DNA of 64,000 bases. It comes from Bacteroidales bacterium (GTDB taxonomy: Bacteria; Bacteroidota; Bacteroidia; Bacteroidales; WCHB1-69). The notes under the pieces are model-generated. The model made no database searches, was not told the origin of the DNA, and saw only the letters and a program-made list of their open reading frames with translations. Shown one piece after another: positions 1 through 64,000 of this stretch; position 1 is the first letter of the stretch; each line of letters opens with the position of its first letter. The position numbers were made by a program, and so were the translations under genes. The stretch spans positions 55,693 to 119,692 of the forward strand of contig JAEEKX010000022.1 of assembly GCA_016288655.1 (NCBI GenBank), given 5' to 3'.

Positions 1-720
1 GACAGAGTCGAGCAAGGCCTTGTAAAGCTGCAACTTGAGGATCTTGGGAATCAGTTCCACGAGGATGCTCTCCTTGTCCGGCTCGAAGATGTAATCGTGC
101 TGGAGTGCGCTCCCCTCCCCTCCTGCATTGAGACTTCCTATAGGCAGAAAGTCCTCACAGACAAGGGCTTGTGTGGCTTGGTTGACGAAGCGATTATAGA
201 CGATGACGACCTTGTCGGTGCGCTTGGCGATATAATCGTCCATCAGTTGCTGCCCTAATTGGGCGATGGCGGTAAATTCCGTGTTGTCGATAATGTTTTC
301 GTCGCTCCATGCAATCTCGTGGTTCTTAGCGAGTTGTTCTTTCGCCTTCTTTCCGATGCAGAAGAGTTTGACCTGACCGGCGGCGGTCTGGCGTGCGTAT
401 TCCTCGCTCAGCATGGCCTCGACCTTCTTGACGATGTTGCTGTTGAAGGCGCCGCACATGCCGCGGTTGGAGGAGATGACGACGATGGAGACGTGGTTCA
501 CCTCGCGGGCTTGGAAGAGCGGCGAGGCCTCCATGCTGTCGGCGGTGCCGGAGAGGTTGTGCAGAATCTCGTTGAGTTTGTTGGCGTACGGGCGCAGGTT
601 GAGAATGGCCATCTGGGCTTTCCTCAACTTGGAGGCCGACACCATCTTCATCGCACTCGTGATTTTCTGAGTGGATTGGACGGATGCGATTCTGACGCGG
701 ATTTCTTTTAGACTTGCCAT
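1..720 (-). CDS. atpG: F0F1 ATP synthase gamma subunit. The C-terminal end is cut by the window edge.
   Basis: The reverse-strand translation from the ATG at 720 reads MASLKEIRVRIASVQSTQKITSAMKMVSASKLRKAQ..., a classic gamma-subunit N-terminus. The frame stays open to position 1. This ORF is absent from the ORF track because it has no stop inside the window. It lies directly downstream of atpA. Confidence 0.9.
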   Translation of the reverse strand, partial: MASLKEIRVRIASVQSTQKITSAMKMVSASKLRKAQMAILNLRPYANKLNEILHNLSGTADSMEASPLFQAREVNHVSIVVISSNRGMCGAFNSNIVKKVEAMLSEEYARQTAAGQVKLFCIGKKAKEQLAKNHEIAWSDENIIDNTEFTAIAQLGQQLMDDYIAKRTDKVVIVYNRFVNQATQALVCEDFLPIGSLNAGGEGSALQHDYIFEPDKESILVELIPKILKLQLYKALLDSV

Positions 721-726
721 GGCAGG

Positions 727-2316
<1,590 letters not shown>

Positions 2317-2347
2317 ATTGATGATTTTTTTACTTGATTCTGAAATG

Positions 2348-2905
2348 TTAGAAATTGGCTTGGTAAAGGTTGCGCGAGAACTCGGCGCGCAGTTTGTTGA
2401 TGCGCCCGATGATGCTGGCGTCGAAGAGGAAGTCATCGACGTGCAGGATCAGGCCGCCGATGATCTTGGGATTGACGACTTCACGCAGGATGATGGAGGC
2501 GTGGGTCTCCTCTTCCAGCAGTTGCTTGATGGAGGCAGACAGTTCCGCATCGAGTTCGACGGCGGTGGTGACGGTGGCCACTTTGATGTTGTGGCTCTGA
2601 TAATAATATTGTACGTAACTGTCGAAGATGCCTGCCAACGCGGGCTCGCGGCGTTTCTTGAGGATGAGCAGCAGGAACTGCATTGTGACGTCGTTCACTT
2701 TGCCGTCGAAGATGGCGTGAATGATGTTCTCTTTCTTGTCGGCGGGCATGACGGGGCTTTCGATGACCACGCGCAGTTGGCGGTTTTCGTGGAATACGGT
2801 CGAAAGCAACTGCATGTCCTCAAAGATGGCGTCCTCGAGCTTCTGTCCCGCTGCGAAGTCGTACAACGCGGCTGCGTAACGCCCTGACAACTTGGTGTTT
2901 TTCAT
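2348..2905 (-). CDS. atpH: F0F1 ATP synthase delta (OSCP) subunit
   Basis: A 185-aa ORF with an OSCP-like N-terminus ([13 protein letters not shown]), positioned between atpF and atpA. Confidence 0.85.
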
Positions 2906-2919
2906 TGTTTAGAGCGTGA

Positions 2920-3411
2920 TTAGTTGATACTTACGTCTTTCATCCACTTCTCGACGAGGTCTTTCTGGCGCTGCTTGTCTTTCAGTTCCTCGCCCAGCAC
3001 CTTCTCGGAGATCTCCAAGGACATCTGTGCGATCTCGTTCTTGATGTCGGTGATGGCCTTCATCTTTTCGTAATGGATGTTCTTTTTGGCCTCGTCGATG
3101 AGGTTCTGGGCTTCGCGGGAGGCCTTCGCTTTGGCGTCTTCGTAAATCTTTTCGCTCATCTTGCGGGCTTCGGCGAGGATGGCGTCGCGTTCTTCCTTGG
3201 CTTTCACAAGCAGGGCCTCGTGTTCGGACTTCAGGTTTTTCATCTCCTCGCGGGCTTGGGCGGCGGCATGAAGTTGGCCGTCGATGAATTGCTCGCGCTT
3301 GTTGATGGCCTTGGAGATGAAGCGGAACGCCTTGATCAGGATGAGGCAGAGGATGCCAAAGCCAATAAGCATCCAGAACAATAGACCAAATGAAGGAGTA
3401 ATCAAATCCAT
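2920..3411 (-). CDS. atpF: F0F1 ATP synthase subunit b
   Basis: A 163-aa ORF with one N-terminal TM helix followed by a long charged coiled-coil (AEARKMSEKIYEDAKAKASREAQNLIDEAKK), immediately upstream of atpH. Confidence 0.85.
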   Translation of the reverse strand: MDLITPSFGLLFWMLIGFGILCLILIKAFRFISKAINKREQFIDGQLHAAAQAREEMKNLKSEHEALLVKAKEERDAILAEARKMSEKIYEDAKAKASREAQNLIDEAKKNIHYEKMKAITDIKNEIAQMSLEISEKVLGEELKDKQRQKDLVEKWMKDVSIN

Positions 3412-3444
3412 AGAGACTGTGTTTTGGTTCTAAAAAATGCGCGG

Positions 3445-3452
3445 CAAATATA
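3445..3452 (-). promoter_or_regulatory. Bacteroidota -7 promoter element (TATATTTG on the minus strand) upstream of atpF
   Basis: The plus strand reads caaatata, whose reverse complement TATATTTG matches TAnnTTTG. It lies 34 nt upstream of the atpF ATG. Confidence 0.45.
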
Positions 3453-3561
3453 CGAAATTAATTCCAAATGAAAAACCGCCGAAACTCTTTTTTTCACCTC
3501 TTTCTGGAGAAAAGGTGAAAAAAAATCCGGCGATTTTCGCAATGGCGTGATTGATACCCGA

Positions 3562-5079
3562 TTAGGGTTCGATCACGGCGATGGCGCGTTCCACTCTGCG
3601 GGCGGTCTCCCCTACTCCGATGGCGTCGATGATCTCGAAGATGCCGGGGCCTTTGGCCGCGCCCACCAGCGCGATGCGGTAACTGTTCATGATGGCGCCC
3701 ATGTTGAGTTCGTGTTGATGAACGTAATCCATGACCAGTTCGTCGGCCTTGGCCTTGTCGAAGGGCTTGATGCTCTCCACCAGCGCCATCATCTCGCGCA
3801 GATGCGCGGCAGTGCCGGGTTTCCATCTCTTCTTCACCGCCTGCGGGTCGTACTCTTCCGGAGCGACGAAGAAGTAGGAGGTCTGCTCCCAGAATTCGGG
3901 GATGAAGTGCACGCGCTCTTTCATCAGGGCGATGATGCGCTTCAGGTAGCCGTCATCCGTCTGGACGCCGTGTTTGGCCAATTCGGCGGCGAACATCGGC
4001 AACAGGCGGTCATCGGAGGCCATCTGGATGTACTGATGATTGAACCAGCGGGCCTTTTCCAAGTTGAATTTGGCGCCGGACTTGCTGATGCTGTCGATGG
4101 AGAATAGTTTGACAAGCGTATCCAAGTCCATGATCTCCTGTTCGGTGCCGGGATTCCAGCCGAGCAGGGCGAGCATGTTGATGACGGCTTCGGGCAGGTA
4201 GCCGCTCTCGCGGTAGCCGGAAGAGACGTCGCCGCTCTTGGGATCGGTCCACTGCAGCGGGAAGACGGGGAAGCCGAGGCGGTCGCCGTCGCGCTTGCTG
4301 AGTTTGCCGTTACCGTCGGGCTTGAGCAGCAGCGGCAGGTGGGCGAACTGCGGGGCTTCCCAGCCGAAGGCTTTGTACAACATGACGTGCAGGGGTGCCG
4401 AGGGAAGCCACTCCTCGCCGCGGATGACGTGCGAGACCTCCATGGTGTGGTCATCGACGATGTTGGCCAGATGGTAGGTCGGCATGCCGTCGGACTTGTA
4501 CAATACTTTGTCATCCAATAAGTTGGAGTTGATGGTCACATCGCCGCGGATCAGGTCGTGGACGGTGATGTCGAGGTCGGCGGGATATTTGAAACGGACG
4601 ACGTAAGGGGCTCCGGATTCCAGTCGGGCTTTCACATCTTCTACGCTCAGAGACAGCGAGTTGCACATGCCGTCGCGGGTGGTGGCGTCGTATTGGAAAG
4701 TCTTTTTCTGCGCTTCCGCCTCCTTGCGCTTGGCATCAAGGTCGGCAGCGGTATCGAAAGCGTAGTAAGCCCACCCGTTTTCCAGCAGATAATCAGCGTA
4801 TTGCTTGTACATCGGCTTGCGTTCCGACTGTCTGTAAGGGCCGTATTGGCCCCCGATTCCCACGCCCTCGTCGAACTTCAGTCCGAGCCACTGGAAGGCC
4901 TCGATGATGTAGGCCTCGGCGCCGGGCACGAAGCGGGTCTGGTCGGTGTCCTCGATGCGGAGGATGAAGTCGCCGCCGTTCTGTTTGGCGAACAGGTAGT
5001 TGTACAGCGCGGTGCGCACGCCGCCGATGTGGAGCGGTCCGGTGGGACTGGGCGCGAATCTTACTCTTACTTTTTTCAT
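3562..5079 (-). CDS. gltX: glutamate--tRNA ligase
   Basis: A 505-aa ORF. The N-terminus [25 protein letters not shown] carries the class I HIGH motif, and KLSKR (the KMSKS equivalent) is present. Confidence 0.95.
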
Positions 5080-5217
5080 TTATCCTTATTTAATTTATTA
5101 TGAATCAATTTATTATAAAAATACAAAAACAAATTCATCTGTCGGTCTGCTGGCAGGCGGCCAACAGTCCGATGGCCAGCAAGATGATTCGGATGCAGAC
5201 GGTTTTCATTTATGATG

Positions 5218-7485
5218 TCACGCCTGGCGTATGTATTCGTCGATGGCGGCAGCGGCCTTCTTGCCGGCGCCCATGGCGAGGATGACGGTTGCGGCGCCGC
5301 TGACGGCGTCGCCGCCGGCGAAGATGCCGGGGCGGGAGGTGCGTCCGTCGGCGTCAGCTTCGAGGCAGCCGCGTCGGGTGGCGGCCAAGCCCGGGGTGGT
5401 GCTGCGGATGAGCGGGTTGGGCGAGGTGCCGAGGGCCATGATGACCATGTCGGACTCGAGGGTGAACTCGCTGCCGGCGATTTCGACGGGCGAACGGCGG
5501 CCGGAGGCGTCGGGTTCGCCGAGTTCCATGTGCACGCACTCGATCGCATTCACCCATCCCTTTTCATCGCCGAGGATGCGGACAGGATTGCAGAGCAGGT
5601 CGAAGGCGATACCCTCTTCCTTGGCGTGGTGTACCTCTTCGGCGCGGGCGGGCAGTTCTGCCTCGGAGCGGCGATAGACGACGTGTACCTCGGCGCCGAG
5701 GCGCAGGGCGGTGCGGGCGGCGTCCATGGCCACGTTGCCGCCACCGACGACGGCCACCTTCTTGCCAACATAGTTGGGCGTGTCGTAACCCTCGCGGTAG
5801 GCGAACAGCAGGTTGTTGCGGGTGAGGAACTCGTTGGCGGAGACCACGCCACAGAGGTTCTCGCCGGGGATGCCCATGAACTTGGGCAGACCTGCGCCGC
5901 TGCCGATGAAGACGGCCTCGAACCCCTCTTTGTCCATCAGGTCGTCAACCGACAGGGTCTTGCCGACGACGACGTCGCGCTCGAATTTCACGCCCAGTTG
6001 GCGCAATTGCTCGACTTCGTGTTTGACGACGGTCTCTTTCGGGAGACGGAAGGAGGGGATGCCATAGACGAGCACGCCGCCAAACTCGTGCAGTGCTTCG
6101 AAGACGGTGACGTCGTATCCCTTGGATATCAGTTCTTTTGCACAAGTGATGCCGGCGGGGCCGCTGCCGACGACGGCCACCTTGTGTCCGTTGCGGGCGA
6201 CTTCGCTGGTGGCGGCGACGTGGTTCTCGCGGGCATAGTCGCCCACGAAGCGTTCCAACTTGCCGATGGCGATGGGGTCGAACTTCCTGCCCATGACGCA
6301 TTGTCCTTCGCACTGGTTCTCTTGGGGGCAGACGCGGCCGCAGACGGCGGGCAGGGCGGAATCATGCGCGATGATGCGCGCGGCGGCCTCGAAGTTGCCG
6401 GAGGCCACCTCATGGATGAAGCCCGGGATGTTGATGCCGACGGGGCAGCCCTGCACGCAGGATGGGTTCTTGCAGTTGAGGCAGCGGCGGGCCTCCAGCA
6501 TGGCCTCTTCGGCGTCGTAGCCGAGGCAGACCTCGTCGAAGTTGGTGGCGCGTACCTTCGGATCCTGCTCACGCACGGGCACCCGTTTCTTCTTGTCTGG
6601 CACCTCTTCGCACACGCTGCCGATGTGGCAGACATGTCCCTCGGCGCGTTCTTCGGCTTCCAACTGCTTGCGTGTCTGCACGTTGTTGTACATCGCCTGG
6701 CGGGTCATGGCCTGGTCGAAATCGACGAGCGCGCCGTCGAATTCGGGTCCATCGACGCAGGTGAACTGCGTCTTTCCACCCACGTTCACACGGCAGGCGC
6801 CGCACATGCCGGTGCCATCGACCATCAGCGAGTTGAGACTGACGGTGCATTTGATGCCGTACTCCTTGGCCACGGCGGCCACGAACTTCATCATGATCAT
6901 GGGACCGATGGCGATGATCTCGTCGTAGTGCTTGCCGCTTTCGATGAGGCGGCGCAGTTCATCGGTCACCAGGCCCTTGTTGCCGTAGGAGGCGTCGTCG
7001 GTGGTGACGTAGAGGTTGCTGACGGAGCGCAGTTCATCTTCGAAAATGAGCAGCGACTTGGTCTTGACACCGACGATGGTATCGACAGAGATGCCGTCGT
7101 TGTGCAACCACTTGACTTGCGGGTAGATGGGAGCGATGCCCACGCCGCCGCCGATGAAGACATAGTGTTTAGTGGCGCGTTCCTCGTGGGTGAGGTTCAC
7201 GAACTCGGAGGGGCGGCCGAGGGGGCCGACCACGTCGAGCAACTCCTCCCCTTCCCTCATCTCGGCTAAGTCGCGGGTGGATTTGCCGATGGCCTTGAAG
7301 ACCATGACGACGGTGCCTTTCTCGGCATCCGAATCGCTGATGGTCAGCGGGATGCGTTCAGCGGAGGCACATCTTTTCACAATCAAAAACTGACCGGGCA
7401 GCGCCGCCTGGGCGATGCGGGGGGCCTCGACTTCCAGTAGGTAGGTGTCGGCGGCAAATTCACGACGGGTATGAATCTTAAACAT
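5218..7485 (-). CDS. Fused NfnA-like (FAD/NAD-binding, 2Fe-2S electron-transfer subunit) and NfnB/GltD-like (NADPH-dependent glutamate synthase small-chain family) oxidoreductase
   Basis: A 755-aa ORF. The N-terminal ~280 aa resemble the PyrK/sulfide dehydrogenase electron-transfer subunit, with a C-terminal Cys cluster CGACRV...C. The remainder has 4Fe-4S Cys motifs (CLNCKNPSCVQGCPV, CGRVCPQENQCEGQC) and two GxGxxG dinucleotide folds (VAVVGSGPAG, VAVVGGGNVAMD). Confidence 0.85.
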   Translation of the reverse strand: MFKIHTRREFAADTYLLEVEAPRIAQAALPGQFLIVKRCASAERIPLTISDSDAEKGTVVMVFKAIGKSTRDLAEMREGEELLDVVGPLGRPSEFVNLTHEERATKHYVFIGGGVGIAPIYPQVKWLHNDGISVDTIVGVKTKSLLIFEDELRSVSNLYVTTDDASYGNKGLVTDELRRLIESGKHYDEIIAIGPMIMMKFVAAVAKEYGIKCTVSLNSLMVDGTGMCGACRVNVGGKTQFTCVDGPEFDGALVDFDQAMTRQAMYNNVQTRKQLEAEERAEGHVCHIGSVCEEVPDKKKRVPVREQDPKVRATNFDEVCLGYDAEEAMLEARRCLNCKNPSCVQGCPVGINIPGFIHEVASGNFEAAARIIAHDSALPAVCGRVCPQENQCEGQCVMGRKFDPIAIGKLERFVGDYARENHVAATSEVARNGHKVAVVGSGPAGITCAKELISKGYDVTVFEALHEFGGVLVYGIPSFRLPKETVVKHEVEQLRQLGVKFERDVVVGKTLSVDDLMDKEGFEAVFIGSGAGLPKFMGIPGENLCGVVSANEFLTRNNLLFAYREGYDTPNYVGKKVAVVGGGNVAMDAARTALRLGAEVHVVYRRSEAELPARAEEVHHAKEEGIAFDLLCNPVRILGDEKGWVNAIECVHMELGEPDASGRRSPVEIAGSEFTLESDMVIMALGTSPNPLIRSTTPGLAATRRGCLEADADGRTSRPGIFAGGDAVSGAATVILAMGAGKKAAAAIDEYIRQA

Positions 7486-7504
7486 AGTATAAAATTTGGG
7501 GCTG

Positions 7505-7512
7505 CAAATTTA
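7505..7512 (-). promoter_or_regulatory. -7 promoter element (TAAATTTG) for the NfnAB-like gene
   Basis: The plus strand reads caaattta, 20 nt upstream of the ATG at 7485. Confidence 0.45.
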
Positions 7513-7625
7513 CAACATTTTCCATTTCTTTTCAAAATAAAGCACGAATTGGGCGTACATTAAAAGTAAATTGTCAAAAACATGTTTTTTTCAACACAGA
7601 TTATCGGAGGTGCGTTTTTTCGCCG

Positions 7626-7633
7626 TATATTTG
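7626..7633 (+). promoter_or_regulatory. -7 promoter element (TATATTTG) for the M13 peptidase gene
   Basis: An exact TAnnTTTG match 43 nt upstream of the ATG at 7676. It lies inside the longer ORF-track extension, which argues for the shorter start. Confidence 0.45.
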
Positions 7634-7675
7634 CGCCCTCAAAAAAAAGAGATTCAACTTAATCTTTTAATATTT

Positions 7676-9703
7676 ATGAAAAAACTCATTCTCAGCGTTT
7701 TATGCGCACTGTTGCTGGCTTTCGGCGGGACTCGTCTCGCGGCCCAGAAGCCCTCGGGCATCAACTATCAGAACCTGGACACCACGGTCAACCCGGGTGA
7801 CGACTTCTTCAAGTACGCCACGGGCAACTGGATCAACCACAACCCGCAGCCCCCGATCTATCCGATGTGGGGGTCGTTCACGAAACTCGATGACGACAAC
7901 ACCAAGGCGGTGGCCGGCCTGATTCAGGACATCGCCGCCCAGAAGAACAAGCCGGGCAGCGTGGAGCAGAAGATCGGCGACCTTTACACCTTGGCCATGG
8001 ACAGCGTCCGTCGCAACGCGGAGGGCGCCGAGCCGGTGATGCGCCAGGTGCGCAAGATCGAAGCCATCCAGACCCGTGAGGAGCTGCTCAAATACATGAC
8101 CAGCGAGCACGACAACCTGCTCTGGTCGCTCTACATCGGCGTGGACGACAAGAACGCCTCCGAGCACATCGTCTCCCTCAACCAGGGCGGACTTTCGATG
8201 GGCAACCGCGACTACTACCTCTCCAAGGATCCCGAGATCGCGAGAATCCGCGAAGCCGCCAAGGAGCACTACATCAACCTGTTTGTGCTGTGCGGCTACT
8301 CCCAGAAGGAGGCCAAGAAGAAAGTCGCCACCATCTGGAAGTTGGAGACCAAGTTGGCCAAGGCCTGCTATTCGCTCGAGCAGATGCGCGACCCCGAAGC
8401 CAATTACCACAAGATGACCGTGAAGGAGTTGACCGAACTCTGCGGCGGATTCGACTGGAAGAGCTATCTCAACCAGTACGGTTTCGACCAGACAGACATC
8501 GTCTTAGTCGGTCAGCCCGAGCCGCTTCAGTTGGCCTGCCAGATGATGATGACCGAGAAGTTGGAGACCCTCAAGCTCATCTATGAGTGGCAGACCATCC
8601 GTGGCGGTGCCAGTTTCCTGTCCGACGACTTCGCCGCCGAGAACTTCGCCTTCTCGCAGAAGATCTCCGGCACGCAGCAGATGACACCGCGCTGGCAGCG
8701 TTCCGTCGATTTGGTTAGCGGGCTTATGAACGACGCCATCGGCCAGTTGTATGTGAAGAAATATTTCCCGCCGCAGGCCAAGCAGCGCATGATGGAACTG
8801 GTGCGCAACCTGCAGGCCGCCTTGGCCGAGCGCATCAAAGCGCAGGAGTGGATGAGCGAGCCCACCAAGCAGGTGGCACTCGAGAAACTCAACGCCTACT
8901 ATGTCAAGATCGGGTATCCCGACAAGTGGGACGACCTCACCGGTCTGGTCATCGACCCCAGTTTGTCGCTTTACGACAATGTGCTGGTCGCCAGCCGTTT
9001 CTATTTCGACCTCAACAAGGAAAAGACCTACAACAAGCCCGTTGACCGTGACGAGTGGCAGATGCCCGCGCAGATGGTGAACGCCTACTACAACCCCACC
9101 ACCAACGAGATCTGCTTCCCCGCCGGCATTCTGCAGCCCCCGTTCTTTGATTTCAACGCCGACGACGCCACCAACTACGGTGCCATTGGCGTGGTGATCG
9201 CCCACGAGATGACCCACGGTTTCGACGACCAGGGCCGTCAGTACGACAAGGACGGCAACCTGCGCTCCTGGTGGGCGGAGGAAGATGTGGAGGCCTTCAA
9301 GGTCCCCACGGAGAAGTTGGCCGTCTATTTCGACTCCTTGTGGGTGATCCCCAACGTGTTGCGCAGCAATGGCCACCTCTGTCTCGGAGAGAACATCGCC
9401 GACCACGGCGGCATCAACATCGCCTATCAGGCCCTGCAGATGGCGATGGCGAAGAACGGCCGTCTTCCCAACGAGAACGGCTTCACCCCTGAGCAGCGTT
9501 TCTTCCTGTCGTTCGCCAACGTGTGGGCCGGCGTCTCCTCGGAGCAGATCCTCCGCTACCTGACGATGAATGACGTCCACTCGGCGCACCACCTGCGCGT
9601 GAACGGCGGTGTGGCCCAATGCGAATATTGGTACAAGGCCTTCAACATCAAGCCCAGCGACAAACTGTATGTGGCGCCGAAGGACCGCGTGAATATCTGG
9701 TAG
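7676..9703 (+). CDS. pepO: M13 family metalloendopeptidase (PepO / endothelin-converting-enzyme-like), secreted
   Basis: The signal peptide MKKLILSVLCALLLAFGGTRLAAQ starts at the ATG at 7676. The zinc motif VIAHEMTHGFD (HExxH) and the downstream GENIADHGG (ExxxD) are typical of M13. Confidence 0.9.
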   Translation: MKKLILSVLCALLLAFGGTRLAAQKPSGINYQNLDTTVNPGDDFFKYATGNWINHNPQPPIYPMWGSFTKLDDDNTKAVAGLIQDIAAQKNKPGSVEQKIGDLYTLAMDSVRRNAEGAEPVMRQVRKIEAIQTREELLKYMTSEHDNLLWSLYIGVDDKNASEHIVSLNQGGLSMGNRDYYLSKDPEIARIREAAKEHYINLFVLCGYSQKEAKKKVATIWKLETKLAKACYSLEQMRDPEANYHKMTVKELTELCGGFDWKSYLNQYGFDQTDIVLVGQPEPLQLACQMMMTEKLETLKLIYEWQTIRGGASFLSDDFAAENFAFSQKISGTQQMTPRWQRSVDLVSGLMNDAIGQLYVKKYFPPQAKQRMMELVRNLQAALAERIKAQEWMSEPTKQVALEKLNAYYVKIGYPDKWDDLTGLVIDPSLSLYDNVLVASRFYFDLNKEKTYNKPVDRDEWQMPAQMVNAYYNPTTNEICFPAGILQPPFFDFNADDATNYGAIGVVIAHEMTHGFDDQGRQYDKDGNLRSWWAEEDVEAFKVPTEKLAVYFDSLWVIPNVLRSNGHLCLGENIADHGGINIAYQALQMAMAKNGRLPNENGFTPEQRFFLSFANVWAGVSSEQILRYLTMNDVHSAHHLRVNGGVAQCEYWYKAFNIKPSDKLYVAPKDRVNIW

Positions 9704-9732
9704 TTGGATTGCAGTTACAGGTAAAAGAAAAA

Positions 9733-9761
9733 GGCGATGCATAAATGCACCGCCTTTTTTT
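9733..9761. terminator. Bidirectional rho-independent terminator between the convergent pepO and rocD genes
   Basis: The stem is ggcgatgca/tgcaccgcc (one mismatch) with loop taaa. It is flanked by an A-run upstream and a T-run downstream. Confidence 0.6.
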
Positions 9762-9784
9762 GTAGTGGGGATCCTTCGTCTCTA

Positions 9785-11014
9785 TTATTCGAACGAGAGG
9801 ATGGCCTTCTTGATGAGCTCAATGGCTTCGCGGAGTTCTTCTTCGCTGATGACCAACGGAGGAGCGAAGCGGATGATGTGCTGGTGGGTCGGTTTGGCGA
9901 GCACGCCAAGTTCCTTCATCTTCTCGCAGACGTCCCAGGCCTCTTTGCCGTTCTTGGGACGGATGATGACGGCGTTGAGCAGGCCCTTGCCGCGCACTTG
10001 TTCGATCATCTCGCTCTTGACCTTGCCGATCTCTTCGCGGAAGATCTTGCCGAGGTATTCGGCGCGTTCGGCGAGTTTTTCTTCCTTCACGACCTCAAGG
10101 GCGGCGATGGCGACCTTGCAGGCGATGGGGTTGCCGCCGAAGGTGGAGCCGTGCTCGCCGGGCTTGATGTTGAGCATGATGTCGTCGTCGGCGAGGACTG
10201 CGGAGACGGGCATGGTGCCGCCGGAGAGGGCCTTGCCGAGGATGAGGATGTCGGGACGGACGCCTTCGTGGTCGCAGGCCAGCATCTTGCCGGTACGTGC
10301 GATACCCGTCTGCACTTCGTCGGCGATGAACAGGACGTTCTTGGCCTTGCAGAGTTCGTAGGACTTGCGGAGGTAGCCGTCATCGGGGACATAGACACCC
10401 GCCTCGCCCTGGATGGGCTCGAGGATGAAACCGGCCACGTTCGGGTCTTCGAGGGCCTTCTCAAGTGCCGGGATGTCGTTGTATTTCACCTTGATGAAGC
10501 CGGGGGTGTAGGGACCGTAGCCGCCGTAGGCCTCGGGGTCGGTGGACATGGAGATGATGGTGATGGTGCGGCCGTGGAAGTTGCCATCGCACACGATGAT
10601 CTTGGCCTGGTTTTCCGGAAGGCCTTTCTTCATGTATGCCCATTTACGACAGAGTTTCAGGGCGGTCTCGTCGGCTTCGGCGCCGGAGTTCATCGGGAGC
10701 ACCTTGTCGTAGCCGAAGGTCTCGGTGACGTATTTCTCATAGGGGCCGAGGCAGTCGTTGTAGAAGGCGCGGGAGGTCAGGGTGACCTTCTGGCACTGGT
10801 CAATCATGGCACCGATGATTTTCGGGTGGCAGTGGCCCTGGTTGACCGCTGAGTAGGCGGAGAGGAAGTCAAAATACTTCTTTCCTTCCACGTCCCACAT
10901 GAAGGGACCTTTCGCGCGGGAGATGACCACGCCGAGCGGGTGGTAGTTGTGTGCGCCATAGCGGGCTTCCATTTCAATGGCTTGCTGGCTGGATGTGATT
11001 TTTGCTACTTCCAT
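9785..11014 (-). CDS. rocD: ornithine--oxo-acid aminotransferase (class III PLP aminotransferase)
   Basis: A 409-aa [51 protein letters not shown] and the later [11 protein letters not shown] are characteristic of ornithine aminotransferase. Confidence 0.88.
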
Positions 11015-11055
11015 AATTTTTGGATTTATAATTGATAAAATGTGAATGGTTGATC

Positions 11056-11766
11056 TCAGTTTTGCTGTTCCTCGAATTTTTTCAAACGACGTTTATTCTC
11101 TTTTTGAATGGCTTGGGTCAGGGCATCCTCGTTGTATCTCCGCACGGAAAGTCCGAAACTGGCCATGCCCTTCAGGTCGGTTTCCCGCATGGCCTGGCGG
11201 AAGGAGAACTTGTACTTGCCCTTTTGGGGGAATTTCACTTTGACGGGATAGCACTCCGTGACATCCGTGGTGTTGCCGTTCAACTTGACCTTGAGGGGGA
11301 CGATGAGCGGCTCGAATCGGAAGGGGTGCTTGCCCTGGCCGGAGAAAGTGGCGACGGAGTAAGGCACGTAGCCCTTGATCTGGCGGGTGGTGGCGACGAA
11401 CTTGCTGTCGGCGGCGAAATAGTAACCGCGGTCCTTCAGCCGGCGGCCGGTGCCGTACCACTCGCCCGAGGGTGACGCAAGGATGAACTGCACTGTATCC
11501 CTGCTCACCTTGCCGTCGGGCAGCGTGATGTCGAGAAAACAGTACAGGTTGCGGTAGGGATAGTCGGTGGTGTTGCGCACATCGGCGACCAACGTGTAGT
11601 AACTCTCCACGTCATCGATCTCGAACTCGCACTCCACGGCCTTCTCCTTGTTCCAGGTCTCGTCGGGCAGATCGACGATCTCCTCGCGGACGACGTCGGA
11701 GTTGCAGGCGGCGAAAACCAACGTCCAAAGCGAAAGGATGAAGATGACCGCGTACTTTTTCATCAC
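11056..11766 (-). CDS. gldH: GldH-family gliding/T9SS-associated lipoprotein with an internal insertion
   Basis: It has a signal peptide and lipobox (VFAAC). GldH-like blocks are present: [13 protein letters not shown]...LPDGK...SGEWYGTG and [14 protein letters not shown]. At 236 aa it is longer than the ~160 aa I recall for GldH. It lies immediately downstream of a PSP1 gene, the usual Bacteroidota context. Confidence 0.6.
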
Positions 11767-13007
11767 TACTTGTCTTCTATGTTTTTCAGTTCATCCAGAC
11801 TGTAGGAGACCTCTTCCTCCTTCTTTTGGTTGACGATGACAAAGTCTTCGAAGTTGTCCGGAAGTTGGTTCTTTTTGTTCATCTCAATGATTTCGTTGAC
11901 CTTAGCCAATGGGATGGCGAAGATATTGGAGTTGTCGCCGGCGTAGTTGTACCACACGATCTCCTTGAAGATGTCGATCTTGTTATAGACGGCCTTGCCC
12001 TTTTTGGAGAGCAAGCGGAGTTTCGGGTCGGGGAACTTCTTGATCTCTTCGGCGTAGGCGGCCTGTTCGAAGTTGAGGCAGCACTTGAGTTTCCCGCACT
12101 GGCCGGCCAATTTCTGGGGGTTGAGCGAGAGTTGCTGGGTGCGGGCGGACGAAGTGGAGACCGACTGGAAGTTGGTGAGCCAGGAGGCACAGCAGAGTTC
12201 GCGGCCGCAGGTGCCGATGCCGCCCAGGCGGCCGGCTTCCTGGCGCACACCGATCTGGCGCATCTCGATGCGGATGCGGAACTGCTCGGCCAGGATCTTG
12301 ATCAACTCACGGAAGTCCACGCGGTCTTCGGCGGAGTAGTAGAAAATGGCCTTGGTGCCGTCGCCCTGGTACTCCACGTCGTTCACCTTCATCTTGAGGC
12401 CGAGGTCCCAGGCGATGTAGCGGGAGGAGAGCATGGTGGTGTGCTCCTGACGGACGGTGCCGATCCACTTCTCAATGTCGTTGTAACGTGCTGTGCGATA
12501 GAGCTTCTTGTGGACGTCTTCGGGTTTGACGCGCTTGTGCTTCATCTGACGGAAGACGCTTTTGCCCAACATGGAGATGATGCCGATGTCGTGACCGGGC
12601 GCGGCTTCCACGGCCACGATGTCACCCACATGGAAGGTGCCTTCCTTGGGGAGGACGTAGAAGTCCTTGTGGCTGTTCTTGAAACGCACTTCCGCAAACG
12701 GACAGTCGAGGTATTCCGTGGTGACGGGCACCTCTTCCAGCCAGTCGTAACTGCTGAGCTTACATGCGCTTTGCGAATAGTCGCGGCAGTTCACCTGTTC
12801 GGGGTTGGGAAAATTGCTCAGTCCGCGGCTCAGGTAAGGGTTGGCGGCGATGCGTTCGGCCTCCTTGCTGGTGCCGGTGCGCACGTCCATGTTGAGGTAT
12901 TCTTCCCAGTCCTCGGTCTGCGAGTGATCGGCTTCTACCTCCTTATATTTCTTTTTTTCCTTGATTTCTTGAGGGTTCTCCTGTTTTGTATCTTGATTTT
13001 CTGCCAT
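11766..13007 (-). CDS. PSP1 domain protein (RicT/YaaT-like)
   Basis: A 413-aa ORF. The conserved PSP1 core is present: GDGTKAIFYYSAEDRVDFRELIKILAEQFRIRIEMRQIGVRQEAGRLGGIGTCGRELCC. Its stop overlaps the gldH start by 1 nt. Confidence 0.85.
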   Translation of the reverse strand: MAENQDTKQENPQEIKEKKKYKEVEADHSQTEDWEEYLNMDVRTGTSKEAERIAANPYLSRGLSNFPNPEQVNCRDYSQSACKLSSYDWLEEVPVTTEYLDCPFAEVRFKNSHKDFYVLPKEGTFHVGDIVAVEAAPGHDIGIISMLGKSVFRQMKHKRVKPEDVHKKLYRTARYNDIEKWIGTVRQEHTTMLSSRYIAWDLGLKMKVNDVEYQGDGTKAIFYYSAEDRVDFRELIKILAEQFRIRIEMRQIGVRQEAGRLGGIGTCGRELCCASWLTNFQSVSTSSARTQQLSLNPQKLAGQCGKLKCCLNFEQAAYAEEIKKFPDPKLRLLSKKGKAVYNKIDIFKEIVWYNYAGDNSNIFAIPLAKVNEIIEMNKKNQLPDNFEDFVIVNQKKEEEVSYSLDELKNIEDK

Positions 13008-13030
13008 TTTAGTGCAAATATTAGCGGCCG

Positions 13031-13038
13031 CAAAGTTA
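13031..13038 (-). promoter_or_regulatory. -7 promoter element (TAACTTTG) for PSP1-gldH
   Basis: The plus strand reads caaagtta, 24 nt upstream of the ATG at 13007. Confidence 0.45.
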
Positions 13039-13100
13039 CAATTTTTTTCTGAAACATTCCAACAGTGTTTTACAATAAAAAAATCGAAATCGTCCGTTCT

Positions 13101-13133
13101 GTTCTTTTTCTTTGTCTTGCCAAAGAAAAGAAC
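13101..13133 (-). terminator. Hairpin, possibly the terminator downstream of the C10 peptidase gene
   Basis: The arms gttctttttctttg / caaagaaaagaac form a ~13-bp stem with one bulged T and a 6-nt loop, ~115 nt downstream of the stop at 13248. There is no clean U-run. Confidence 0.35.
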
Positions 13134-13247
13134 CCAAAGAAGGACGCTTTAGCCGCTGGTCCCACTTGGCTGCAGGCAATGCGTAAACAGCACGGCTCTA
13201 TAGCGGCAAATGCGAAACAATCGTATATGTTGCTGAACCCTAAGTCC

Positions 13248-15368
13248 TTATTGTCTTACTATTTTTCGGATAGCGAGAATTCTGTCTTCCGTACAAATAT
13301 AAACAAAGTAAATACCTGAAGCGCAGTTTGATAAATCAATTTCTGTCCATTCATCTCGCACAGGTATTTGCCGCAAGTAGCTCCCTTGGGCATCATACAA
13401 GCGAATGGTTGTGGATTCGGCAAGGTTGCACCGCACCCTACACTTGTCGGTGGTGGGGTTCGGATATACCGCCCATAAGTCATCTTCGTCCCCTGCCTCG
13501 TCGATGCCGACAGAAGAGCGCGTAACGGTAATTTGCAGTCGGTACGTACCCAGCGAGTTGTTGTACGGCACCACCTTGAAATACACGGTTCCGCCATTGT
13601 TCAACGTCATGGCAGGCATGCTCTCGTCGTAGGCGGTTCCCCACGAGTTGGTATTGGTGGAAGAGTAGAACTGGGCATCGGCAGTATAGTCATAGGAGGT
13701 GTAGGAGGAGTAAAGCGTAGCGTTCACAGTGTAATGATAACCAGCAGGACATATCACTTTGTAGTAGTCCACATCAGTAGCATTATGGAACGAGGCATTC
13801 ACCGTATAGGTCTGGCTGTTACCTGTGACCGAGCCCAACTGGTAGGCGGTGGCCGGCGTGTTGTTCGATTCATAAGTATCCATTCCAGACCCCGTCACTG
13901 TTATGGCGGCTTCATTCACGTAAGTGCTATACTGTTGCACATAAAACAGATCTCCATCCACATCATAAAACACACCCAAATAATAAGTGCCCGCTACCGG
14001 GATAGATGCCGAATTGAAATGGAGGGTCGCATAGGTTCCTCCGTTCAACTGCTGGGGCCTCACGCAGGCAAAGTAGTAGTTATTCGTGTTGTTCGCATCA
14101 ATGGCCACGAGCACAAACTCGCCATCATAGACTCTGCTGCCCAAGTTCACCACGTCCATCGTGAGGGTGAAATTCTGGTTGGCGGGAACAGAAGAGGCAG
14201 ACAAGCTCATATTGCTGTAGGTCAAAAGATTGTAACCGCTGAAATCGCTCGGTGGCTGGATGCCTATGGTTGCTGCCTCGTTATTACTGAAATTATAACT
14301 GCTTGGAGCAAGGGAGGTGAGCATAAAATACCCATTTTCTGAACCATTCCACCCCCAGTTGAAGTGGAAGTAGTCGTTGTTATACCCATCGCACACGAAG
14401 GAATGCCCCCCTTGTTGTAGGTCTTGCCCACTATATTCCATCGGACGGCCATTATCCAATTCATTCTTTAAAAGATTAATCCATGGATAATAATCATAAT
14501 TAACCCCTTGCAACCACATGGCTGTTCCCTCATAACCGAAATAATTAATCAATGCATTTGGAATATTATTAGAATACGCCCCACTTCCTGAAGGGCTACC
14601 GCTATAGTCCATATCCACGCTCACTCCGCAGTGGTACATCAGTGCTGCGATAGAGGTGTTGTTCGTCGGAGGATTGCTGTTGGGCATGTCAAACCACGAA
14701 TAGATAGTATTACCGAAATCGGCCGAAAGGGTACCAAAATTATTATGGTAATAGGAGTGGGACCCTGTTCCTTTGTAGGGGTACTCCCAGTACTTCATAA
14801 TCTGGGCCATGGCGGTGGCCACACATCCCGTCACGCTTGTTTCCCCATAGTAACTGTCGTATGGACAATAAGCGTTGTATGGGGCATCCTGTCCCCACGT
14901 AGTGCTGAGCAGCGGCGCAACACTGCGGTCGGCACGCACAGGTTCGCAGGTGTTGCTGAGCAGTTGCTCCCACTGGCTGGCGGTAGTCTCATCGGGTTGC
15001 GATACATTTTCTTTCACCCAGTCTATCTCGCTCTCATACACATCCATCCAGCTGACGAAGTTGACGGGCAGCGTGGCGGGGTTCAAGGTACCGGTTTCGG
15101 AGTAGCCCAAGATCGGCAAGGCGCGGTCATCGGCAGATACGATCACAAATCCGTTGCCCGTAGAGGCGTTGAAGAGATAGCAGTTGCGGAAACCGCTGTT
15201 GGGCACGCACGACAAAGTGGCAGTACCCGCGCGGTCACCCACCGCCATTATATTTTTGTTGTAGAAGTTTTGTGCCGCCTGTAAGGCAGTAGTGGTGTCC
15301 ACCGATGCAGCAGTTGCGAAGAGGGTGACTACTGTAAAAAAAACAGAAAAGAATAGATGCTTTTTCAT
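13248..15368 (-). CDS. C10 family (streptopain/interpain-like) cysteine peptidase with a T9SS C-terminal sorting domain
   Basis: A 706-aa ORF with a signal peptide and a pro-region (NGFVIVSADDRALPILGYSETG). The catalytic Cys context is VTGCVATAMAQIMKYWEYP and the His context is GGHSFVCDGY..FHFNWGWNG. The C-terminus is VYPNPTTDKCRV...SGIYFVYICTEDRILAIRKIVRQ. Confidence 0.85.
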   Translation of the reverse strand: MKKHLFFSVFFTVVTLFATAASVDTTTALQAAQNFYNKNIMAVGDRAGTATLSCVPNSGFRNCYLFNASTGNGFVIVSADDRALPILGYSETGTLNPATLPVNFVSWMDVYESEIDWVKENVSQPDETTASQWEQLLSNTCEPVRADRSVAPLLSTTWGQDAPYNAYCPYDSYYGETSVTGCVATAMAQIMKYWEYPYKGTGSHSYYHNNFGTLSADFGNTIYSWFDMPNSNPPTNNTSIAALMYHCGVSVDMDYSGSPSGSGAYSNNIPNALINYFGYEGTAMWLQGVNYDYYPWINLLKNELDNGRPMEYSGQDLQQGGHSFVCDGYNNDYFHFNWGWNGSENGYFMLTSLAPSSYNFSNNEAATIGIQPPSDFSGYNLLTYSNMSLSASSVPANQNFTLTMDVVNLGSRVYDGEFVLVAIDANNTNNYYFACVRPQQLNGGTYATLHFNSASIPVAGTYYLGVFYDVDGDLFYVQQYSTYVNEAAITVTGSGMDTYESNNTPATAYQLGSVTGNSQTYTVNASFHNATDVDYYKVICPAGYHYTVNATLYSSYTSYDYTADAQFYSSTNTNSWGTAYDESMPAMTLNNGGTVYFKVVPYNNSLGTYRLQITVTRSSVGIDEAGDEDDLWAVYPNPTTDKCRVRCNLAESTTIRLYDAQGSYLRQIPVRDEWTEIDLSNCASGIYFVYICTEDRILAIRKIVRQ

Positions 15369-15413
15369 TTTTAATAATTTTATAAAACAGATTCCGCTGG
15401 AAATAAAATCTCA

Positions 15414-15421
15414 CAAAAGTA
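15414..15421 (-). promoter_or_regulatory. -7 promoter element (TACTTTTG) for the C10 peptidase gene
   Basis: The plus strand reads caaaagta, 46 nt upstream of the ATG at 15368. Confidence 0.4.
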
Positions 15422-15519
15422 GGCAATACAACCGACTGCGGGCAGTCTTGCAGCATTAAAACCTAAAAATCTGTCACGAAAAGCCGTTTTTATGTCATCA
15501 CCATTTTTCTGCAAAGTTT

Positions 15520-15527
15520 TATTTTTG
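15520..15527 (+). promoter_or_regulatory. -7 promoter element (TATTTTTG) for the LytTR gene
   Basis: An exact TAnnTTTG match 16 nt upstream of the ATG at 15543. It lies downstream of the ORF-track start at 15492, which favours 15543 as the start. Confidence 0.4.
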
Positions 15528-15542
15528 CTAAAAATTTCATTT

Positions 15543-16160
15543 ATGGGAAATATCACCTTCAGCTCGGTCACATCGGTTTTGTTCCAAATCTTCGGCCTCA
15601 TCTTCATCGTAACATTCCTATGCGGTTGTTTCTACTTCTCTGCGCTCGGCATCTATAAATTCTTTAAGGGAAGGACCAAGAAAGAACTGCTGGAAGAAAA
15701 CATGAAACTGTTGAAGGAGAACCAGCAGTTGAAGGTGCAGAACGCGGAAATCAGCCGCCGTCTCGAGCAGGTGGAGAATGTCATCATCCAGAACGACCGC
15801 TTACAAAAGGAAAGCCGCAGCGACACCCAACTCATCAATGCCGGCTCACTTAAAGTGCGCAGCAACCACATCGCCTACATCGTGTCGCAGGCGTTCGAAC
15901 AAATCACCAACGGAAGCTCGCGCATCAAGGTCATCCATTATACGGATTCCCCTAACACCGACTCGGTATATGCCACCTTCGATTCCATTTTGGAACAGCT
16001 CGGTGGCAATTTTATGCAAATCAACAAAAACCAGATTGTCAACCTACTGGAAATTGACAAGATACAAGGCAATGAGCTCTATTTGAAGAAAGTCCGCGAA
16101 GCGTTCATCATTTCCGAAGTCCGCCGCGAGGAATTCGACCTTCGGATTTCGCGACTTTAA
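15543..16160 (+). CDS. Membrane-anchored LytTR-domain DNA-binding protein (no receiver domain)
   Basis: The N-terminal TM helix is VLFQIFGLIFIVTFLCGCFYFSALGIY. A coiled-coil follows (LLEENMKLLKENQQLKVQNAEISRRLEQVE), then a LytTR-like C-terminus (IAYIVS...IKVIHYTD...FMQINKNQIVNLLEIDKIQGNELYL). Confidence 0.7.
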   Translation: MGNITFSSVTSVLFQIFGLIFIVTFLCGCFYFSALGIYKFFKGRTKKELLEENMKLLKENQQLKVQNAEISRRLEQVENVIIQNDRLQKESRSDTQLINAGSLKVRSNHIAYIVSQAFEQITNGSSRIKVIHYTDSPNTDSVYATFDSILEQLGGNFMQINKNQIVNLLEIDKIQGNELYLKKVREAFIISEVRREEFDLRISRL

Positions 16161-16394
16161 TAGACCATCTTTCGTTTTACACCACGGCAGAGTATATTTT
16201 CATGGCTAACAATTTGATAATCATTCAATTATTGTTTTTGGGGATTAATAAAATAAGGTGTTAACCATTTTCATACACATCCGCGGCAACAAAGATGTAG
16301 CCACTCTTCTGTGGGTGCGGATAGAGAAACGGGACCAACCCGCATCTGCGGATCGCCCCCGTTGTCAATTTTAAATTTCAATTTTCTGACTTCC

Positions 16395-17192
16395 CTAATC
16401 CTGCACACAGCGGACCGAATATCCGATGTATTTGTCGGAGCTGTCGTCGATATACATATAACTGCGGTCGGATAGGAGGCAGATATCCAAGCTGGAAGTT
16501 TCGTTTTCGGCCGTCGCACTCCAAAAAGTAGTGAGATCCAAATAACCGTAAATGCCGCTTCCTGTGAAATATCCGCTGGGCATGGCTGAGAATCCGCTGG
16601 CATTGTTGGCAGTCAAGTCGTTGCCGATGGCGCATATTTTGTTGGTCGCTCGCCAAAGGGTGTCCGATGCCAACGATTTGGCAATATGTTCTACGGATTC
16701 TCCACCGCACACCCAAGCTGATTGGCTGCCACAGTATTCATTCAGCTGCATCCATTCCGCATAACTCGGCACATGCCATCCGTCGGGACAAACACCTTGC
16801 ACACCGCTGGGGTTCGCATCGCTGCTGCTGGCACCATGCATCACAGCTGGCCAGTTGTATAGCAGCCCATGGGCTACCACATCTGTCAACCCAGCAACAT
16901 AATAAGGATCCGTGTTGCTTGTGGTTGTGAACCCGGGTATCGCATCCCCATTGGGGAAATGGGTGGTACGCAGGTTGGAGGCCATCCACACTTGGTTGCC
17001 GATGCGCACGGCATCGTAACTATTTCCGTCAAAATCAGTTACGGCATTAAGAATAAAAACCTCTGAAGAAGGGTCAACTTGGGTAGTGTCGGAAGGATTC
17101 GTGGAATCATCTGGAGTCGGAATGGGCTCCTCTTTTTCGCAGGCCATCGCAAAAAAAGCGGCGGCACAAATGAAAGCTATGATTTTTTTCAT
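16395..17192 (-). CDS. Lipoprotein with a Fibrobacter succinogenes major paralogous (FISUMP) domain
   Basis: It has a lipobox (FFAMAC). Hallmarks present: DFDGNSYDAVRIGNQVWMASNL, GLLYNW, CPDGWHVPSYAEW, FSAMPSGY, YSVRCVQD. Confidence 0.8.
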   Translation of the reverse strand: MKKIIAFICAAAFFAMACEKEEPIPTPDDSTNPSDTTQVDPSSEVFILNAVTDFDGNSYDAVRIGNQVWMASNLRTTHFPNGDAIPGFTTTSNTDPYYVAGLTDVVAHGLLYNWPAVMHGASSSDANPSGVQGVCPDGWHVPSYAEWMQLNEYCGSQSAWVCGGESVEHIAKSLASDTLWRATNKICAIGNDLTANNASGFSAMPSGYFTGSGIYGYLDLTTFWSATAENETSSLDICLLSDRSYMYIDDSSDKYIGYSVRCVQD

Positions 17193-17233
17193 AATAAAAA
17201 GAGATAGGTTAATAAAGGGTTATATTCGCTGCA

Positions 17234-17241
17234 CAAAAATA
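17234..17241 (-). promoter_or_regulatory. -7 promoter element (TATTTTTG) for the FISUMP lipoprotein gene
   Basis: The plus strand reads caaaaata, 42 nt upstream of the ATG at 17192. Confidence 0.4.
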
Positions 17242-17260
17242 CAATTTTTTTACTTATATG

Positions 17261-17494
17261 CTACCCCTTCACCACCTTCTTTACCGCCAACACCTTACCG
17301 CCATTCATCAATCTTATGAAATAGATGCCCGTGGCATATTGCGCCAGGTCGATTTGCATGGTCCGTGGAGACGCGGTGCACCACGTCTCCACCGCATCCA
17401 ACACCTGAATCTCACTTCCCTCCAATTGTACATTGTAAATTGTACATTGACCATCCCTGTGGTGGGGGGGGCATGTTTCGGGAAAAACATATCA
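17261..17494 (-). pseudogene. Orphan 3' remnant of a T9SS cargo gene (C-terminal sorting domain only)
   Basis: The minus-strand frame reads ...CPPHHRDGQCTIYNVQLEGSEIQVLDAVETWCTASPRTMQIDLAQYATGIYFIRLMNGGKVLAVKKVVKG*. This is a typical Por-secretion-tail ending. The frame is closed by a TGA only 9 codons upstream of a C8 (plus-strand G8) run, and it has no start codon or signal peptide. Confidence 0.6.
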
Positions 17495-17729
17495 TTTTCA
17501 TCGCACTCTCACTAATTTAAGCCACTGTGGAAACTCAAGGATACCTTGGGTTTGAGAGAAAAGATACTGCAACCGCATGGTGTCCGCATCCATCGTTACA
17601 TTAAAAACGGGGCCAATATACCCAAATATCGTGCTTCTAGCACGACGACAGTATATTTATTGCAACAGTAGTATTTTTACAATAAAACCACGACGGCTAC
17701 GTTATAATTATTTAAGAAAAATTGCAAGG

Positions 17730-19166
17730 ATGAAAAAAAAGCTACCCGTACTGAGCATTCTGTTGGCGATTGTCGTCTCCCTATCTTCTTGTAGGAAAGT
17801 GGATTTCGACACCGACTCCGCTCTTTCGTTCTCCACCGACACGCTCACTTTCGACACGGTCTTCACGACGGTCGGCTCGGTGACGCAGAACTTCCGCGTA
17901 TATAATCCCTACAACTACGACATCAAAGTGGATATCGAGTTGGCCGGTGGCGAGCGTTCCAACTTCAGCATCAACGTGGACGGTGTGGCGGGCACTTTCT
18001 TTCGCGACGTGGAGATCCCTGCCAAGGACAGCATCTTCGTGCATGTGAAGGTGAACGTCGATCCCAACGACCAGCGTACGCCCTTCTTGGTGACCGACTC
18101 CGTGGTCTTCTACCATGGGAAAACGGTGCAGGATGTCGATCTGGTGGCCTTCGGGCAGAATGCCCACTTCATCGTGGCCGACCAGGGCAGTGGCTCGCTG
18201 CGGTACAAGATCGTGGCGCACGAGCACGAGGTGACGCACTGGACCAACGACCTGCCGTACGTCATCTACGGTGGTTATGCGGCGGTGGATTCGCTCGGCA
18301 CGCTCATCATCGACCCGGGCACGACCATCTACTTCCACAGCGGCGCGGGACTTTGGGTCTATCGCTACGGCAACATCCAGGCGGTGGGCACGGCCGAGGA
18401 GCCGATTGTCTTCCGCGGCGACCGCATGAGCCAGTGGTACGAGACCGACTACTCGCAGTGGGACCGCATTTGGATCAACGAGGGCACGGCCGACAACCGC
18501 TTCGAACACGTGGAGATCACCCATGCCTTCATCGGCATGCAGGTGGAGGCGTTGAGTGAATACCTCGGCGGGCGTACCGTCCTGCGCAACTGTGTCATCC
18601 ATCACACCTACAACAGCGGCCTGCTGGCACGCGCCGCGCGGATCGTGGCGGAGAACTGCGAGATCAGCGACAATGGCGAGTGCAGTGCGGAACTGCACAT
18701 TGGAGAGTACGACTTCAAGCACGTCACCATCGCCAACTACTACTCGCACGCGGTCCGCAACCACCCGGCGCTGTACGTCGCCACCAACTACACCGACGGC
18801 TACTACAACTACGTCGGCGACCTGGCGGCGTCGTTCACCAACTGCATCGTCTATGGTTCCCGTTCGGAGGACGGCGAGGTCGGGCTTGGTCTGGAGGACG
18901 GCATGACCGCGCAGGTCGGCTTCCGGAACTGCCTGCTGCGGATGCCGCAGGAGTCGGAGTTCCTGCACGACTGCATCCGCAACCAGGATCCGAAGTTCGC
19001 CGCCGCGGCGGACTTCGACTTCACGCTCACACCCGAGTCGCCCGCCATCGACGCGGGCTTGGAGGGCTTGGGCATCACCACCGACCTGACGGGCGCGCCC
19101 CGCGACTCGCATCCCGACATCGGGGCGTACGAGTTCGGTAGCCGCAGACTCGTGTGGCGTCGGTGA
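17730..19166 (+). CDS. Lipoprotein with a right-handed parallel beta-helix / choice-of-anchor-Q-like C-terminus
   Basis: The signal peptide and lipobox MKKKLPVLSILLAIVVSLSSC start at the ATG at 17730. Repetitive beta-helix-like segments are present (VLRNCVIHHT, IVAENCEISDNG, FTNCIVYGS, FRNCLL). The C-terminus reads SPAIDAG...DLTGAPRD..PDIGAYEF. Confidence 0.6.
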   Translation: MKKKLPVLSILLAIVVSLSSCRKVDFDTDSALSFSTDTLTFDTVFTTVGSVTQNFRVYNPYNYDIKVDIELAGGERSNFSINVDGVAGTFFRDVEIPAKDSIFVHVKVNVDPNDQRTPFLVTDSVVFYHGKTVQDVDLVAFGQNAHFIVADQGSGSLRYKIVAHEHEVTHWTNDLPYVIYGGYAAVDSLGTLIIDPGTTIYFHSGAGLWVYRYGNIQAVGTAEEPIVFRGDRMSQWYETDYSQWDRIWINEGTADNRFEHVEITHAFIGMQVEALSEYLGGRTVLRNCVIHHTYNSGLLARAARIVAENCEISDNGECSAELHIGEYDFKHVTIANYYSHAVRNHPALYVATNYTDGYYNYVGDLAASFTNCIVYGSRSEDGEVGLGLEDGMTAQVGFRNCLLRMPQESEFLHDCIRNQDPKFAAAADFDFTLTPESPAIDAGLEGLGITTDLTGAPRDSHPDIGAYEFGSRRLVWRR

Positions 19167-19205
19167 TTTTCAACGAAACTCATTCATAACAAACCCACAA
19201 TATTT

Positions 19206-21275
19206 ATGGCTAACAGCATTTCAAAACTGAGAAACATCGGTATCGCGGCGCACATCGACGCCGGCAAGACCACCGTGTCGGAACGCATTCTTTTCTTCAC
19301 GGGCGTAAACCGCAAGGTGGGTGAGACCCACGACGGGCAGGCCACCATGGACTTCATGAAACAGGAACAGGAGCGTGGCATCACCATCGCGTCCGCCGCC
19401 ATCACCGCACAATGGAACGATCATCAAATCAACTTGATAGACACTCCCGGTCACGTCGATTTCACCATCGAGGTGGAGCGCTCGCTGCGCGTCATCGACG
19501 GCATGGTGGCGGTGTTCTGCGCTGTGGGCGGCGTGGAGCCGCAGAGCGAGACCGTCTGGAACCAAGCGGACAAGTACCGCGTGCCCCGCATCGCCTTCGT
19601 GAACAAGATGGACCGCGTGGGCGCCAACTTCCCGGAGGTCGTCGTGCAGATGAACAAGTACTTGGGTGCCAACGCCATGCCCATCCAACTGCCCATCGGG
19701 GCGGAGAATGAATTCCTGGGCATGATCGACTTGGTGACCATGAAGTCGATCACCTTCCGCGAGAAGGAGCGCATCGTGGGCGAGATCCCCGCCGAACTGC
19801 TGCCGCAGGCCACGGAGGCGCGCCGAGCCATGATCGAGAAACTCGCCGACTTCAACGACGACATCGCCAATCTCTACTTGGAGGACGCCGAGGTGGACGA
19901 GGCACTGTTGAAACGCGCCATCCGAGAATCGACCATCAAGTTGTTGGTGACGCCCGTGCTCTGTGGCGCCGCCTACAAGAACAAGGGCATCCAGTTGCTC
20001 CTTGACGCCGTGGTCGATTATCTCCCCTCCCCCACCGACTTGGGTGCCGTCATCGCCCACGACCCGGACGACGAGGAGCGCACTTTGCAGTTGCACCCCA
20101 CTTCCAACGAGCCGTTCGCCGCGCTCGCCTTCAAACTCATCAACGACCCCTACGTGGGCCAGCAGACCTTCATCCGCATCTTCAGCGGCAAGTTGCAGAA
20201 CGGCATGAGTGTCTATAACACCAACAAGGGCAAGAGCGAGCGTGTGGGCCGTATCTTCCGCATCAAGGCCAAGGAACGTCAGGAGATCAGCGAGGCGGGT
20301 GCCGGCGAAATCGTCGCACTCGTCGGCATGAAGTTCACCCGCACCGGCGACACCCTTTGCGACGAGAAACAGCCCGTGCTGCTCGAATCCATCTCCGTGC
20401 CGCCCGCCGTCATCGAGATGAAGGTGAACATGGACGACAAGAAGAACCGCAACAAATTGGGCGAGGCGCTGGCAAAACTCACCAACGAGGACCCCTCATT
20501 CCACTCCCATTTCGATGAGGAGACCGAAGAGACCATCATCTCCGGCATGGGCGAACTGCACTTGGAGATCATCGTGGAGCGTATCCGCGACGAGTTCAAG
20601 GTGCCCATCACCGTGGGCGAGCCGTCGGTGTCGTACCGCGAGACCATCACTACCGCCGTCGAGAACAACTACCGCCATGTGAAGCAGACGGGCGGCAAGG
20701 GGCAGTTCGCCCACACCGTCATCCGCTTCGAGCCGAATCCCGGCAAGGGCTTCGAGTTCGTCGATATCACCAAGGGCGGCGTCATCCCCAAGGAGTTCCT
20801 GCCATCCATCCAGAAGGGGCTCGTCAACGCGATGGCGAAAAGTCCCATTGCCGGCTATCCCGTGGTCGATGTGAAGTGCGTGCTCGTGGATGGCAGCTTC
20901 CACCCCGTCGATTCCAGCGACATGGCCTTCCAAACGTGTGCGGCGCAGTGTTTCCGCCAGGCCTTCCGCAAAGCCGATCCCATCGTCATGGAACCCATCA
21001 TGAAGGTGGAGGTCAGCACGCCTGACGACTTCATCGGCAACGTCACCCGCGATCTCAACAAGCGCCGCGGCCGCATTGAGAACATGCGCCGTTTCCGCAA
21101 AGGCTCGCAGAAACTCGACGGCTTCATCCCGCTCTCCGAGATGTTCGGCTACGCCACGGCGTTGCGCAACATCACCAGCGGCCGCGCCAACTACTCCATG
21201 GAGTTCTTCGAATACCAGCGCATGCCCGCCGACAAGCAGGCGGAAGTCATCAAGAAACGTCAAGAAGAGAAATAA
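19206..21275 (+). CDS. Elongation factor G paralog (translational GTPase), outside the rpsL-rpsG-fusA context
   Basis: A 689-aa ORF. G1 is [10 protein letters not shown]2 is the RGITI region, G3 is DTPGHVDF and G4 is NKMD. It has full five-domain length. Confidence 0.9.
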
Positions 21276-21276
21276 C

Positions 21277-23421
21277 ATGGAACCGATGAACTATGCAGCG
21301 GTCATCGCCAAGGAATTGGGCCTGCGGCTCAAGCAGGTCGAAAACGTGCTGGAGCTCCTCGAGTCGGGGGCGACGATTCCCTTCATCGCGCGCTACCGCA
21401 AGGAGGCCACCGACTCGCTCGACGAGGTGCAGATAGGCAACATCCGCGACCGGCACCTCAAGTTGGTGGAGTTGGACAAGCGGCGTGCCGCCATTCTTGA
21501 CTCCATCCGCGAGCAGGGCAAACTGACCGCCGAGTTGGAGGCACAGATCATGTCCGCCGACGCGATGGCGGTTTTGGAAGACCTGTATCTCCCCTACCGT
21601 CCGAAGCGCAAGACGCGGGCGTCGGTGGCGAAGGAGAAGGGGTTGGAGCCGCTGGCGGCCATCATCATGAGCCAGCGCGAGGAGAACCTGCTGCGCGTGG
21701 CGCGGGCGCATGTCAACCCCGCCAACGGCGTGGAGAGCGCCGACGACGCCCTCGCCGGCGCCCGCGACATCATTGCCGAGTGGGTCTCCGAGAACGCTTC
21801 CGTGCGCAACCGCCTCCGTCAGTTCTTCACCAAAGAGGCCGTCATCACTTCCAAGGTGGTGAAAGGCAAGGAGAAAGAGGGCGAGAAGTTCAGTTCCTAC
21901 TTCGACTTTTCGGAACGCATCTGCCGGTCGCAGTCGCATCGTCTGTTAGCCATGTTCCGTGGCGAAGAGGCCGGCTTCTTGCGGCTCTCCATCGAGCCGG
22001 CGGCAGAGCGCGTGCTGCCCGGACTGAAGAAGCACTTCGTGAAGAGCCGCAACGCCTGCGGCGAGCAGGTGGAACTGGCCGTCACCGACTCCTACAAACG
22101 CCTGCTGCAACCGCAGATGGAGACAGAGATGCGGCACATATTCAAGGAGAAGGCCGATGTGGAGGCCATCCGCGTCTTTGCCGAGAACCTGCGGCAGTTG
22201 CTGCTCGCACCGCCGCTCGGGCAGAAGATCGTGATGGCCATCGACCCGGGTTTCCGCACGGGCTGCAAGGTGGTTGTCCTGGATCGTCAGGGGCAACTGC
22301 TGCACAACGAGACCATCTACCCGCATCCGCCGAAAGCGGAGTACCGCCTTGCCAGCGACAAGTTGAAGCGCATGGTGGAGCAGTACAAGGTGGAAGCCAT
22401 CGCCATCGGCAACGGCACCGCCGGCCGCGAAACCGAGTATTTCGTCAGCAAGATCCCCTTCCCGCGCGACGTGCAGGTGGTGGTGGTCAGCGAAAGCGGC
22501 GCATCCATCTACTCCGCTTCGCAGGTGGCCCGCGACGAGTTCCCCGACTACGACGTCACCGTCCGCGGCGCCGTCAGCATCGGGCGTCGCCTGATGGATC
22601 CGTTGGCCGAGTTGGTGAAGATACCGCCGAAGTCCATCGGCGTGGGACAGTACCAACATGATGTCAACCAGACACTTCTGCAAGACAGTTTGAACTCCAC
22701 AGTGGAGAGTTGCGTCAACTATGTGGGGGTGGAAGTGAATACGGCGAGCAAGGAGTTGCTGGCCTACGTGTCGGGCGTCGGTCCGGCGCTGGCGGGCAAC
22801 ATCGTCGCCTATCGCAACCAGCACGGCCCCTTCTCCTCGCGCCGCGAACTCAACGACGTGCCCCGTTTCGGCGCCAAGGCATTCGAGCAGGCCGCCGGAT
22901 TCCTGCGCATTCACGGCGCCGCCAATCCGTTGGACGCCAGCGCCGTACACCCCGAGAACTACGCCGTCGTCGATCAGATGGCCCGCCGCTGCGGCTGCTC
23001 CGTCGCCGATCTCATGCACGACGCCGACAAGCGCAATGCCATCGTCCTTGACGACTACGTCTCCCCCACTGTCGGCCTGCCCACCTTGCGCGACATCATG
23101 CAGGAGTTGGCCAAACCCGGCCGCGACCCGCGCCCCCAGTTCGAAGTCTTCTCCTTCGACAAGTCCATCCGTACCATCAACGACCTTGCCGTCGGCATGG
23201 TGGTGCCGGGCATCATCACCAATATCACCAACTTCGGCTGCTTCGTCGATATTGGTGTACACCAAGACGGGCTCGTCCATGTCAAGGAGTTGTCTCACAA
23301 CCGCGTGGATCGACCGGGCGACGTGGTCAAACTGCATCAGAAAGTGTGGGTGCGCGTCACCGCGGTCGATCTCGACCGCAAACGCATCAGTTTATCCATG
23401 AAAGACGTCAGTCATTCCTAA
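21277..23421 (+). CDS. tex: Tex-like transcription accessory protein (YqgF/HHH/S1 domains)
   Basis: The conserved N-terminus IAKELGLRLKQVENVLELLESGATIPFIARYRKEATDSLDE follows the ATG at 21277. The C-terminal S1 domain is GMVVPGIITNITNFGCFVDIGVHQDGLVHVKEL. The start lies 1 nt after the EF-G stop. Confidence 0.9.
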   Translation: MEPMNYAAVIAKELGLRLKQVENVLELLESGATIPFIARYRKEATDSLDEVQIGNIRDRHLKLVELDKRRAAILDSIREQGKLTAELEAQIMSADAMAVLEDLYLPYRPKRKTRASVAKEKGLEPLAAIIMSQREENLLRVARAHVNPANGVESADDALAGARDIIAEWVSENASVRNRLRQFFTKEAVITSKVVKGKEKEGEKFSSYFDFSERICRSQSHRLLAMFRGEEAGFLRLSIEPAAERVLPGLKKHFVKSRNACGEQVELAVTDSYKRLLQPQMETEMRHIFKEKADVEAIRVFAENLRQLLLAPPLGQKIVMAIDPGFRTGCKVVVLDRQGQLLHNETIYPHPPKAEYRLASDKLKRMVEQYKVEAIAIGNGTAGRETEYFVSKIPFPRDVQVVVVSESGASIYSASQVARDEFPDYDVTVRGAVSIGRRLMDPLAELVKIPPKSIGVGQYQHDVNQTLLQDSLNSTVESCVNYVGVEVNTASKELLAYVSGVGPALAGNIVAYRNQHGPFSSRRELNDVPRFGAKAFEQAAGFLRIHGAANPLDASAVHPENYAVVDQMARRCGCSVADLMHDADKRNAIVLDDYVSPTVGLPTLRDIMQELAKPGRDPRPQFEVFSFDKSIRTINDLAVGMVVPGIITNITNFGCFVDIGVHQDGLVHVKELSHNRVDRPGDVVKLHQKVWVRVTAVDLDRKRISLSMKDVSHS

Positions 23422-23438
23422 ATCGATTTCTTACTACA

Positions 23439-25553
23439 ATGACTTCCAACTACTTACAGACAGCGATTGAATTTCTGCGGGGCGTCGGTCCCCAGCGTGC
23501 CAAGGTGTTGAAGGCCGAATTCAACATCTTCACATACCATGACTTGCTCTATTATTTTCCGTTCCGCCATGTGGATAAGGCGACGGTGTATCATATCCGT
23601 GACATCCAGACGGAGGGCAACTACATGCAGTTCCAAGGCGACATCACGGGCATTCAGATGCTGGGCGAAGGGCGCAGCCGGCGTTTGTCAGCGCAGTTTA
23701 CCGACGGCACCGGCACCATGGAACTCGTCTGGTTCAACGGCGTGCGTTGGATGGAGGAAATCGTGCGGAAAAACTGCCATAACGTGCTGATTTTCGGCAA
23801 GCCCACCATCTTCAACAACCGATGGAACATGACTCATCCCGAGATCATCGACCCCAACTCCAACAACGGCTCTTCTATCAAGCAGCACTTCTTCCCTCTA
23901 TACAACACTTCCGACAAGGCGAAGCGGGCGGGCTTGGATTCCAAAGCGGTGGCGAAACTCACGGCCACGCTGTTGCTGGATCTGCAGGGGCATCCCATTC
24001 CGGAAACGTTGCCTCAACCCTTGGTGGCGCAGCATCGGATGATGTCGCTTCAGGAGGCGCTTTTCAATATCCATTATCCTGAAAACCAGACCAAATTGGC
24101 TGCGGCCACCGTTCGACTGAAGTTCGACGAACTTTTCTATACTCAACTTAAAATGTTGAAACTCAAATTGTTGACAGAGCGTCGGTTCCGCGGGCACATC
24201 TTCTCGCGCGTCGGCGAGAGTTTCAACGAGTTTTACAACCACCATTTGAAATTTGAACTGACGGATGCACAGAAGCGGGTCATCAAAGAGATCCGGGCTG
24301 ACATGGGCAGCGGGCGGCAGATGAACCGGCTGCTGCAGGGCGACGTGGGTAGCGGCAAGACCATCACGGCACTGCTGGTGATGCTCATCGCCAACGACAA
24401 CGGCTTCCAGTCGTGCCTGATGGCGCCGACGGAGATCCTGGCGCAACAACATTACGCCAACATCTCGAAGCAGGTGGAGGGCATGGGGATCGGCGTCGCG
24501 CTGCTGACAGGTTCCACCAAGTCCGCCGAACGCAAGGTCATACACCAAGGCCTGCTCGACGGCAGCATTCGCATCCTCATCGGCACGCACGCGCTGATTG
24601 AGAACGAAGTGCAGTTCGAGAACCTCGGGTTGGCCGTCATCGACGAGCAGCACCGTTTCGGCGTGGAGCAACGCGCCAAGTTGTGGAAGAAGAACCGCAT
24701 CCCGCCGCACATCTTGGTGATGACGGCGACACCCATCCCGCGCACGCTCGCCATGACCGTCTATGGCGACCTCGACGTCTCCATCATCGACGAGCTGCCC
24801 AAAGGACGCAAGCCCATCATAACCAAGCATTTATATGAAAGAGACCGCAACCGTCTCTTCTACTTCCTGCGTCAGCAGGTGGATGCCGGAAGGCAGGTCT
24901 TTGTCGTCTATCCGTTGATTCAGGAGTCTGAAAAGATGGATTTGTTGGATCTGCAAGCGGGTTTCGATGCGATGTCGCGGTCGTTCCCGTTGCCGCGCTA
25001 CGCCGTGGGCATGGTGCATGGGAAGATGCCGAATGACGTGAAAGAGTATGAAATGCAACGGTTTAGCAAGGGCGAGACCAACATTCTTGTCTCCACTACG
25101 GTCATCGAGGTGGGTATCGACATTCCGAACGCCACGGTGATGGTGATCGAGAATGCGGAGCGGTTCGGACTGTCGCAGTTGCACCAGTTGCGCGGGCGCG
25201 TCGGGCGCGGCGGCGTGCAGTCGTACTGCATCCTCATGTCGGGCGAGAAGTTGAGCAGTGATGGCAAGCAGCGGCTTGACGCCATGGTGAGCACCACCGA
25301 CGGCTTCGAGATCGCCAATTTCGACCTGAAACTGCGCGGACCGGGCGACCTGCAGGGTACGCAACAGAGTGGCGTCCTCGACTTCAAAATAGCTGATATC
25401 GTGAAAGATGAGAAATTAGTCTCCTATACCCGCGAGTTGGCCCGACAGATCTTGGAAAAGGATCCCGACCTCACCCGTCCTGACAATAAAATCCTGTCCG
25501 AACAGTTGCAGGAACGGATGAAACAGGAGAAGTTCTGGGGAATGATCAGTTGA
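23439..25553 (+). CDS. recG: ATP-dependent DNA helicase RecG
   Basis: The start is the ATG at 23439 (MTSNYLQTAIEFLRGVGPQRAKVL). Helicase motifs present: LQGDVGSGKT, DEQHRFG, MTATPIPRTL, QLHQLRGRVGRG. Confidence 0.95.
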   Translation: MTSNYLQTAIEFLRGVGPQRAKVLKAEFNIFTYHDLLYYFPFRHVDKATVYHIRDIQTEGNYMQFQGDITGIQMLGEGRSRRLSAQFTDGTGTMELVWFNGVRWMEEIVRKNCHNVLIFGKPTIFNNRWNMTHPEIIDPNSNNGSSIKQHFFPLYNTSDKAKRAGLDSKAVAKLTATLLLDLQGHPIPETLPQPLVAQHRMMSLQEALFNIHYPENQTKLAAATVRLKFDELFYTQLKMLKLKLLTERRFRGHIFSRVGESFNEFYNHHLKFELTDAQKRVIKEIRADMGSGRQMNRLLQGDVGSGKTITALLVMLIANDNGFQSCLMAPTEILAQQHYANISKQVEGMGIGVALLTGSTKSAERKVIHQGLLDGSIRILIGTHALIENEVQFENLGLAVIDEQHRFGVEQRAKLWKKNRIPPHILVMTATPIPRTLAMTVYGDLDVSIIDELPKGRKPIITKHLYERDRNRLFYFLRQQVDAGRQVFVVYPLIQESEKMDLLDLQAGFDAMSRSFPLPRYAVGMVHGKMPNDVKEYEMQRFSKGETNILVSTTVIEVGIDIPNATVMVIENAERFGLSQLHQLRGRVGRGGVQSYCILMSGEKLSSDGKQRLDAMVSTTDGFEIANFDLKLRGPGDLQGTQQSGVLDFKIADIVKDEKLVSYTRELARQILEKDPDLTRPDNKILSEQLQERMKQEKFWGMIS

Positions 25554-25555
25554 TG

Positions 25556-26302
25556 CTATCCGCGGTCGTTGTTTTTCCGCAGCAGCGTGGCGTTATCCAC
25601 ATAATGTTGTAAATCATCCTTGTAGGTGTTGCTCACCGGAAGCAAGGTCCCATCCGACAGCACCACCTCCTGACGGCGCAGGTTGTCGATGGCATCCAAC
25701 GCGATGATGTAGGAACGGTGGATGCGCATGAAACGGTCTTTCGGCAACGAATCTGCCATCAACTTCACACTCATGAAGGTCATGATGCTGCGCCCGTCCT
25801 TGAAGTGAACCCGGATGTATTCGCTCATCGCCTCCACATACAAAATGGATTGAAACGGAACTTTAACGCTTTGGTTGTCGGCGCGTAAGAAAATAAAGTC
25901 GGCCGTTTGGGGCTGACTCGCCGTGCTTTTATTGTCTCCGCGCATCCATTCCAGATATTGGCGTGCCTTCATGGCGGATTTCAGGAAGGCGTCATAGCCA
26001 TACGGTTTAAGCAGGTAGTCGATGGCATCAATCTTGAAACTCTCCACCGCATACTCTTCGTATGCCGTACTGAAGACAACTAACGGCTTGTTTTGCAATG
26101 ATTTGACAAAATCAAGACCAGTGATGTCGGGCATGTTGATATCCGTGTACATCAGGTCAACAGGCTGCTTCAGCAGCAACTCTGCCGCGTCGGAGGCAGA
26201 AGAAAACGAGCCCACCAATTGCAGAAAAGGCGTTTTTTTGATATAACGTTCCAGCTGTCTCAAGGCAAGCGGTTCGTCATCGATGGCTACGCAGGTAATC
26301 AT
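25556..26302 (-). CDS. LytR/AlgR-family response regulator (receiver + LytTR DNA-binding domain)
   Basis: A 248-aa ORF. The receiver is VAIDDEPLALRQLERYI...DLMYTDINMPDITGLDF. The LytTR C-terminus is FIFLRADNQSVKVPFQSILYVEAMSEYIRVHF...FMRIHRSYIIALDAI. Confidence 0.9.
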   Translation of the reverse strand: MITCVAIDDEPLALRQLERYIKKTPFLQLVGSFSSASDAAELLLKQPVDLMYTDINMPDITGLDFVKSLQNKPLVVFSTAYEEYAVESFKIDAIDYLLKPYGYDAFLKSAMKARQYLEWMRGDNKSTASQPQTADFIFLRADNQSVKVPFQSILYVEAMSEYIRVHFKDGRSIMTFMSVKLMADSLPKDRFMRIHRSYIIALDAIDNLRRQEVVLSDGTLLPVSNTYKDDLQHYVDNATLLRKNNDRG

Positions 26303-27513
26303 ATTCTAGGAATATTTAATTCGGCATAATATTCTGTATCACTTTCTGTTACATGGTAATAATAGCGGTTCGGGTAGATCTGTTCCAAGCGTTTGAGCAG
26401 ACTATCAAGCCCATAGCCTGTCGATTGCACTTGTCGTTTGTTTATAGGCTTACTATTACGTATGGAACAGTAAATTGTTTCATTTTCAACATACAATTTG
26501 AGATGGACGAAGGATTCGTCCTGATAGGAGATGCCGTGTTTGAAGGCGTTTCCGGCTAAATTCAGGTAAAGCGCCGGAGCCACGCGGGCGGGTGGAAGCG
26601 GGTTTTGGATGTCGAATCGGATATCCACCTTATCGGTGAACCGCATGCGCATCAGGTCGAAATAGCACCGCAGCGACTCCACCTCCTTGTCCAACGTCAC
26701 CCATTCCGTATTGATTTCTTGATGGATGTACCGCATGATGTGCGACAGTAGCAGCACGGACTCCTGTGCTCGTTCCGTATCCTCGCCAATCAGTGCGTAG
26801 ATGTTGTTGAGGGTGTTCATCATAAAATGCGGGTTCAACTGCGATTTAAGCACTTGCAATTCAGTGACTTTAATCTCCTTTTCCATCATGGCCTTCTCCT
26901 TTTCCAACCGTGCCTTTTCGCGCTCCATGGAACGGCCATAGGAGATAAAGTGGATGGCTGAGAATTCAACCAGAGTGACAAAACAGAGCAGGAAATAGAA
27001 GATCCAACGGCGGAAGGGCAGGTCATGGTCGAATGTGGAGTTGTAATCCGACAGCAAGAATCGGGTGCGTGCTTTGCATGAGTCCACCACTTGCTCTCCA
27101 GTGTGATTCCTTTCATCAACAAGATGTTTCAAATAGTCGAATCCATCTTGGTTGTCGAAATAGATGACCGATTCCTGCAAGGCTGCATCCTCCTGTTCAG
27201 AATAGGATAGCGGCATCAACGGCCGGATCCAGATGCTCCACACCAGCGAGATGACGATGACAAATCCCACGGAACCAACGACATACTGATAGATCTTGCG
27301 ATTATGGACGAACCGCGGGAAAAACCAGAAAGCCAATGCCACGTATGTCAATATGATGGGCAGTGTCCGCGGCAATAGATTGACATCGAAGATGATGTGG
27401 CTGTCCGTGTAGTTGATGTCCAGACAGAGATACACCGCGACACTCAGCGTGAAGGCCAAACTGATAAGGTAGGTTGTAGATGATTCCCAAGCGGCTCTTA
27501 ACCTTTTTTTCAT
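26299..27513 (-). CDS. LytS/YehU-type sensor histidine kinase (multi-TM sensor, His_kinase + HATPase_c)
   Basis: A 404-aa ORF with several N-terminal TM helices. The phosphoacceptor region is LKSQLNPHFMMNTLNNIYALI and the ATPase block is NAFKHG. There is a 4-nt overlap with the genes on both sides. Confidence 0.85.
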   Translation of the reverse strand: MKKRLRAAWESSTTYLISLAFTLSVAVYLCLDINYTDSHIIFDVNLLPRTLPIILTYVALAFWFFPRFVHNRKIYQYVVGSVGFVIVISLVWSIWIRPLMPLSYSEQEDAALQESVIYFDNQDGFDYLKHLVDERNHTGEQVVDSCKARTRFLLSDYNSTFDHDLPFRRWIFYFLLCFVTLVEFSAIHFISYGRSMEREKARLEKEKAMMEKEIKVTELQVLKSQLNPHFMMNTLNNIYALIGEDTERAQESVLLLSHIMRYIHQEINTEWVTLDKEVESLRCYFDLMRMRFTDKVDIRFDIQNPLPPARVAPALYLNLAGNAFKHGISYQDESFVHLKLYVENETIYCSIRNSKPINKRQVQSTGYGLDSLLKRLEQIYPNRYYYHVTESDTEYYAELNIPRI

Positions 27514-28193
27514 TTGTGCTTGAATCCGTATTTAAAACCAATATAATAAACGTTTTCCGGTTTGGCGACCTGCATTTCGTTGTCCGCGCGGAAGAATACG
27601 CCGATGGTGCTCCCCGCATTCAGCCGGTAATCCCAGCCCACGATGGTGCGGAAGCGATCGACAATGTTGGCGTCTTTTTTGTAAAGTCGCAGGAAAAATT
27701 CGGTGGAGGCATACAGTGTCATCGGGTGGGCGGGAAAGACGTACTCCAACTGCAGACGCCCGCGCAGGTAGGTCTTGGGGTTGAACTTGACATGCCGCCG
27801 CTGCTCATCGTAAAATGTGGATTGAATCCGCAATCGGAAGGATGGCTTGAACTGCCGGATCCGCTCCGTGTAGGTGATGGATCCGAGCACGCGCCCGCGA
27901 TTTTCGGGCGTTCCTTCCTGATTGTAAAGAAGATAACGGCCACCGACGCTGACCTTGAAGCGTTTGTCCCAAAAGGAGTAACTCAAGTCGGCACTCAACT
28001 TTAAACGGTTGAAATTGGTAAAACATTGATTGAATCGGCCTTCCGCGCCGATGCCGAAGTTCAGCCCCTTTACAATCCGTTGTTCGAAACCCACCTCCAA
28101 CAGTCCGCCAAAATCATGCGTCTGCGACGATACGAAAGCGGGCGCACAGAGCAGGATCATCCATAAAAAGGCGGCTAAACGTTTCAATTTCAA
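27510..28193 (-). CDS. DUF2490-family predicted outer-membrane beta-barrel protein
   Basis: A 227-aa ORF with a signal peptide (FLWMILLCAPAFVSSQ). It has an alternating amphipathic beta-strand pattern and a terminal aromatic region (YYIGFKYGFKHK). The similarity to DUF2490 is recalled, not searched. Confidence 0.65.
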   Translation of the reverse strand: MKLKRLAAFLWMILLCAPAFVSSQTHDFGGLLEVGFEQRIVKGLNFGIGAEGRFNQCFTNFNRLKLSADLSYSFWDKRFKVSVGGRYLLYNQEGTPENRGRVLGSITYTERIRQFKPSFRLRIQSTFYDEQRRHVKFNPKTYLRGRLQLEYVFPAHPMTLYASTEFFLRLYKKDANIVDRFRTIVGWDYRLNAGSTIGVFFRADNEMQVAKPENVYYIGFKYGFKHK

Positions 28194-28198
28194 TAGTT

Positions 28199-28942
28199 TT
28201 ATTTCATAAACTCCTTGTGCTTCACCAAGGTGTCGATGGTGTTGGGTTCGTCGGAAATCGGCTCGTAGTGGATCTTCACGTAGGCCACATCCCGCAGAAA
28301 GTCGATATGACCGACTTCTATACGATTGATTTTCAAACCAGTTCGCTCTTCCAAATCGGCTTTCAACTCCGCCTCCCTACCATGCTTGATCAACTCGATC
28401 TTGTCGTAAAGAATAATCTTGGCAGGTTTCTGCCTCGCGCCGAAGAGTCCATCAACCACAGCGATGACGATAATAAACAACAGATTGATAATCAAGAGAT
28501 TGATATAACCATGCGACATGGCCAAGCCGTTGATGACGGCCACGCCGATGGTGACGAACAGGTAGGTCATTTCCCGTATCGGTACCGTTTCCGTGCGGTA
28601 TCGGATCATGCCGAAGATGGCGAAGAGACCGAGGGCGAAGCCCATGCCGAGGTTCACGTTGTTGAGCAGGAACATCAGCAGGAACACCGTCACACTGAAC
28701 AGCATGAAGGTGTAGTAATAGTCTTTGCGCTTGCTTTTTCTATAATAGAAGAAGTGGACAATGATCCAGCAAACCAACAAGTTAAACAGGAAGAGGATGC
28801 CTAACGACAACAGACTATCCTTTTGGATGAGAGGGATGCCTAAGATGTCGTTGGCGGAGGCGATCTCCTGGAGATCCGATGAAAATTCGCGGGCGATTTC
28901 GGGATCGAACTGTTCCGCTTGGAGTAAAAGATGACTCAACAT
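28199..28942 (-). CDS. DUF4956-family multi-pass membrane protein
   Basis: A 247-aa ORF with 4-5 TM helices. The conserved-looking block FAIFGMIRYRTETVPIREMTYLF is followed by a soluble C-terminal domain. It overlaps the upstream VTC gene by 7 nt, the usual partner arrangement. Confidence 0.7.
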   Translation of the reverse strand: MLSHLLLQAEQFDPEIAREFSSDLQEIASANDILGIPLIQKDSLLSLGILFLFNLLVCWIIVHFFYYRKSKRKDYYYTFMLFSVTVFLLMFLLNNVNLGMGFALGLFAIFGMIRYRTETVPIREMTYLFVTIGVAVINGLAMSHGYINLLIINLLFIIVIAVVDGLFGARQKPAKIILYDKIELIKHGREAELKADLEERTGLKINRIEVGHIDFLRDVAYVKIHYEPISDEPNTIDTLVKHKEFMK

Positions 28943-29733
28943 TCGTTCATGTTTTTAATGGATGACTGATCTGATTTCAAAAACTCGATATAACGCAGTT
29001 TCTTCTTGAAACGGTTGTATTTGACGTCGGGGTTGGTGAGTATGGTGCCGAGGCAGTATTTGCTGATGCGGTAGGGTCGGATCCGCAGGTCGCGCAGCAG
29101 GCGTTTGAAGAACGACGGGATGTTGCCGTCCTGTTTCAGTTCGATGATGACGAGGTGTGGCACTTCGGCGTTTTTTTCGGTGTGGCGGTTGCGGAAGCGG
29201 ATGTTCATGTCGATGGTGAGGCGCTCGCTCTTCCCACGGTTGACGAGGGTGATGCGGTCGAACTCGTTCTCTACCTGCGGCACGAGCGTATTTACGTCGT
29301 AATTCAGGCGTTCGACGACGAATCGGCGCGGCTCGTCGAATTCCAGCATCCGCCCGAACTGGCTTACTTCGATGCCGATGCGTTTCTTCTTGGTACGCTT
29401 CTTGTTGGTCTTGTTCTTGATTTCGCAGAAGGCGGTGTCGGTGTCGCAGTAGATGCGGGCGCGCAGTTTCTGACGGGTGAGTTTCTGGTTGTGGTGGGCG
29501 ATGTACATCTGCGCGTCCGGCGTATCGTAATACAGCGTGTTGTAGTGGGCGATGCGGCGGCCGACATTCTCCTGCACGAAATAGCCGTCGGTGAGGTAAG
29601 CGAGGATTTCGGGCAGCCGGTCCTGGGAAACGAGGTATTTCGAGTCGATGCGGTTCATCAACTTCACCGCACTCATCTCCTCCAAGGTGATGGGTGCGAA
29701 GTGGGTCAGTACCTGCTCGACCGAATCGTTCAT
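28936..29733 (-). CDS. VTC-domain (polyphosphate-polymerase-like, triphosphate tunnel metalloenzyme fold) protein
   Basis: A 265-aa ORF with alternating charged tunnel strands: NRIDSKYLV, YNTLYYDTPD, KLRARIY, FCEIKNK, RITLVN, ERLTIDMNIRF, VIIELKQ. Confidence 0.72.
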   Translation of the reverse strand: MNDSVEQVLTHFAPITLEEMSAVKLMNRIDSKYLVSQDRLPEILAYLTDGYFVQENVGRRIAHYNTLYYDTPDAQMYIAHHNQKLTRQKLRARIYCDTDTAFCEIKNKTNKKRTKKKRIGIEVSQFGRMLEFDEPRRFVVERLNYDVNTLVPQVENEFDRITLVNRGKSERLTIDMNIRFRNRHTEKNAEVPHLVIIELKQDGNIPSFFKRLLRDLRIRPYRISKYCLGTILTNPDVKYNRFKKKLRYIEFLKSDQSSIKNMNEC

Positions 29734-29741
29734 CGTTGGAA

Positions 29742-30155
29742 TTAATTGGAAAAGATGTACTCGAACTCCTTGGACGACTCCAACTTGCCGGATGGCAGGT
29801 AGTTGTACTGCTTTTTCTTGCTGCCGTCGGGATAGTACTCGAACTTGCGGATGCGCACGGGCTTGTTGCGGTTGTCATAGACCACCTGCCTGACGCACCG
29901 TCCATTGTCGTCGTACTCGTAGGTCACACGCGATTTCTGCCCGTAGTTGGCATATTCGACCTCCTCGACCTTGTAACCGTCGGCGTTGTATTTGGTCTCG
30001 TGGTCGAGATAGCGGGTGTTGGCGCCGGCGGGGGTGTTCCACTCCTTGATGGTCAGGTTCTTGCGCTTCTCACGCTTTTCGGACGCGCTTTGCGCACTCA
30101 ACAGGGAGGCCGAGAAGAGCGCCACAAGGAGACATAGGAGTACTCGTTTGTTCAT
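29742..30155 (-). CDS. Small secreted protein with short Tyr/Asp/Gly repeats (function unknown)
   Basis: A 137-aa ORF with a signal peptide (LLCLLVALFSASLLSAQS). The sequence is repetitive: YNADGYKVEEVEY / YEYDDNGRCVRQVVY / FEYYPDGSKKKQYNY. It is in-operon, with gaps of 8 and 10 nt. Confidence 0.5.
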   Translation of the reverse strand: MNKRVLLCLLVALFSASLLSAQSASEKREKRKNLTIKEWNTPAGANTRYLDHETKYNADGYKVEEVEYANYGQKSRVTYEYDDNGRCVRQVVYDNRNKPVRIRKFEYYPDGSKKKQYNYLPSGKLESSKEFEYIFSN

Positions 30156-30165
30156 TCCTTAAAAA

Positions 30166-30876
30166 TTAGACATTAATGGTAACGGTGAAAAGATCGACAT
30201 CGTATATCTGTCCGGCTTCGCTCACAGTGACGTATTGGGAGACGATGGAGGGGACCTCGTTGGTGTCTTCGGTGATGGTGAAGACCTCGTATTCACCCGG
30301 CTCGAGCTGTTGGAAGTAGTAGTAGCCGTCGTAGCCGACGCGCACGTCGTCGAAGTGGTAGGGCTCGCCCACGCGGCGGATATAGACGCGGTGCTCGTAG
30401 GCCCAACCGCTGCCACGGCTGCTGCCGTTGTGGATGTAGTTGGCCCACACCTGCCCGCGCACGAGCGAGGTGCCGTAGGCCTTCCCTTCGTGGATGTAGA
30501 TGGTGGGCACGCTCACGGTGCTGCCGGCAGGGAGTTCCACGGTCTCCGACACGGCGATCTTCTCACCCGATGGCAACACGGAGTATGCGAAGATGGTGTA
30601 GGTGCCCTTCTTCAGGTACTTGAAACGGTAGGTTCCGTCGGCGCCGGTCTCCATGTCGTCGCCGTACATCACGTCGTCACCATAGACGATAAAGACATCG
30701 ACCTTTGCTCCGACGATGGTATCGGCAGTAAGGTTGTAGTTGTCATTGTCGTGGACGACGACCATGATCTTGCCTTCGATGACGCCGGAGCCGCCCTCGC
30801 CTTCCCCCTTGCTGCAACCGAGCAGCAGAAAGGCCACCGCGCACACCCACATCATCATTCCCAATATTTTTTTCAT
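30166..30876 (-). CDS. Lipoprotein with two carboxypeptidase-regulatory-like (Ig-like beta-sandwich) modules
   Basis: A 236-aa ORF with a lipobox (LLLGC). Two blocks of the type G.V......ADGTYRF.YL..GTY.I and DGYYYFQQLEPGEYEV are typical of CarboxypepD_reg-like folds. Confidence 0.55.
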   Translation of the reverse strand: MKKILGMMMWVCAVAFLLLGCSKGEGEGGSGVIEGKIMVVVHDNDNYNLTADTIVGAKVDVFIVYGDDVMYGDDMETGADGTYRFKYLKKGTYTIFAYSVLPSGEKIAVSETVELPAGSTVSVPTIYIHEGKAYGTSLVRGQVWANYIHNGSSRGSGWAYEHRVYIRRVGEPYHFDDVRVGYDGYYYFQQLEPGEYEVFTITEDTNEVPSIVSQYVTVSEAGQIYDVDLFTVTINV

Positions 30877-30968
30877 AAAAAGAGTATCTATAAGATGATA
30901 AACGCAAAACTCACAACTCTATTACCTTTTCCCCTCAATCTTTAATCTTTAATTTCTAAACCTTGAAC

Positions 30969-33734
30969 CTATTGAGCGGTTACGGAAGTCCCGTTGCCGG
31001 AGGTCGTAGCGCTGGCGCCGATGTATAGCCCGTGCCAGTTGGCTGTGCCGTTGATGGTGGGGTTGGTGTAGAGGGTGTAGGTGCCCGAGGTGATGCTGGG
31101 GCTGGTGAAAACAAAACTGGCGCTGCTGCTGCCACCGCCTCCGGGAGGTCTGAGTCCGGGGGTGGAGGACATGAACCCGCTGCCGGAGATGGAGGCGGGA
31201 TGGCTGTAGATCATGACGGGCGTGGAGGCGCTGTTCTTGATGCAGTAGGAGCTGCCGCCGGTGATGGTGGGTGCGAGGTACTTCTGCCCGTTCTGGTAGG
31301 TGGGGTTGTCGAGCAGGGCCATGCCGCCGGGACCGCCGCCGCCACCACTGGAGGCGCGGTAGGCGATGATGGTGGCGCCGTTGATGATCAGGTGGCCTTG
31401 GGTGCCGCCCATGCCGTCGGTGTTGGCGTCGATGGCCTCTTCTGTGCCGGCCACGATGACCACGCCGCCGTTGTAGTAGGAGTAGGCGCCGTTGCAGTCG
31501 ATGCCGTCGTTGCCGCGGGCATAAGCCCACACATAGCCGCCGTTGACTTCGAGGTGGTTGGCGGCGTTGATGGCGTCGTCGTAAGAGTTGGCCTCCACAA
31601 AGCCGCCGTTGATGTAGATGCCGTTCTTGCTCTCGATGGCCTCGCCAGTCGGGTCTCCGGAGGTCTGCGAGCAGTAGGAGGAGACGTGACCGCTGTTGAT
31701 GACGAGGTTGCCCATGGCCTTGATTCCCTTGGGGTTGCAGTAGGTGGTGCTGCTGCCCCAGCCGCCCCAGCCGCCGCCACCGCCGCTGATGGGTGCTCCG
31801 GAGGTGTGGATGTCGATGTCGATGAGGTCGTTGTCGGCTCCCTGAGCCCCGATGGTGAAGACACCATCGACCTTGATGCCGCGGCCGCCTGTGCCGGTGC
31901 TCTCGCAGTTGAAGGTGCCGCCGAGGATGTTGAGATTTCCGTCGGTCTTGAGGCAGACGGGACCGTAGCCGTCGGTGGTGTTGCTGCTGTTGGTGTAAGT
32001 GGTGCCGCTGCCAGCCGTCGTCAGGGCGAAAGTGCCGCCGTTGATGGTGGCCACGCCCGTGGCGGAAATACAACGCCCCCCGGTGTTGGCGTTGGTGCAG
32101 TTGATGGTGAAGTCGCCGTTGTCAATGGTGAGCGTGCCATCGGCCTTGATGCCGCTGCAGTAGGACGGGTCGCCGCTGGTGACCACGGTGCTGCCGGAGG
32201 CGGTGATGTGGAAGGCGCCGCCGGCGATCAGCATGGCGGTGCCGGACTTGATGCCCTTGCTGGTGTTGCCGGAAGCGGTGACGGTGATGTCGCCGCCGTT
32301 GACGGTGAGGGTGTTGTCGGCGGTCATGCCCTTGCTGTCGGCGCCGGAGGCGGTGACATGTAGGGTGCCGTCGTTGACGGTCACAGCCACGTCGGCGGAA
32401 AAGCCCTTGCTGTCGGTGCCGGAGGCGGTGAGGGTGATGTCGCCGCCGTTGACGACGATGCTGCCGTTGGTCTTGACGCAGGCGGCGGAGTAGGAGTCGC
32501 TCTGGTTGCTGGCGTTGGTGTAGGTGCCACCGGCGCCAGCCACGGAGAGGACGAGGGTGCCGCCGTGGATGGTGACGTCGCCGTCGGCGTTGATGGCCTT
32601 GCCGCCCTGCGCCGCGCTGCTCATGGTGATGTTGATGCTCGTGGATCCGGTGACGGCATCGATGTCGATGGGGCCATCGCACTTCAAGCCGGCGCTGTGG
32701 GAGGCGTCGCCGCTGACGACCTGGGTGGCGCCGGAACCGTTGATGGTGATGTCGCCGCCCTCGATCACGATGGCGTAGGCCGACTTCATGCCCTTGCTGT
32801 AGGCGCCCGTGAGCGTGAGGTTGATGTCGCCGCCGGTGATGTAAATGATGCTGTCGCACTTCATCGCTTTTCCGTCGGCCGCGGAGATGTCAATGTCGAT
32901 GCTGCCGCCGGCGACTTCGATGAAGCCGCGGTCGCCGTCGATGCCGGTGGCGGCGTTGCTGATCGTTACTCTGCCGGTGTACATCTGGAAGTAGTCGGCG
33001 TGCAGGCCGTCGGTAACGGCGCTGGGCACCACGATGTTGCCGCTCAGAACGCGGATGTAGTCGTTGCTGAAGATGGCGTGCTTGACGGTGCCGGTGGCGG
33101 TGAGGGTGCCGTTGCCGGAAAAGATGATCTGTCCCTCGCTGTCGAAGGCCGCCTTGTGGGTGGTGGCGTCGCCGCCATCGACCAACGTGCTGCTGTTCTC
33201 CAACGTCACGGAGACCTTCACGTCGTCAATCACCTTGATGGCCGCCCCCGTCGGGTTGGTGATGCTCACCCCGTGCATGATAAGGTTGAAACGGTGGTCG
33301 CTGTTCATGATGAGCGAGCCGTCGCTGGTGCTGCCGGCCAGATAGTAAATGATGTCCTGCGTGCCCGACTGCGCATTCACGGTGACGTCGGCGCCGTTGG
33401 CGGTCACCGTCACTCCGCGGTTCGCCCACGGGTTGATGATGTTGACGCTGTTGCCGTTATAGGTGATGTAAATGATCTCACCGGTGTCGATCTCGACGGA
33501 CTCGGAACTGAAGACGATGCTGTCAATGCCCACTACCGGGAACATGAAATCGGGTTCCCCAATATTATTATGTAGTATGGAGATGTTGTTCTGGAAACAT
33601 ACGCTGTCGATCTGGTCGATCAACTGGGTGTGGACAGGATTGCTGCCGTTGTAGTATATGATACGCTGCTCCTGCGCGGAAGCGAAACCGCAGAGGATGA
33701 AAATGGTGATAAGGGTAGTCAACAACTTCTTCAT
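30969..33734 (-). CDS. Secreted Cthe_2159-family carbohydrate-binding beta-helix protein (large, internally duplicated)
   Basis: A 921-aa ORF with a signal peptide. The N-terminal block is ITYNGNSVNIINPWANRGVTVTANGADVTVNA..IIYYLAGSTSDGSLIMNSDHRFNLIMHGVSITNPTGAAIKV. Many coils of the type GGDITxTASGxxSKGxK follow, matching my recollection of Cthe_2159-type proteins. Confidence 0.72.
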   Translation of the reverse strand: MKKLLTTLITIFILCGFASAQEQRIIYYNGSNPVHTQLIDQIDSVCFQNNISILHNNIGEPDFMFPVVGIDSIVFSSESVEIDTGEIIYITYNGNSVNIINPWANRGVTVTANGADVTVNAQSGTQDIIYYLAGSTSDGSLIMNSDHRFNLIMHGVSITNPTGAAIKVIDDVKVSVTLENSSTLVDGGDATTHKAAFDSEGQIIFSGNGTLTATGTVKHAIFSNDYIRVLSGNIVVPSAVTDGLHADYFQMYTGRVTISNAATGIDGDRGFIEVAGGSIDIDISAADGKAMKCDSIIYITGGDINLTLTGAYSKGMKSAYAIVIEGGDITINGSGATQVVSGDASHSAGLKCDGPIDIDAVTGSTSINITMSSAAQGGKAINADGDVTIHGGTLVLSVAGAGGTYTNASNQSDSYSAACVKTNGSIVVNGGDITLTASGTDSKGFSADVAVTVNDGTLHVTASGADSKGMTADNTLTVNGGDITVTASGNTSKGIKSGTAMLIAGGAFHITASGSTVVTSGDPSYCSGIKADGTLTIDNGDFTINCTNANTGGRCISATGVATINGGTFALTTAGSGTTYTNSSNTTDGYGPVCLKTDGNLNILGGTFNCESTGTGGRGIKVDGVFTIGAQGADNDLIDIDIHTSGAPISGGGGGWGGWGSSTTYCNPKGIKAMGNLVINSGHVSSYCSQTSGDPTGEAIESKNGIYINGGFVEANSYDDAINAANHLEVNGGYVWAYARGNDGIDCNGAYSYYNGGVVIVAGTEEAIDANTDGMGGTQGHLIINGATIIAYRASSGGGGGPGGMALLDNPTYQNGQKYLAPTITGGSSYCIKNSASTPVMIYSHPASISGSGFMSSTPGLRPPGGGGSSSASFVFTSPSITSGTYTLYTNPTINGTANWHGLYIGASATTSGNGTSVTAQ

Positions 33735-33737
33735 GGC

Positions 33738-34235
33738 TTAGAATTTTGAGAATTTGTATGTCTGTTCATTGACACGGATGACGTACATGCCGCGCGGCAA
33801 GTTGCTGACATCCAGACTCTCCGACGTGCTCAACTGCTGTTGTTGCAGCAACTGGCCGTTGAGGGTGAAGACCGACACCTGCACGTTCTGCTCGACATTG
33901 GTGGCGAAGTAGAGGTGGTCGGAAGTGGGGTTCGGGTAGATGAGGATGGCGTTGTCACCCCAATCGGACGTGCCGCCGATGACGGTGCTCACGGCATCCA
34001 ATTCCAGCCGACGGATGGTCGAGACCGGCACGGAGGTGACCACGCCCGCCTGATCCAGCATCAGGTTGTCGCCCGAAAAGTAGAATTTCGTGACATTTTC
34101 AAAGTCTGACGGCGACTGGTTGTTGTTGTAAACCACAGTCACATCGGTTGTCTGCACAATGGTTTGCGACCATAACGATGTGGCCGGAATCCAGAACAGA
34201 AGAGCAAGGATAAGAAGTTTTTTCAGTTGATACAT
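33738..34235 (-). CDS. Small secreted protein consisting of a short N-domain plus a T9SS C-terminal sorting domain
   Basis: A 165-aa ORF with a signal peptide. The C-terminus is ILIYPNPTSDHLYF...VSVFTLNGQLL....LDVSNLPRGMYVIRVNEQTYKFSKF. It is the first gene of the operon. Confidence 0.7.
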   Translation of the reverse strand: MYQLKKLLILALLFWIPATSLWSQTIVQTTDVTVVYNNNQSPSDFENVTKFYFSGDNLMLDQAGVVTSVPVSTIRRLELDAVSTVIGGTSDWGDNAILIYPNPTSDHLYFATNVEQNVQVSVFTLNGQLLQQQQLSTSESLDVSNLPRGMYVIRVNEQTYKFSKF

Positions 34236-34261
34236 TTTATATCAATTTAATATTTACGCTG

Positions 34262-34269
34262 CAAAAATA
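34262..34269 (-). promoter_or_regulatory. -7 promoter element (TATTTTTG) heading the 34.2->25.6 kb operon
   Basis: The plus strand reads caaaaata, 27 nt upstream of the ATG at 34235. Confidence 0.45.
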
Positions 34270-34368
34270 GAAAAATTTTTTTTATAGTTGTTCATTGACT
34301 GAAAAAAAACGGCCACTAGTGGAAGAAAAGTGAAAAAAAAACATGATTTTCAGTTTGAACAAAAACCT

Positions 34369-34376
34369 TAATTTTG
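34369..34376 (+). promoter_or_regulatory. -7 promoter element (TAATTTTG) for rnr
   Basis: An exact TAnnTTTG match 20 nt upstream of the ATG at 34396. Confidence 0.45.
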
Positions 34377-34395
34377 CAACCGCAAATTTTCAACT

Positions 34396-36522
34396 ATGGA
34401 AAACATTGAAAACAGAATTATACAAGTACTGTCGTCAGGCAATGAGAAGTTGAATTACAAGCAGATAGCGGCAAAGATCAACATCTATGACAAGCAGGGG
34501 CGTGAGGAAGTGAAGCGCGTGATCGGGAAATTCGTGAAGGCGAAGATCCTGCTGACGGTGGGGCGCGGCAAGTACCGGCTCAACCACAAATACATGAACA
34601 AGGAGACCACGGGGCGCAACTACGTCACTGGGCGGCTGGAAGTGAAGTACAGCGGTTCGGCGTGGGTGCTGCAAGAGGGCGACGACGAGGACATCTTCAT
34701 CGCCGAGCGCAACCTCAGCAATGCCTTGCACGGCGACTTGGTGAAGGTGATGCTCTTCCCGCCCCGCGAGGACCGCAGGCCTGAGGGCGAGGTGGTGCAA
34801 GTGCTCGAACGCAGCCAGCAGCAACTCGTCGGCATCATCCGCATCGACAAAGGCATCGCCTTTTTCATCCCCGACAGCAACAACTTCCGTCGTGACGTCC
34901 TCATCCCGGGGCGGCTGCTGCGCAAGGCCAAGAATGGCTACAAGGTGGTGGTGAAGATCGTGGATTGGACGCCCGGCAGCAAGAACCCCATCGGCGAGGT
35001 GGTGAACGTGCTCGGCAAGCCCGGCGACAACGACGTCGAGATGCTGTCGATCTTGGCGGAGAGCAATTTCCCGGTCAGCTTTCCCAAGGAGGTGGAGCAG
35101 GAGGCGGAGGCCATCGTCGCCCTCAGCGGCGCCGAGGCGCTGAAGGGACGCCGCGACTTCCGCAAGGTGACCACCTTCACCATCGACCCCGCCGACGCCA
35201 AGGACTTCGACGACGCCCTCTCCTATGAGCGCCTGCCCAACGGCCACCATCGCATCGGCGTCCACATCGCCGACGTCTCCTACTACGTGCGCCCCGGCTC
35301 CGCCATCGACCGCGAGGCCTACGACCGCGGCACCTCCGTATATCTCGTTGACCGCACCATTCCCATGCTGCCCGAAGCCCTTTCCAACAACCTCTGCTCG
35401 CTGCGTCCCCACGAGGACAAACTCTGCTTCAGCGCCGTTTTCGAACTCGACGACGATGCCAAGGTGGTGCGCGAATGGTTCGGCCATACGGTCATCAACT
35501 CCGACGAGCGCTTCGACTACGGACAGGTGCAGAAGATCATCGACGACGGCAAAGGCCGCCTTTCCGACGAAATCAACACCATCAACGGATTAGCCCGTAT
35601 CATGCGCAAACGCCGTTTCGAGAACAACGCCATCAACTTCGAGACAGAAGAGGTCAAGTTCGAACTCGACGAGAACGCCAAGCCCATCGGCGTCTATCTC
35701 AAGGTGGCCACGGAAGCCAACTTCATGATCGAGGAGTTCATGCTGCTGGCCAACAAGCGGGTGGCCGAGAAGATCGGCAAGCGCACCAGCGCCAACAAAG
35801 AGCCCAAGACCTTCGTCTATCGTATCCACGACAAGCCGTTGGAAGAGAAATTGTTGACATTCAAGAACTTCGTCAAGAAAATCGGGTACGACTTCAAGGT
35901 CGGATCTCCCAAGACGGTCTCCAGTTCCTTCAACGGGCTGTTCCGCCAGGCACAGGGAAAGAAAGAGTTCGACATGCTTTGCAAACTCTCCATCCGCACG
36001 ATGGCGCGTGCCGTCTATTCCACCGAAAACATCGGCCACTACGGACTCGCCTTCCCCTTTTACACTCACTTTACCTCCCCTATCCGCCGCTATCCCGACC
36101 TGATGGTGCACCGTCTGCTCGACCGTTATTTAGCGAAGGGCGAGTCGGTGCCCGCCGACCAGTACGAGGAGTTCTGCAACCACTGTTCACAGATGGAGCA
36201 GAAGGCCACCGAAGCCGAGCGCAACAGCGTGAAATACAAGCAGGCAGAATACCTGGAGGACCAGATCGGCAAGACCTTCGACGCCACCGTCAGCGGCATC
36301 TGCAAGTGGGGCATCTTCGCCGAACTCAAGGATTCGAAGTGCGAAGGGCTTATCGCCATGCGCAAGTTCAACGACGACTTCTACTACATCGACGAGGAGA
36401 ACTACACGCTCGTCGGACTGCACGGCGGCAAGTCGTACCGCTTCGGCGACGACATCAAAGTGCGGGTGGCTTCCGTGGATCTGCTGCGCCGCCAGATGGA
36501 TTTCGACATCGTAGAGGAGTAG
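34396..36522 (+). CDS. rnr: ribonuclease R
   Basis: A 708-aa ORF. The RNB catalytic domain is TIDPADAKDFDDALS...HIADVSYYV...RGTSVYLVDRTIPMLP...YGLAFPFYTHFTSPIRRYPDLMVHR. A C-terminal S1 domain is present. Confidence 0.95.
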   Translation: MENIENRIIQVLSSGNEKLNYKQIAAKINIYDKQGREEVKRVIGKFVKAKILLTVGRGKYRLNHKYMNKETTGRNYVTGRLEVKYSGSAWVLQEGDDEDIFIAERNLSNALHGDLVKVMLFPPREDRRPEGEVVQVLERSQQQLVGIIRIDKGIAFFIPDSNNFRRDVLIPGRLLRKAKNGYKVVVKIVDWTPGSKNPIGEVVNVLGKPGDNDVEMLSILAESNFPVSFPKEVEQEAEAIVALSGAEALKGRRDFRKVTTFTIDPADAKDFDDALSYERLPNGHHRIGVHIADVSYYVRPGSAIDREAYDRGTSVYLVDRTIPMLPEALSNNLCSLRPHEDKLCFSAVFELDDDAKVVREWFGHTVINSDERFDYGQVQKIIDDGKGRLSDEINTINGLARIMRKRRFENNAINFETEEVKFELDENAKPIGVYLKVATEANFMIEEFMLLANKRVAEKIGKRTSANKEPKTFVYRIHDKPLEEKLLTFKNFVKKIGYDFKVGSPKTVSSSFNGLFRQAQGKKEFDMLCKLSIRTMARAVYSTENIGHYGLAFPFYTHFTSPIRRYPDLMVHRLLDRYLAKGESVPADQYEEFCNHCSQMEQKATEAERNSVKYKQAEYLEDQIGKTFDATVSGICKWGIFAELKDSKCEGLIAMRKFNDDFYYIDEENYTLVGLHGGKSYRFGDDIKVRVASVDLLRRQMDFDIVEE

Positions 36523-36833
36523 GATTTCGGGCGTCGTTAAGCGCGGCTTCGCTGCTTTGGGAACTACGAATTACACGGATTAATTGCGGATTAGATTAAT
36601 GCGGATTAATACGAATCATTTATCATGTTTTTTTGCCGATCATTTTTTCAAAAAAATCATGAAAAAAACTTCATCCACTGTCTTTTTTTTATTGGAATAA
36701 AAAAAATCACAAAAAAAAATCTCATCATAACTCATTCATTATGAGCGCAATACTTTCTTTCATCAAAAAAAGAACAATTTTTTTTCAAAAAAGGGTGCAA
36801 CCTTTTTCATTTTCTGCATCCTTATTCCAGAGA

Positions 36834-37532
36834 ATGAAACCTAAAAACATCCACCAATATACCGCAGCCATGCGCCCGTTGCTGATGATCTTCATGTTAT
36901 ACATGGGAGGATTTGACCCGTCGTTGAGTCTTTACGGGCAAGACATTCCCAGCCAGGACACCGTCTTTCTGTATGAAGAGGAGATCACTTATGACACGCT
37001 GTACATTGGGCAGGGAAACACTGACGAGAGGAAGAGCCAGCCCGACTCTTCAAATGTCTATCTGTCGAGTCACCGGGCGCGTATCGGAGTACAGGACGAG
37101 ACACTGGGGAAGTTCGTGCCGATGTCGAATGAAACGCTCCAGGGCCTGCTCACCCCGACGGACTACAACCAATACAGGCAGGGGCGGCGCATGGTCAACG
37201 GCTCCTACGCATGCTACGTCGTCGGCTCCCTGAGCATTGCGGTGGCGGCTGTGGGCTTCAGCTTCTTCAGCACCGGCATATCGACGCGGCAGCCCCTGTT
37301 CGGGACGGAATACCAGAAATTCCAACGCGGGAATTTTGCCATGTTTGCTTGCGGCGTGTTGGTGGGCGGCATCTGCCTGCGTGCCGGGGTTGTCATCAAC
37401 CGACGGGGAAAATTCAAAGTCAGAAAAGCCGCATCTTCATACAACGAAATCCACCACCTTGCCTATGCCCCGCCGATCCGGCTCTCCTTCAGCGGCACTC
37501 CCGATGGCATCGGACTAACTCTGAATTTCTAA
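36834..37532 (+). CDS. Hypothetical membrane protein, translationally coupled to the downstream sigma factor gene. The start is uncertain (36741, 36834 or 36870).
   Basis: The ORF is 36741..37532. It has two C-terminal hydrophobic helices (YVVGSLSIAVAAVGFSFF, FACGVLVGGICLRAGVVI). Its TAA stop overlaps the sigma-factor ATG (TAATG). I recognise no family. Confidence 0.4.
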   Translation: MKPKNIHQYTAAMRPLLMIFMLYMGGFDPSLSLYGQDIPSQDTVFLYEEEITYDTLYIGQGNTDERKSQPDSSNVYLSSHRARIGVQDETLGKFVPMSNETLQGLLTPTDYNQYRQGRRMVNGSYACYVVGSLSIAVAAVGFSFFSTGISTRQPLFGTEYQKFQRGNFAMFACGVLVGGICLRAGVVINRRGKFKVRKAASSYNEIHHLAYAPPIRLSFSGTPDGIGLTLNF

Positions 37533-38641
37533 TGGACGCGAAAGCATTTTGGTCTAGAAAATATAATCAACTGATACCTAAAATGATAGGACTGTGTTAC
37601 CGTTATATTCCTGATCGACAGACGGCAGAAGACATCGCCCACGACGCCTTTCTGACCGCCATCGAGAAGTCGGAAAGTTACCGTGGCAGCGGCGACTTCG
37701 CGGCGTGGTTGAGGAAGATCACAGTCAACCAAGCACTCCAGTACCTGCGGCAACAGTGGTCCCATCGGAGCGAGGCATTCGACGAAAGCATGGTGGCGGA
37801 TCCCATCGAGGAGTCGGAAGAGGCACCGGAAGACGACATTATAGCGGTCATCCAGAAAGCCGACTTCACGCAGGAGGAGATCCTTGAGGCCATCGGGAAG
37901 CTGCCCGAACACCACCGTACGGTCTTCAACCTGTATGTATTCGAACATAAATCCCACAAAGAAATATCTGACCTGATGGAGATCTCCGTTGGCACGTCGA
38001 AGTCGCACTTAGCGCGGGCACGGGCCAAGTTGCAGGCCATCCTTTTCAGCAAAGCCAAACAAAAAAGAGCCATTGCCATGTTCATGCTACCCCTATTTTG
38101 CCCGAAGGCGCAAGCGATGGATCGGATAGTCAGTCGGAAACTTCGGGACTTCACGTTGCCGCCTCAGACACACAAGACGTTGGGCGGAAGCGGGCTCGCG
38201 AATTTTCCGCTGCCACCGCTCCGGCTCCGCATCGCGGAGCACCATCTCCCCCTGATGCTCGGCACCGTGGCTGTCACCGCCGCCGCCGGCAGTGTCATCC
38301 TTCCGCTCGTCACGACGGAGCCGTCGCAGTCCGTCCCGGACTTGCCCAACACCGCGCCGCTGACGGAGATGCCGTCGGAGCACTCCCCCGCCCCGTCGCC
38401 GGAGCCGTCCCCGACAGTCGCCATCGACACTTGTGGCTCGCCGTTGCCGGCAAGTCCTACGTCGCCGCTGCCGACCGAGAGTGTCCGGCAGCAACCGACC
38501 GTACCCGAGGGCGCCGACACCGTGGCTGCAACTGCCCCCACAGATGGGAGTAGGAAAGCCCCCGTCGTCGTCAAGAAGGTGAAACAGAAGAAGGTGACCG
38601 TGGTCATCGACACAACAAACGCAAAACCGTCTAACCCATAA
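37532..38641 (+). CDS. ECF-type sigma-70 family factor fused to a C-terminal TM helix and a Pro/Ser/Thr-rich tail
   Basis: The start is the ATG at 37532 (MDAKAFW...). Region 2 is DIAHDAFLTAI...FAAWLRKITVNQALQYLR. Region 4 is LPEHHRTVFNLYVFEHKSHKEISDLMEISVGTSKSHLARARAKLQ. About 190 extra residues follow, including LMLGTVAVTAAAGSVILPLV and a PSPEPSPT-type low-complexity stretch. Confidence 0.8.
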   Translation: MDAKAFWSRKYNQLIPKMIGLCYRYIPDRQTAEDIAHDAFLTAIEKSESYRGSGDFAAWLRKITVNQALQYLRQQWSHRSEAFDESMVADPIEESEEAPEDDIIAVIQKADFTQEEILEAIGKLPEHHRTVFNLYVFEHKSHKEISDLMEISVGTSKSHLARARAKLQAILFSKAKQKRAIAMFMLPLFCPKAQAMDRIVSRKLRDFTLPPQTHKTLGGSGLANFPLPPLRLRIAEHHLPLMLGTVAVTAAAGSVILPLVTTEPSQSVPDLPNTAPLTEMPSEHSPAPSPEPSPTVAIDTCGSPLPASPTSPLPTESVRQQPTVPEGADTVAATAPTDGSRKAPVVVKKVKQKKVTVVIDTTNAKPSNP

Positions 38642-38738
38642 ACCGAGGCGTCGGATCTCCAGCCCGTTGTAAAACGACCTCACCAGCGGGCTGCTCCTGC
38701 GCCGGAATTTTATTAACCCCAGAGGTCATGAAAACACA

Positions 38739-38948
38739 ATGAAAAAATTACTGTTCGTATCCGTTTGTGTAGCCTTGTTAGGGCTGATGACGACTTCTTG
38801 CAGCAAGGGCTGCAAGTGCAAAATCAAAACCGACGTGACAGGCATGGCGCCCGTCTTCGAGGATGAGAACATGTCGAGCAAGGATTGCAAGGACATGCAG
38901 AAGCAACTCAACGACGAGGCCGGCATGGACATGTACAGATGCAACTAA
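38739..38948 (+). CDS. Small Cys-rich lipoprotein (69 aa)
   Basis: It has a signal peptide and lipobox (ALLGLMTTSC) and four further Cys residues in the ~48-aa mature part. A strong terminator follows it. Confidence 0.5.
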   Translation: MKKLLFVSVCVALLGLMTTSCSKGCKCKIKTDVTGMAPVFEDENMSSKDCKDMQKQLNDEAGMDMYRCN

Positions 38949-39025
38949 ACGGCTGTCCTGTGGCTTGATCCCAACACAGAAAGCGTTCCTTGGTGAACGG
39001 AAACCCCTTTCCCAAACCAAACCCC

Positions 39026-39057
39026 AGTCGGCGCGAGGGCAACCTCCGCCGACTTTT
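39026..39057 (+). terminator. Rho-independent terminator after the small lipoprotein gene
   Basis: The stem is agtcggcg(c)gagg / cctccgccgact with loop gcaa, followed by TTTT. Confidence 0.55.
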
Positions 39058-39088
39058 CTATTTCATCACACCATCTTCATCCTTTCCC

Positions 39089-39709
39089 CTAAAACCTCGC
39101 CCCGATGCCGACCTTGACGAAGGAGTCGAGGCCGATGTTAGTCTCGAACATGCCGAAGAAGCGTTTGCCGACGTTGACGCCGATGGGGGTGATGTTGAAG
39201 GCGAAGATGGCCTGGGCACTTCCGGGGTCGGGCTGGGCGTCGGCGGTGTAGGTCCGTTTCTGGTTGAGGACGAAGCCGATGCCGAGGTCGATGCCGGAAT
39301 AGAGACGCACCCATGGGCGGTTCAGGTAGGTGAAGCGCACGCTGGGCATGAGCGAGCAGATACTCAGGTCGGATTTCTCGCTGACGACGAGTTGGGTGGA
39401 GTCGGTGTAGCGGGTGGTGCGGGCGTTCTCGAAGGTGGCCTTCACGCCCACCTGGCACCACCACTTCACCTGATAGTAGTAGTGCAGCCCGTAGTGGCCG
39501 CGCAGATCCATCTTCACGGCGCGTTTGGAGATGCTGCTGCCGAGGGCCTCGAAGAAGCCGACAGTGCCATAGACGAGGGAGCCGAGTCCGGAGACGGGGC
39601 CGGCGGTGACGCCGATTTCGTGGTGCAGGTCGCTATGTTCGTGTTGCGCGGATGCCGGGACGGGTGCGAGAAGGCACGCCGCGACAATCCACAGGATGGT
39701 TTTTTTCAT
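39089..39709 (-). CDS. Outer-membrane beta-barrel protein (OmpW/porin-like small barrel)
   Basis: A 206-aa ORF with a signal peptide (ACLLAPVPASAQ), an alternating beta-strand pattern, and a C-terminal aromatic residue (GIGARF). Confidence 0.65.
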   Translation of the reverse strand: MKKTILWIVAACLLAPVPASAQHEHSDLHHEIGVTAGPVSGLGSLVYGTVGFFEALGSSISKRAVKMDLRGHYGLHYYYQVKWWCQVGVKATFENARTTRYTDSTQLVVSEKSDLSICSLMPSVRFTYLNRPWVRLYSGIDLGIGFVLNQKRTYTADAQPDPGSAQAIFAFNITPIGVNVGKRFFGMFETNIGLDSFVKVGIGARF

Positions 39710-39729
39710 AGTGGATGGTTTTTACGATG

Positions 39730-39737
39730 CAAAAGTA
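39730..39737 (-). promoter_or_regulatory. -7 promoter element (TACTTTTG) for the OM barrel gene
   Basis: The plus strand reads caaaagta, 21 nt upstream of the ATG at 39709. Confidence 0.4.
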
Positions 39738-39786
39738 CGATTTTTTTTGATGTGGCGGCGCGCGGCTCCGCCGCTTTCAACATCCA

Positions 39787-41142
39787 TCACCACGCCCACA
39801 CCAGCAGGCCGCCGCAGATGATCACGCCCGTGACGAAAAGGTCGATGAGGCAGTAGCCCATGATGTCCTTCGCGCTCAGTTTGGCAATGGCCAACGCCGG
39901 CAACGCCCAGAAGGGCTGGATGAGGTTGGTCCACGCATCACCCCAGGCAATGGCGATGCCGGTAAGCCCGGGATCGACACCCAAGTTGGCGCTCGCGCCG
40001 AACATGATCGGCGCCTGGATGGCCCAGTGCCCGCCGCCCGACGGCACGAACATGTTGAGCACCGCCGCACAGACGAACGTCAACAGCGGGTACGTGAGCG
40101 GCGTGGACGCCGAAATGCAGGCGTCGCTGACAACCGTGCCTAAACAAATACCGCTCTCCCCCACCCCGGTGATAATGCCCATGATGCCGGCATAAAAGGG
40201 GAACTGCAACAAAATGCCCGAAGCCCCCGACGCCGCCTTGCCAAACGCCTTCACATAGGCATACGGCGTGCCGTGCATCAGCAAGCCCGTGAACAAAAAC
40301 AACATGATGACAGCGTTCAGATCGAACGCGCCACCGCGAAAACCGAGGCGCACCACCAAGAATATCAGGCCGATACCGCCGATAATCCAGGTGAGCAGAC
40401 GACTGCCTTCCAACTTCTCCGCCGGCGTGGTCGCCTTGCCCCGCGCAACGGTCTCCTCTTCCGCCAACAACGACGGATCGACAGCCACCACCATCAAAGG
40501 GTTCTTCGGGTGCATGAGCGAGTTGACCAGCACGATCGCCCCGATGACCAACGCCACCATGACGAGGTTGTGCGGGTCGAGGATGGTCTGGCCGACAGGC
40601 ACGGGCGTGGTGAGCGCGCCGTTGGTGGCTCGCATCAGCGACTCGCCGTCGGTGGACATGGTGAGCGGAATCGAACCCGAAAGCCCGGCATGCCACACCA
40701 CAAAGCCGCTGTAAGCCGAGGCGATGAGCAGCCGGTAATCGACACCACGCAACGTGCGCGCGATCTCCTTGGCGAAGATGACGCCCACGATGAGTCCGAA
40801 CCCCCAGTTGAGCCAGCAGGCGATGGCTGAAACCAACGTCACCAACGCGATCGCTCCCGCCGGCTTCTTCGGCAACCCCGCCATGAATCGGATACCCCGA
40901 CGGATGGCGGGCGCCGTCGCCAACGCCGATCCGCAGACCAACACCAACGCCATCTGCATCGAAAAAGCCAACAGTCCCCACACACCTGAACCCCAGTGCT
41001 CAACGACTTCGAGCGGCGTCTGATGACAGATCGGCATCGCCAAGACCATGGCGACCAACGTGAGGATGATGGCGAATACGAATGGCTCGGGCAGCCAACG
41101 CTGCACCATGTTCACGCATCCGCGGATGACTTTCTGGAACAT
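39787..41142 (-). CDS. atoE: Short-chain fatty acid transporter (AtoE family)
   Basis: A 451-aa polytopic membrane protein. The N-terminus WLPEPFVFAIILTLVAMVLA and overall organisation match my recollection of AtoE/TIGR00366 proteins. Confidence 0.8.
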   Translation of the reverse strand: MFQKVIRGCVNMVQRWLPEPFVFAIILTLVAMVLAMPICHQTPLEVVEHWGSGVWGLLAFSMQMALVLVCGSALATAPAIRRGIRFMAGLPKKPAGAIALVTLVSAIACWLNWGFGLIVGVIFAKEIARTLRGVDYRLLIASAYSGFVVWHAGLSGSIPLTMSTDGESLMRATNGALTTPVPVGQTILDPHNLVMVALVIGAIVLVNSLMHPKNPLMVVAVDPSLLAEEETVARGKATTPAEKLEGSRLLTWIIGGIGLIFLVVRLGFRGGAFDLNAVIMLFLFTGLLMHGTPYAYVKAFGKAASGASGILLQFPFYAGIMGIITGVGESGICLGTVVSDACISASTPLTYPLLTFVCAAVLNMFVPSGGGHWAIQAPIMFGASANLGVDPGLTGIAIAWGDAWTNLIQPFWALPALAIAKLSAKDIMGYCLIDLFVTGVIICGGLLVWAW

Positions 41143-41154
41143 GCTCTCTTGAAT

Positions 41155-43485
41155 TTACTGGATTATGATCTTGCGGGCATCCAAGCCGCCGCGCGTATAT
41201 ACCTGGAAGAAATAGACGCCCTTGGGCAACATCGACACGTTGAACAGATGCGCTTCGGCATCGGCCGCGCTGTCGAAGAAGTAAGTGCGGAGGGTCTTGC
41301 CGTCCGGAGTGACGATGGCGCAGACCAGGTCGCGCAACGGCTGCGTGAAGGTGACACGGAACTGCCCATGGCTCGGGTTCGGATAGACCGAAAAGTCGAT
41401 CTCATCGACCAAAGCGTGGTGCGCCGGCTCGTCCGTGCCCAGCACGCAGGGCTGGTTGCTCTCGCGGATGAGATAGCACGACACACGGTAGTGCGGGTTG
41501 TAACTGGCGTTGCAGTCCTCACAGGTCGTGCCGCTCACGCAGTCGGGATTGTGCGGGTGGCAGAGGTCCTGATATGAGGTCTGGAAGATGTATGACAGCT
41601 GGAAAGGCGTCATCCATAGGTAGTTGGTGACGTCGTAGAAGAAGGGCTTCGCAATGCTGCCCGGACACCAGCCGGCGCGGTCGTACTTGTAAGTGCCGGA
41701 CTGACCGTTGCAGCCGTCGGGATTGGGCCAACAGTCGGTCCATAAATCCTGCTCGAAGGCGTCTTCGCCGTTGATCTGCAGGTGGTGAACGGCGTGGTAG
41801 AATTCAGCGGCATTGCCGGTGTTGTTGTCGCCCCAGCCGTGGCCGGTGGTCACCAGTCGCAGGTGCGCCGCAGCCGCCGCATGGAAAATGCCGACGGTAA
41901 CGGTATCCACGGGCTGCAGGTTGGTGGGATCGCCGAAGTTGTACGTGCCCTGCCACATCTCTTCCACATAACTGTACGGATATGGCGGCGTGCCCTTGAA
42001 ATACTCGAACACCAGATCCATCTGCCAGCCGCCCGTGCCCCACGTCTCAATGTACATCCGCATATCGACCTTGCCCTGCAACAGCGAGGCGAAGTCGGTG
42101 ACGTCAATCTCGTGGGTGCAGCCCTTGCCGTAAGGCGTGATGTAACGGATCAACTCGACCCAGTTACCGCTCGGATCCTTCACCTGAATCCAGGCGAGAC
42201 GGTCCCAATCGTCGCAGCCCCCCGGCACGTTCGGACAGGTGACGTAAAGGTGCGCTTGGATGGAGTCGTAGGCAGCCACGAACTGCGGAAGTTCGTAACT
42301 TCCATAGTACCACTGTGATCCAATGGTTCCGGCGTCGATGACGGCATCGTCGAACGTCTGCTCACTGCGGTCGTTGTACTCGTCGGTCACCTGCACAGTC
42401 ACCGTCTCGGTCGTCGTGTTGCCGTTGGAAGCAGTCGCCAAGACGACAATGGTATGACTGCCGAAGTCGGAGGGCGTCCACCAGTAGGCGAAGTCGCCGT
42501 TCTCGAAAGTCGCGTCTTCAAATTCGCCCCCGTCAATGGAGTATTGTACGGATGTAACGTCCAGGTATTCTTGTTCTTGTATAGATGTTGAAGTGTGCAG
42601 CAAATAGGGCATCAACGACGGCATCTCCACAGGATAGGCAGCGGTGAGCTTCAGGTTCACTTCGGGCGAAAAGTCCATCAGGTTGATGACTTCGAAAGTG
42701 ATGATGGCTTCTGCGGGATAGAAGGCGCTGTCCCCTTCCTGAGCAATGCGCAGTTCCACCACCCCACCCTCTCCAGTGAGGGTGACGATGGTGTCGGCGA
42801 TGGTAGCCGGCCCCGAAACGACTTCATAGGTGAGCGGAAGACCGGAAGACGCATGCGCATGGACGGCAAACGGCGGATTGGTAGAGAGTTGTCTGTCAAC
42901 AGGTTCCGTATAGACAACCTGGTTGTTCTGTCCCGACGGTTCGCACTCGGTGTCGCAGTAGATATCCAATTCAGCGATCATAGCGTACTTGTCGCCCGCC
43001 ACGCTGCTCAGTCCCACGAGGCGCACGTAACGCCCGCGCACGGCACCGAAGAAGACGTTGGCACTCTGCTGCACGCCGCTGTTCGGCTGCGGGTACTCCA
43101 ACTGCCCCAGCGCCTGCGGATCGCCCCAGTCGAGCGTATCGAGCGTGACGTAAAAAACGAAGTCCTTGATACGCCCGTTGCGGGTGTTGTTGTTGCGGGT
43201 CAGAAAGCCGAAACCGTTGATGGCCAACGTATCACCCAAATCAATCCAAATCTCGTGCGGATAGTCGTAGGAGTGGTTCTGCCACTCGGAATGCCAAAAT
43301 GTGGATGAATCGTTGTCAATGCAGTGGATGGCGTTTCCATTGCCAGCCCCTTCACCAGTCAACTCTTCGCTGTCAACATAGACGACATGCCAGTTGGATT
43401 TGTCGGCGACGCGGGTGGTGTCGCAAGCATAGGTGACGGCGTGAGCCAAAAGAAAAAGGAGTGCGAACAGGGCGTACTTTTTCAT
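41155..43485 (-). CDS. T9SS-secreted protein with an N-terminal F5/8 type C (discoidin) domain and a PNGase F-like (N-glycanase) domain
   Basis: The start is the ATG at 43485 (MKKYALFALLFLL). The discoidin block is AIHCIDNDSSTFWHSEW...YPHEIWIDLG...INGFGFLTR...RIKDFVFYV. The N-glycanase-like block is TTGHGWGDNNTGNAAEF...INGE...DRAGWCPGS. The T9SS tail is VYPNPSHGQFRV...KGVYFFQVYTRGGLDARKIIIQ. Confidence 0.65.
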   Translation of the reverse strand: MKKYALFALLFLLAHAVTYACDTTRVADKSNWHVVYVDSEELTGEGAGNGNAIHCIDNDSSTFWHSEWQNHSYDYPHEIWIDLGDTLAINGFGFLTRNNNTRNGRIKDFVFYVTLDTLDWGDPQALGQLEYPQPNSGVQQSANVFFGAVRGRYVRLVGLSSVAGDKYAMIAELDIYCDTECEPSGQNNQVVYTEPVDRQLSTNPPFAVHAHASSGLPLTYEVVSGPATIADTIVTLTGEGGVVELRIAQEGDSAFYPAEAIITFEVINLMDFSPEVNLKLTAAYPVEMPSLMPYLLHTSTSIQEQEYLDVTSVQYSIDGGEFEDATFENGDFAYWWTPSDFGSHTIVVLATASNGNTTTETVTVQVTDEYNDRSEQTFDDAVIDAGTIGSQWYYGSYELPQFVAAYDSIQAHLYVTCPNVPGGCDDWDRLAWIQVKDPSGNWVELIRYITPYGKGCTHEIDVTDFASLLQGKVDMRMYIETWGTGGWQMDLVFEYFKGTPPYPYSYVEEMWQGTYNFGDPTNLQPVDTVTVGIFHAAAAAHLRLVTTGHGWGDNNTGNAAEFYHAVHHLQINGEDAFEQDLWTDCWPNPDGCNGQSGTYKYDRAGWCPGSIAKPFFYDVTNYLWMTPFQLSYIFQTSYQDLCHPHNPDCVSGTTCEDCNASYNPHYRVSCYLIRESNQPCVLGTDEPAHHALVDEIDFSVYPNPSHGQFRVTFTQPLRDLVCAIVTPDGKTLRTYFFDSAADAEAHLFNVSMLPKGVYFFQVYTRGGLDARKIIIQ

Positions 43486-43517
43486 AAATAACAGGTTCAG
43501 ATATGGTTGTGAAATTC

Positions 43518-44435
43518 CTAAACCCAAAGTTTCAGGTTGTCGGCGATGATGTCGGCGCGTTTCTCGAAGGCCTGCCGTGTGGCGAAGGCCACGTGCGGGG
43601 TGACGACGGTGTTGGGCAGGTGGGCCAACTCATAATCGGCGGGAATGGGCGGTTCCATGTCAAACACGTCGATGCCGGCGCCGGCGATGCGCTTGTGCTT
43701 CAACGCATCCACAAGGGCGGCCGTATCGACTACGCCGCCACGGGCGGTGTTGATGAGATAGGCAGTCGGCGCCATCAACGACAGTTCGTGCGCTCCTACC
43801 AGACCGCGGGTCTCGTCGTTGAGCGGGGTGTGTAGCGAGATGATGTCGCAGGTGCGGAAGAGTTCGTCCTTCTCCACCAACGTCACGCCGGGATGGCTCT
43901 TCGGGGTGCGCGTGTAGGCGAACACCTGACAGCCGAAGGCCTGCGCGATGTCGGCCACGCGGCTGCCGATGGCACCCAGTCCGAGGATGCCGAACTTCTT
44001 GCCCGCCAACTCGAAACCGACAAGCCCGTTCTTCGTCCCCTGGTTGCGGCAGGCGACGTCGCAGGCGGGAATGTTACGCGCCAGCGATAGCACCAGCCCG
44101 AACACCAAGTCGGCGACGGCCACGGTGGAGTAGCCCGCGCAGTTCTTCACTTCGATGCCACGTTCGGCGCAATAGCCCAGGTCGATGTGGTCCATGCCGG
44201 TGAAGGCGACGCAGATCTTCTTCAACTGCGGACACCGCTCGATGACCGCCTTTCGGTAGGGGATGTTGCTGAGCACCACGATGTCGGCGCCCTGGCTACG
44301 AGCCACCAACGTGGCTTCGTCCTCCCTGCGGTCAGGGTAGAAAGTAAGTTGGTGGCTATCGCCTATCTTGTTGCCAATCCGTTCTTTAAGGTATTCCGTC
44401 GAAACGCCGAGCGGTTCGAGTATTGCAATGTTCAT
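43518..44435 (-). CDS. D-isomer-specific 2-hydroxyacid dehydrogenase (glycerate/hydroxypyruvate/2-oxoacid reductase family)
   Basis: A 305-aa ORF. The NAD fold is GKKFGILGLGAIGSRVA. The catalytic region is LINTARGGVVD...GAGIDVF..EP....HLPNTVVTPHVAFAT. Confidence 0.85.
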   Translation of the reverse strand: MNIAILEPLGVSTEYLKERIGNKIGDSHQLTFYPDRREDEATLVARSQGADIVVLSNIPYRKAVIERCPQLKKICVAFTGMDHIDLGYCAERGIEVKNCAGYSTVAVADLVFGLVLSLARNIPACDVACRNQGTKNGLVGFELAGKKFGILGLGAIGSRVADIAQAFGCQVFAYTRTPKSHPGVTLVEKDELFRTCDIISLHTPLNDETRGLVGAHELSLMAPTAYLINTARGGVVDTAALVDALKHKRIAGAGIDVFDMEPPIPADYELAHLPNTVVTPHVAFATRQAFEKRADIIADNLKLWV

Positions 44436-44451
44436 GTTTTCTATTTAATGA

Positions 44452-47400
44452 TTACTGCTTCACGACCTTGGCGGTGAAGGCATCGTTGTCGTTGAAGATG
44501 GAGATAAGGTAGATGCCACTGGTGAGGTGGCTGACGTCAAGGGTGTAGAGGTCGCAGCCGGCGTTGATGGTGCGGCTCATCAACTGCTTGCCGTTCAGGT
44601 CGAAAAGCGTCAGTTGATAGTTGGCGTTGCCTTCAGGCAGGGTGATGTTCACGCTCTCTATAGCGGGGTTCGGATAGACCGAGAGAATGTGGCTTTCAGC
44701 TTCGGCAATGGCAAGCGGGGCCATCTCGCCGTCCATCGGGAACTTGATGTAATCGACACGGGCGGTGGAGGAACTGCCACCGTAAGCTTCGCGGCTGAAC
44801 TTGAACTTGATGGTGTGCGTGCCGGCACTGATCGGGAAGGCGGCGCGTCCCCACGGCGTGGTGGTGGTGATGGACTCCTGCTGCACGTTGTCAATCAGGA
44901 AGGCGAACTCGTCATTGCCGTACCAACCGCTGCCGGCGTTGAAACGACGATAGTAGGAGATGCTGTCGTTGGCCGCCGCATGGATGGAGAGGGTGAGCGT
45001 GCAACTGTTGCCATAACTCATGCCACTCTTCGAAACCGCACAATAACTTCCTTCGTATGCGCCGTTGCCCACCGTCCAGGCATTGCTGCTGTTCGACCAG
45101 TTGAATTTCGAGAAATCTCCCGTTTCAAAGTCCTCAACACATTCACCTACAAATACATAGACTGTATCGGTGTAGGAATATGCACCGGCGTAGAGGTTGT
45201 GGATGAAGGGAATGATGAACGGCTCAGGAACGTTGCCGCTCAGTTGAATAGTGAACTCGGAGACGCTGCTGCCTTGGGCTTGAATATCGCCAAGGGCGAT
45301 GTCGTCGTTGGCGATGGTGACCTGGTCGTAGGCGCAAGACAGGTGTGAATAGGTTCCAACCGCATTGGCATGGCCGGCGTTGCGTGTGGTGATACGCAGG
45401 GTGACGGTCTCGCCCGGGTTGATGGAGCCGTTGTCGTTGCCCTCGGCCTCTGCCGAACTCACCACGGTGTTGCTCAGGACAGGGGCCTGCAACGTCATCA
45501 CATAGTGGGTCGTGGTAGTCTGGTCGCCGCAAGTGGTGGTGATGGTGAAGGGCACGTTGGTGCGGTCGGCCACGTCGTTGGCGATGTTGATGCCGAAAGC
45601 GCCGGCAAAGGACTGATGGTCGTTGGCCGCCAGCGCCGACAGGGTGATCGTGCTTTCGACGATGCTCACTTCGGAGGTGGGATTGTCAAGAGCAATGGTG
45701 CTGGTGATGTTGGAAGCGCCATCGACGCCGAGGTTGCGCAGCGTAGCGTCAAGGGTGACATAGCCGCCGTAGTTCGGTTCCTGACCGTTGGAAAGGGCGA
45801 TGTCGGTGGTCACGACATACGGTCCATCGGGGACGATGGCCGTGATGGTCTGGAAGAAGGGCTGGTAATTCTGGGCCGTGACAGCCAACTCGTAGGTGTT
45901 GGAGGCCAAAACCGGATTGAAGGTGAGGGTGGCGACGCCGGTAGCAGAGGCCGTGGCGGCAGCGATGACGCTGCCGTTTTCCGTCAATGCGACGTAAGCG
46001 TAAGGCACGGCAGTCACCGTCATATCCGTGGCGCCGCTGACCATGGCGGCGGGGGCACTAACAGTCATCGGCTCGGGCTGCGACAGCCACGGCAGCATGG
46101 AGGGATCGCCCATCAGGTGGTAGATCTCCCAATAGTAAAGTTTGTAACTGGAAGATGCGGACTCCACGGCGAGATTGCCGCCGTAGATGATGGAGCCGGC
46201 AGAGACATACCAGTCGGAGAAGTCCTCCCCATGGGTGTGGAACATGCGGTCGTATGCGCCGAGATGGGCGGCGTCGTAAGTGGCGTTGGCGTTGATGGTG
46301 GAACGTACGCCGACAGACCAGTAGAAGTCCTCATCCCAAATGGTACTGTTGGAACCGCCGATGTATCCGGCCGCACCCTTGTTGGCGGTACGCAGCAACG
46401 CTTCGCCAAAGCACTCGTTTTCATCAAATTTGTTGGAGAGACAGCAGTTGCCGATCATGAAGGGATATTTGTCCACATTGCTCATCGCGGAGATCTGCGA
46501 AGTGTTGAATTCCGGATCCGACCAGCCGTCCGAGCCGCAGTGAGCCGTGTAGTTGGCATAGCCGACACCCGCGCCGATGTCGGCCCGGATCTGCGCCGCC
46601 TGGCTGCTGCTGTTATAAAGATAGGTGTGGACATTGGAAAAACCATATTCCGTATTGATATAGTTGTTGGCCAAATAGTTGATCTGCCCATTGGCGTGCG
46701 TGGGTGACCAGCTGGCATCGGAGCCAGCCACCAGCACAGCGTCGTTCAGGTAAGTGGGATCTGGCATCGTGTATTGCTCGTACTGCATCACCTTGGCGAG
46801 GATGTTGCTGAGATGGGTGGCGTTCTGAGCAGAGAAACGGCCGTAGAAGCAATCCGGGAAATAGTCGCCATCGGTCCAAGTGAAATAGTAAAGGTCGGTC
46901 TTGTGGTTCTCGCCGGAAACTTGCGCGTTGAAGACAGGAATCTGCGCGATGTCGCCCACCAGCAACACGTATGTCGGAGCCGGCTCGGTCTCGGTGGCGT
47001 TGGTGTATTTGGCTTTGATGAAGTTTGCGATGGCCGTAGTGGTGGTGCCCACTCCCGGGTCGTCAGTGTAGGCGATCTCAACCGAGAAGCCCTGACGCTG
47101 CTTCCAAGCGACAAACTCATCCAGTTGGCCGCGGAACATGCTGTTGGCGACAATCAAATACTTGATGGGAGCGCTGAAGGTGTGTTCGCGTGTTTCCTCC
47201 ACCGGATTGATGATGTGGGAACGCAATCCGTTGAAGACCGCGTTGCCGTGCAACGACTTCATCTCGTATGTGGCCGGAATATCAGCGTTTTGGAAGGTGA
47301 AGTTCACCTCGATGTCGTCATAAACACGATACTGGTTGGTGACGGGGTTGTACTGCACAGGCGAGAAATAGACGGTAGCGAGATTGATGTTGCGGGCCAC

Positions 47401-47850
47401 GCCGCTCTTCTCCACGGTGATCAGGTCGCCATGCCACTGGTCGCGGCTGTAGGTGGCTGCATCGTAGGCGAACTCGGGGGTGTCATGCCCGGACTTGAAG
47501 TTGGCGGGCTGGGCCGGGAACAGCGGATGGTGGACGCCGAGCGCCTCGGCACTGTAGTCCTGGTAATGGGATGCGGTGATCTCATACTCCACGCCATCGC
47601 AGAGCGGAATCTCCATAAGACGAACCATCACAGGTAGTTGCGGCTGTCCAACGGCGGTGGTGAGGTAGGTGTCGTCCATGCTTACACGACTGAAATCACC
47701 CGCAGGGGTGTTGACATCCGTGATGGAAAGAGAACCAGCGGTGAAGTGCACGCGCACGTTCTGGAAACTGTTCTCTTGCACCTGGCAAGTCTGCGCCTGA
47801 AGTGCCGAAAACGCCATCAACAAAAAACCGAGAAGAAAGATTTTTTTCAT
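44452..47850 (-). CDS. C25 family (gingipain-like) cysteine peptidase with Ig-like/adhesin-like modules and a T9SS C-terminal domain
   Basis: The start is the ATG at 47850 (MKKIFLLGFLLMAFSALQAQ). It has a propeptide and catalytic domain: YLIVANSMF..., VLLVGDIAQIPVF, HKTDLYYF, YANYTAHCGSDGW (His context), FMIGNCCLSNKFD (Cys context). The tail is VYPNPAIESVNITL...SGIYLISIFNDNDAFTAKVVKQ. Confidence 0.85.
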   Translation of the reverse strand: MKKIFLLGFLLMAFSALQAQTCQVQENSFQNVRVHFTAGSLSITDVNTPAGDFSRVSMDDTYLTTAVGQPQLPVMVRLMEIPLCDGVEYEITASHYQDYSAEALGVHHPLFPAQPANFKSGHDTPEFAYDAATYSRDQWHGDLITVEKSGVARNINLATVYFSPVQYNPVTNQYRVYDDIEVNFTFQNADIPATYEMKSLHGNAVFNGLRSHIINPVEETREHTFSAPIKYLIVANSMFRGQLDEFVAWKQRQGFSVEIAYTDDPGVGTTTTAIANFIKAKYTNATETEPAPTYVLLVGDIAQIPVFNAQVSGENHKTDLYYFTWTDGDYFPDCFYGRFSAQNATHLSNILAKVMQYEQYTMPDPTYLNDAVLVAGSDASWSPTHANGQINYLANNYINTEYGFSNVHTYLYNSSSQAAQIRADIGAGVGYANYTAHCGSDGWSDPEFNTSQISAMSNVDKYPFMIGNCCLSNKFDENECFGEALLRTANKGAAGYIGGSNSTIWDEDFYWSVGVRSTINANATYDAAHLGAYDRMFHTHGEDFSDWYVSAGSIIYGGNLAVESASSSYKLYYWEIYHLMGDPSMLPWLSQPEPMTVSAPAAMVSGATDMTVTAVPYAYVALTENGSVIAAATASATGVATLTFNPVLASNTYELAVTAQNYQPFFQTITAIVPDGPYVVTTDIALSNGQEPNYGGYVTLDATLRNLGVDGASNITSTIALDNPTSEVSIVESTITLSALAANDHQSFAGAFGINIANDVADRTNVPFTITTTCGDQTTTTHYVMTLQAPVLSNTVVSSAEAEGNDNGSINPGETVTLRITTRNAGHANAVGTYSHLSCAYDQVTIANDDIALGDIQAQGSSVSEFTIQLSGNVPEPFIIPFIHNLYAGAYSYTDTVYVFVGECVEDFETGDFSKFNWSNSSNAWTVGNGAYEGSYCAVSKSGMSYGNSCTLTLSIHAAANDSISYYRRFNAGSGWYGNDEFAFLIDNVQQESITTTTPWGRAAFPISAGTHTIKFKFSREAYGGSSSTARVDYIKFPMDGEMAPLAIAEAESHILSVYPNPAIESVNITLPEGNANYQLTLFDLNGKQLMSRTINAGCDLYTLDVSHLTSGIYLISIFNDNDAFTAKVVKQ

Positions 47851-47898
47851 ATTAAAATGATTTTGATGATTAATTCGAAAAAAAGATTTTTTAGCCGC

Positions 47899-47906
47899 CA
47901 AAATTA
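47899..47906 (-). promoter_or_regulatory. -7 promoter element (TAATTTTG) for the C25 peptidase cluster
   Basis: The plus strand reads caaaatta, 49 nt upstream of the ATG at 47850. Confidence 0.4.
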
Positions 47907-48016
47907 CAAAAAAAATCAAAGCGAAAAACGTATTTTCTTGAATAAAAAACGTGTTTTGCACAAATTAGAAGTTGAATTTTAGAAGAGAAAAACAAATGGC
48001 TTCCGCAACTTCTTCA

Positions 48017-49876
48017 TCAAAACTGGAAATAGATGAATGGCTGCATGTCGGCGGTGATGAATTGATATAAAGCGAATATCGTCACTACCACGACCAAAGC
48101 CATTAGCCACAACGGCATCATCGCGAAGTTGTACCGATACCAGCGTTTCCAACGGTCTGGCAGCCAGTGGATGACCATGCCGATGCCGAACAGCATGAAC
48201 ACGGACGCATACGTCGATACGATCTGCGGGATGAGTGAGAAATCCCACTGCCCGCCAATCTGCGTCACCATCGACTTCGCTGTGTTCCAAGCCGTCTCGT
48301 TGGCCGTCGCGGGATCCAAATTCGACCCGGAACGGAAAAACAACCGCGTGAAGGAGATGAATACGAACGTTTGCGCTATGCCCCACACCTTGTCAAGCCA
48401 GCCCACGTACTTTTTTTTGAAGATGATAGCCCCCAACTGCTTGATCACCGTGCCCGCCGCAATCGCGCCCGTCCACACACAGCCGATTTTCAACAACGGC
48501 ATCGGAAAGAAATGGTTCGACGCGACGAACCCGCCGAACACCAGCACGATAACGGCTGTGCGCACCGGCAGCGCCACCGACTTCCAAAACTTGTAAACCA
48601 GGATGCCTAACCCGTTCAATCCACCCCAGATCATGAAGTTCCAACTCGCACCGTGCCAAAGTCCACCCAGCAACATCGTGTTCATGTTGTTGATGTTGGT
48701 GCTGATCTTCTTGCGCGACGCCTTCCAGAAGATGGCCATTATCCCCAAAATCAAGGCGATCCCCCCCAAGACGAGCGCCAATCCCCAACTGCCCGATAGG
48801 AAAATGGCCGCCAACGCCACCAAAACGATCACGATGAAGGTGGCCGCCGTGGCGTTGCGGTTGCCGCCCATCGGAATGTACAAGTAGTCTTTCAGCCAGT
48901 TGGACAACGAGATATGCCACCGTTTCCAGAAGTTACCGGCGTTGGTGGCCTTGTACGGCGAGTTGAAGTTCACCGGCAGGTAAAAGCCCATCAGCATGGC
49001 CACGCCGATGGCGATGTCGGTGTAACCCGAAAAATCGGCATAGACCTGCAACGAGTAGATAAACAGCGCCGACAGGTTCTCGAACGGCGTGAACAGGTAT
49101 GGATTGTCGAAGACCCGATCAATGAAGCTGGTTGCCAAGAAGTCGCTCATAATAATCTTCTTGGCCAAGCCGTTGAGGATCCAAAAGACCGCGATGCCGA
49201 ACTGACGGCGCGAAAGGAAGTACTTTTTGTAAAGTTGCGGCACGAATTGGTCGGCACGGATGATGGGACCCGCCACCAAGCCCGGGAAGAAACTCACATA
49301 AAATCCGAAGTCGAGCATGTTGTGGATGGCCTGGCACTTGCGACGATACACATCCACCAAGTAACTGATACTCTGGAAAGTATAGAAGGAAATACCAACC
49401 GGCAACAAGATCTTGCTCGCGTCGAAGTAGGTGGCCCCACTCAATTCATTGGCCCATAACGCAAAGTAGTTGACTACTTTCAAATCGCTATGCACCAACG
49501 TGTTATATGAATCTGTAAAGAAGTAGGCGTATTTGAAATAGAAAAGCACCGACAGGTTGAGCACCACGCCCACAATCATCCATAACTTACGCATCCCGGG
49601 ACGTTGCGCCTTCTCTGTCCACCGTCCGATGAAAAATCCATATAAAGTAGTGATAATGAGAATGATGACAAAAAGCCCAGAGGTTTTGTAGTAGAAGAAA
49701 AGACTGACAAAGAAGAGGAAGGAGTTGCGCAGGAGGCACTTGTTGCGCGTGAGTGAGAAGACGGCGAACACCAACGCGAAGAAGGCCCAGAAGTAGAACT
49801 GGGTGAACAACAGCGGATGGTTCTCGTCGAAGGAGAAGACGTTGGTGAAGAAGGTGAGGATGTCTTCGGCGTGCAT
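48017..49876 (-). CDS. MBOAT-family membrane-bound O-acyltransferase (AlgI/DltB/PatA-like)
   Basis: A polytopic protein. The conserved blocks are ISFYTFQSISYLVDVYR and FWKRWHISLSNWLKDYLYIPMGGNR (catalytic His context). The start at 49876 is chosen because the -7 element at 49911..49918 lies inside the longer ORF. Confidence 0.85.
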   Translation of the reverse strand: MHAEDILTFFTNVFSFDENHPLLFTQFYFWAFFALVFAVFSLTRNKCLLRNSFLFFVSLFFYYKTSGLFVIILIITTLYGFFIGRWTEKAQRPGMRKLWMIVGVVLNLSVLFYFKYAYFFTDSYNTLVHSDLKVVNYFALWANELSGATYFDASKILLPVGISFYTFQSISYLVDVYRRKCQAIHNMLDFGFYVSFFPGLVAGPIIRADQFVPQLYKKYFLSRRQFGIAVFWILNGLAKKIIMSDFLATSFIDRVFDNPYLFTPFENLSALFIYSLQVYADFSGYTDIAIGVAMLMGFYLPVNFNSPYKATNAGNFWKRWHISLSNWLKDYLYIPMGGNRNATAATFIVIVLVALAAIFLSGSWGLALVLGGIALILGIMAIFWKASRKKISTNINNMNTMLLGGLWHGASWNFMIWGGLNGLGILVYKFWKSVALPVRTAVIVLVFGGFVASNHFFPMPLLKIGCVWTGAIAAGTVIKQLGAIIFKKKYVGWLDKVWGIAQTFVFISFTRLFFRSGSNLDPATANETAWNTAKSMVTQIGGQWDFSLIPQIVSTYASVFMLFGIGMVIHWLPDRWKRWYRYNFAMMPLWLMALVVVVTIFALYQFITADMQPFIYFQF

Positions 49877-49910
49877 TCTGGAAAGATTTTTGCCTATGCA
49901 AAACGAGCGG

Positions 49911-49918
49911 CAAAAATA
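49911..49918 (-). promoter_or_regulatory. -7 promoter element (TATTTTTG) for the MBOAT gene
   Basis: The plus strand reads caaaaata, 35 nt upstream of the ATG at 49876. Confidence 0.4.
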
Positions 49919-49932
49919 CGACATTTTCAAGA

Positions 49933-49960
49933 TAAAAAAAAGACCGCCTGTGGGCGGTCT
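49933..49960 (-). terminator. Rho-independent terminator after serC-serA
   Basis: A perfect 8-bp stem agaccgcc/ggcggtct with loop tgtg. On the minus strand it is followed by a T8 run (plus-strand A8 at 49933-49940). It lies 25 nt after the serA stop. Confidence 0.7.
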
Positions 49961-49984
49961 TTTTCACAGAATATCAGATAGATA

Positions 49985-50902
49985 CTACTTGTTCACCTGG
50001 AAGGTCTTGTCGCCGGTTTCGAAGAAATTGACGATCTGACGCGCAGCGGCCTTGGCGGCGTTGATGTTCGCCTCGGCGGTCTCGGCGCCCTGTTTCTTCG
50101 GGGTAGCGAAGAAGCGCTTCTCGAAGCCCTCGAAAAGCCCCATCTCCACGGGAGCGATGTCGGTGCAGTACTTGAGATCCTCGCGCTCGGCCATGAGAGC
50201 GGAAAGTTCCTCCTCGTTGATGACCTCCTTGCGGGCGGTGTTGATCAAGCAACCGCCTTTGGGCATCTTGCCGACGAGGTTCTTGCCGATCGACTTCTTG
50301 GTCTGGTCGTTGGCGGGGATGTGGAGGGAGATGTAGTTGCAGTTGGCATACAACTCCTCCAGGGTGGCGGGAACGTGTACGCCTTCGGCTTCCATCTTCT
50401 CTTTCGGGACGAAGGGATCGAATGCCCAGACTTCCATGCCGAGGGCCTTGGCCTTCTCCGCCACAAGGCGACCGACATTGCCGTAGGCCTGAATGCCCAA
50501 TTTCTTGCCTTTCAACTCAGCGCCGGTGCCGGGTTTGAAGGTGTTGCGGGCCATGTAAATCATCATGCCGATGGCGAGTTCGGCCACGGCGTTCGAGTTC
50601 TGGCCGGGGGTGTTCATCGCCACTATGTTGTTGGCAGTGCAGGCGGCCAAGTCGAGGTTGTCGAAGCCGGCGCCAGCGCGGACCACGATCTTCAGGTTCT
50701 TGGCAGCGTCAATGACCTGGGCGGTCACCTTGTCGGAACGCACGATCAGCGCATCCACATCAGCCACGGCATCGTAGAACTGTTGGACATCGGTATATTT
50801 CTCGAGCAGACACAACTCTGCCTTCGCACCTTCGACGATCTCACGGATGCCGTCAACGGCGACTTTTGCAAAAGGTTTCTCTGTAGCAACTAAAACTTTC
50901 AT
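49985..50902 (-). CDS. serA: D-3-phosphoglycerate dehydrogenase (short form)
   Basis: The start is the ATG at 50902 (MKVLVATEKPFAKVAV...). The NAD fold is GKKLGIQAYGNVGRLVA. It lies downstream of serC with a 19-nt gap. The upstream 59 ORF-track codons overlap serC and were rejected. Confidence 0.85.
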   Translation of the reverse strand: MKVLVATEKPFAKVAVDGIREIVEGAKAELCLLEKYTDVQQFYDAVADVDALIVRSDKVTAQVIDAAKNLKIVVRAGAGFDNLDLAACTANNIVAMNTPGQNSNAVAELAIGMMIYMARNTFKPGTGAELKGKKLGIQAYGNVGRLVAEKAKALGMEVWAFDPFVPKEKMEAEGVHVPATLEELYANCNYISLHIPANDQTKKSIGKNLVGKMPKGGCLINTARKEVINEEELSALMAEREDLKYCTDIAPVEMGLFEGFEKRFFATPKKQGAETAEANINAAKAAARQIVNFFETGDKTFQVNK

Positions 50903-50921
50903 CTTGCTGATTTTTAGATTC

Positions 50922-52040
50922 TTATTTGTTCTTTTTCTCAAATTCCTGCATGCAGGCGACGAGGGCCTCGACGTCTTCGACGGTGCAAGCATTGTAGAGG
51001 GAAGCGCGGAAGCCGCCGACACTGCGGTGACCCTTGATGCCGACCATGCCCTTCTCGGTGGCGAATGCCATGAATGCATCCTGCTTGTCCTCGTAACCGG
51101 GAGCCATCACCCAGCAGTGGTTCATGATGGAACGGTCGGCCTTCTCGGCAACCGTGCCCACGAACATGCTGTTGCGGTCGATCTCCTCGTACAACATGTT
51201 GGATTTCTTGAGGTTGATCTTGTTCATCTCCTGAACGCCGCCGATGGTGTTCTTCAGCCAGGTCAGGGTTTCGTGCATCACGAAAATGGGCAGTACCGGA
51301 GGAGTGTTGAACATGGAGATGTTCTTGGCCTCTTCGGCAGCGTGGGTGCGGTAATCGACCATCGTCGGCAGCACGCCCATGTACGGACGGCCTTCGGTCT
51401 TGCCAAGGATGTCCTTTCTCACGATGATGAAGGTAACGCCGGCAGGACCAACATTCTTCTGGGCACCACCATAGATCAAACCGTATTTGCGCACATCGAC
51501 GGGACGGCTCATGATGTCGGACGACATGTCGGCAACCAACATCACGTTGTTGATCTCGCTGGCGTCGAAGTCCTTACGGATCTCGGTACCATAGATGGTG
51601 TTGTTGGTGGTGATGTGGAAGTAGTCGGCATCGGCGGGAACTGTCCAGCCCTTCGGGATGTAGTTGTAGGTCTTGTCCTCGGACGAGGCGACGATCTCAA
51701 CCTTACCGAAGTTCTTGGCCTCCTTGGCGGATTTCTTGGCCCAGACGCCAGTCTGCAGGTATGCGGCCTTGGTCTTCAGCAGGTTGGCAGGCACCATGTA
51801 GAACTGGGTGCTGGCACCGCCGCCGAGGAAAAGGATTTCGTACTCTTCAGGAATGTCGAGCAGGTCGCGCCACAACTGACGAGTCTCCGCCATGATGCGC
51901 TCCCAACCCTTGGTGCGGTGCGAAATCTCCATCAGGCCTACACCGGTGTTGTCAAAATTACGAATCGCGTTGATGGTCGATTCGATAGCCTCTTTCGGAA
52001 GGACGCAAGGTCCAGCATTGAAATTGTGTACAGTACTCAT
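50922..52040 (-). CDS. serC: phosphoserine aminotransferase
   Basis: A 372-aa ORF containing [14 protein letters not shown]...[10 protein letters not shown]...[10 protein letters not shown]...[13 protein letters not shown]. Confidence 0.95.
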
Positions 52041-52083
52041 ATTAAATGATTTAGATGATTAATTTGGTTTTCTTATTACGGGG

Positions 52084-52091
52084 CAAAGTTA
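52084..52091 (-). promoter_or_regulatory. -7 promoter element (TAACTTTG) for serC-serA
   Basis: The plus strand reads caaagtta, 44 nt upstream of the ATG at 52040. Confidence 0.45.
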
Positions 52092-52126
52092 CAACATTTT
52101 TATGATATAAACGTCTTTACGAATTT

Positions 52127-52762
52127 TTATTTTTCTTTTGTGATCTCATCGAACAAAGAGGGCTGCGTCAAACGCTTCAAATGAAAGCTTTTTCGGTGAT
52201 AGGGTGTGAGTCCATACTGGATGATGGCCTCCTGATGCGCCCGCGTGGGATAGCCGACATTCACCTTCCATCCATACATAGGATATTCACTATCAAGTTG
52301 ATACATCAACTCGTCACGGTAGGTCTTGGCCAAAATGGACGCCGCGGCAATGGAAAGGAACGTCGCGTCGCCCTTCACCACACATTGGTACGGAATACCC
52401 GTCTGGTTCCGGAAACGGTTGCCGTCGATGAGCAACAACTGCGGCCGGACCGTCAACTGCTGCACAGCACGGTTCATTCCCAACAGCGAAGCAGACAAGA
52501 TATTGACCTGGTCGATCTCCTCCGGCGAGACAAAGACCACGGCGTAGGCCACGGCATCGCGCTCGATCTCCTTGCGCAACTCCTCCCGCACCTTCCGCGA
52601 CAACTGCTTCGAGTCGTTGATGCGGTCGTTGTGATAGTCGGGCGGCAAAATCACCGCCGCCGCCGACACAGGCCCAGCCATGCAGCCCCGACCGGCTTCG
52701 TCGCAACCGCATTCAATAATTTGTAAATCAGAAGAATAATGCGAACGCAACATCTCTTTCAC
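52127..52762 (-). CDS. rnhB: ribonuclease HII
   Basis: A 211-aa ORF containing CGCDEAGRGCMAGPVSAAAVIL...INDSKQLS...DGN...ASILAK. Confidence 0.9.
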   Translation of the reverse strand: MKEMLRSHYSSDLQIIECGCDEAGRGCMAGPVSAAAVILPPDYHNDRINDSKQLSRKVREELRKEIERDAVAYAVVFVSPEEIDQVNILSASLLGMNRAVQQLTVRPQLLLIDGNRFRNQTGIPYQCVVKGDATFLSIAAASILAKTYRDELMYQLDSEYPMYGWKVNVGYPTRAHQEAIIQYGLTPYHRKSFHLKRLTQPSLFDEITKEK

Positions 52763-52785
52763 GCATGAAACGCGGCCTATAGAGA

Positions 52786-55239
52786 CTACCGCAGATGGGC
52801 ACCCACCTCGCGCTCAAACGCCGCTACCAACTTGTTCATCACCTTCGTGATGTCCTCGTCGGTGAGGGTCTTCTCGGCATGCTGCAACACAAAGTTCATC
52901 GCGTACGACTTCTTGCCCGCCTCGATCTTGTCGCCCTCATACACGTCGAACAGCGACACACGCTTCAACAACTTCGTGCCGTACTTGTAGGCAATCTGCT
53001 CCAAAGTGCCGTAGTTGACGCTCTTGTCAACCACCAACGCCAAATCACGCTTTACTTCAGGAAACAGCGGTATTTGATTATAAGTCACCGATTTACAATT
53101 CAACGAGAAAAGGATGGCCGCATCAAATTCGGCATATCTGACCGGTGTCTTGATGTCAAAATATTTCAGGATGGCAGGTTTCAAATCACCCAACGTGCAG
53201 ACGGTCTGCCCATCCACACTGTAACTGATGGCGGAGACAAAACGCGAATCTTCGATGACATTCACGTCAAAAGTGTTGATGTTGAGCAATCTAAAGATGT
53301 TCTCCACCATGTTTTTAAGATAGAAGAAGTCGTTGTCCTTGGCCGGCTCCGACCAAAGGTCGTCGTGGTTCTTGCCCGTGGCGAAAAGCGCGAGCCAACG
53401 GCTTTCCGTGTAACGCTCGGTAACGGAAGCATCGGGGGCTGCGTCGGGATTCTTCGCATACGATTTGCCGAACTCGAAGAGCCGGAGGTCGGGACGCTTA
53501 TTCTTGATGTTGCGGTCGATGTTCTCCAGTCCGCCGAAGAGCAGTGTCTGGCGCATCACATTGAGTTCCGTGCTCAACGGGTTGAGCAGGCGCACGGTCT
53601 CGTTTTCATCGATGAAGTCGAACTTCTCCGCATAGGCGCCCTTGGTCAGCGAGTTGTTCATCACCTCCAAGAAGCCGTTGTTGGCCAGATAGTTGGCGAT
53701 CTTGTTCTGCAACGGACGCGTGGTGGGCTCCGCCGGGATGTTGGCGTTGTAACTCAGCATCTTAGGCATCTCGATGTTGTTGTAGCCGTAAATGCGGAGG
53801 ATCTCTTCGATCAGGTCGATGGGACGGGTGACGTCAACCTTGTACAACGGCACGAGGGCAGTCACCTGGTCTTCGCCGGAAACGGTGGTGGAGAGGTCAA
53901 TGCCGAGGGAGAGCAAGATGCTGCATACCACCTGCTTGTCGATCTTCTTGCCCGCCACGCGGTTGATGTCGTCGTAGCGAAGACTGATCTTCTTGCGCTC
54001 GATCTCATCGGGATAGATGTCGGTGATTTCGGACGGCAGGCCGCCGGCAATCTCCTGGATGAGGGTGGCGGCGCGGCGCAGCGCATACACCGTGATTTCC
54101 GGATCGCAGCCGCGCTCGTAACGGAAGGCGGCGTCGGTCTTCAAGTTGTGGCGCTTGGAGGTCTTGCGGATGGTGACCGGATTGAAGTAGGCGCTCTCCA
54201 GAAAGATGTTCTTGGTGCCGTTGTTGACGCCGGAACGTTGTCCGCCATAGACGCCGGCGATGCACATGCCCTGGGAGGCGTTGCAGATCATCAGGTCGTC
54301 GGCATCGAGTTTCACCTCGTTGCCATCGAGGGTGACGAAGGGTGTGCCAGCCGGCAAGTTCTTCACAATCACCTGGTTGCCGATGATGGTGTCGGCGTCG
54401 AAGGCATGCAGCGGCTGCCCGATTTCGAACATGACATACTGGGTCACGTCAACGATGTTGTTGATGGGACGCACGCCGATGGATTTCAGGCGGTTCTGCA
54501 ACCACTCCGGAGACTCCTTCACATTGACATTGTGGATGGTGACGCCGCTGTAGCGGGGGCAATCCTTCTTGTTCTCCACGGTCACGTCGATGCCGCCTTT
54601 CTGCACCGTGTTGCGGAATTCGCGGTCGAGCGGTGCGATGGGGGGCGAGCAGTGGACGCCACTGGCTTTGAGGATGGCCTGCAGGTCGCGAGCGACGCCG
54701 AAGTGACAGATGGCGTCGCTGCGGTTGGGGGTCAGCCCGATCTCGAAGATGGTGTCGGTGACGACCTTATAGACCTTGGCGGCGGGGGTGCCGACCTTGG
54801 TGTCGGCGGGCAGCACGATGATGCCGTCGTGGGAGGTGCCCACACCGATCTCGTCCTCGGCACAGATCATGCCTTCGGAGACCACGCCGCGCAGTTTCGA
54901 CTTCTTGATGGTGAACGACTCATCGCCGTCATAGAGCACCGTGCCGATGGTGGCGACGACCACCTTCTGGCCCTGGGCGACGTTGGGTGCGCCGCAGACG
55001 ATGTTGAGCGGTTGCTCGCCGCCGACATCGACGGTGGTGACGTGCAGATGGTCGGAGTCGGGGTGTGGCTCGCAGGTGAGCACTTCGCCCACCACCAGAC
55101 CGCGCAGACCGCCGCGCACGCTCTCCCACGTCTCCATGCCCTCTACTTCAAGTCCGCACGCGGTGAGGTAGTCGGCAGTCGCTTCCGGGGTCAAGTCAAA
55201 ACTGATGTACTGTTTAAGCCAATTGAAGGAGATTTTCAT
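52786..55239 (-). CDS. pheT: phenylalanine--tRNA ligase beta subunit
   Basis: An 817-aa ORF. It begins MKISFNWLKQYISFDL and has a tRNA-binding OB domain (VVGEVLTCEPHPDSDHLHVTTVDVG) plus the B3/4 and B5 regions. Confidence 0.95.
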   Translation of the reverse strand: MKISFNWLKQYISFDLTPEATADYLTACGLEVEGMETWESVRGGLRGLVVGEVLTCEPHPDSDHLHVTTVDVGGEQPLNIVCGAPNVAQGQKVVVATIGTVLYDGDESFTIKKSKLRGVVSEGMICAEDEIGVGTSHDGIIVLPADTKVGTPAAKVYKVVTDTIFEIGLTPNRSDAICHFGVARDLQAILKASGVHCSPPIAPLDREFRNTVQKGGIDVTVENKKDCPRYSGVTIHNVNVKESPEWLQNRLKSIGVRPINNIVDVTQYVMFEIGQPLHAFDADTIIGNQVIVKNLPAGTPFVTLDGNEVKLDADDLMICNASQGMCIAGVYGGQRSGVNNGTKNIFLESAYFNPVTIRKTSKRHNLKTDAAFRYERGCDPEITVYALRRAATLIQEIAGGLPSEITDIYPDEIERKKISLRYDDINRVAGKKIDKQVVCSILLSLGIDLSTTVSGEDQVTALVPLYKVDVTRPIDLIEEILRIYGYNNIEMPKMLSYNANIPAEPTTRPLQNKIANYLANNGFLEVMNNSLTKGAYAEKFDFIDENETVRLLNPLSTELNVMRQTLLFGGLENIDRNIKNKRPDLRLFEFGKSYAKNPDAAPDASVTERYTESRWLALFATGKNHDDLWSEPAKDNDFFYLKNMVENIFRLLNINTFDVNVIEDSRFVSAISYSVDGQTVCTLGDLKPAILKYFDIKTPVRYAEFDAAILFSLNCKSVTYNQIPLFPEVKRDLALVVDKSVNYGTLEQIAYKYGTKLLKRVSLFDVYEGDKIEAGKKSYAMNFVLQHAEKTLTDEDITKVMNKLVAAFEREVGAHLR

Positions 55240-55292
55240 AAAAAGAGATGATTTTCAGTATGATAGGTTGTTTTAGAAAAGATAATCAATCT

Positions 55293-55333
55293 AAGATAAA
55301 AAGAGTTCACCCGCCAACCGCGGGGGAACTCTT
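55293..55333 (-). terminator. Rho-independent terminator immediately after atpE
   Basis: A 13-bp interrupted stem (aagagttc-a-cccgc / gcggg-g-gaactctt) with loop caacc. On the minus strand a U-rich tract follows (tttatctt). It lies 20 nt after the atpE stop. Confidence 0.6.
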
Positions 55334-55352
55334 TTCGTTTTTGCGGCGAGGG

Positions 55353-55619
<267 letters not shown>

Positions 55620-55647
55620 TTATTGATTTAGGTGAATAAAAAATGTG

Positions 55648-56865
55648 TCATGCTTTTGCCTCTTGCTCTTCGCCCATGGCCATGCCTGTGAACATGGCTG
55701 TGAGCAGGGTGAACACGAAGGCCTGGATGAAGGCGACAATGCACTCCAGCAGTCCCATGAAGACATAGAATACAATGGAAACAATGGAGACGCCGTAGCC
55801 GAGGCCGACGCTCATGCCGCCGAAGATGAAAATCAGAGAGATGACGCCGAGAGCGATGATGTGGCCGGCAGTGATGTTGGCGAAGAGTCGCACCATCAAC
55901 ACGAACGGCTTGGTGAAGATGCCGATGATCTCGACGATGGGCATCAACGGGAGCGGGAACTTGAGGAACCACGGCACACCGGGCGTGTTGACCAAGTGAA
56001 TCCAGTAATGCTTGTCGGCGGAGAACGACGTGATGAGGAAGGTGATGAGGGCAAGGATGCCGGTGATGGCGATGTTGCCGGTGAGGTTGGCCCCGCCGGG
56101 GAAGATGGGGATGAGTCCCATCAAGTTGTTCACCAAAATAAAGAAGAAGAGCGTGAGCAGGTAGGGGAAGTATTTCTGGTAGCGGGTGGGGCCGAGCGAG
56201 GGAATGGCCACTTCGTCGCGGATGAAGATGATGAGCGGCTCCATCAGCCCCTGCACGCCGTGCGGGGCCTCGTTTTCGTGTATCCGGTACTGCTTAGCCA
56301 CGTAGGTGAAGATGCAGATCAACAGGATGATGGAGATGAAAAGCGAGCAGACGTTCTTGGTGATGGAGATGTCGTAGATGTCACCCGTGGCCGCTTCATC
56401 GACCAATGCCGCCATGGACTTCTCGTCGCCCGCGGCAATGCCCTCCTGGGCGATGATGTCCGCCATGGGACCGGTGTAGTCGGCATACTGCCCGCCGAGT
56501 TTCACGATGTGTCCCTTGTGCTCTTCTGTGAAGCCAATGGCGTAGCCCTTGTAGGCGTTGTGCCCGTGGTGGAACTTGCCGGACATGAAGACCGTGGGCT
56601 TCCAGTGTTCGAAAAGGATGACGGGCAAGGGAATGGTGACCGACTTGTCGCCATCGCCCGTGATGTGCCAGCCGTAACTGTCGATCACGTGCTCGATGAT
56701 GAAAGGCCCGGGGTTGAACTTCCCGCCGGCGCCTTCCTCACTTTTTGCGGCATCGACTTCCGCCCCTTGCGGGTCGGCAGGGGGAACATTTTCACCCGCC
56801 GTGGCAGTTTTGGCGGCGAAAAGCATGAAAAACGCAACCGCGAATCCGATGAGCAATCTCTTCAT
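55648..56865 (-). CDS. atpB: F0F1 ATP synthase subunit a (with an N-terminal secreted extension)
   Basis: A 405-aa ORF. The conserved C-terminal helices include LMVRLFANITAGHII (essential Arg context). An N-terminal signal-like segment and a ~100-aa extension are present. Confidence 0.85.
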   Translation of the reverse strand: MKRLLIGFAVAFFMLFAAKTATAGENVPPADPQGAEVDAAKSEEGAGGKFNPGPFIIEHVIDSYGWHITGDGDKSVTIPLPVILFEHWKPTVFMSGKFHHGHNAYKGYAIGFTEEHKGHIVKLGGQYADYTGPMADIIAQEGIAAGDEKSMAALVDEAATGDIYDISITKNVCSLFISIILLICIFTYVAKQYRIHENEAPHGVQGLMEPLIIFIRDEVAIPSLGPTRYQKYFPYLLTLFFFILVNNLMGLIPIFPGGANLTGNIAITGILALITFLITSFSADKHYWIHLVNTPGVPWFLKFPLPLMPIVEIIGIFTKPFVLMVRLFANITAGHIIALGVISLIFIFGGMSVGLGYGVSIVSIVFYVFMGLLECIVAFIQAFVFTLLTAMFTGMAMGEEQEAKA

Positions 56866-57018
56866 ATCAATGTGTAAGTCTTACAATATAAACGTTTTAT
56901 GAAAACCCGTCGCCACTGCCCCACCCTACTTTCTTTCGCGCCGCTAATATACAAGTTTTTTGGAAAATATGATGTGCAAAAAAGATTTTAGTTTTTCGTT
57001 TTTTTCAAAAAAAACTTG

Positions 57019-57026
57019 TAACTTTG
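57019..57026 (+). promoter_or_regulatory. -7 promoter element (TAACTTTG) for the TonB-C-domain gene
   Basis: An exact TAnnTTTG match 29 nt upstream of the ATG at 57055. Confidence 0.4.
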
Positions 57027-57054
57027 CAGGCTGAAATAAATAAGATTTTGTAAA

Positions 57055-57531
57055 ATGAAAAAATTAGCGTTATTTCTTGTATCCACGATGGTTGCAGCCT
57101 GCTGCATGAATGTCAGTTCCGTGATGGCCCAGGATGCCGGCGAGGTCAAATGCGACGGCGAGGACATGGTCATCGAAAAGACCAACTCCAACGGTGACAC
57201 CAGCAGGACGACGATGCGCGTGCCGGAGTTCGACGACGGCATCGCCGATGTGTATGCCTATCTCGACGAACACGTCACCTACCCCGAAGCTCTCGAGTCG
57301 GAACGCGCCGAGGGCACCTGCACCGTGCAGTTCCTCGTGGGCGCCGACGGCTCCATCTCCCAGGTCTCCGTCGCCCGCACCTCCGGATACAAGGAGATGG
57401 ACGAAGAGGCCGTGCGCGTGGTCAAGGAGTTCCCCAATTGGAAACCCGCCCAGATCAACGGCAAGGCCGTCGCCATGAAGACCCAACTCCCCGTCCGCTT
57501 CGAGTACGAGGAGCCGGAAGTTGACGAATAA
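57055..57531 (+). CDS. Secreted protein with a TonB C-terminal-like domain
   Basis: A 158-aa ORF with a signal peptide. The C-terminal block is YPEALESERAEGTCTVQFLVGADGSISQVSVARTSGYKEMDEEAVRVVKEFPNWKPAQINGKAV. Confidence 0.65.
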   Translation: MKKLALFLVSTMVAACCMNVSSVMAQDAGEVKCDGEDMVIEKTNSNGDTSRTTMRVPEFDDGIADVYAYLDEHVTYPEALESERAEGTCTVQFLVGADGSISQVSVARTSGYKEMDEEAVRVVKEFPNWKPAQINGKAVAMKTQLPVRFEYEEPEVDE

Positions 57532-57605
57532 GTTGACCTTATTATAATAATGTATGAATCTTCCCGCAGGGGAAGCAAAAAAGTTTGTCTATAAAATCAA
57601 GCAGA

Positions 57606-57932
57606 ATGGAAAATTTAGAAAAGAACGAAGTTTTATCAAGAGCAGTCAGAGCAGGAAAGAGAACTTACTTTTTTGATGTGAAGACGACCAAGGGTGACGA
57701 CAAGTACTTGACCATCACCGAGAGCAAACGCAAATTCAATGCCGACAACGGCACTTTCTTCTACGAGAAGCATAAACTCTTCCTCTACAAGGAAGACTTC
57801 AGCAAGTTCCAGAATGCCCTCGCCGGCATCCTCAACTTCATCGAGACAGGCCAGATGCCCGACGACGCGCTGTTCGCATCCAACACGCGCAACGAGAACG
57901 AAGATTGGAAAGACGTTGATTTCGAGATCTAA
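57606..57932 (+). CDS. DUF3276 / PUR-alpha-like nucleic-acid-binding protein
   Basis: The start is the ATG at 57606 (MENLEKNEVLSRAVRAGKRTYFFDVKTTKGDDKYLTITESKR...). This is the typical Bacteroidota DUF3276 signature. The ORF-track start at 57585 is a TTG. Confidence 0.7.
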   Translation: MENLEKNEVLSRAVRAGKRTYFFDVKTTKGDDKYLTITESKRKFNADNGTFFYEKHKLFLYKEDFSKFQNALAGILNFIETGQMPDDALFASNTRNENEDWKDVDFEI

Positions 57933-58705
57933 TGGGCAAGGTCATCGCAGTTGTCAACCAAAAGGGCGGCGTGGGAAAAACCACCACCGCCGTCAACCTC
58001 GCCGCATCCCTGGCAGCGCTGGACCACAAGTCCCTGCTCATCGACTCCGACCCGCAGGCCAACGCCACCTCCGCCGTCGGCTTCGTGGGCAACGAGATCG
58101 AGACCAGCGTCTATGACTGTATGATCGGCAACGCCACCGTCCACGACGCCATCCTCACGACCGACACGCCCAACCTCGACCTGCTGCCCGCCAACATCAA
58201 CCTCGTGGGCGCCGAGATCGAGATGATCAACATGGACCGCAAGGACTTCCGCATGCGCGACTGCCTCAACGAGGTGAAACAGGACTACGACTTTGTCATC
58301 ATCGACTGCGCGCCCTCCCTCGGACAACTCACCGTCAACGCGCTCGTCGCCGCCGACTCGGTCATCATCCCCGTGCAGTGCGAGTACTTCGCCCTCGAAG
58401 GGCTCGGCCAACTGCTCAACACCGTGCGGATCATCCAGAATGCCATGAACCCCGCCCTCACCATCGAAGGCATCCTCCTCACCATGTACGACTCGCGGCT
58501 CAAACTCGCCAACGCCGTCGTGGAGGACGTGCAGCAGCACTGCAAGGGCATCGTGTTCAACACCATCATCGCACGCAACATCCGCCTCAGCGAGGCCCCC
58601 AGCCACGGCAAGCCCATCATCACCTACGACATCCAGTCGCGCGGCACCGTCAACTACCTCAACCTCGCCAAGGAAATCCTCAGCAACAACGGCTATCAAC
58701 TTTAA
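57932..58705 (+). CDS. parA: Chromosome partitioning ATPase ParA/Soj
   Basis: A 257-aa ORF with the deviant Walker A KGGVGKTTTAVNLAASLA and IIDCAPSLG. Confidence 0.95.
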   Translation: MGKVIAVVNQKGGVGKTTTAVNLAASLAALDHKSLLIDSDPQANATSAVGFVGNEIETSVYDCMIGNATVHDAILTTDTPNLDLLPANINLVGAEIEMINMDRKDFRMRDCLNEVKQDYDFVIIDCAPSLGQLTVNALVAADSVIIPVQCEYFALEGLGQLLNTVRIIQNAMNPALTIEGILLTMYDSRLKLANAVVEDVQQHCKGIVFNTIIARNIRLSEAPSHGKPIITYDIQSRGTVNYLNLAKEILSNNGYQL

Positions 58706-58708
58706 GCC

Positions 58709-59599
58709 ATGGATAAGAAAAACAACATCGGGAAACTGGGCAAAGGCCTGGGCGCCCTGCTCGGCGACAGCCAATACTCCGTCCTCGACGCCAACTCCAC
58801 CGCGCGCGTCAAGGCCGACAGCAACACCAACATCCATATCGACGCCATCGACGTCAACCCCGGGCAGCCCCGTACTGACTTCGACGACACCCAACTGGCC
58901 GAACTCGCCCAGTCCATCAAGGCCTACGGACTGATCCAACCCATCACCGTGCGCCCCATCGAGAACGGACGTTACCAGCTCATCTCAGGCGAACGCCGCC
59001 TGCGCGCATGCAAAATCGCCGGGCTCACCGAAGTGCCCGCCTTCGTGCGCTCCGTCGATGAGGTGCAGTCGATACAGATGGCCCTCGTGGAGAACATCCA
59101 ACGATCCGACTTGAACGCCATCGAAATCGCCGTCTCCTTCCGCCGTCTGCTCGACGAATGCGACCTCACGCAAGACGACCTGTGCGCCAAAGTCGGCAAG
59201 GACAAGACCACCGTCGTCAACTACCTGCGCCTGCTCAAACTCTGCCCCGACGTGCAAATCGCCGTGCGCGACAAGCAGATCTCCATGGGGCACGCCCGCA
59301 GCATCGTCGGCTTCGACGACGCCACCACCCAGAAGAAGATGCTGAAGGAGATCCTAGCCAAGAAACTGTCTGTGAGAGAGACCGAGGCCTTGGCCAAGCG
59401 CATCGCCGCGGAGAGAAAGCCCGTGAAGAAACCGCGCGTCAAACTCTCCGACGAACTGATCGCCTTCCGCACGGGACTATCCACCCGCTTCAACACCCAT
59501 GTCGCCCTCACCCGCGACGCCTCCGGCAAAGGGAAGATCACCATCCCCTTCAGTTCCGACGAAGAACTCAAGCAGTTGATGCAACTGCTTTCCGAATAG
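58709..59599 (+). CDS. parB: Chromosome partitioning protein ParB/Spo0J
   Basis: A 296-aa ORF containing NPGQPR, GLIQPITVR, LISGERRLRAC, ALVENIQRSDLN and an HTH region. Confidence 0.95.
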   Translation: MDKKNNIGKLGKGLGALLGDSQYSVLDANSTARVKADSNTNIHIDAIDVNPGQPRTDFDDTQLAELAQSIKAYGLIQPITVRPIENGRYQLISGERRLRACKIAGLTEVPAFVRSVDEVQSIQMALVENIQRSDLNAIEIAVSFRRLLDECDLTQDDLCAKVGKDKTTVVNYLRLLKLCPDVQIAVRDKQISMGHARSIVGFDDATTQKKMLKEILAKKLSVRETEALAKRIAAERKPVKKPRVKLSDELIAFRTGLSTRFNTHVALTRDASGKGKITIPFSSDEELKQLMQLLSE

Positions 59600-59605
59600 A
59601 CCGCT

Positions 59606-60310
59606 ATGAAGACTTTTCGCGCATGTCTGGCTCTGCTCATCCTCTGGATGTTCTGCGGCACGTTGCTGCAAGCCCAAGACACGCCGTCGGCTGTCGATAG
59701 CACTGCCGTTACACCCGCTGCTGACAGCGGCTCCGCCGGTCTCCGTCCAAACGTCAAGTCGCAGGCCGCCGTGCGCGGGCGCGACATCAACCGTTCCGCC
59801 AACCCGTCTCCCATGGTCGAACACGTCCACACGACCGACGCCGTGCTTCAGAAGAAGCACAACCCGAAATTAGCCATCGGTCTCTCGGCCATTCTGCCCG
59901 GCGCCGGACAGATCTACAACAAAAAAGCGTGGAAGATACCGATCTTTTACGCCGGCCTGGGCGCCGCCGGCACGCTCATCTGGTACTTCGGCGACAAAAT
60001 GGTGATGTATCGCAACGAATACCGCAACCGGATGCAAGGGAATACAGCCCTGCTCAAACCGGAATTGTCCACCCAAGACGATGGGGTCGTACTCAACATG
60101 AAACAGAAATACACCCGCTACATGGAGATCGCCATCGCGGCAGGAGTGGCCGTCTATTTCCTCAACATCATCGACGCCGCCGTGGATGCCCACCTCTTCT
60201 ATTTCGACATCTCCGACGACCTGTCGCTACAGGCCGCACCTTACGTGCAGCCCACGCTGTGGAACAACGGCGTGAGTTACGGCGCCACCTTGACGCTGCG
60301 TTTCAAATAG
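59606..60310 (+). CDS. DUF5683-family membrane protein (commonly follows parAB in Bacteroidota)
   Basis: A 234-aa ORF with a signal peptide. The block is SAILPGAGQIYNKKAWKIPIFYAGLGA...NIIDAAVDAHLFYFDISDDLS. Confidence 0.65.
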   Translation: MKTFRACLALLILWMFCGTLLQAQDTPSAVDSTAVTPAADSGSAGLRPNVKSQAAVRGRDINRSANPSPMVEHVHTTDAVLQKKHNPKLAIGLSAILPGAGQIYNKKAWKIPIFYAGLGAAGTLIWYFGDKMVMYRNEYRNRMQGNTALLKPELSTQDDGVVLNMKQKYTRYMEIAIAAGVAVYFLNIIDAAVDAHLFYFDISDDLSLQAAPYVQPTLWNNGVSYGATLTLRFK

Positions 60311-60318
60311 TTGATTCT

Positions 60319-64000
<3,682 letters not shown>

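Follow-up and report, generated by a model that had tools for sequence, protein, structure and literature searches.

A nine-gene Bacteroidales operon that pairs a VTC-family tunnel enzyme with DUF4956, with a possible role in polyphosphate synthesis and export

We tentatively propose that the nine-gene operon described here corresponds in bacteria to the VTC polyphosphate polymerase/translocase, with additional components that would span the diderm envelope, and serves the vectorial synthesis and export of polyphosphate. At its centre is a 265-aa protein that, judged by its sequence and modelled fold, is a true VTC/TTM tunnel enzyme, and that is translationally coupled to DUF4956, a five-helix membrane protein. 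A literature search found no functional study of a bacterial VTC-DUF4956 module, and no activity, product or transport direction for a bacterial VTC, in agreement with an earlier note on this DNA that knew of no experimentally defined function for such a module. If the proposal is true, VTC-type making and export of a phosphate polymer would be a route not yet described in bacteria.

Organisation and transcription of the operon

The window, the whole stretch of 64,000 nucleotides that was analysed, comes from an uncultured gut or rumen Bacteroidales bacterium. The operon and its putative promoter lie within it as follows, in the direction of transcription.

34262..34269, minus strand: TATTTTTG, putative Bacteroidota -7 type promoter motif (TAnnTTTG), 27 nt 5′ of the first ATG
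33738..34235, minus strand: 165-aa secreted protein, signal peptide, type A T9SS C-terminal sorting domain (Por_Secre_tail, 1.7e-14)
30969..33734, minus strand: 921-aa Cthe_2159-family beta-helix protein, signal peptide, Gly-rich linkers, pI 4.5 (Cthe_2159, 1.3e-59)
30166..30876 (alternative start 30852), minus strand: 236-aa acidic lipoprotein, lipobox LLGC, Cys21 (CarboxypepD_reg, 1.4e-6)
29742..30155, minus strand: 137-aa basic exported protein, pI 9.3, YD/Rhs-type beta-hairpin repeats (weak YD_repeat and DUF2963 matches)
28936..29733, minus strand: 265-aa VTC-family triphosphate tunnel metalloenzyme, cytoplasmic, putative polyphosphate polymerase (VTC, 1.4e-31)
28199..28942, minus strand: 247-aa DUF4956 inner-membrane protein (DUF4956, 4.3e-54)
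27510..28193 (alternative start 28160), minus strand: 227-aa DUF2490 putative outer-membrane beta-barrel, signal peptide, pI 10.0 (DUF2490, 1.4e-19)
26299..27513, minus strand: 404-aa membrane sensor histidine kinase, LytS/YehU type, four predicted TM segments (His_kinase PF06580, 3.6e-24)
25556..26302, minus strand: 248-aa response regulator, LytTR DNA-binding domain (Response_reg, 4.2e-18; LytTR, 2.5e-19)

All nine ORFs of the earlier note were recovered at the same coordinates, with junctions of +3, +92, +10, +8, -7, +5, -4 and -4 nt, and its domain calls were all reproduced with Pfam and NCBIfam profiles, the CarboxypepD_reg match falling below its cut-off (29.0 bits against 32.3). Two of the eight junctions hinge on the choice of start codon, as independent gene calls on identical metagenomic contigs begin the lipoprotein 8 codons and DUF2490 11 codons later, by which the gaps before these genes become 116 and 38 nt. 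The final stop of the operon lies 2 nt from that of the convergent recG (25553), also as described. TATTTTTG proved to be the sole TAnnTTTG on the minus strand between 25.5 and 34.4 kb, again in line with the note; the window as a whole has 20 matches to the motif where 15 are expected, which is no enrichment, and a one-mismatch version is present in the gap of 92-116 nt upstream of the lipoprotein gene. No convincing terminator was found in any intergenic gap of the nine genes, and the start of the kinase gene and the stop of DUF2490 share 4 nt. We infer that all nine genes are probably carried on a single transcript driven by the promoter near 34265; the 92-nt gap may hold a second, weaker internal start. 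The genes are not adjacent by chance: in this species at least 22 independent metagenomic contigs have the identical order, and so do five other Bacteroidales species.

The VTC tunnel enzyme

Pfam, alignments and fold search agree with the earlier assignment of the 265-aa ORF to the VTC/TTM family and show its tunnel Arg, Lys and Glu residues to be kept. The protein scores 110 bits against the Pfam VTC model (cut-off 23), and the 13 best PDB matches of its AF2 model (pLDDT 94.4) in Foldseek are all yeast Vtc4, Vtc3 or Vtc2 tunnel domains, with a best E of 2.9e-13 and a TM of about 0.6. Below these come hydrolase TTMs, ygiF among them (6e-9), and adenylate cyclases and thiamine/RNA triphosphatases follow further down. 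The presence of these last classes in the superfamily could favour a signalling or other non-polymer enzyme, for example a nucleotide cyclase or small-molecule triphosphatase, for which DUF4956, with its conserved soluble C-terminal domain of a small alpha/beta regulatory type, would be membrane anchor or sensor. We regard this as very improbable, since VTC membership is strong and the CYTH-type matches are much weaker, and since it leaves unexplained the constant company, in diderms only, of exported basic proteins and an outer-membrane barrel.

A five-phylum alignment shows as invariant R28, Y68, D70, K89, R91, R93, Y95, E104, K106, K116, R118, R160, E170, R171, T173, D175, E198, K200, K225 and Y226. 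Profile alignment to Vtc4 equates R28 with R196, K32 with K200, R91 with R264, R93 with R266, K106 with K281, K116 with K294, R160 with R361 and R171 with R373. Hydrolase TTMs have a four-Glu acidic patch where Vtc4 has chain-guiding basic residues (PMC4641920). The first position of this patch is Arg in the 265-aa protein, like Vtc4 in the profile alignment, and the invariant E198-x-K200, a position assigned by strand order, reads as the E-x-K of Vtc4 and not as E-x-E. Against export, the second position (D30) holds an acidic residue, Asp or Glu, in every bacterial sequence aligned, as in the hydrolases. Two further points on the same side are that characterised bacterial TTMs are mostly hydrolases or cyclases and that polyphosphate was made by Vtc4 alone in a side-by-side test (PMC4641920).

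These observations bear on whether phosphate might move inwards, with the basic barrel admitting short-chain polyphosphate or another phosphoanhydride from outside, DUF4956 importing it, the tunnel enzyme acting as a (tri)polyphosphatase that frees phosphate, and the beta-helix capturing the substrate at the cell surface. Characterised bacterial and plant TTMs are indeed tripolyphosphatases (PMC4641920), growth on exogenous polyphosphate via unknown routes has been reported (PMC13318637), D30 is one hydrolase acidic-patch residue that is kept, Alphaproteobacterial VTC-DUF4956 operons add a phytase-like esterase, and a basic barrel suits anion uptake as well as export. We nevertheless consider scavenging unlikely: the 265-aa protein is nearer to Vtc4, Vtc3 and Vtc2 than to any hydrolase TTM in both sequence family and fold, with the Vtc4-like Arg at the first acidic-patch position; import of a polyanion against the membrane potential needs an energy source and none is encoded; and the 80 Bacteroidales loci have no linked gene for a periplasmic binding protein or for an ABC or Pst-like component.

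The DUF4956 partner

The DUF4956 gene overlaps the VTC stop by 7 nt, and its product has five predicted TM helices (41-167) followed by a C-terminal alpha/beta domain (174-226). The tight coupling claimed earlier is seen in at least five phyla: the two genes are paired in 78 of 80 Bacteroidales loci, and they overlap or abut, in either order, in Bacteroidales, Lactobacillales, Deinococcus, Alphaproteobacteria and Streptomyces. Several findings on DUF4956 count against export. The AF2 model is only moderately confident (pLDDT 69), no PDB relative was found by fold or by sequence, and there is no likeness in sequence or fold to the Vtc1-type channel or the VTC transmembrane subunits. In Pseudoalteromonas, DUF4956 adjoins a porin, and tblastn found no VTC gene on that plasmid.

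Envelope proteins encoded with the enzyme

The three remaining core proteins differ in charge. VTC orthologues themselves are basic in 100% of cases (median pI 9.6), as are those of the YD-repeat protein in 99% (median pI 9.3); the likeness of the latter to YD/Rhs repeats is weak (E=0.004 against a PDB Rhs core). The 236-aa lipoprotein has a prealbumin/CarboxypepD_reg-like beta-sandwich, with further matches to SdrD_B and SpaA, and is strongly acidic, so that it is no direct polyanion binder, which weighs against export. Typical porins are acidic. DUF2490 orthologues are basic in 67 of 67 cases, with pI 8.9-10.2 and a median of 9.6. The family is listed as putative porin family TC 1.B.81 (PMC4827864); its pore structure and selectivity are not established, hence the pore is putative (PMC4827864; 10.64898/2026.07.29.741452).

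Upstream of the core, the Cthe_2159 match of the 921-aa protein is spread over six stretches, and the protein is strongly acidic, all 27 orthologues examined being acidic too, so that binding of a polyanion would need bridging cations. Profile and sequence-signal searches recognised no T9SS domain or lipobox in this protein, and its surface location is thus hypothetical; both points stand against export. The 165-aa protein matches TIGR04183 with 54.4 bits (cut-off 23), has an N-terminal domain of roughly 75 aa with no assigned fold, and is found together with upstream-type Cthe_2159 genes in related loci. The envelope-spanning polymer machine proposed earlier is partly supported: the VTC enzyme and its association with DUF4956 and DUF2490 hold, while a Vtc1-like nature of DUF4956 and a surface tag on the beta-helix were not found.

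Conservation of the locus

Across 56 evaluable Bacteroidales loci the conserved core consists of five genes, VTC and DUF4956 being joined by the YD-repeat protein (54/56), DUF2490 (51/56, where it follows the pair, so that the predicted association of the three holds) and the lipoprotein (46/56). The commonest layout is this core alone (26/56). Cthe_2159 is found in 18 loci and the His_kinase/LytTR pair in six; Cthe_2159 with the small T9SS protein is a lineage-restricted add-on, and so is the regulatory pair. As an evolutionary unit, the nine-gene machine of the earlier note is accordingly reduced to a five-gene core that includes the lipoprotein and the 137-aa protein, both given little weight there. 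Other Bacteroidales loci have MarR or AraC regulators in place of the pair, and the 248-aa regulator itself scores 117.8 bits against the BtsR model, below the cut-off of 246.

Such counts, and the 92-116 nt gap with its one-mismatch TAnnTTTG that could house an internal promoter, would fit three separately evolving adjacent units, namely a T9SS and beta-helix pair binding glycans at the surface, the five-gene core, and a LytTR system with its own unrelated regulon. This is unlikely, given the overlap of the kinase start with the DUF2490 stop, the lack of a terminator between units, and the dedicated regulator, of varying family, that nearly always adjoins VTC-DUF4956 loci. Moreover, two phyla combine Cthe_2159 with VTC-DUF4956, and they do so in three different arrangements. 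Segatella copri has a gene for a Cthe_2159 lipoprotein downstream of DUF2490, and in Enterococcus mundtii, Aerococcus, Vagococcus and Holzapfeliella Cthe_2159 follows VTC-DUF4956, the partners there carrying a lipobox and being membrane-anchored lipoproteins, and an OmpR-type two-component pair adjoining in each locus. The link of VTC-DUF4956 to Cthe_2159 and a two-component system thus recurs in these four Lactobacillales genera independently of Bacteroidales, and the expected co-occurrence of Cthe_2159 and LytS/LytTR with the module, lineage-restricted in Bacteroidales, has its counterpart there with OmpR-type pairs. The DUF2490 barrel, lipoprotein and repeat protein are absent from the five monoderm Lactobacillales loci.

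The neighbour of VTC-DUF4956 is CotH instead of Cthe_2159 in Deinococcus and on an E. faecalis plasmid, and one database entry has a CotH lipoprotein directly 3′ of DUF4956. Together with the membrane-anchored partners in Lactobacillales and the occurrence of CotH, a polyphosphate polymerase gene, DUF4956 and DUF4832 beside pel operons (10.1101/768473), this could mean that an exported chain is not the end product but a phosphoryl or energy donor outside the cytoplasm, where there is no ATP, for instance for a CotH kinase or the lyase-like Cthe_2159 beta-helix that would phosphorylate or remodel envelope glycans or proteins. We hold such a role to be improbable, as no CotH occurs within the window or in the 80 Bacteroidales loci, neither CotH nor Cthe_2159 has a known polyphosphate-dependent activity, and Cthe_2159, as summarised in 10.1101/401869, is described solely as a carbohydrate binder with no shown catalysis.

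A model for synthesis and export

In the model that we tentatively prefer, synthesis coupled to export, the cytoplasmic tunnel enzyme would convert NTP into polyphosphate, a phosphoanhydride chain, on the inner side of the membrane and pass it to a DUF4956 oligomer, export of the polyanion being favoured by the outside-positive membrane potential. Carriage across the periplasm and the outer membrane would fall to two basic proteins, the periplasmic one and the barrel, and the acidic Cthe_2159 beta-helix and small T9SS-secreted protein would probably accept the product outside the cytoplasm or bind it through bridging cations. The His_kinase/LytTR pair probably sets expression of the operon. 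Counted for this model are the strong VTC/Vtc4 identity with kept tunnel residues and the Arg at the first acidic-patch position, the VTC-DUF4956 coupling in five lineages, the presence of barrel, lipoprotein and repeat protein in diderm Bacteroidales and their absence in monoderm Lactobacillales, the basic character of VTC, repeat protein and barrel, and the recurrent extracytoplasmic Cthe_2159 partner.

Comparison with known systems

The yeast and protist VTC complex (PDB 3G3Q, 7YTJ, 8I6V) combines the catalytic TTM domain of Vtc4 with a transmembrane channel of Vtc1/2/3/5. The bacterial locus shares with it the Pfam family, the tunnel fold, eight Vtc4 tunnel residues, the obligatory pairing of enzyme and membrane protein, and an equivalent topology from cytosol to non-cytosolic compartment. 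Unlike Vtc4, the enzyme has the acidic D30 where Vtc4 has Thr, and it lacks an SPX domain and a transmembrane region of its own; its partner is a DUF4956 protein of five helices and a soluble domain, whereas Vtc1-type subunits have three helices; periplasmic and outer-membrane parts are added; and control is probably transcriptional (two-component, MarR or AraC).

Among bacteria, CotH, polyphosphate polymerase, DUF4956 and DUF4832 genes lie beside pel exopolysaccharide operons in streptococci, clostridia and bifidobacteria (Whitfield et al., 10.1101/768473), and NELoc-2 of C. perfringens has a VTC-'tubulin'-CotH cluster (PMC2879425). The VTC-DUF4956 pair, a variable extracytoplasmic partner and an envelope/exopolysaccharide context are common to these Gram-positive clusters and the present locus, which differs in having no CotH, DUF4832 or pel genes, in its Cthe_2159 beta-helix partner, and in the added diderm-specific lipoprotein, YD-repeat protein and DUF2490 barrel. 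Synthase-dependent exopolymer secretion systems (cellulose Bcs, alginate Alg, Pel, PNAG) work in the way proposed here, coupling inner-membrane polymerisation to translocation, with periplasmic and lipoprotein accessories, a barrel of their own in the outer membrane and a regulator encoded nearby. In contrast to these, no glycosyltransferase, c-di-GMP receptor or TPR scaffold is present here, and the predicted polymer is inorganic because the polymerase is a TTM enzyme.

OprP/OprO of Pseudomonas and the small barrels of the KdgM/NanC type are anion-specific outer-membrane channels. DUF2490 resembles them in being a small putative barrel with a basic excess that suits phosphate, pyrophosphate or acidic oligomers, but has no detectable sequence relationship to them. 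Finally, Cthe_2159 of Clostridium thermocellum, the founding member of PF14262, is a lyase-like beta-helix for which binding of polygalacturonic acid and cellulose is reported (as summarised in 10.1101/401869). The 921-aa protein belongs to the same family (1.3e-59) but has about three times the length, its match falls into six stretches, and its gene is part of a VTC operon. That this association with VTC-DUF4956 recurs across genomes suggests that such Cthe_2159 proteins have some ligand or role other than plant cell-wall binding.

Operon layout and putative promoter region

This locus encodes a Vtc4-type enzyme together with a different membrane and envelope apparatus. The nine minus-strand ORFs described in the earlier note are all found in the ORF list at exactly the positions claimed, and lie together with putative promoter motifs as follows.

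Features of the operon and its upstream region (window coordinates)
34369-34376, plus: TAnnTTTG motif of the opposite direction
34262-34269, minus: TATTTTTG element (TAnnTTTG), 27 nt 5' of the first ATG
33738-34235, minus: 165-aa T9SS protein
30969-33734, minus: 921-aa Cthe_2159 beta-helix
30166-30876, minus: 236-aa lipoprotein
29742-30155, minus: 137-aa repeat protein, YD/Rhs-type
28936-29733, minus: 265-aa VTC enzyme
28199-28942, minus: 247-aa DUF4956 membrane protein
27510-28193, minus: 227-aa DUF2490 putative barrel
26299-27513, minus: 404-aa kinase
25556-26302, minus: 248-aa LytTR regulator

Recomputed from the ORF coordinates, the junctions are those originally reported (+3, +92, +10, +8, -7, +5, -4 and -4 nt), and the final stop lies 2 nt from the convergent stop of recG (23346-25553). 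Two of the gaps vary with the start codon: on identical metagenomic contigs the called starts are shifted 8 codons into the lipoprotein gene and 11 codons into the DUF2490 gene, widening the gaps to 116 and 38 nt. No credible terminator was found in any intergenic gap of the operon, and the nine genes are presumably co-transcribed. The TAnnTTTG element is single, with no second match on the minus strand across the operon, and the motif is without enrichment window-wide (20 found vs 15 expected). Matches to sigma-70-type promoters are uninformative in Bacteroidota. A 160-nt AT-rich stretch with one TAnnTTTG in each direction separates the operon from the divergent RNase R gene (34396-36522), and looks like a compact divergent promoter region.

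The source, a Bacteroidales bacterium, is uncultured and represented by MAGs alone, and an identical operon is found on at least 22 metagenomic contigs. Each of the original domain calls was reproduced with Pfam and NCBIfam, two labels (CarboxypepD_reg and LytS) being softened. None of the nine proteins matches a PADLOC defence family, and neither Rfam families nor tRNAs were found in the window. G+C is 0.49-0.51 over the kinase, DUF2490, DUF4956 and VTC genes (26000-30000) and 0.60-0.61 over the beta-helix gene (30000-34000) and flanks; this contrast may arise because the beta-helix is rich in Gly, Ala and Thr, or because the operon's modules are of mosaic origin.

A Vtc4-like tunnel enzyme

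The VTC profile (PF09359) matches the 265-aa protein at 110.3 bits (cut-off 23, E=1.4e-31) over profile positions 1-231 of 235. An AlphaFold2 model with 52 homologues as input (pLDDT 94.4, pTM 0.90) has the closed eight-stranded beta-tunnel fold. When it was compared with the PDB by Foldseek, the top 13 matches were the tunnel domains of yeast Vtc4, Vtc3 and Vtc2 (E 2.9e-13 to 9e-11, TM 0.56-0.65), with hydrolase-type TTMs, such as E. coli ygiF, CYTH proteins and AtTTM3, ranking after them at 6e-9 and weaker. The protein has no SPX or Vtc1-type three-helix TM domain, Pfam giving the VTC domain alone, and neither a signal peptide nor a hydrophobic segment.

Searches of PDB sequences with the single sequence and with Bacteroidales-only profiles did not reach Vtc4, and a five-phylum profile, from an alignment that took in Bacteroidales, Deinococcus, Alphaproteobacteria, Enterococcus and Streptomyces, finds it at E=5e-5. 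This alignment has 20 invariant positions, nearly all Arg, Lys, Glu, Asp or Tyr. The computed mapping, which spans the N-terminal two thirds of the enzyme, pairs R28, K32, R91, R93 and E104 with Vtc4 R196, K200, R264, R266 and E279, and K106, K116, R118, R160 and R171 with K281, K294, R296, R361 and R373; K32, R91, R93, K106, K116, R160 and R171 are invariant or nearly so over the five phyla. As a profile of the C-terminal half gave no alignment in the region of Vtc4 E426 and K458, the invariant E198 and K225 are putative equivalents of these residues, assigned by strand order only. The VTC match and the basic and acidic tunnel residues on which the earlier note had staked its idea are thus both present, and the VTC identity of the enzyme holds.

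Four basic residues are reported to lead the chain out of Vtc4, where hydrolase TTMs have four glutamates (Martinez et al., PMC4641920). Profile alignment places two of the four: R28 at the first, an Arg shared with Vtc4, and D30 at the second, which is hydrolase-like and is Asp or Glu in every bacterial sequence. R118 and K200, both basic, are candidates for the third and fourth, and strand order suggests that the invariant E198-x-K200 strand is the Vtc4-like form. In a rival reading the tunnel enzyme would act as a hydrolase in inward scavenging, in keeping with D30, whereas R28 is as in the polymerase Vtc4; sequence cannot decide between the two activities.

DUF4956 as the membrane partner

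The adjacent membrane protein matches the DUF4956 profile (PF16316) over its full length (1-169 of 169) at 183.2 bits (cut-off 30.6), in a family of 1,950 clusters at 50% identity (E<=1e-3). VTC and DUF4956 genes overlap or abut in every lineage where the pair was seen, in either order. Five helices are predicted for DUF4956 over residues 41-167, followed by a small alpha/beta domain at the C-terminus. If the positive-inside rule is applied to its basic loops (residues 66-72, 113-124 and 168-175), the protein would lie N-out/C-in, with the soluble domain and the invariant RYRTE...REMTY loop on the cytoplasmic side. Whereas the eukaryotic VTC complex has SPX and a Vtc1-type three-helix channel, the bacterial operon has neither, the membrane partner being DUF4956. 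The idea that DUF4956 is a diverged Vtc1-type channel finds no support in either kind of search: by fold no PDB entry matches (best E=0.5, unrelated proteins), and by sequence profile the PDB yields no solved relative and no VTC chain.

Database entries that appear to fuse DUF4956 with CotH, DUF2490 or VTC (P0428, P0375, P0480, P0459) were mostly rejected as Rosetta-stone evidence. A lipobox lies inside the DUF4956+CotH entry and a signal peptide inside the DUF4956+DUF2490 entries, so that in both kinds gene calling has run neighbouring genes together. The only entry joining VTC to DUF4956 may have arisen in this way too, and was therefore left out of the topology inference. Such merged entries are useful as evidence of adjacency and misleading as evidence of fusion.

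A conserved five-gene core in Bacteroidales

With one genome per species, more than 565 relatives were found, and the best 80 of these are all from Bacteroidales (48-73% identity). Six-frame ORFs of the 80 loci were searched with the nine window proteins, and presence was counted in the 56 loci flanked by 5 kb or more on both sides.

Presence of the operon genes in the 56 loci
VTC: 56/56
DUF4956: 56/56
137-aa repeat protein: 54/56
DUF2490: 51/56
Lipoprotein: 46/56
Cthe_2159: 18/56
Kinase: 6/56
LytTR regulator: 6/56

The commonest layout, seen in 26 loci, is a five-gene core of lipoprotein, repeat protein, VTC, DUF4956 and DUF2490, and five loci have all nine genes in order. Of the 80 loci, 33 have a MarR gene immediately upstream and 17 a divergent AraC gene, in place of the two-component pair; farther out lie housekeeping genes unrelated to the operon. 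By this synteny the nine-gene operon proposed in the earlier note is real in this lineage but composite rather than one conserved unit: a beta-helix/T9SS add-on and a regulator specific to the lineage are joined to the five-gene core. Two proteins that had been treated as minor, the lipoprotein and the repeat protein, belong to the core.

DUF2490 (PF10677) matches at 71 bits (cut-off 29.8), with an N-terminal signal-like hydrophobic segment; the family is a putative porin, TC 1.B.81, and the barrel assignment follows PMC4827864 and 10.64898/2026.07.29.741452. The lipoprotein, with lipobox LLGC, matches CarboxypepD_reg (PF13620) below threshold (29.0 vs 32.3 bits). As sub-threshold SdrD_B and SpaA matches are comparable, a generic prealbumin-like beta-sandwich is the safest label; no relative was found among PDB sequences. 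Barrel, lipoprotein and repeat protein accompany VTC-DUF4956 in diderm Bacteroidales, and the monoderm operons are without them. The charge pattern is marked: VTC is basic in 80 of 80 orthologues (median pI 9.6), the repeat protein in 99% (median 9.3) and the DUF2490 barrel in 67 of 67 (median 9.6), and the beta-helix, lipoprotein and T9SS protein are acidic (pI ~4.6-4.8). Basic charge is unusual for an outer-membrane barrel, and would fit the passage of anions.

VTC-DUF4956 in other lineages

The Lactobacillales loci were reached via the distant VTC gene of an Enterococcus faecalis plasmid. Enterococcus mundtii, Aerococcus, Vagococcus and Holzapfeliella (4/4) carry VTC-DUF4956-Cthe_2159, adjoined in all four genera by an OmpR-type response regulator and a HisKA kinase; their Cthe_2159 proteins are anchored outside the membrane, as lipoboxes are present. 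Segatella copri also has Cthe_2159, as a lipoprotein downstream of DUF2490 and not upstream of the core. The link to Cthe_2159 and a two-component system drawn in the earlier note thus recurs, and this recurrence is the strongest support for its idea. In one rival reading the operon would be three unrelated units adjacent by chance.

Deinococcus and the E. faecalis plasmid have a CotH kinase as the extracytoplasmic partner. DUF4956 and DUF4832, together with CotH and a polyP polymerase gene, are listed as accessory genes beside Gram-positive pel operons, with no function assigned (10.1101/768473), and a C. perfringens pathogenicity locus contains VTC and CotH genes (PMC2879425); these two papers are the only literature found on the VTC-DUF4956 module. 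Such loci would suit a rival in which exported polyP donates phosphoryl groups to enzymes outside the cytoplasm, CotH among them; no CotH was found in the scanned window ORFs or among the recurrent neighbours of the 80 loci. On plasmids of Aminobacter (L088, 8409-10721) and Shinella (L093, 7397-9723) DUF4956 precedes VTC with a 23-nt overlap, and the extracytoplasmic partner is encoded by the next gene, whose annotation, "esterase-like activity of phytase family protein", again points to phosphorus metabolism. A Pseudoalteromonas plasmid (L089, 8812-10492) has DUF4956 between a lamin-tail-domain protein and a porin; tblastn found no VTC gene on this plasmid, and DUF4956 may therefore act with other partners.

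A proposed model for polyphosphate synthesis and export

We favour a model of vectorial polyphosphate synthesis followed by export. The tunnel enzyme would build polyphosphate vectorially on DUF4956, with the membrane potential aiding export of the polyanion. The chain would then cross the periplasm and the basic DUF2490 barrel, and end at acidic, cation-loaded surface or periplasmic proteins, while the local regulator would set expression of the operon. The enzyme family, fold, residue conservation, gene coupling, synteny and charge pattern are observed, whereas we infer the product, the direction of transport, co-transcription, the location and role of the 921-aa protein, and how DUF4956 oligomerises and acts as a channel. 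As an acidic beta-helix would be unable to hold a polyanion directly, bridging divalent cations would be needed; the 921-aa protein may reside at the surface or in the periplasm in this capacity.

Textbooks and current reviews take VTC-type polyP synthesis as eukaryotic and credit bacteria with PPK1 and PPK2 alone (PMC10657179, PMC13318637). It is possible, if on balance doubtful, that the module constitutes a third bacterial route, in which a Vtc4-like polymerase on DUF4956 extrudes the chain and, in Bacteroidales, a basic barrel passes it to the surface. If so, gut and rumen bacteria would obtain periplasmic, surface or secreted polyP by this route, and prokaryotic VTC-DUF4956 would either be ancestral to the eukaryotic VTC complex or have arisen as a solution in parallel with it. 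An enzyme that polymerises and exports phosphate would also account for bacterial polyP outside the cytoplasm, give functional context to Cthe_2159, CotH-linked operons, DUF4956 and DUF2490, and offer a simple two-protein system for studies of coupled polymerisation and translocation. The names "polyphosphate polymerase domain-containing" and "DUF4956" are already in use in databases. The earlier note's statement that bacterial VTC-DUF4956 is without an experimentally defined function agrees with the literature searched, in which we found no experimental work, and no description of the five-gene Bacteroidales core with its basic barrel or of the recurrent VTC-DUF4956 and Cthe_2159 partnership over two phyla. 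The locus reveals a widespread, unstudied bacterial family whose Vtc4-like enzyme comes firmly tied to a membrane protein and exported partners, and cultivable carriers exist in Segatella copri, Bacteroides thetaiotaomicron and Enterococcus mundtii.

The beta-helix, T9SS and regulatory modules

The 921-aa protein matches Cthe_2159 (PF14262) at 202 bits in 6 stretches, with no match to the Por_Secre_tail sorting domain. The 165-aa protein is a T9SS type A cargo (TIGR04183, 54.4 bits vs 23; PF18962, 54.3 vs 27), and no significant similarity was found between it and the beta-helix N-terminus. Several long ORFs (245-443 aa) that share the Cthe_2159 region (30949-33575) but use other frames or the opposite strand were rejected as genes, being by-products of G+C-rich repetitive coding sequence. 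Three further Por_Secre_tail cargo proteins are encoded on the minus strand of the window (13248-15368, 41155-43527 and 44452-47961): a C10 (streptopain-like) peptidase whose prodomain is Inhibitor_I69, a PNGase F-like protein bearing an F5/8 type C domain, and a 1169-aa C25 gingipain-like peptidase. It is clear that the T9SS secretome of this organism is active. A 529-aa ORF (17577-19166, plus), beside an EF-G-like gene and about 6 kb from the operon, has no Pfam match at 1e-5, and the same gene on an identical contig bears a faint Beta_helix (PF13229) mark alone; it is possibly a second beta-helix protein.

PF06580 is typical of LytS/YehU-type sensors, and LytS proper also bears a 5TM-5TMR_LYT sensor domain. 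The kinase has PF06580 and its partner Response_reg and LytTR; the pair called LytS/LytTR in the earlier note is LytS-type in the broad sense alone: the domain search reported no 5TMR_LYT in the kinase, which has four hydrophobic segments. The regulator scores below the cut-offs of the BtsR and LytR equivalog models. In a further rival reading the TTM enzyme would serve in signalling. Elsewhere in the window, sigma-70 regions 2 and 4 lie within residues ~118-275 of a 476-aa ORF (37211-38641, plus) with unassigned stretches at both termini; the N-terminal one may be a start-codon artefact, since an identical contig calls the gene at 352 aa.
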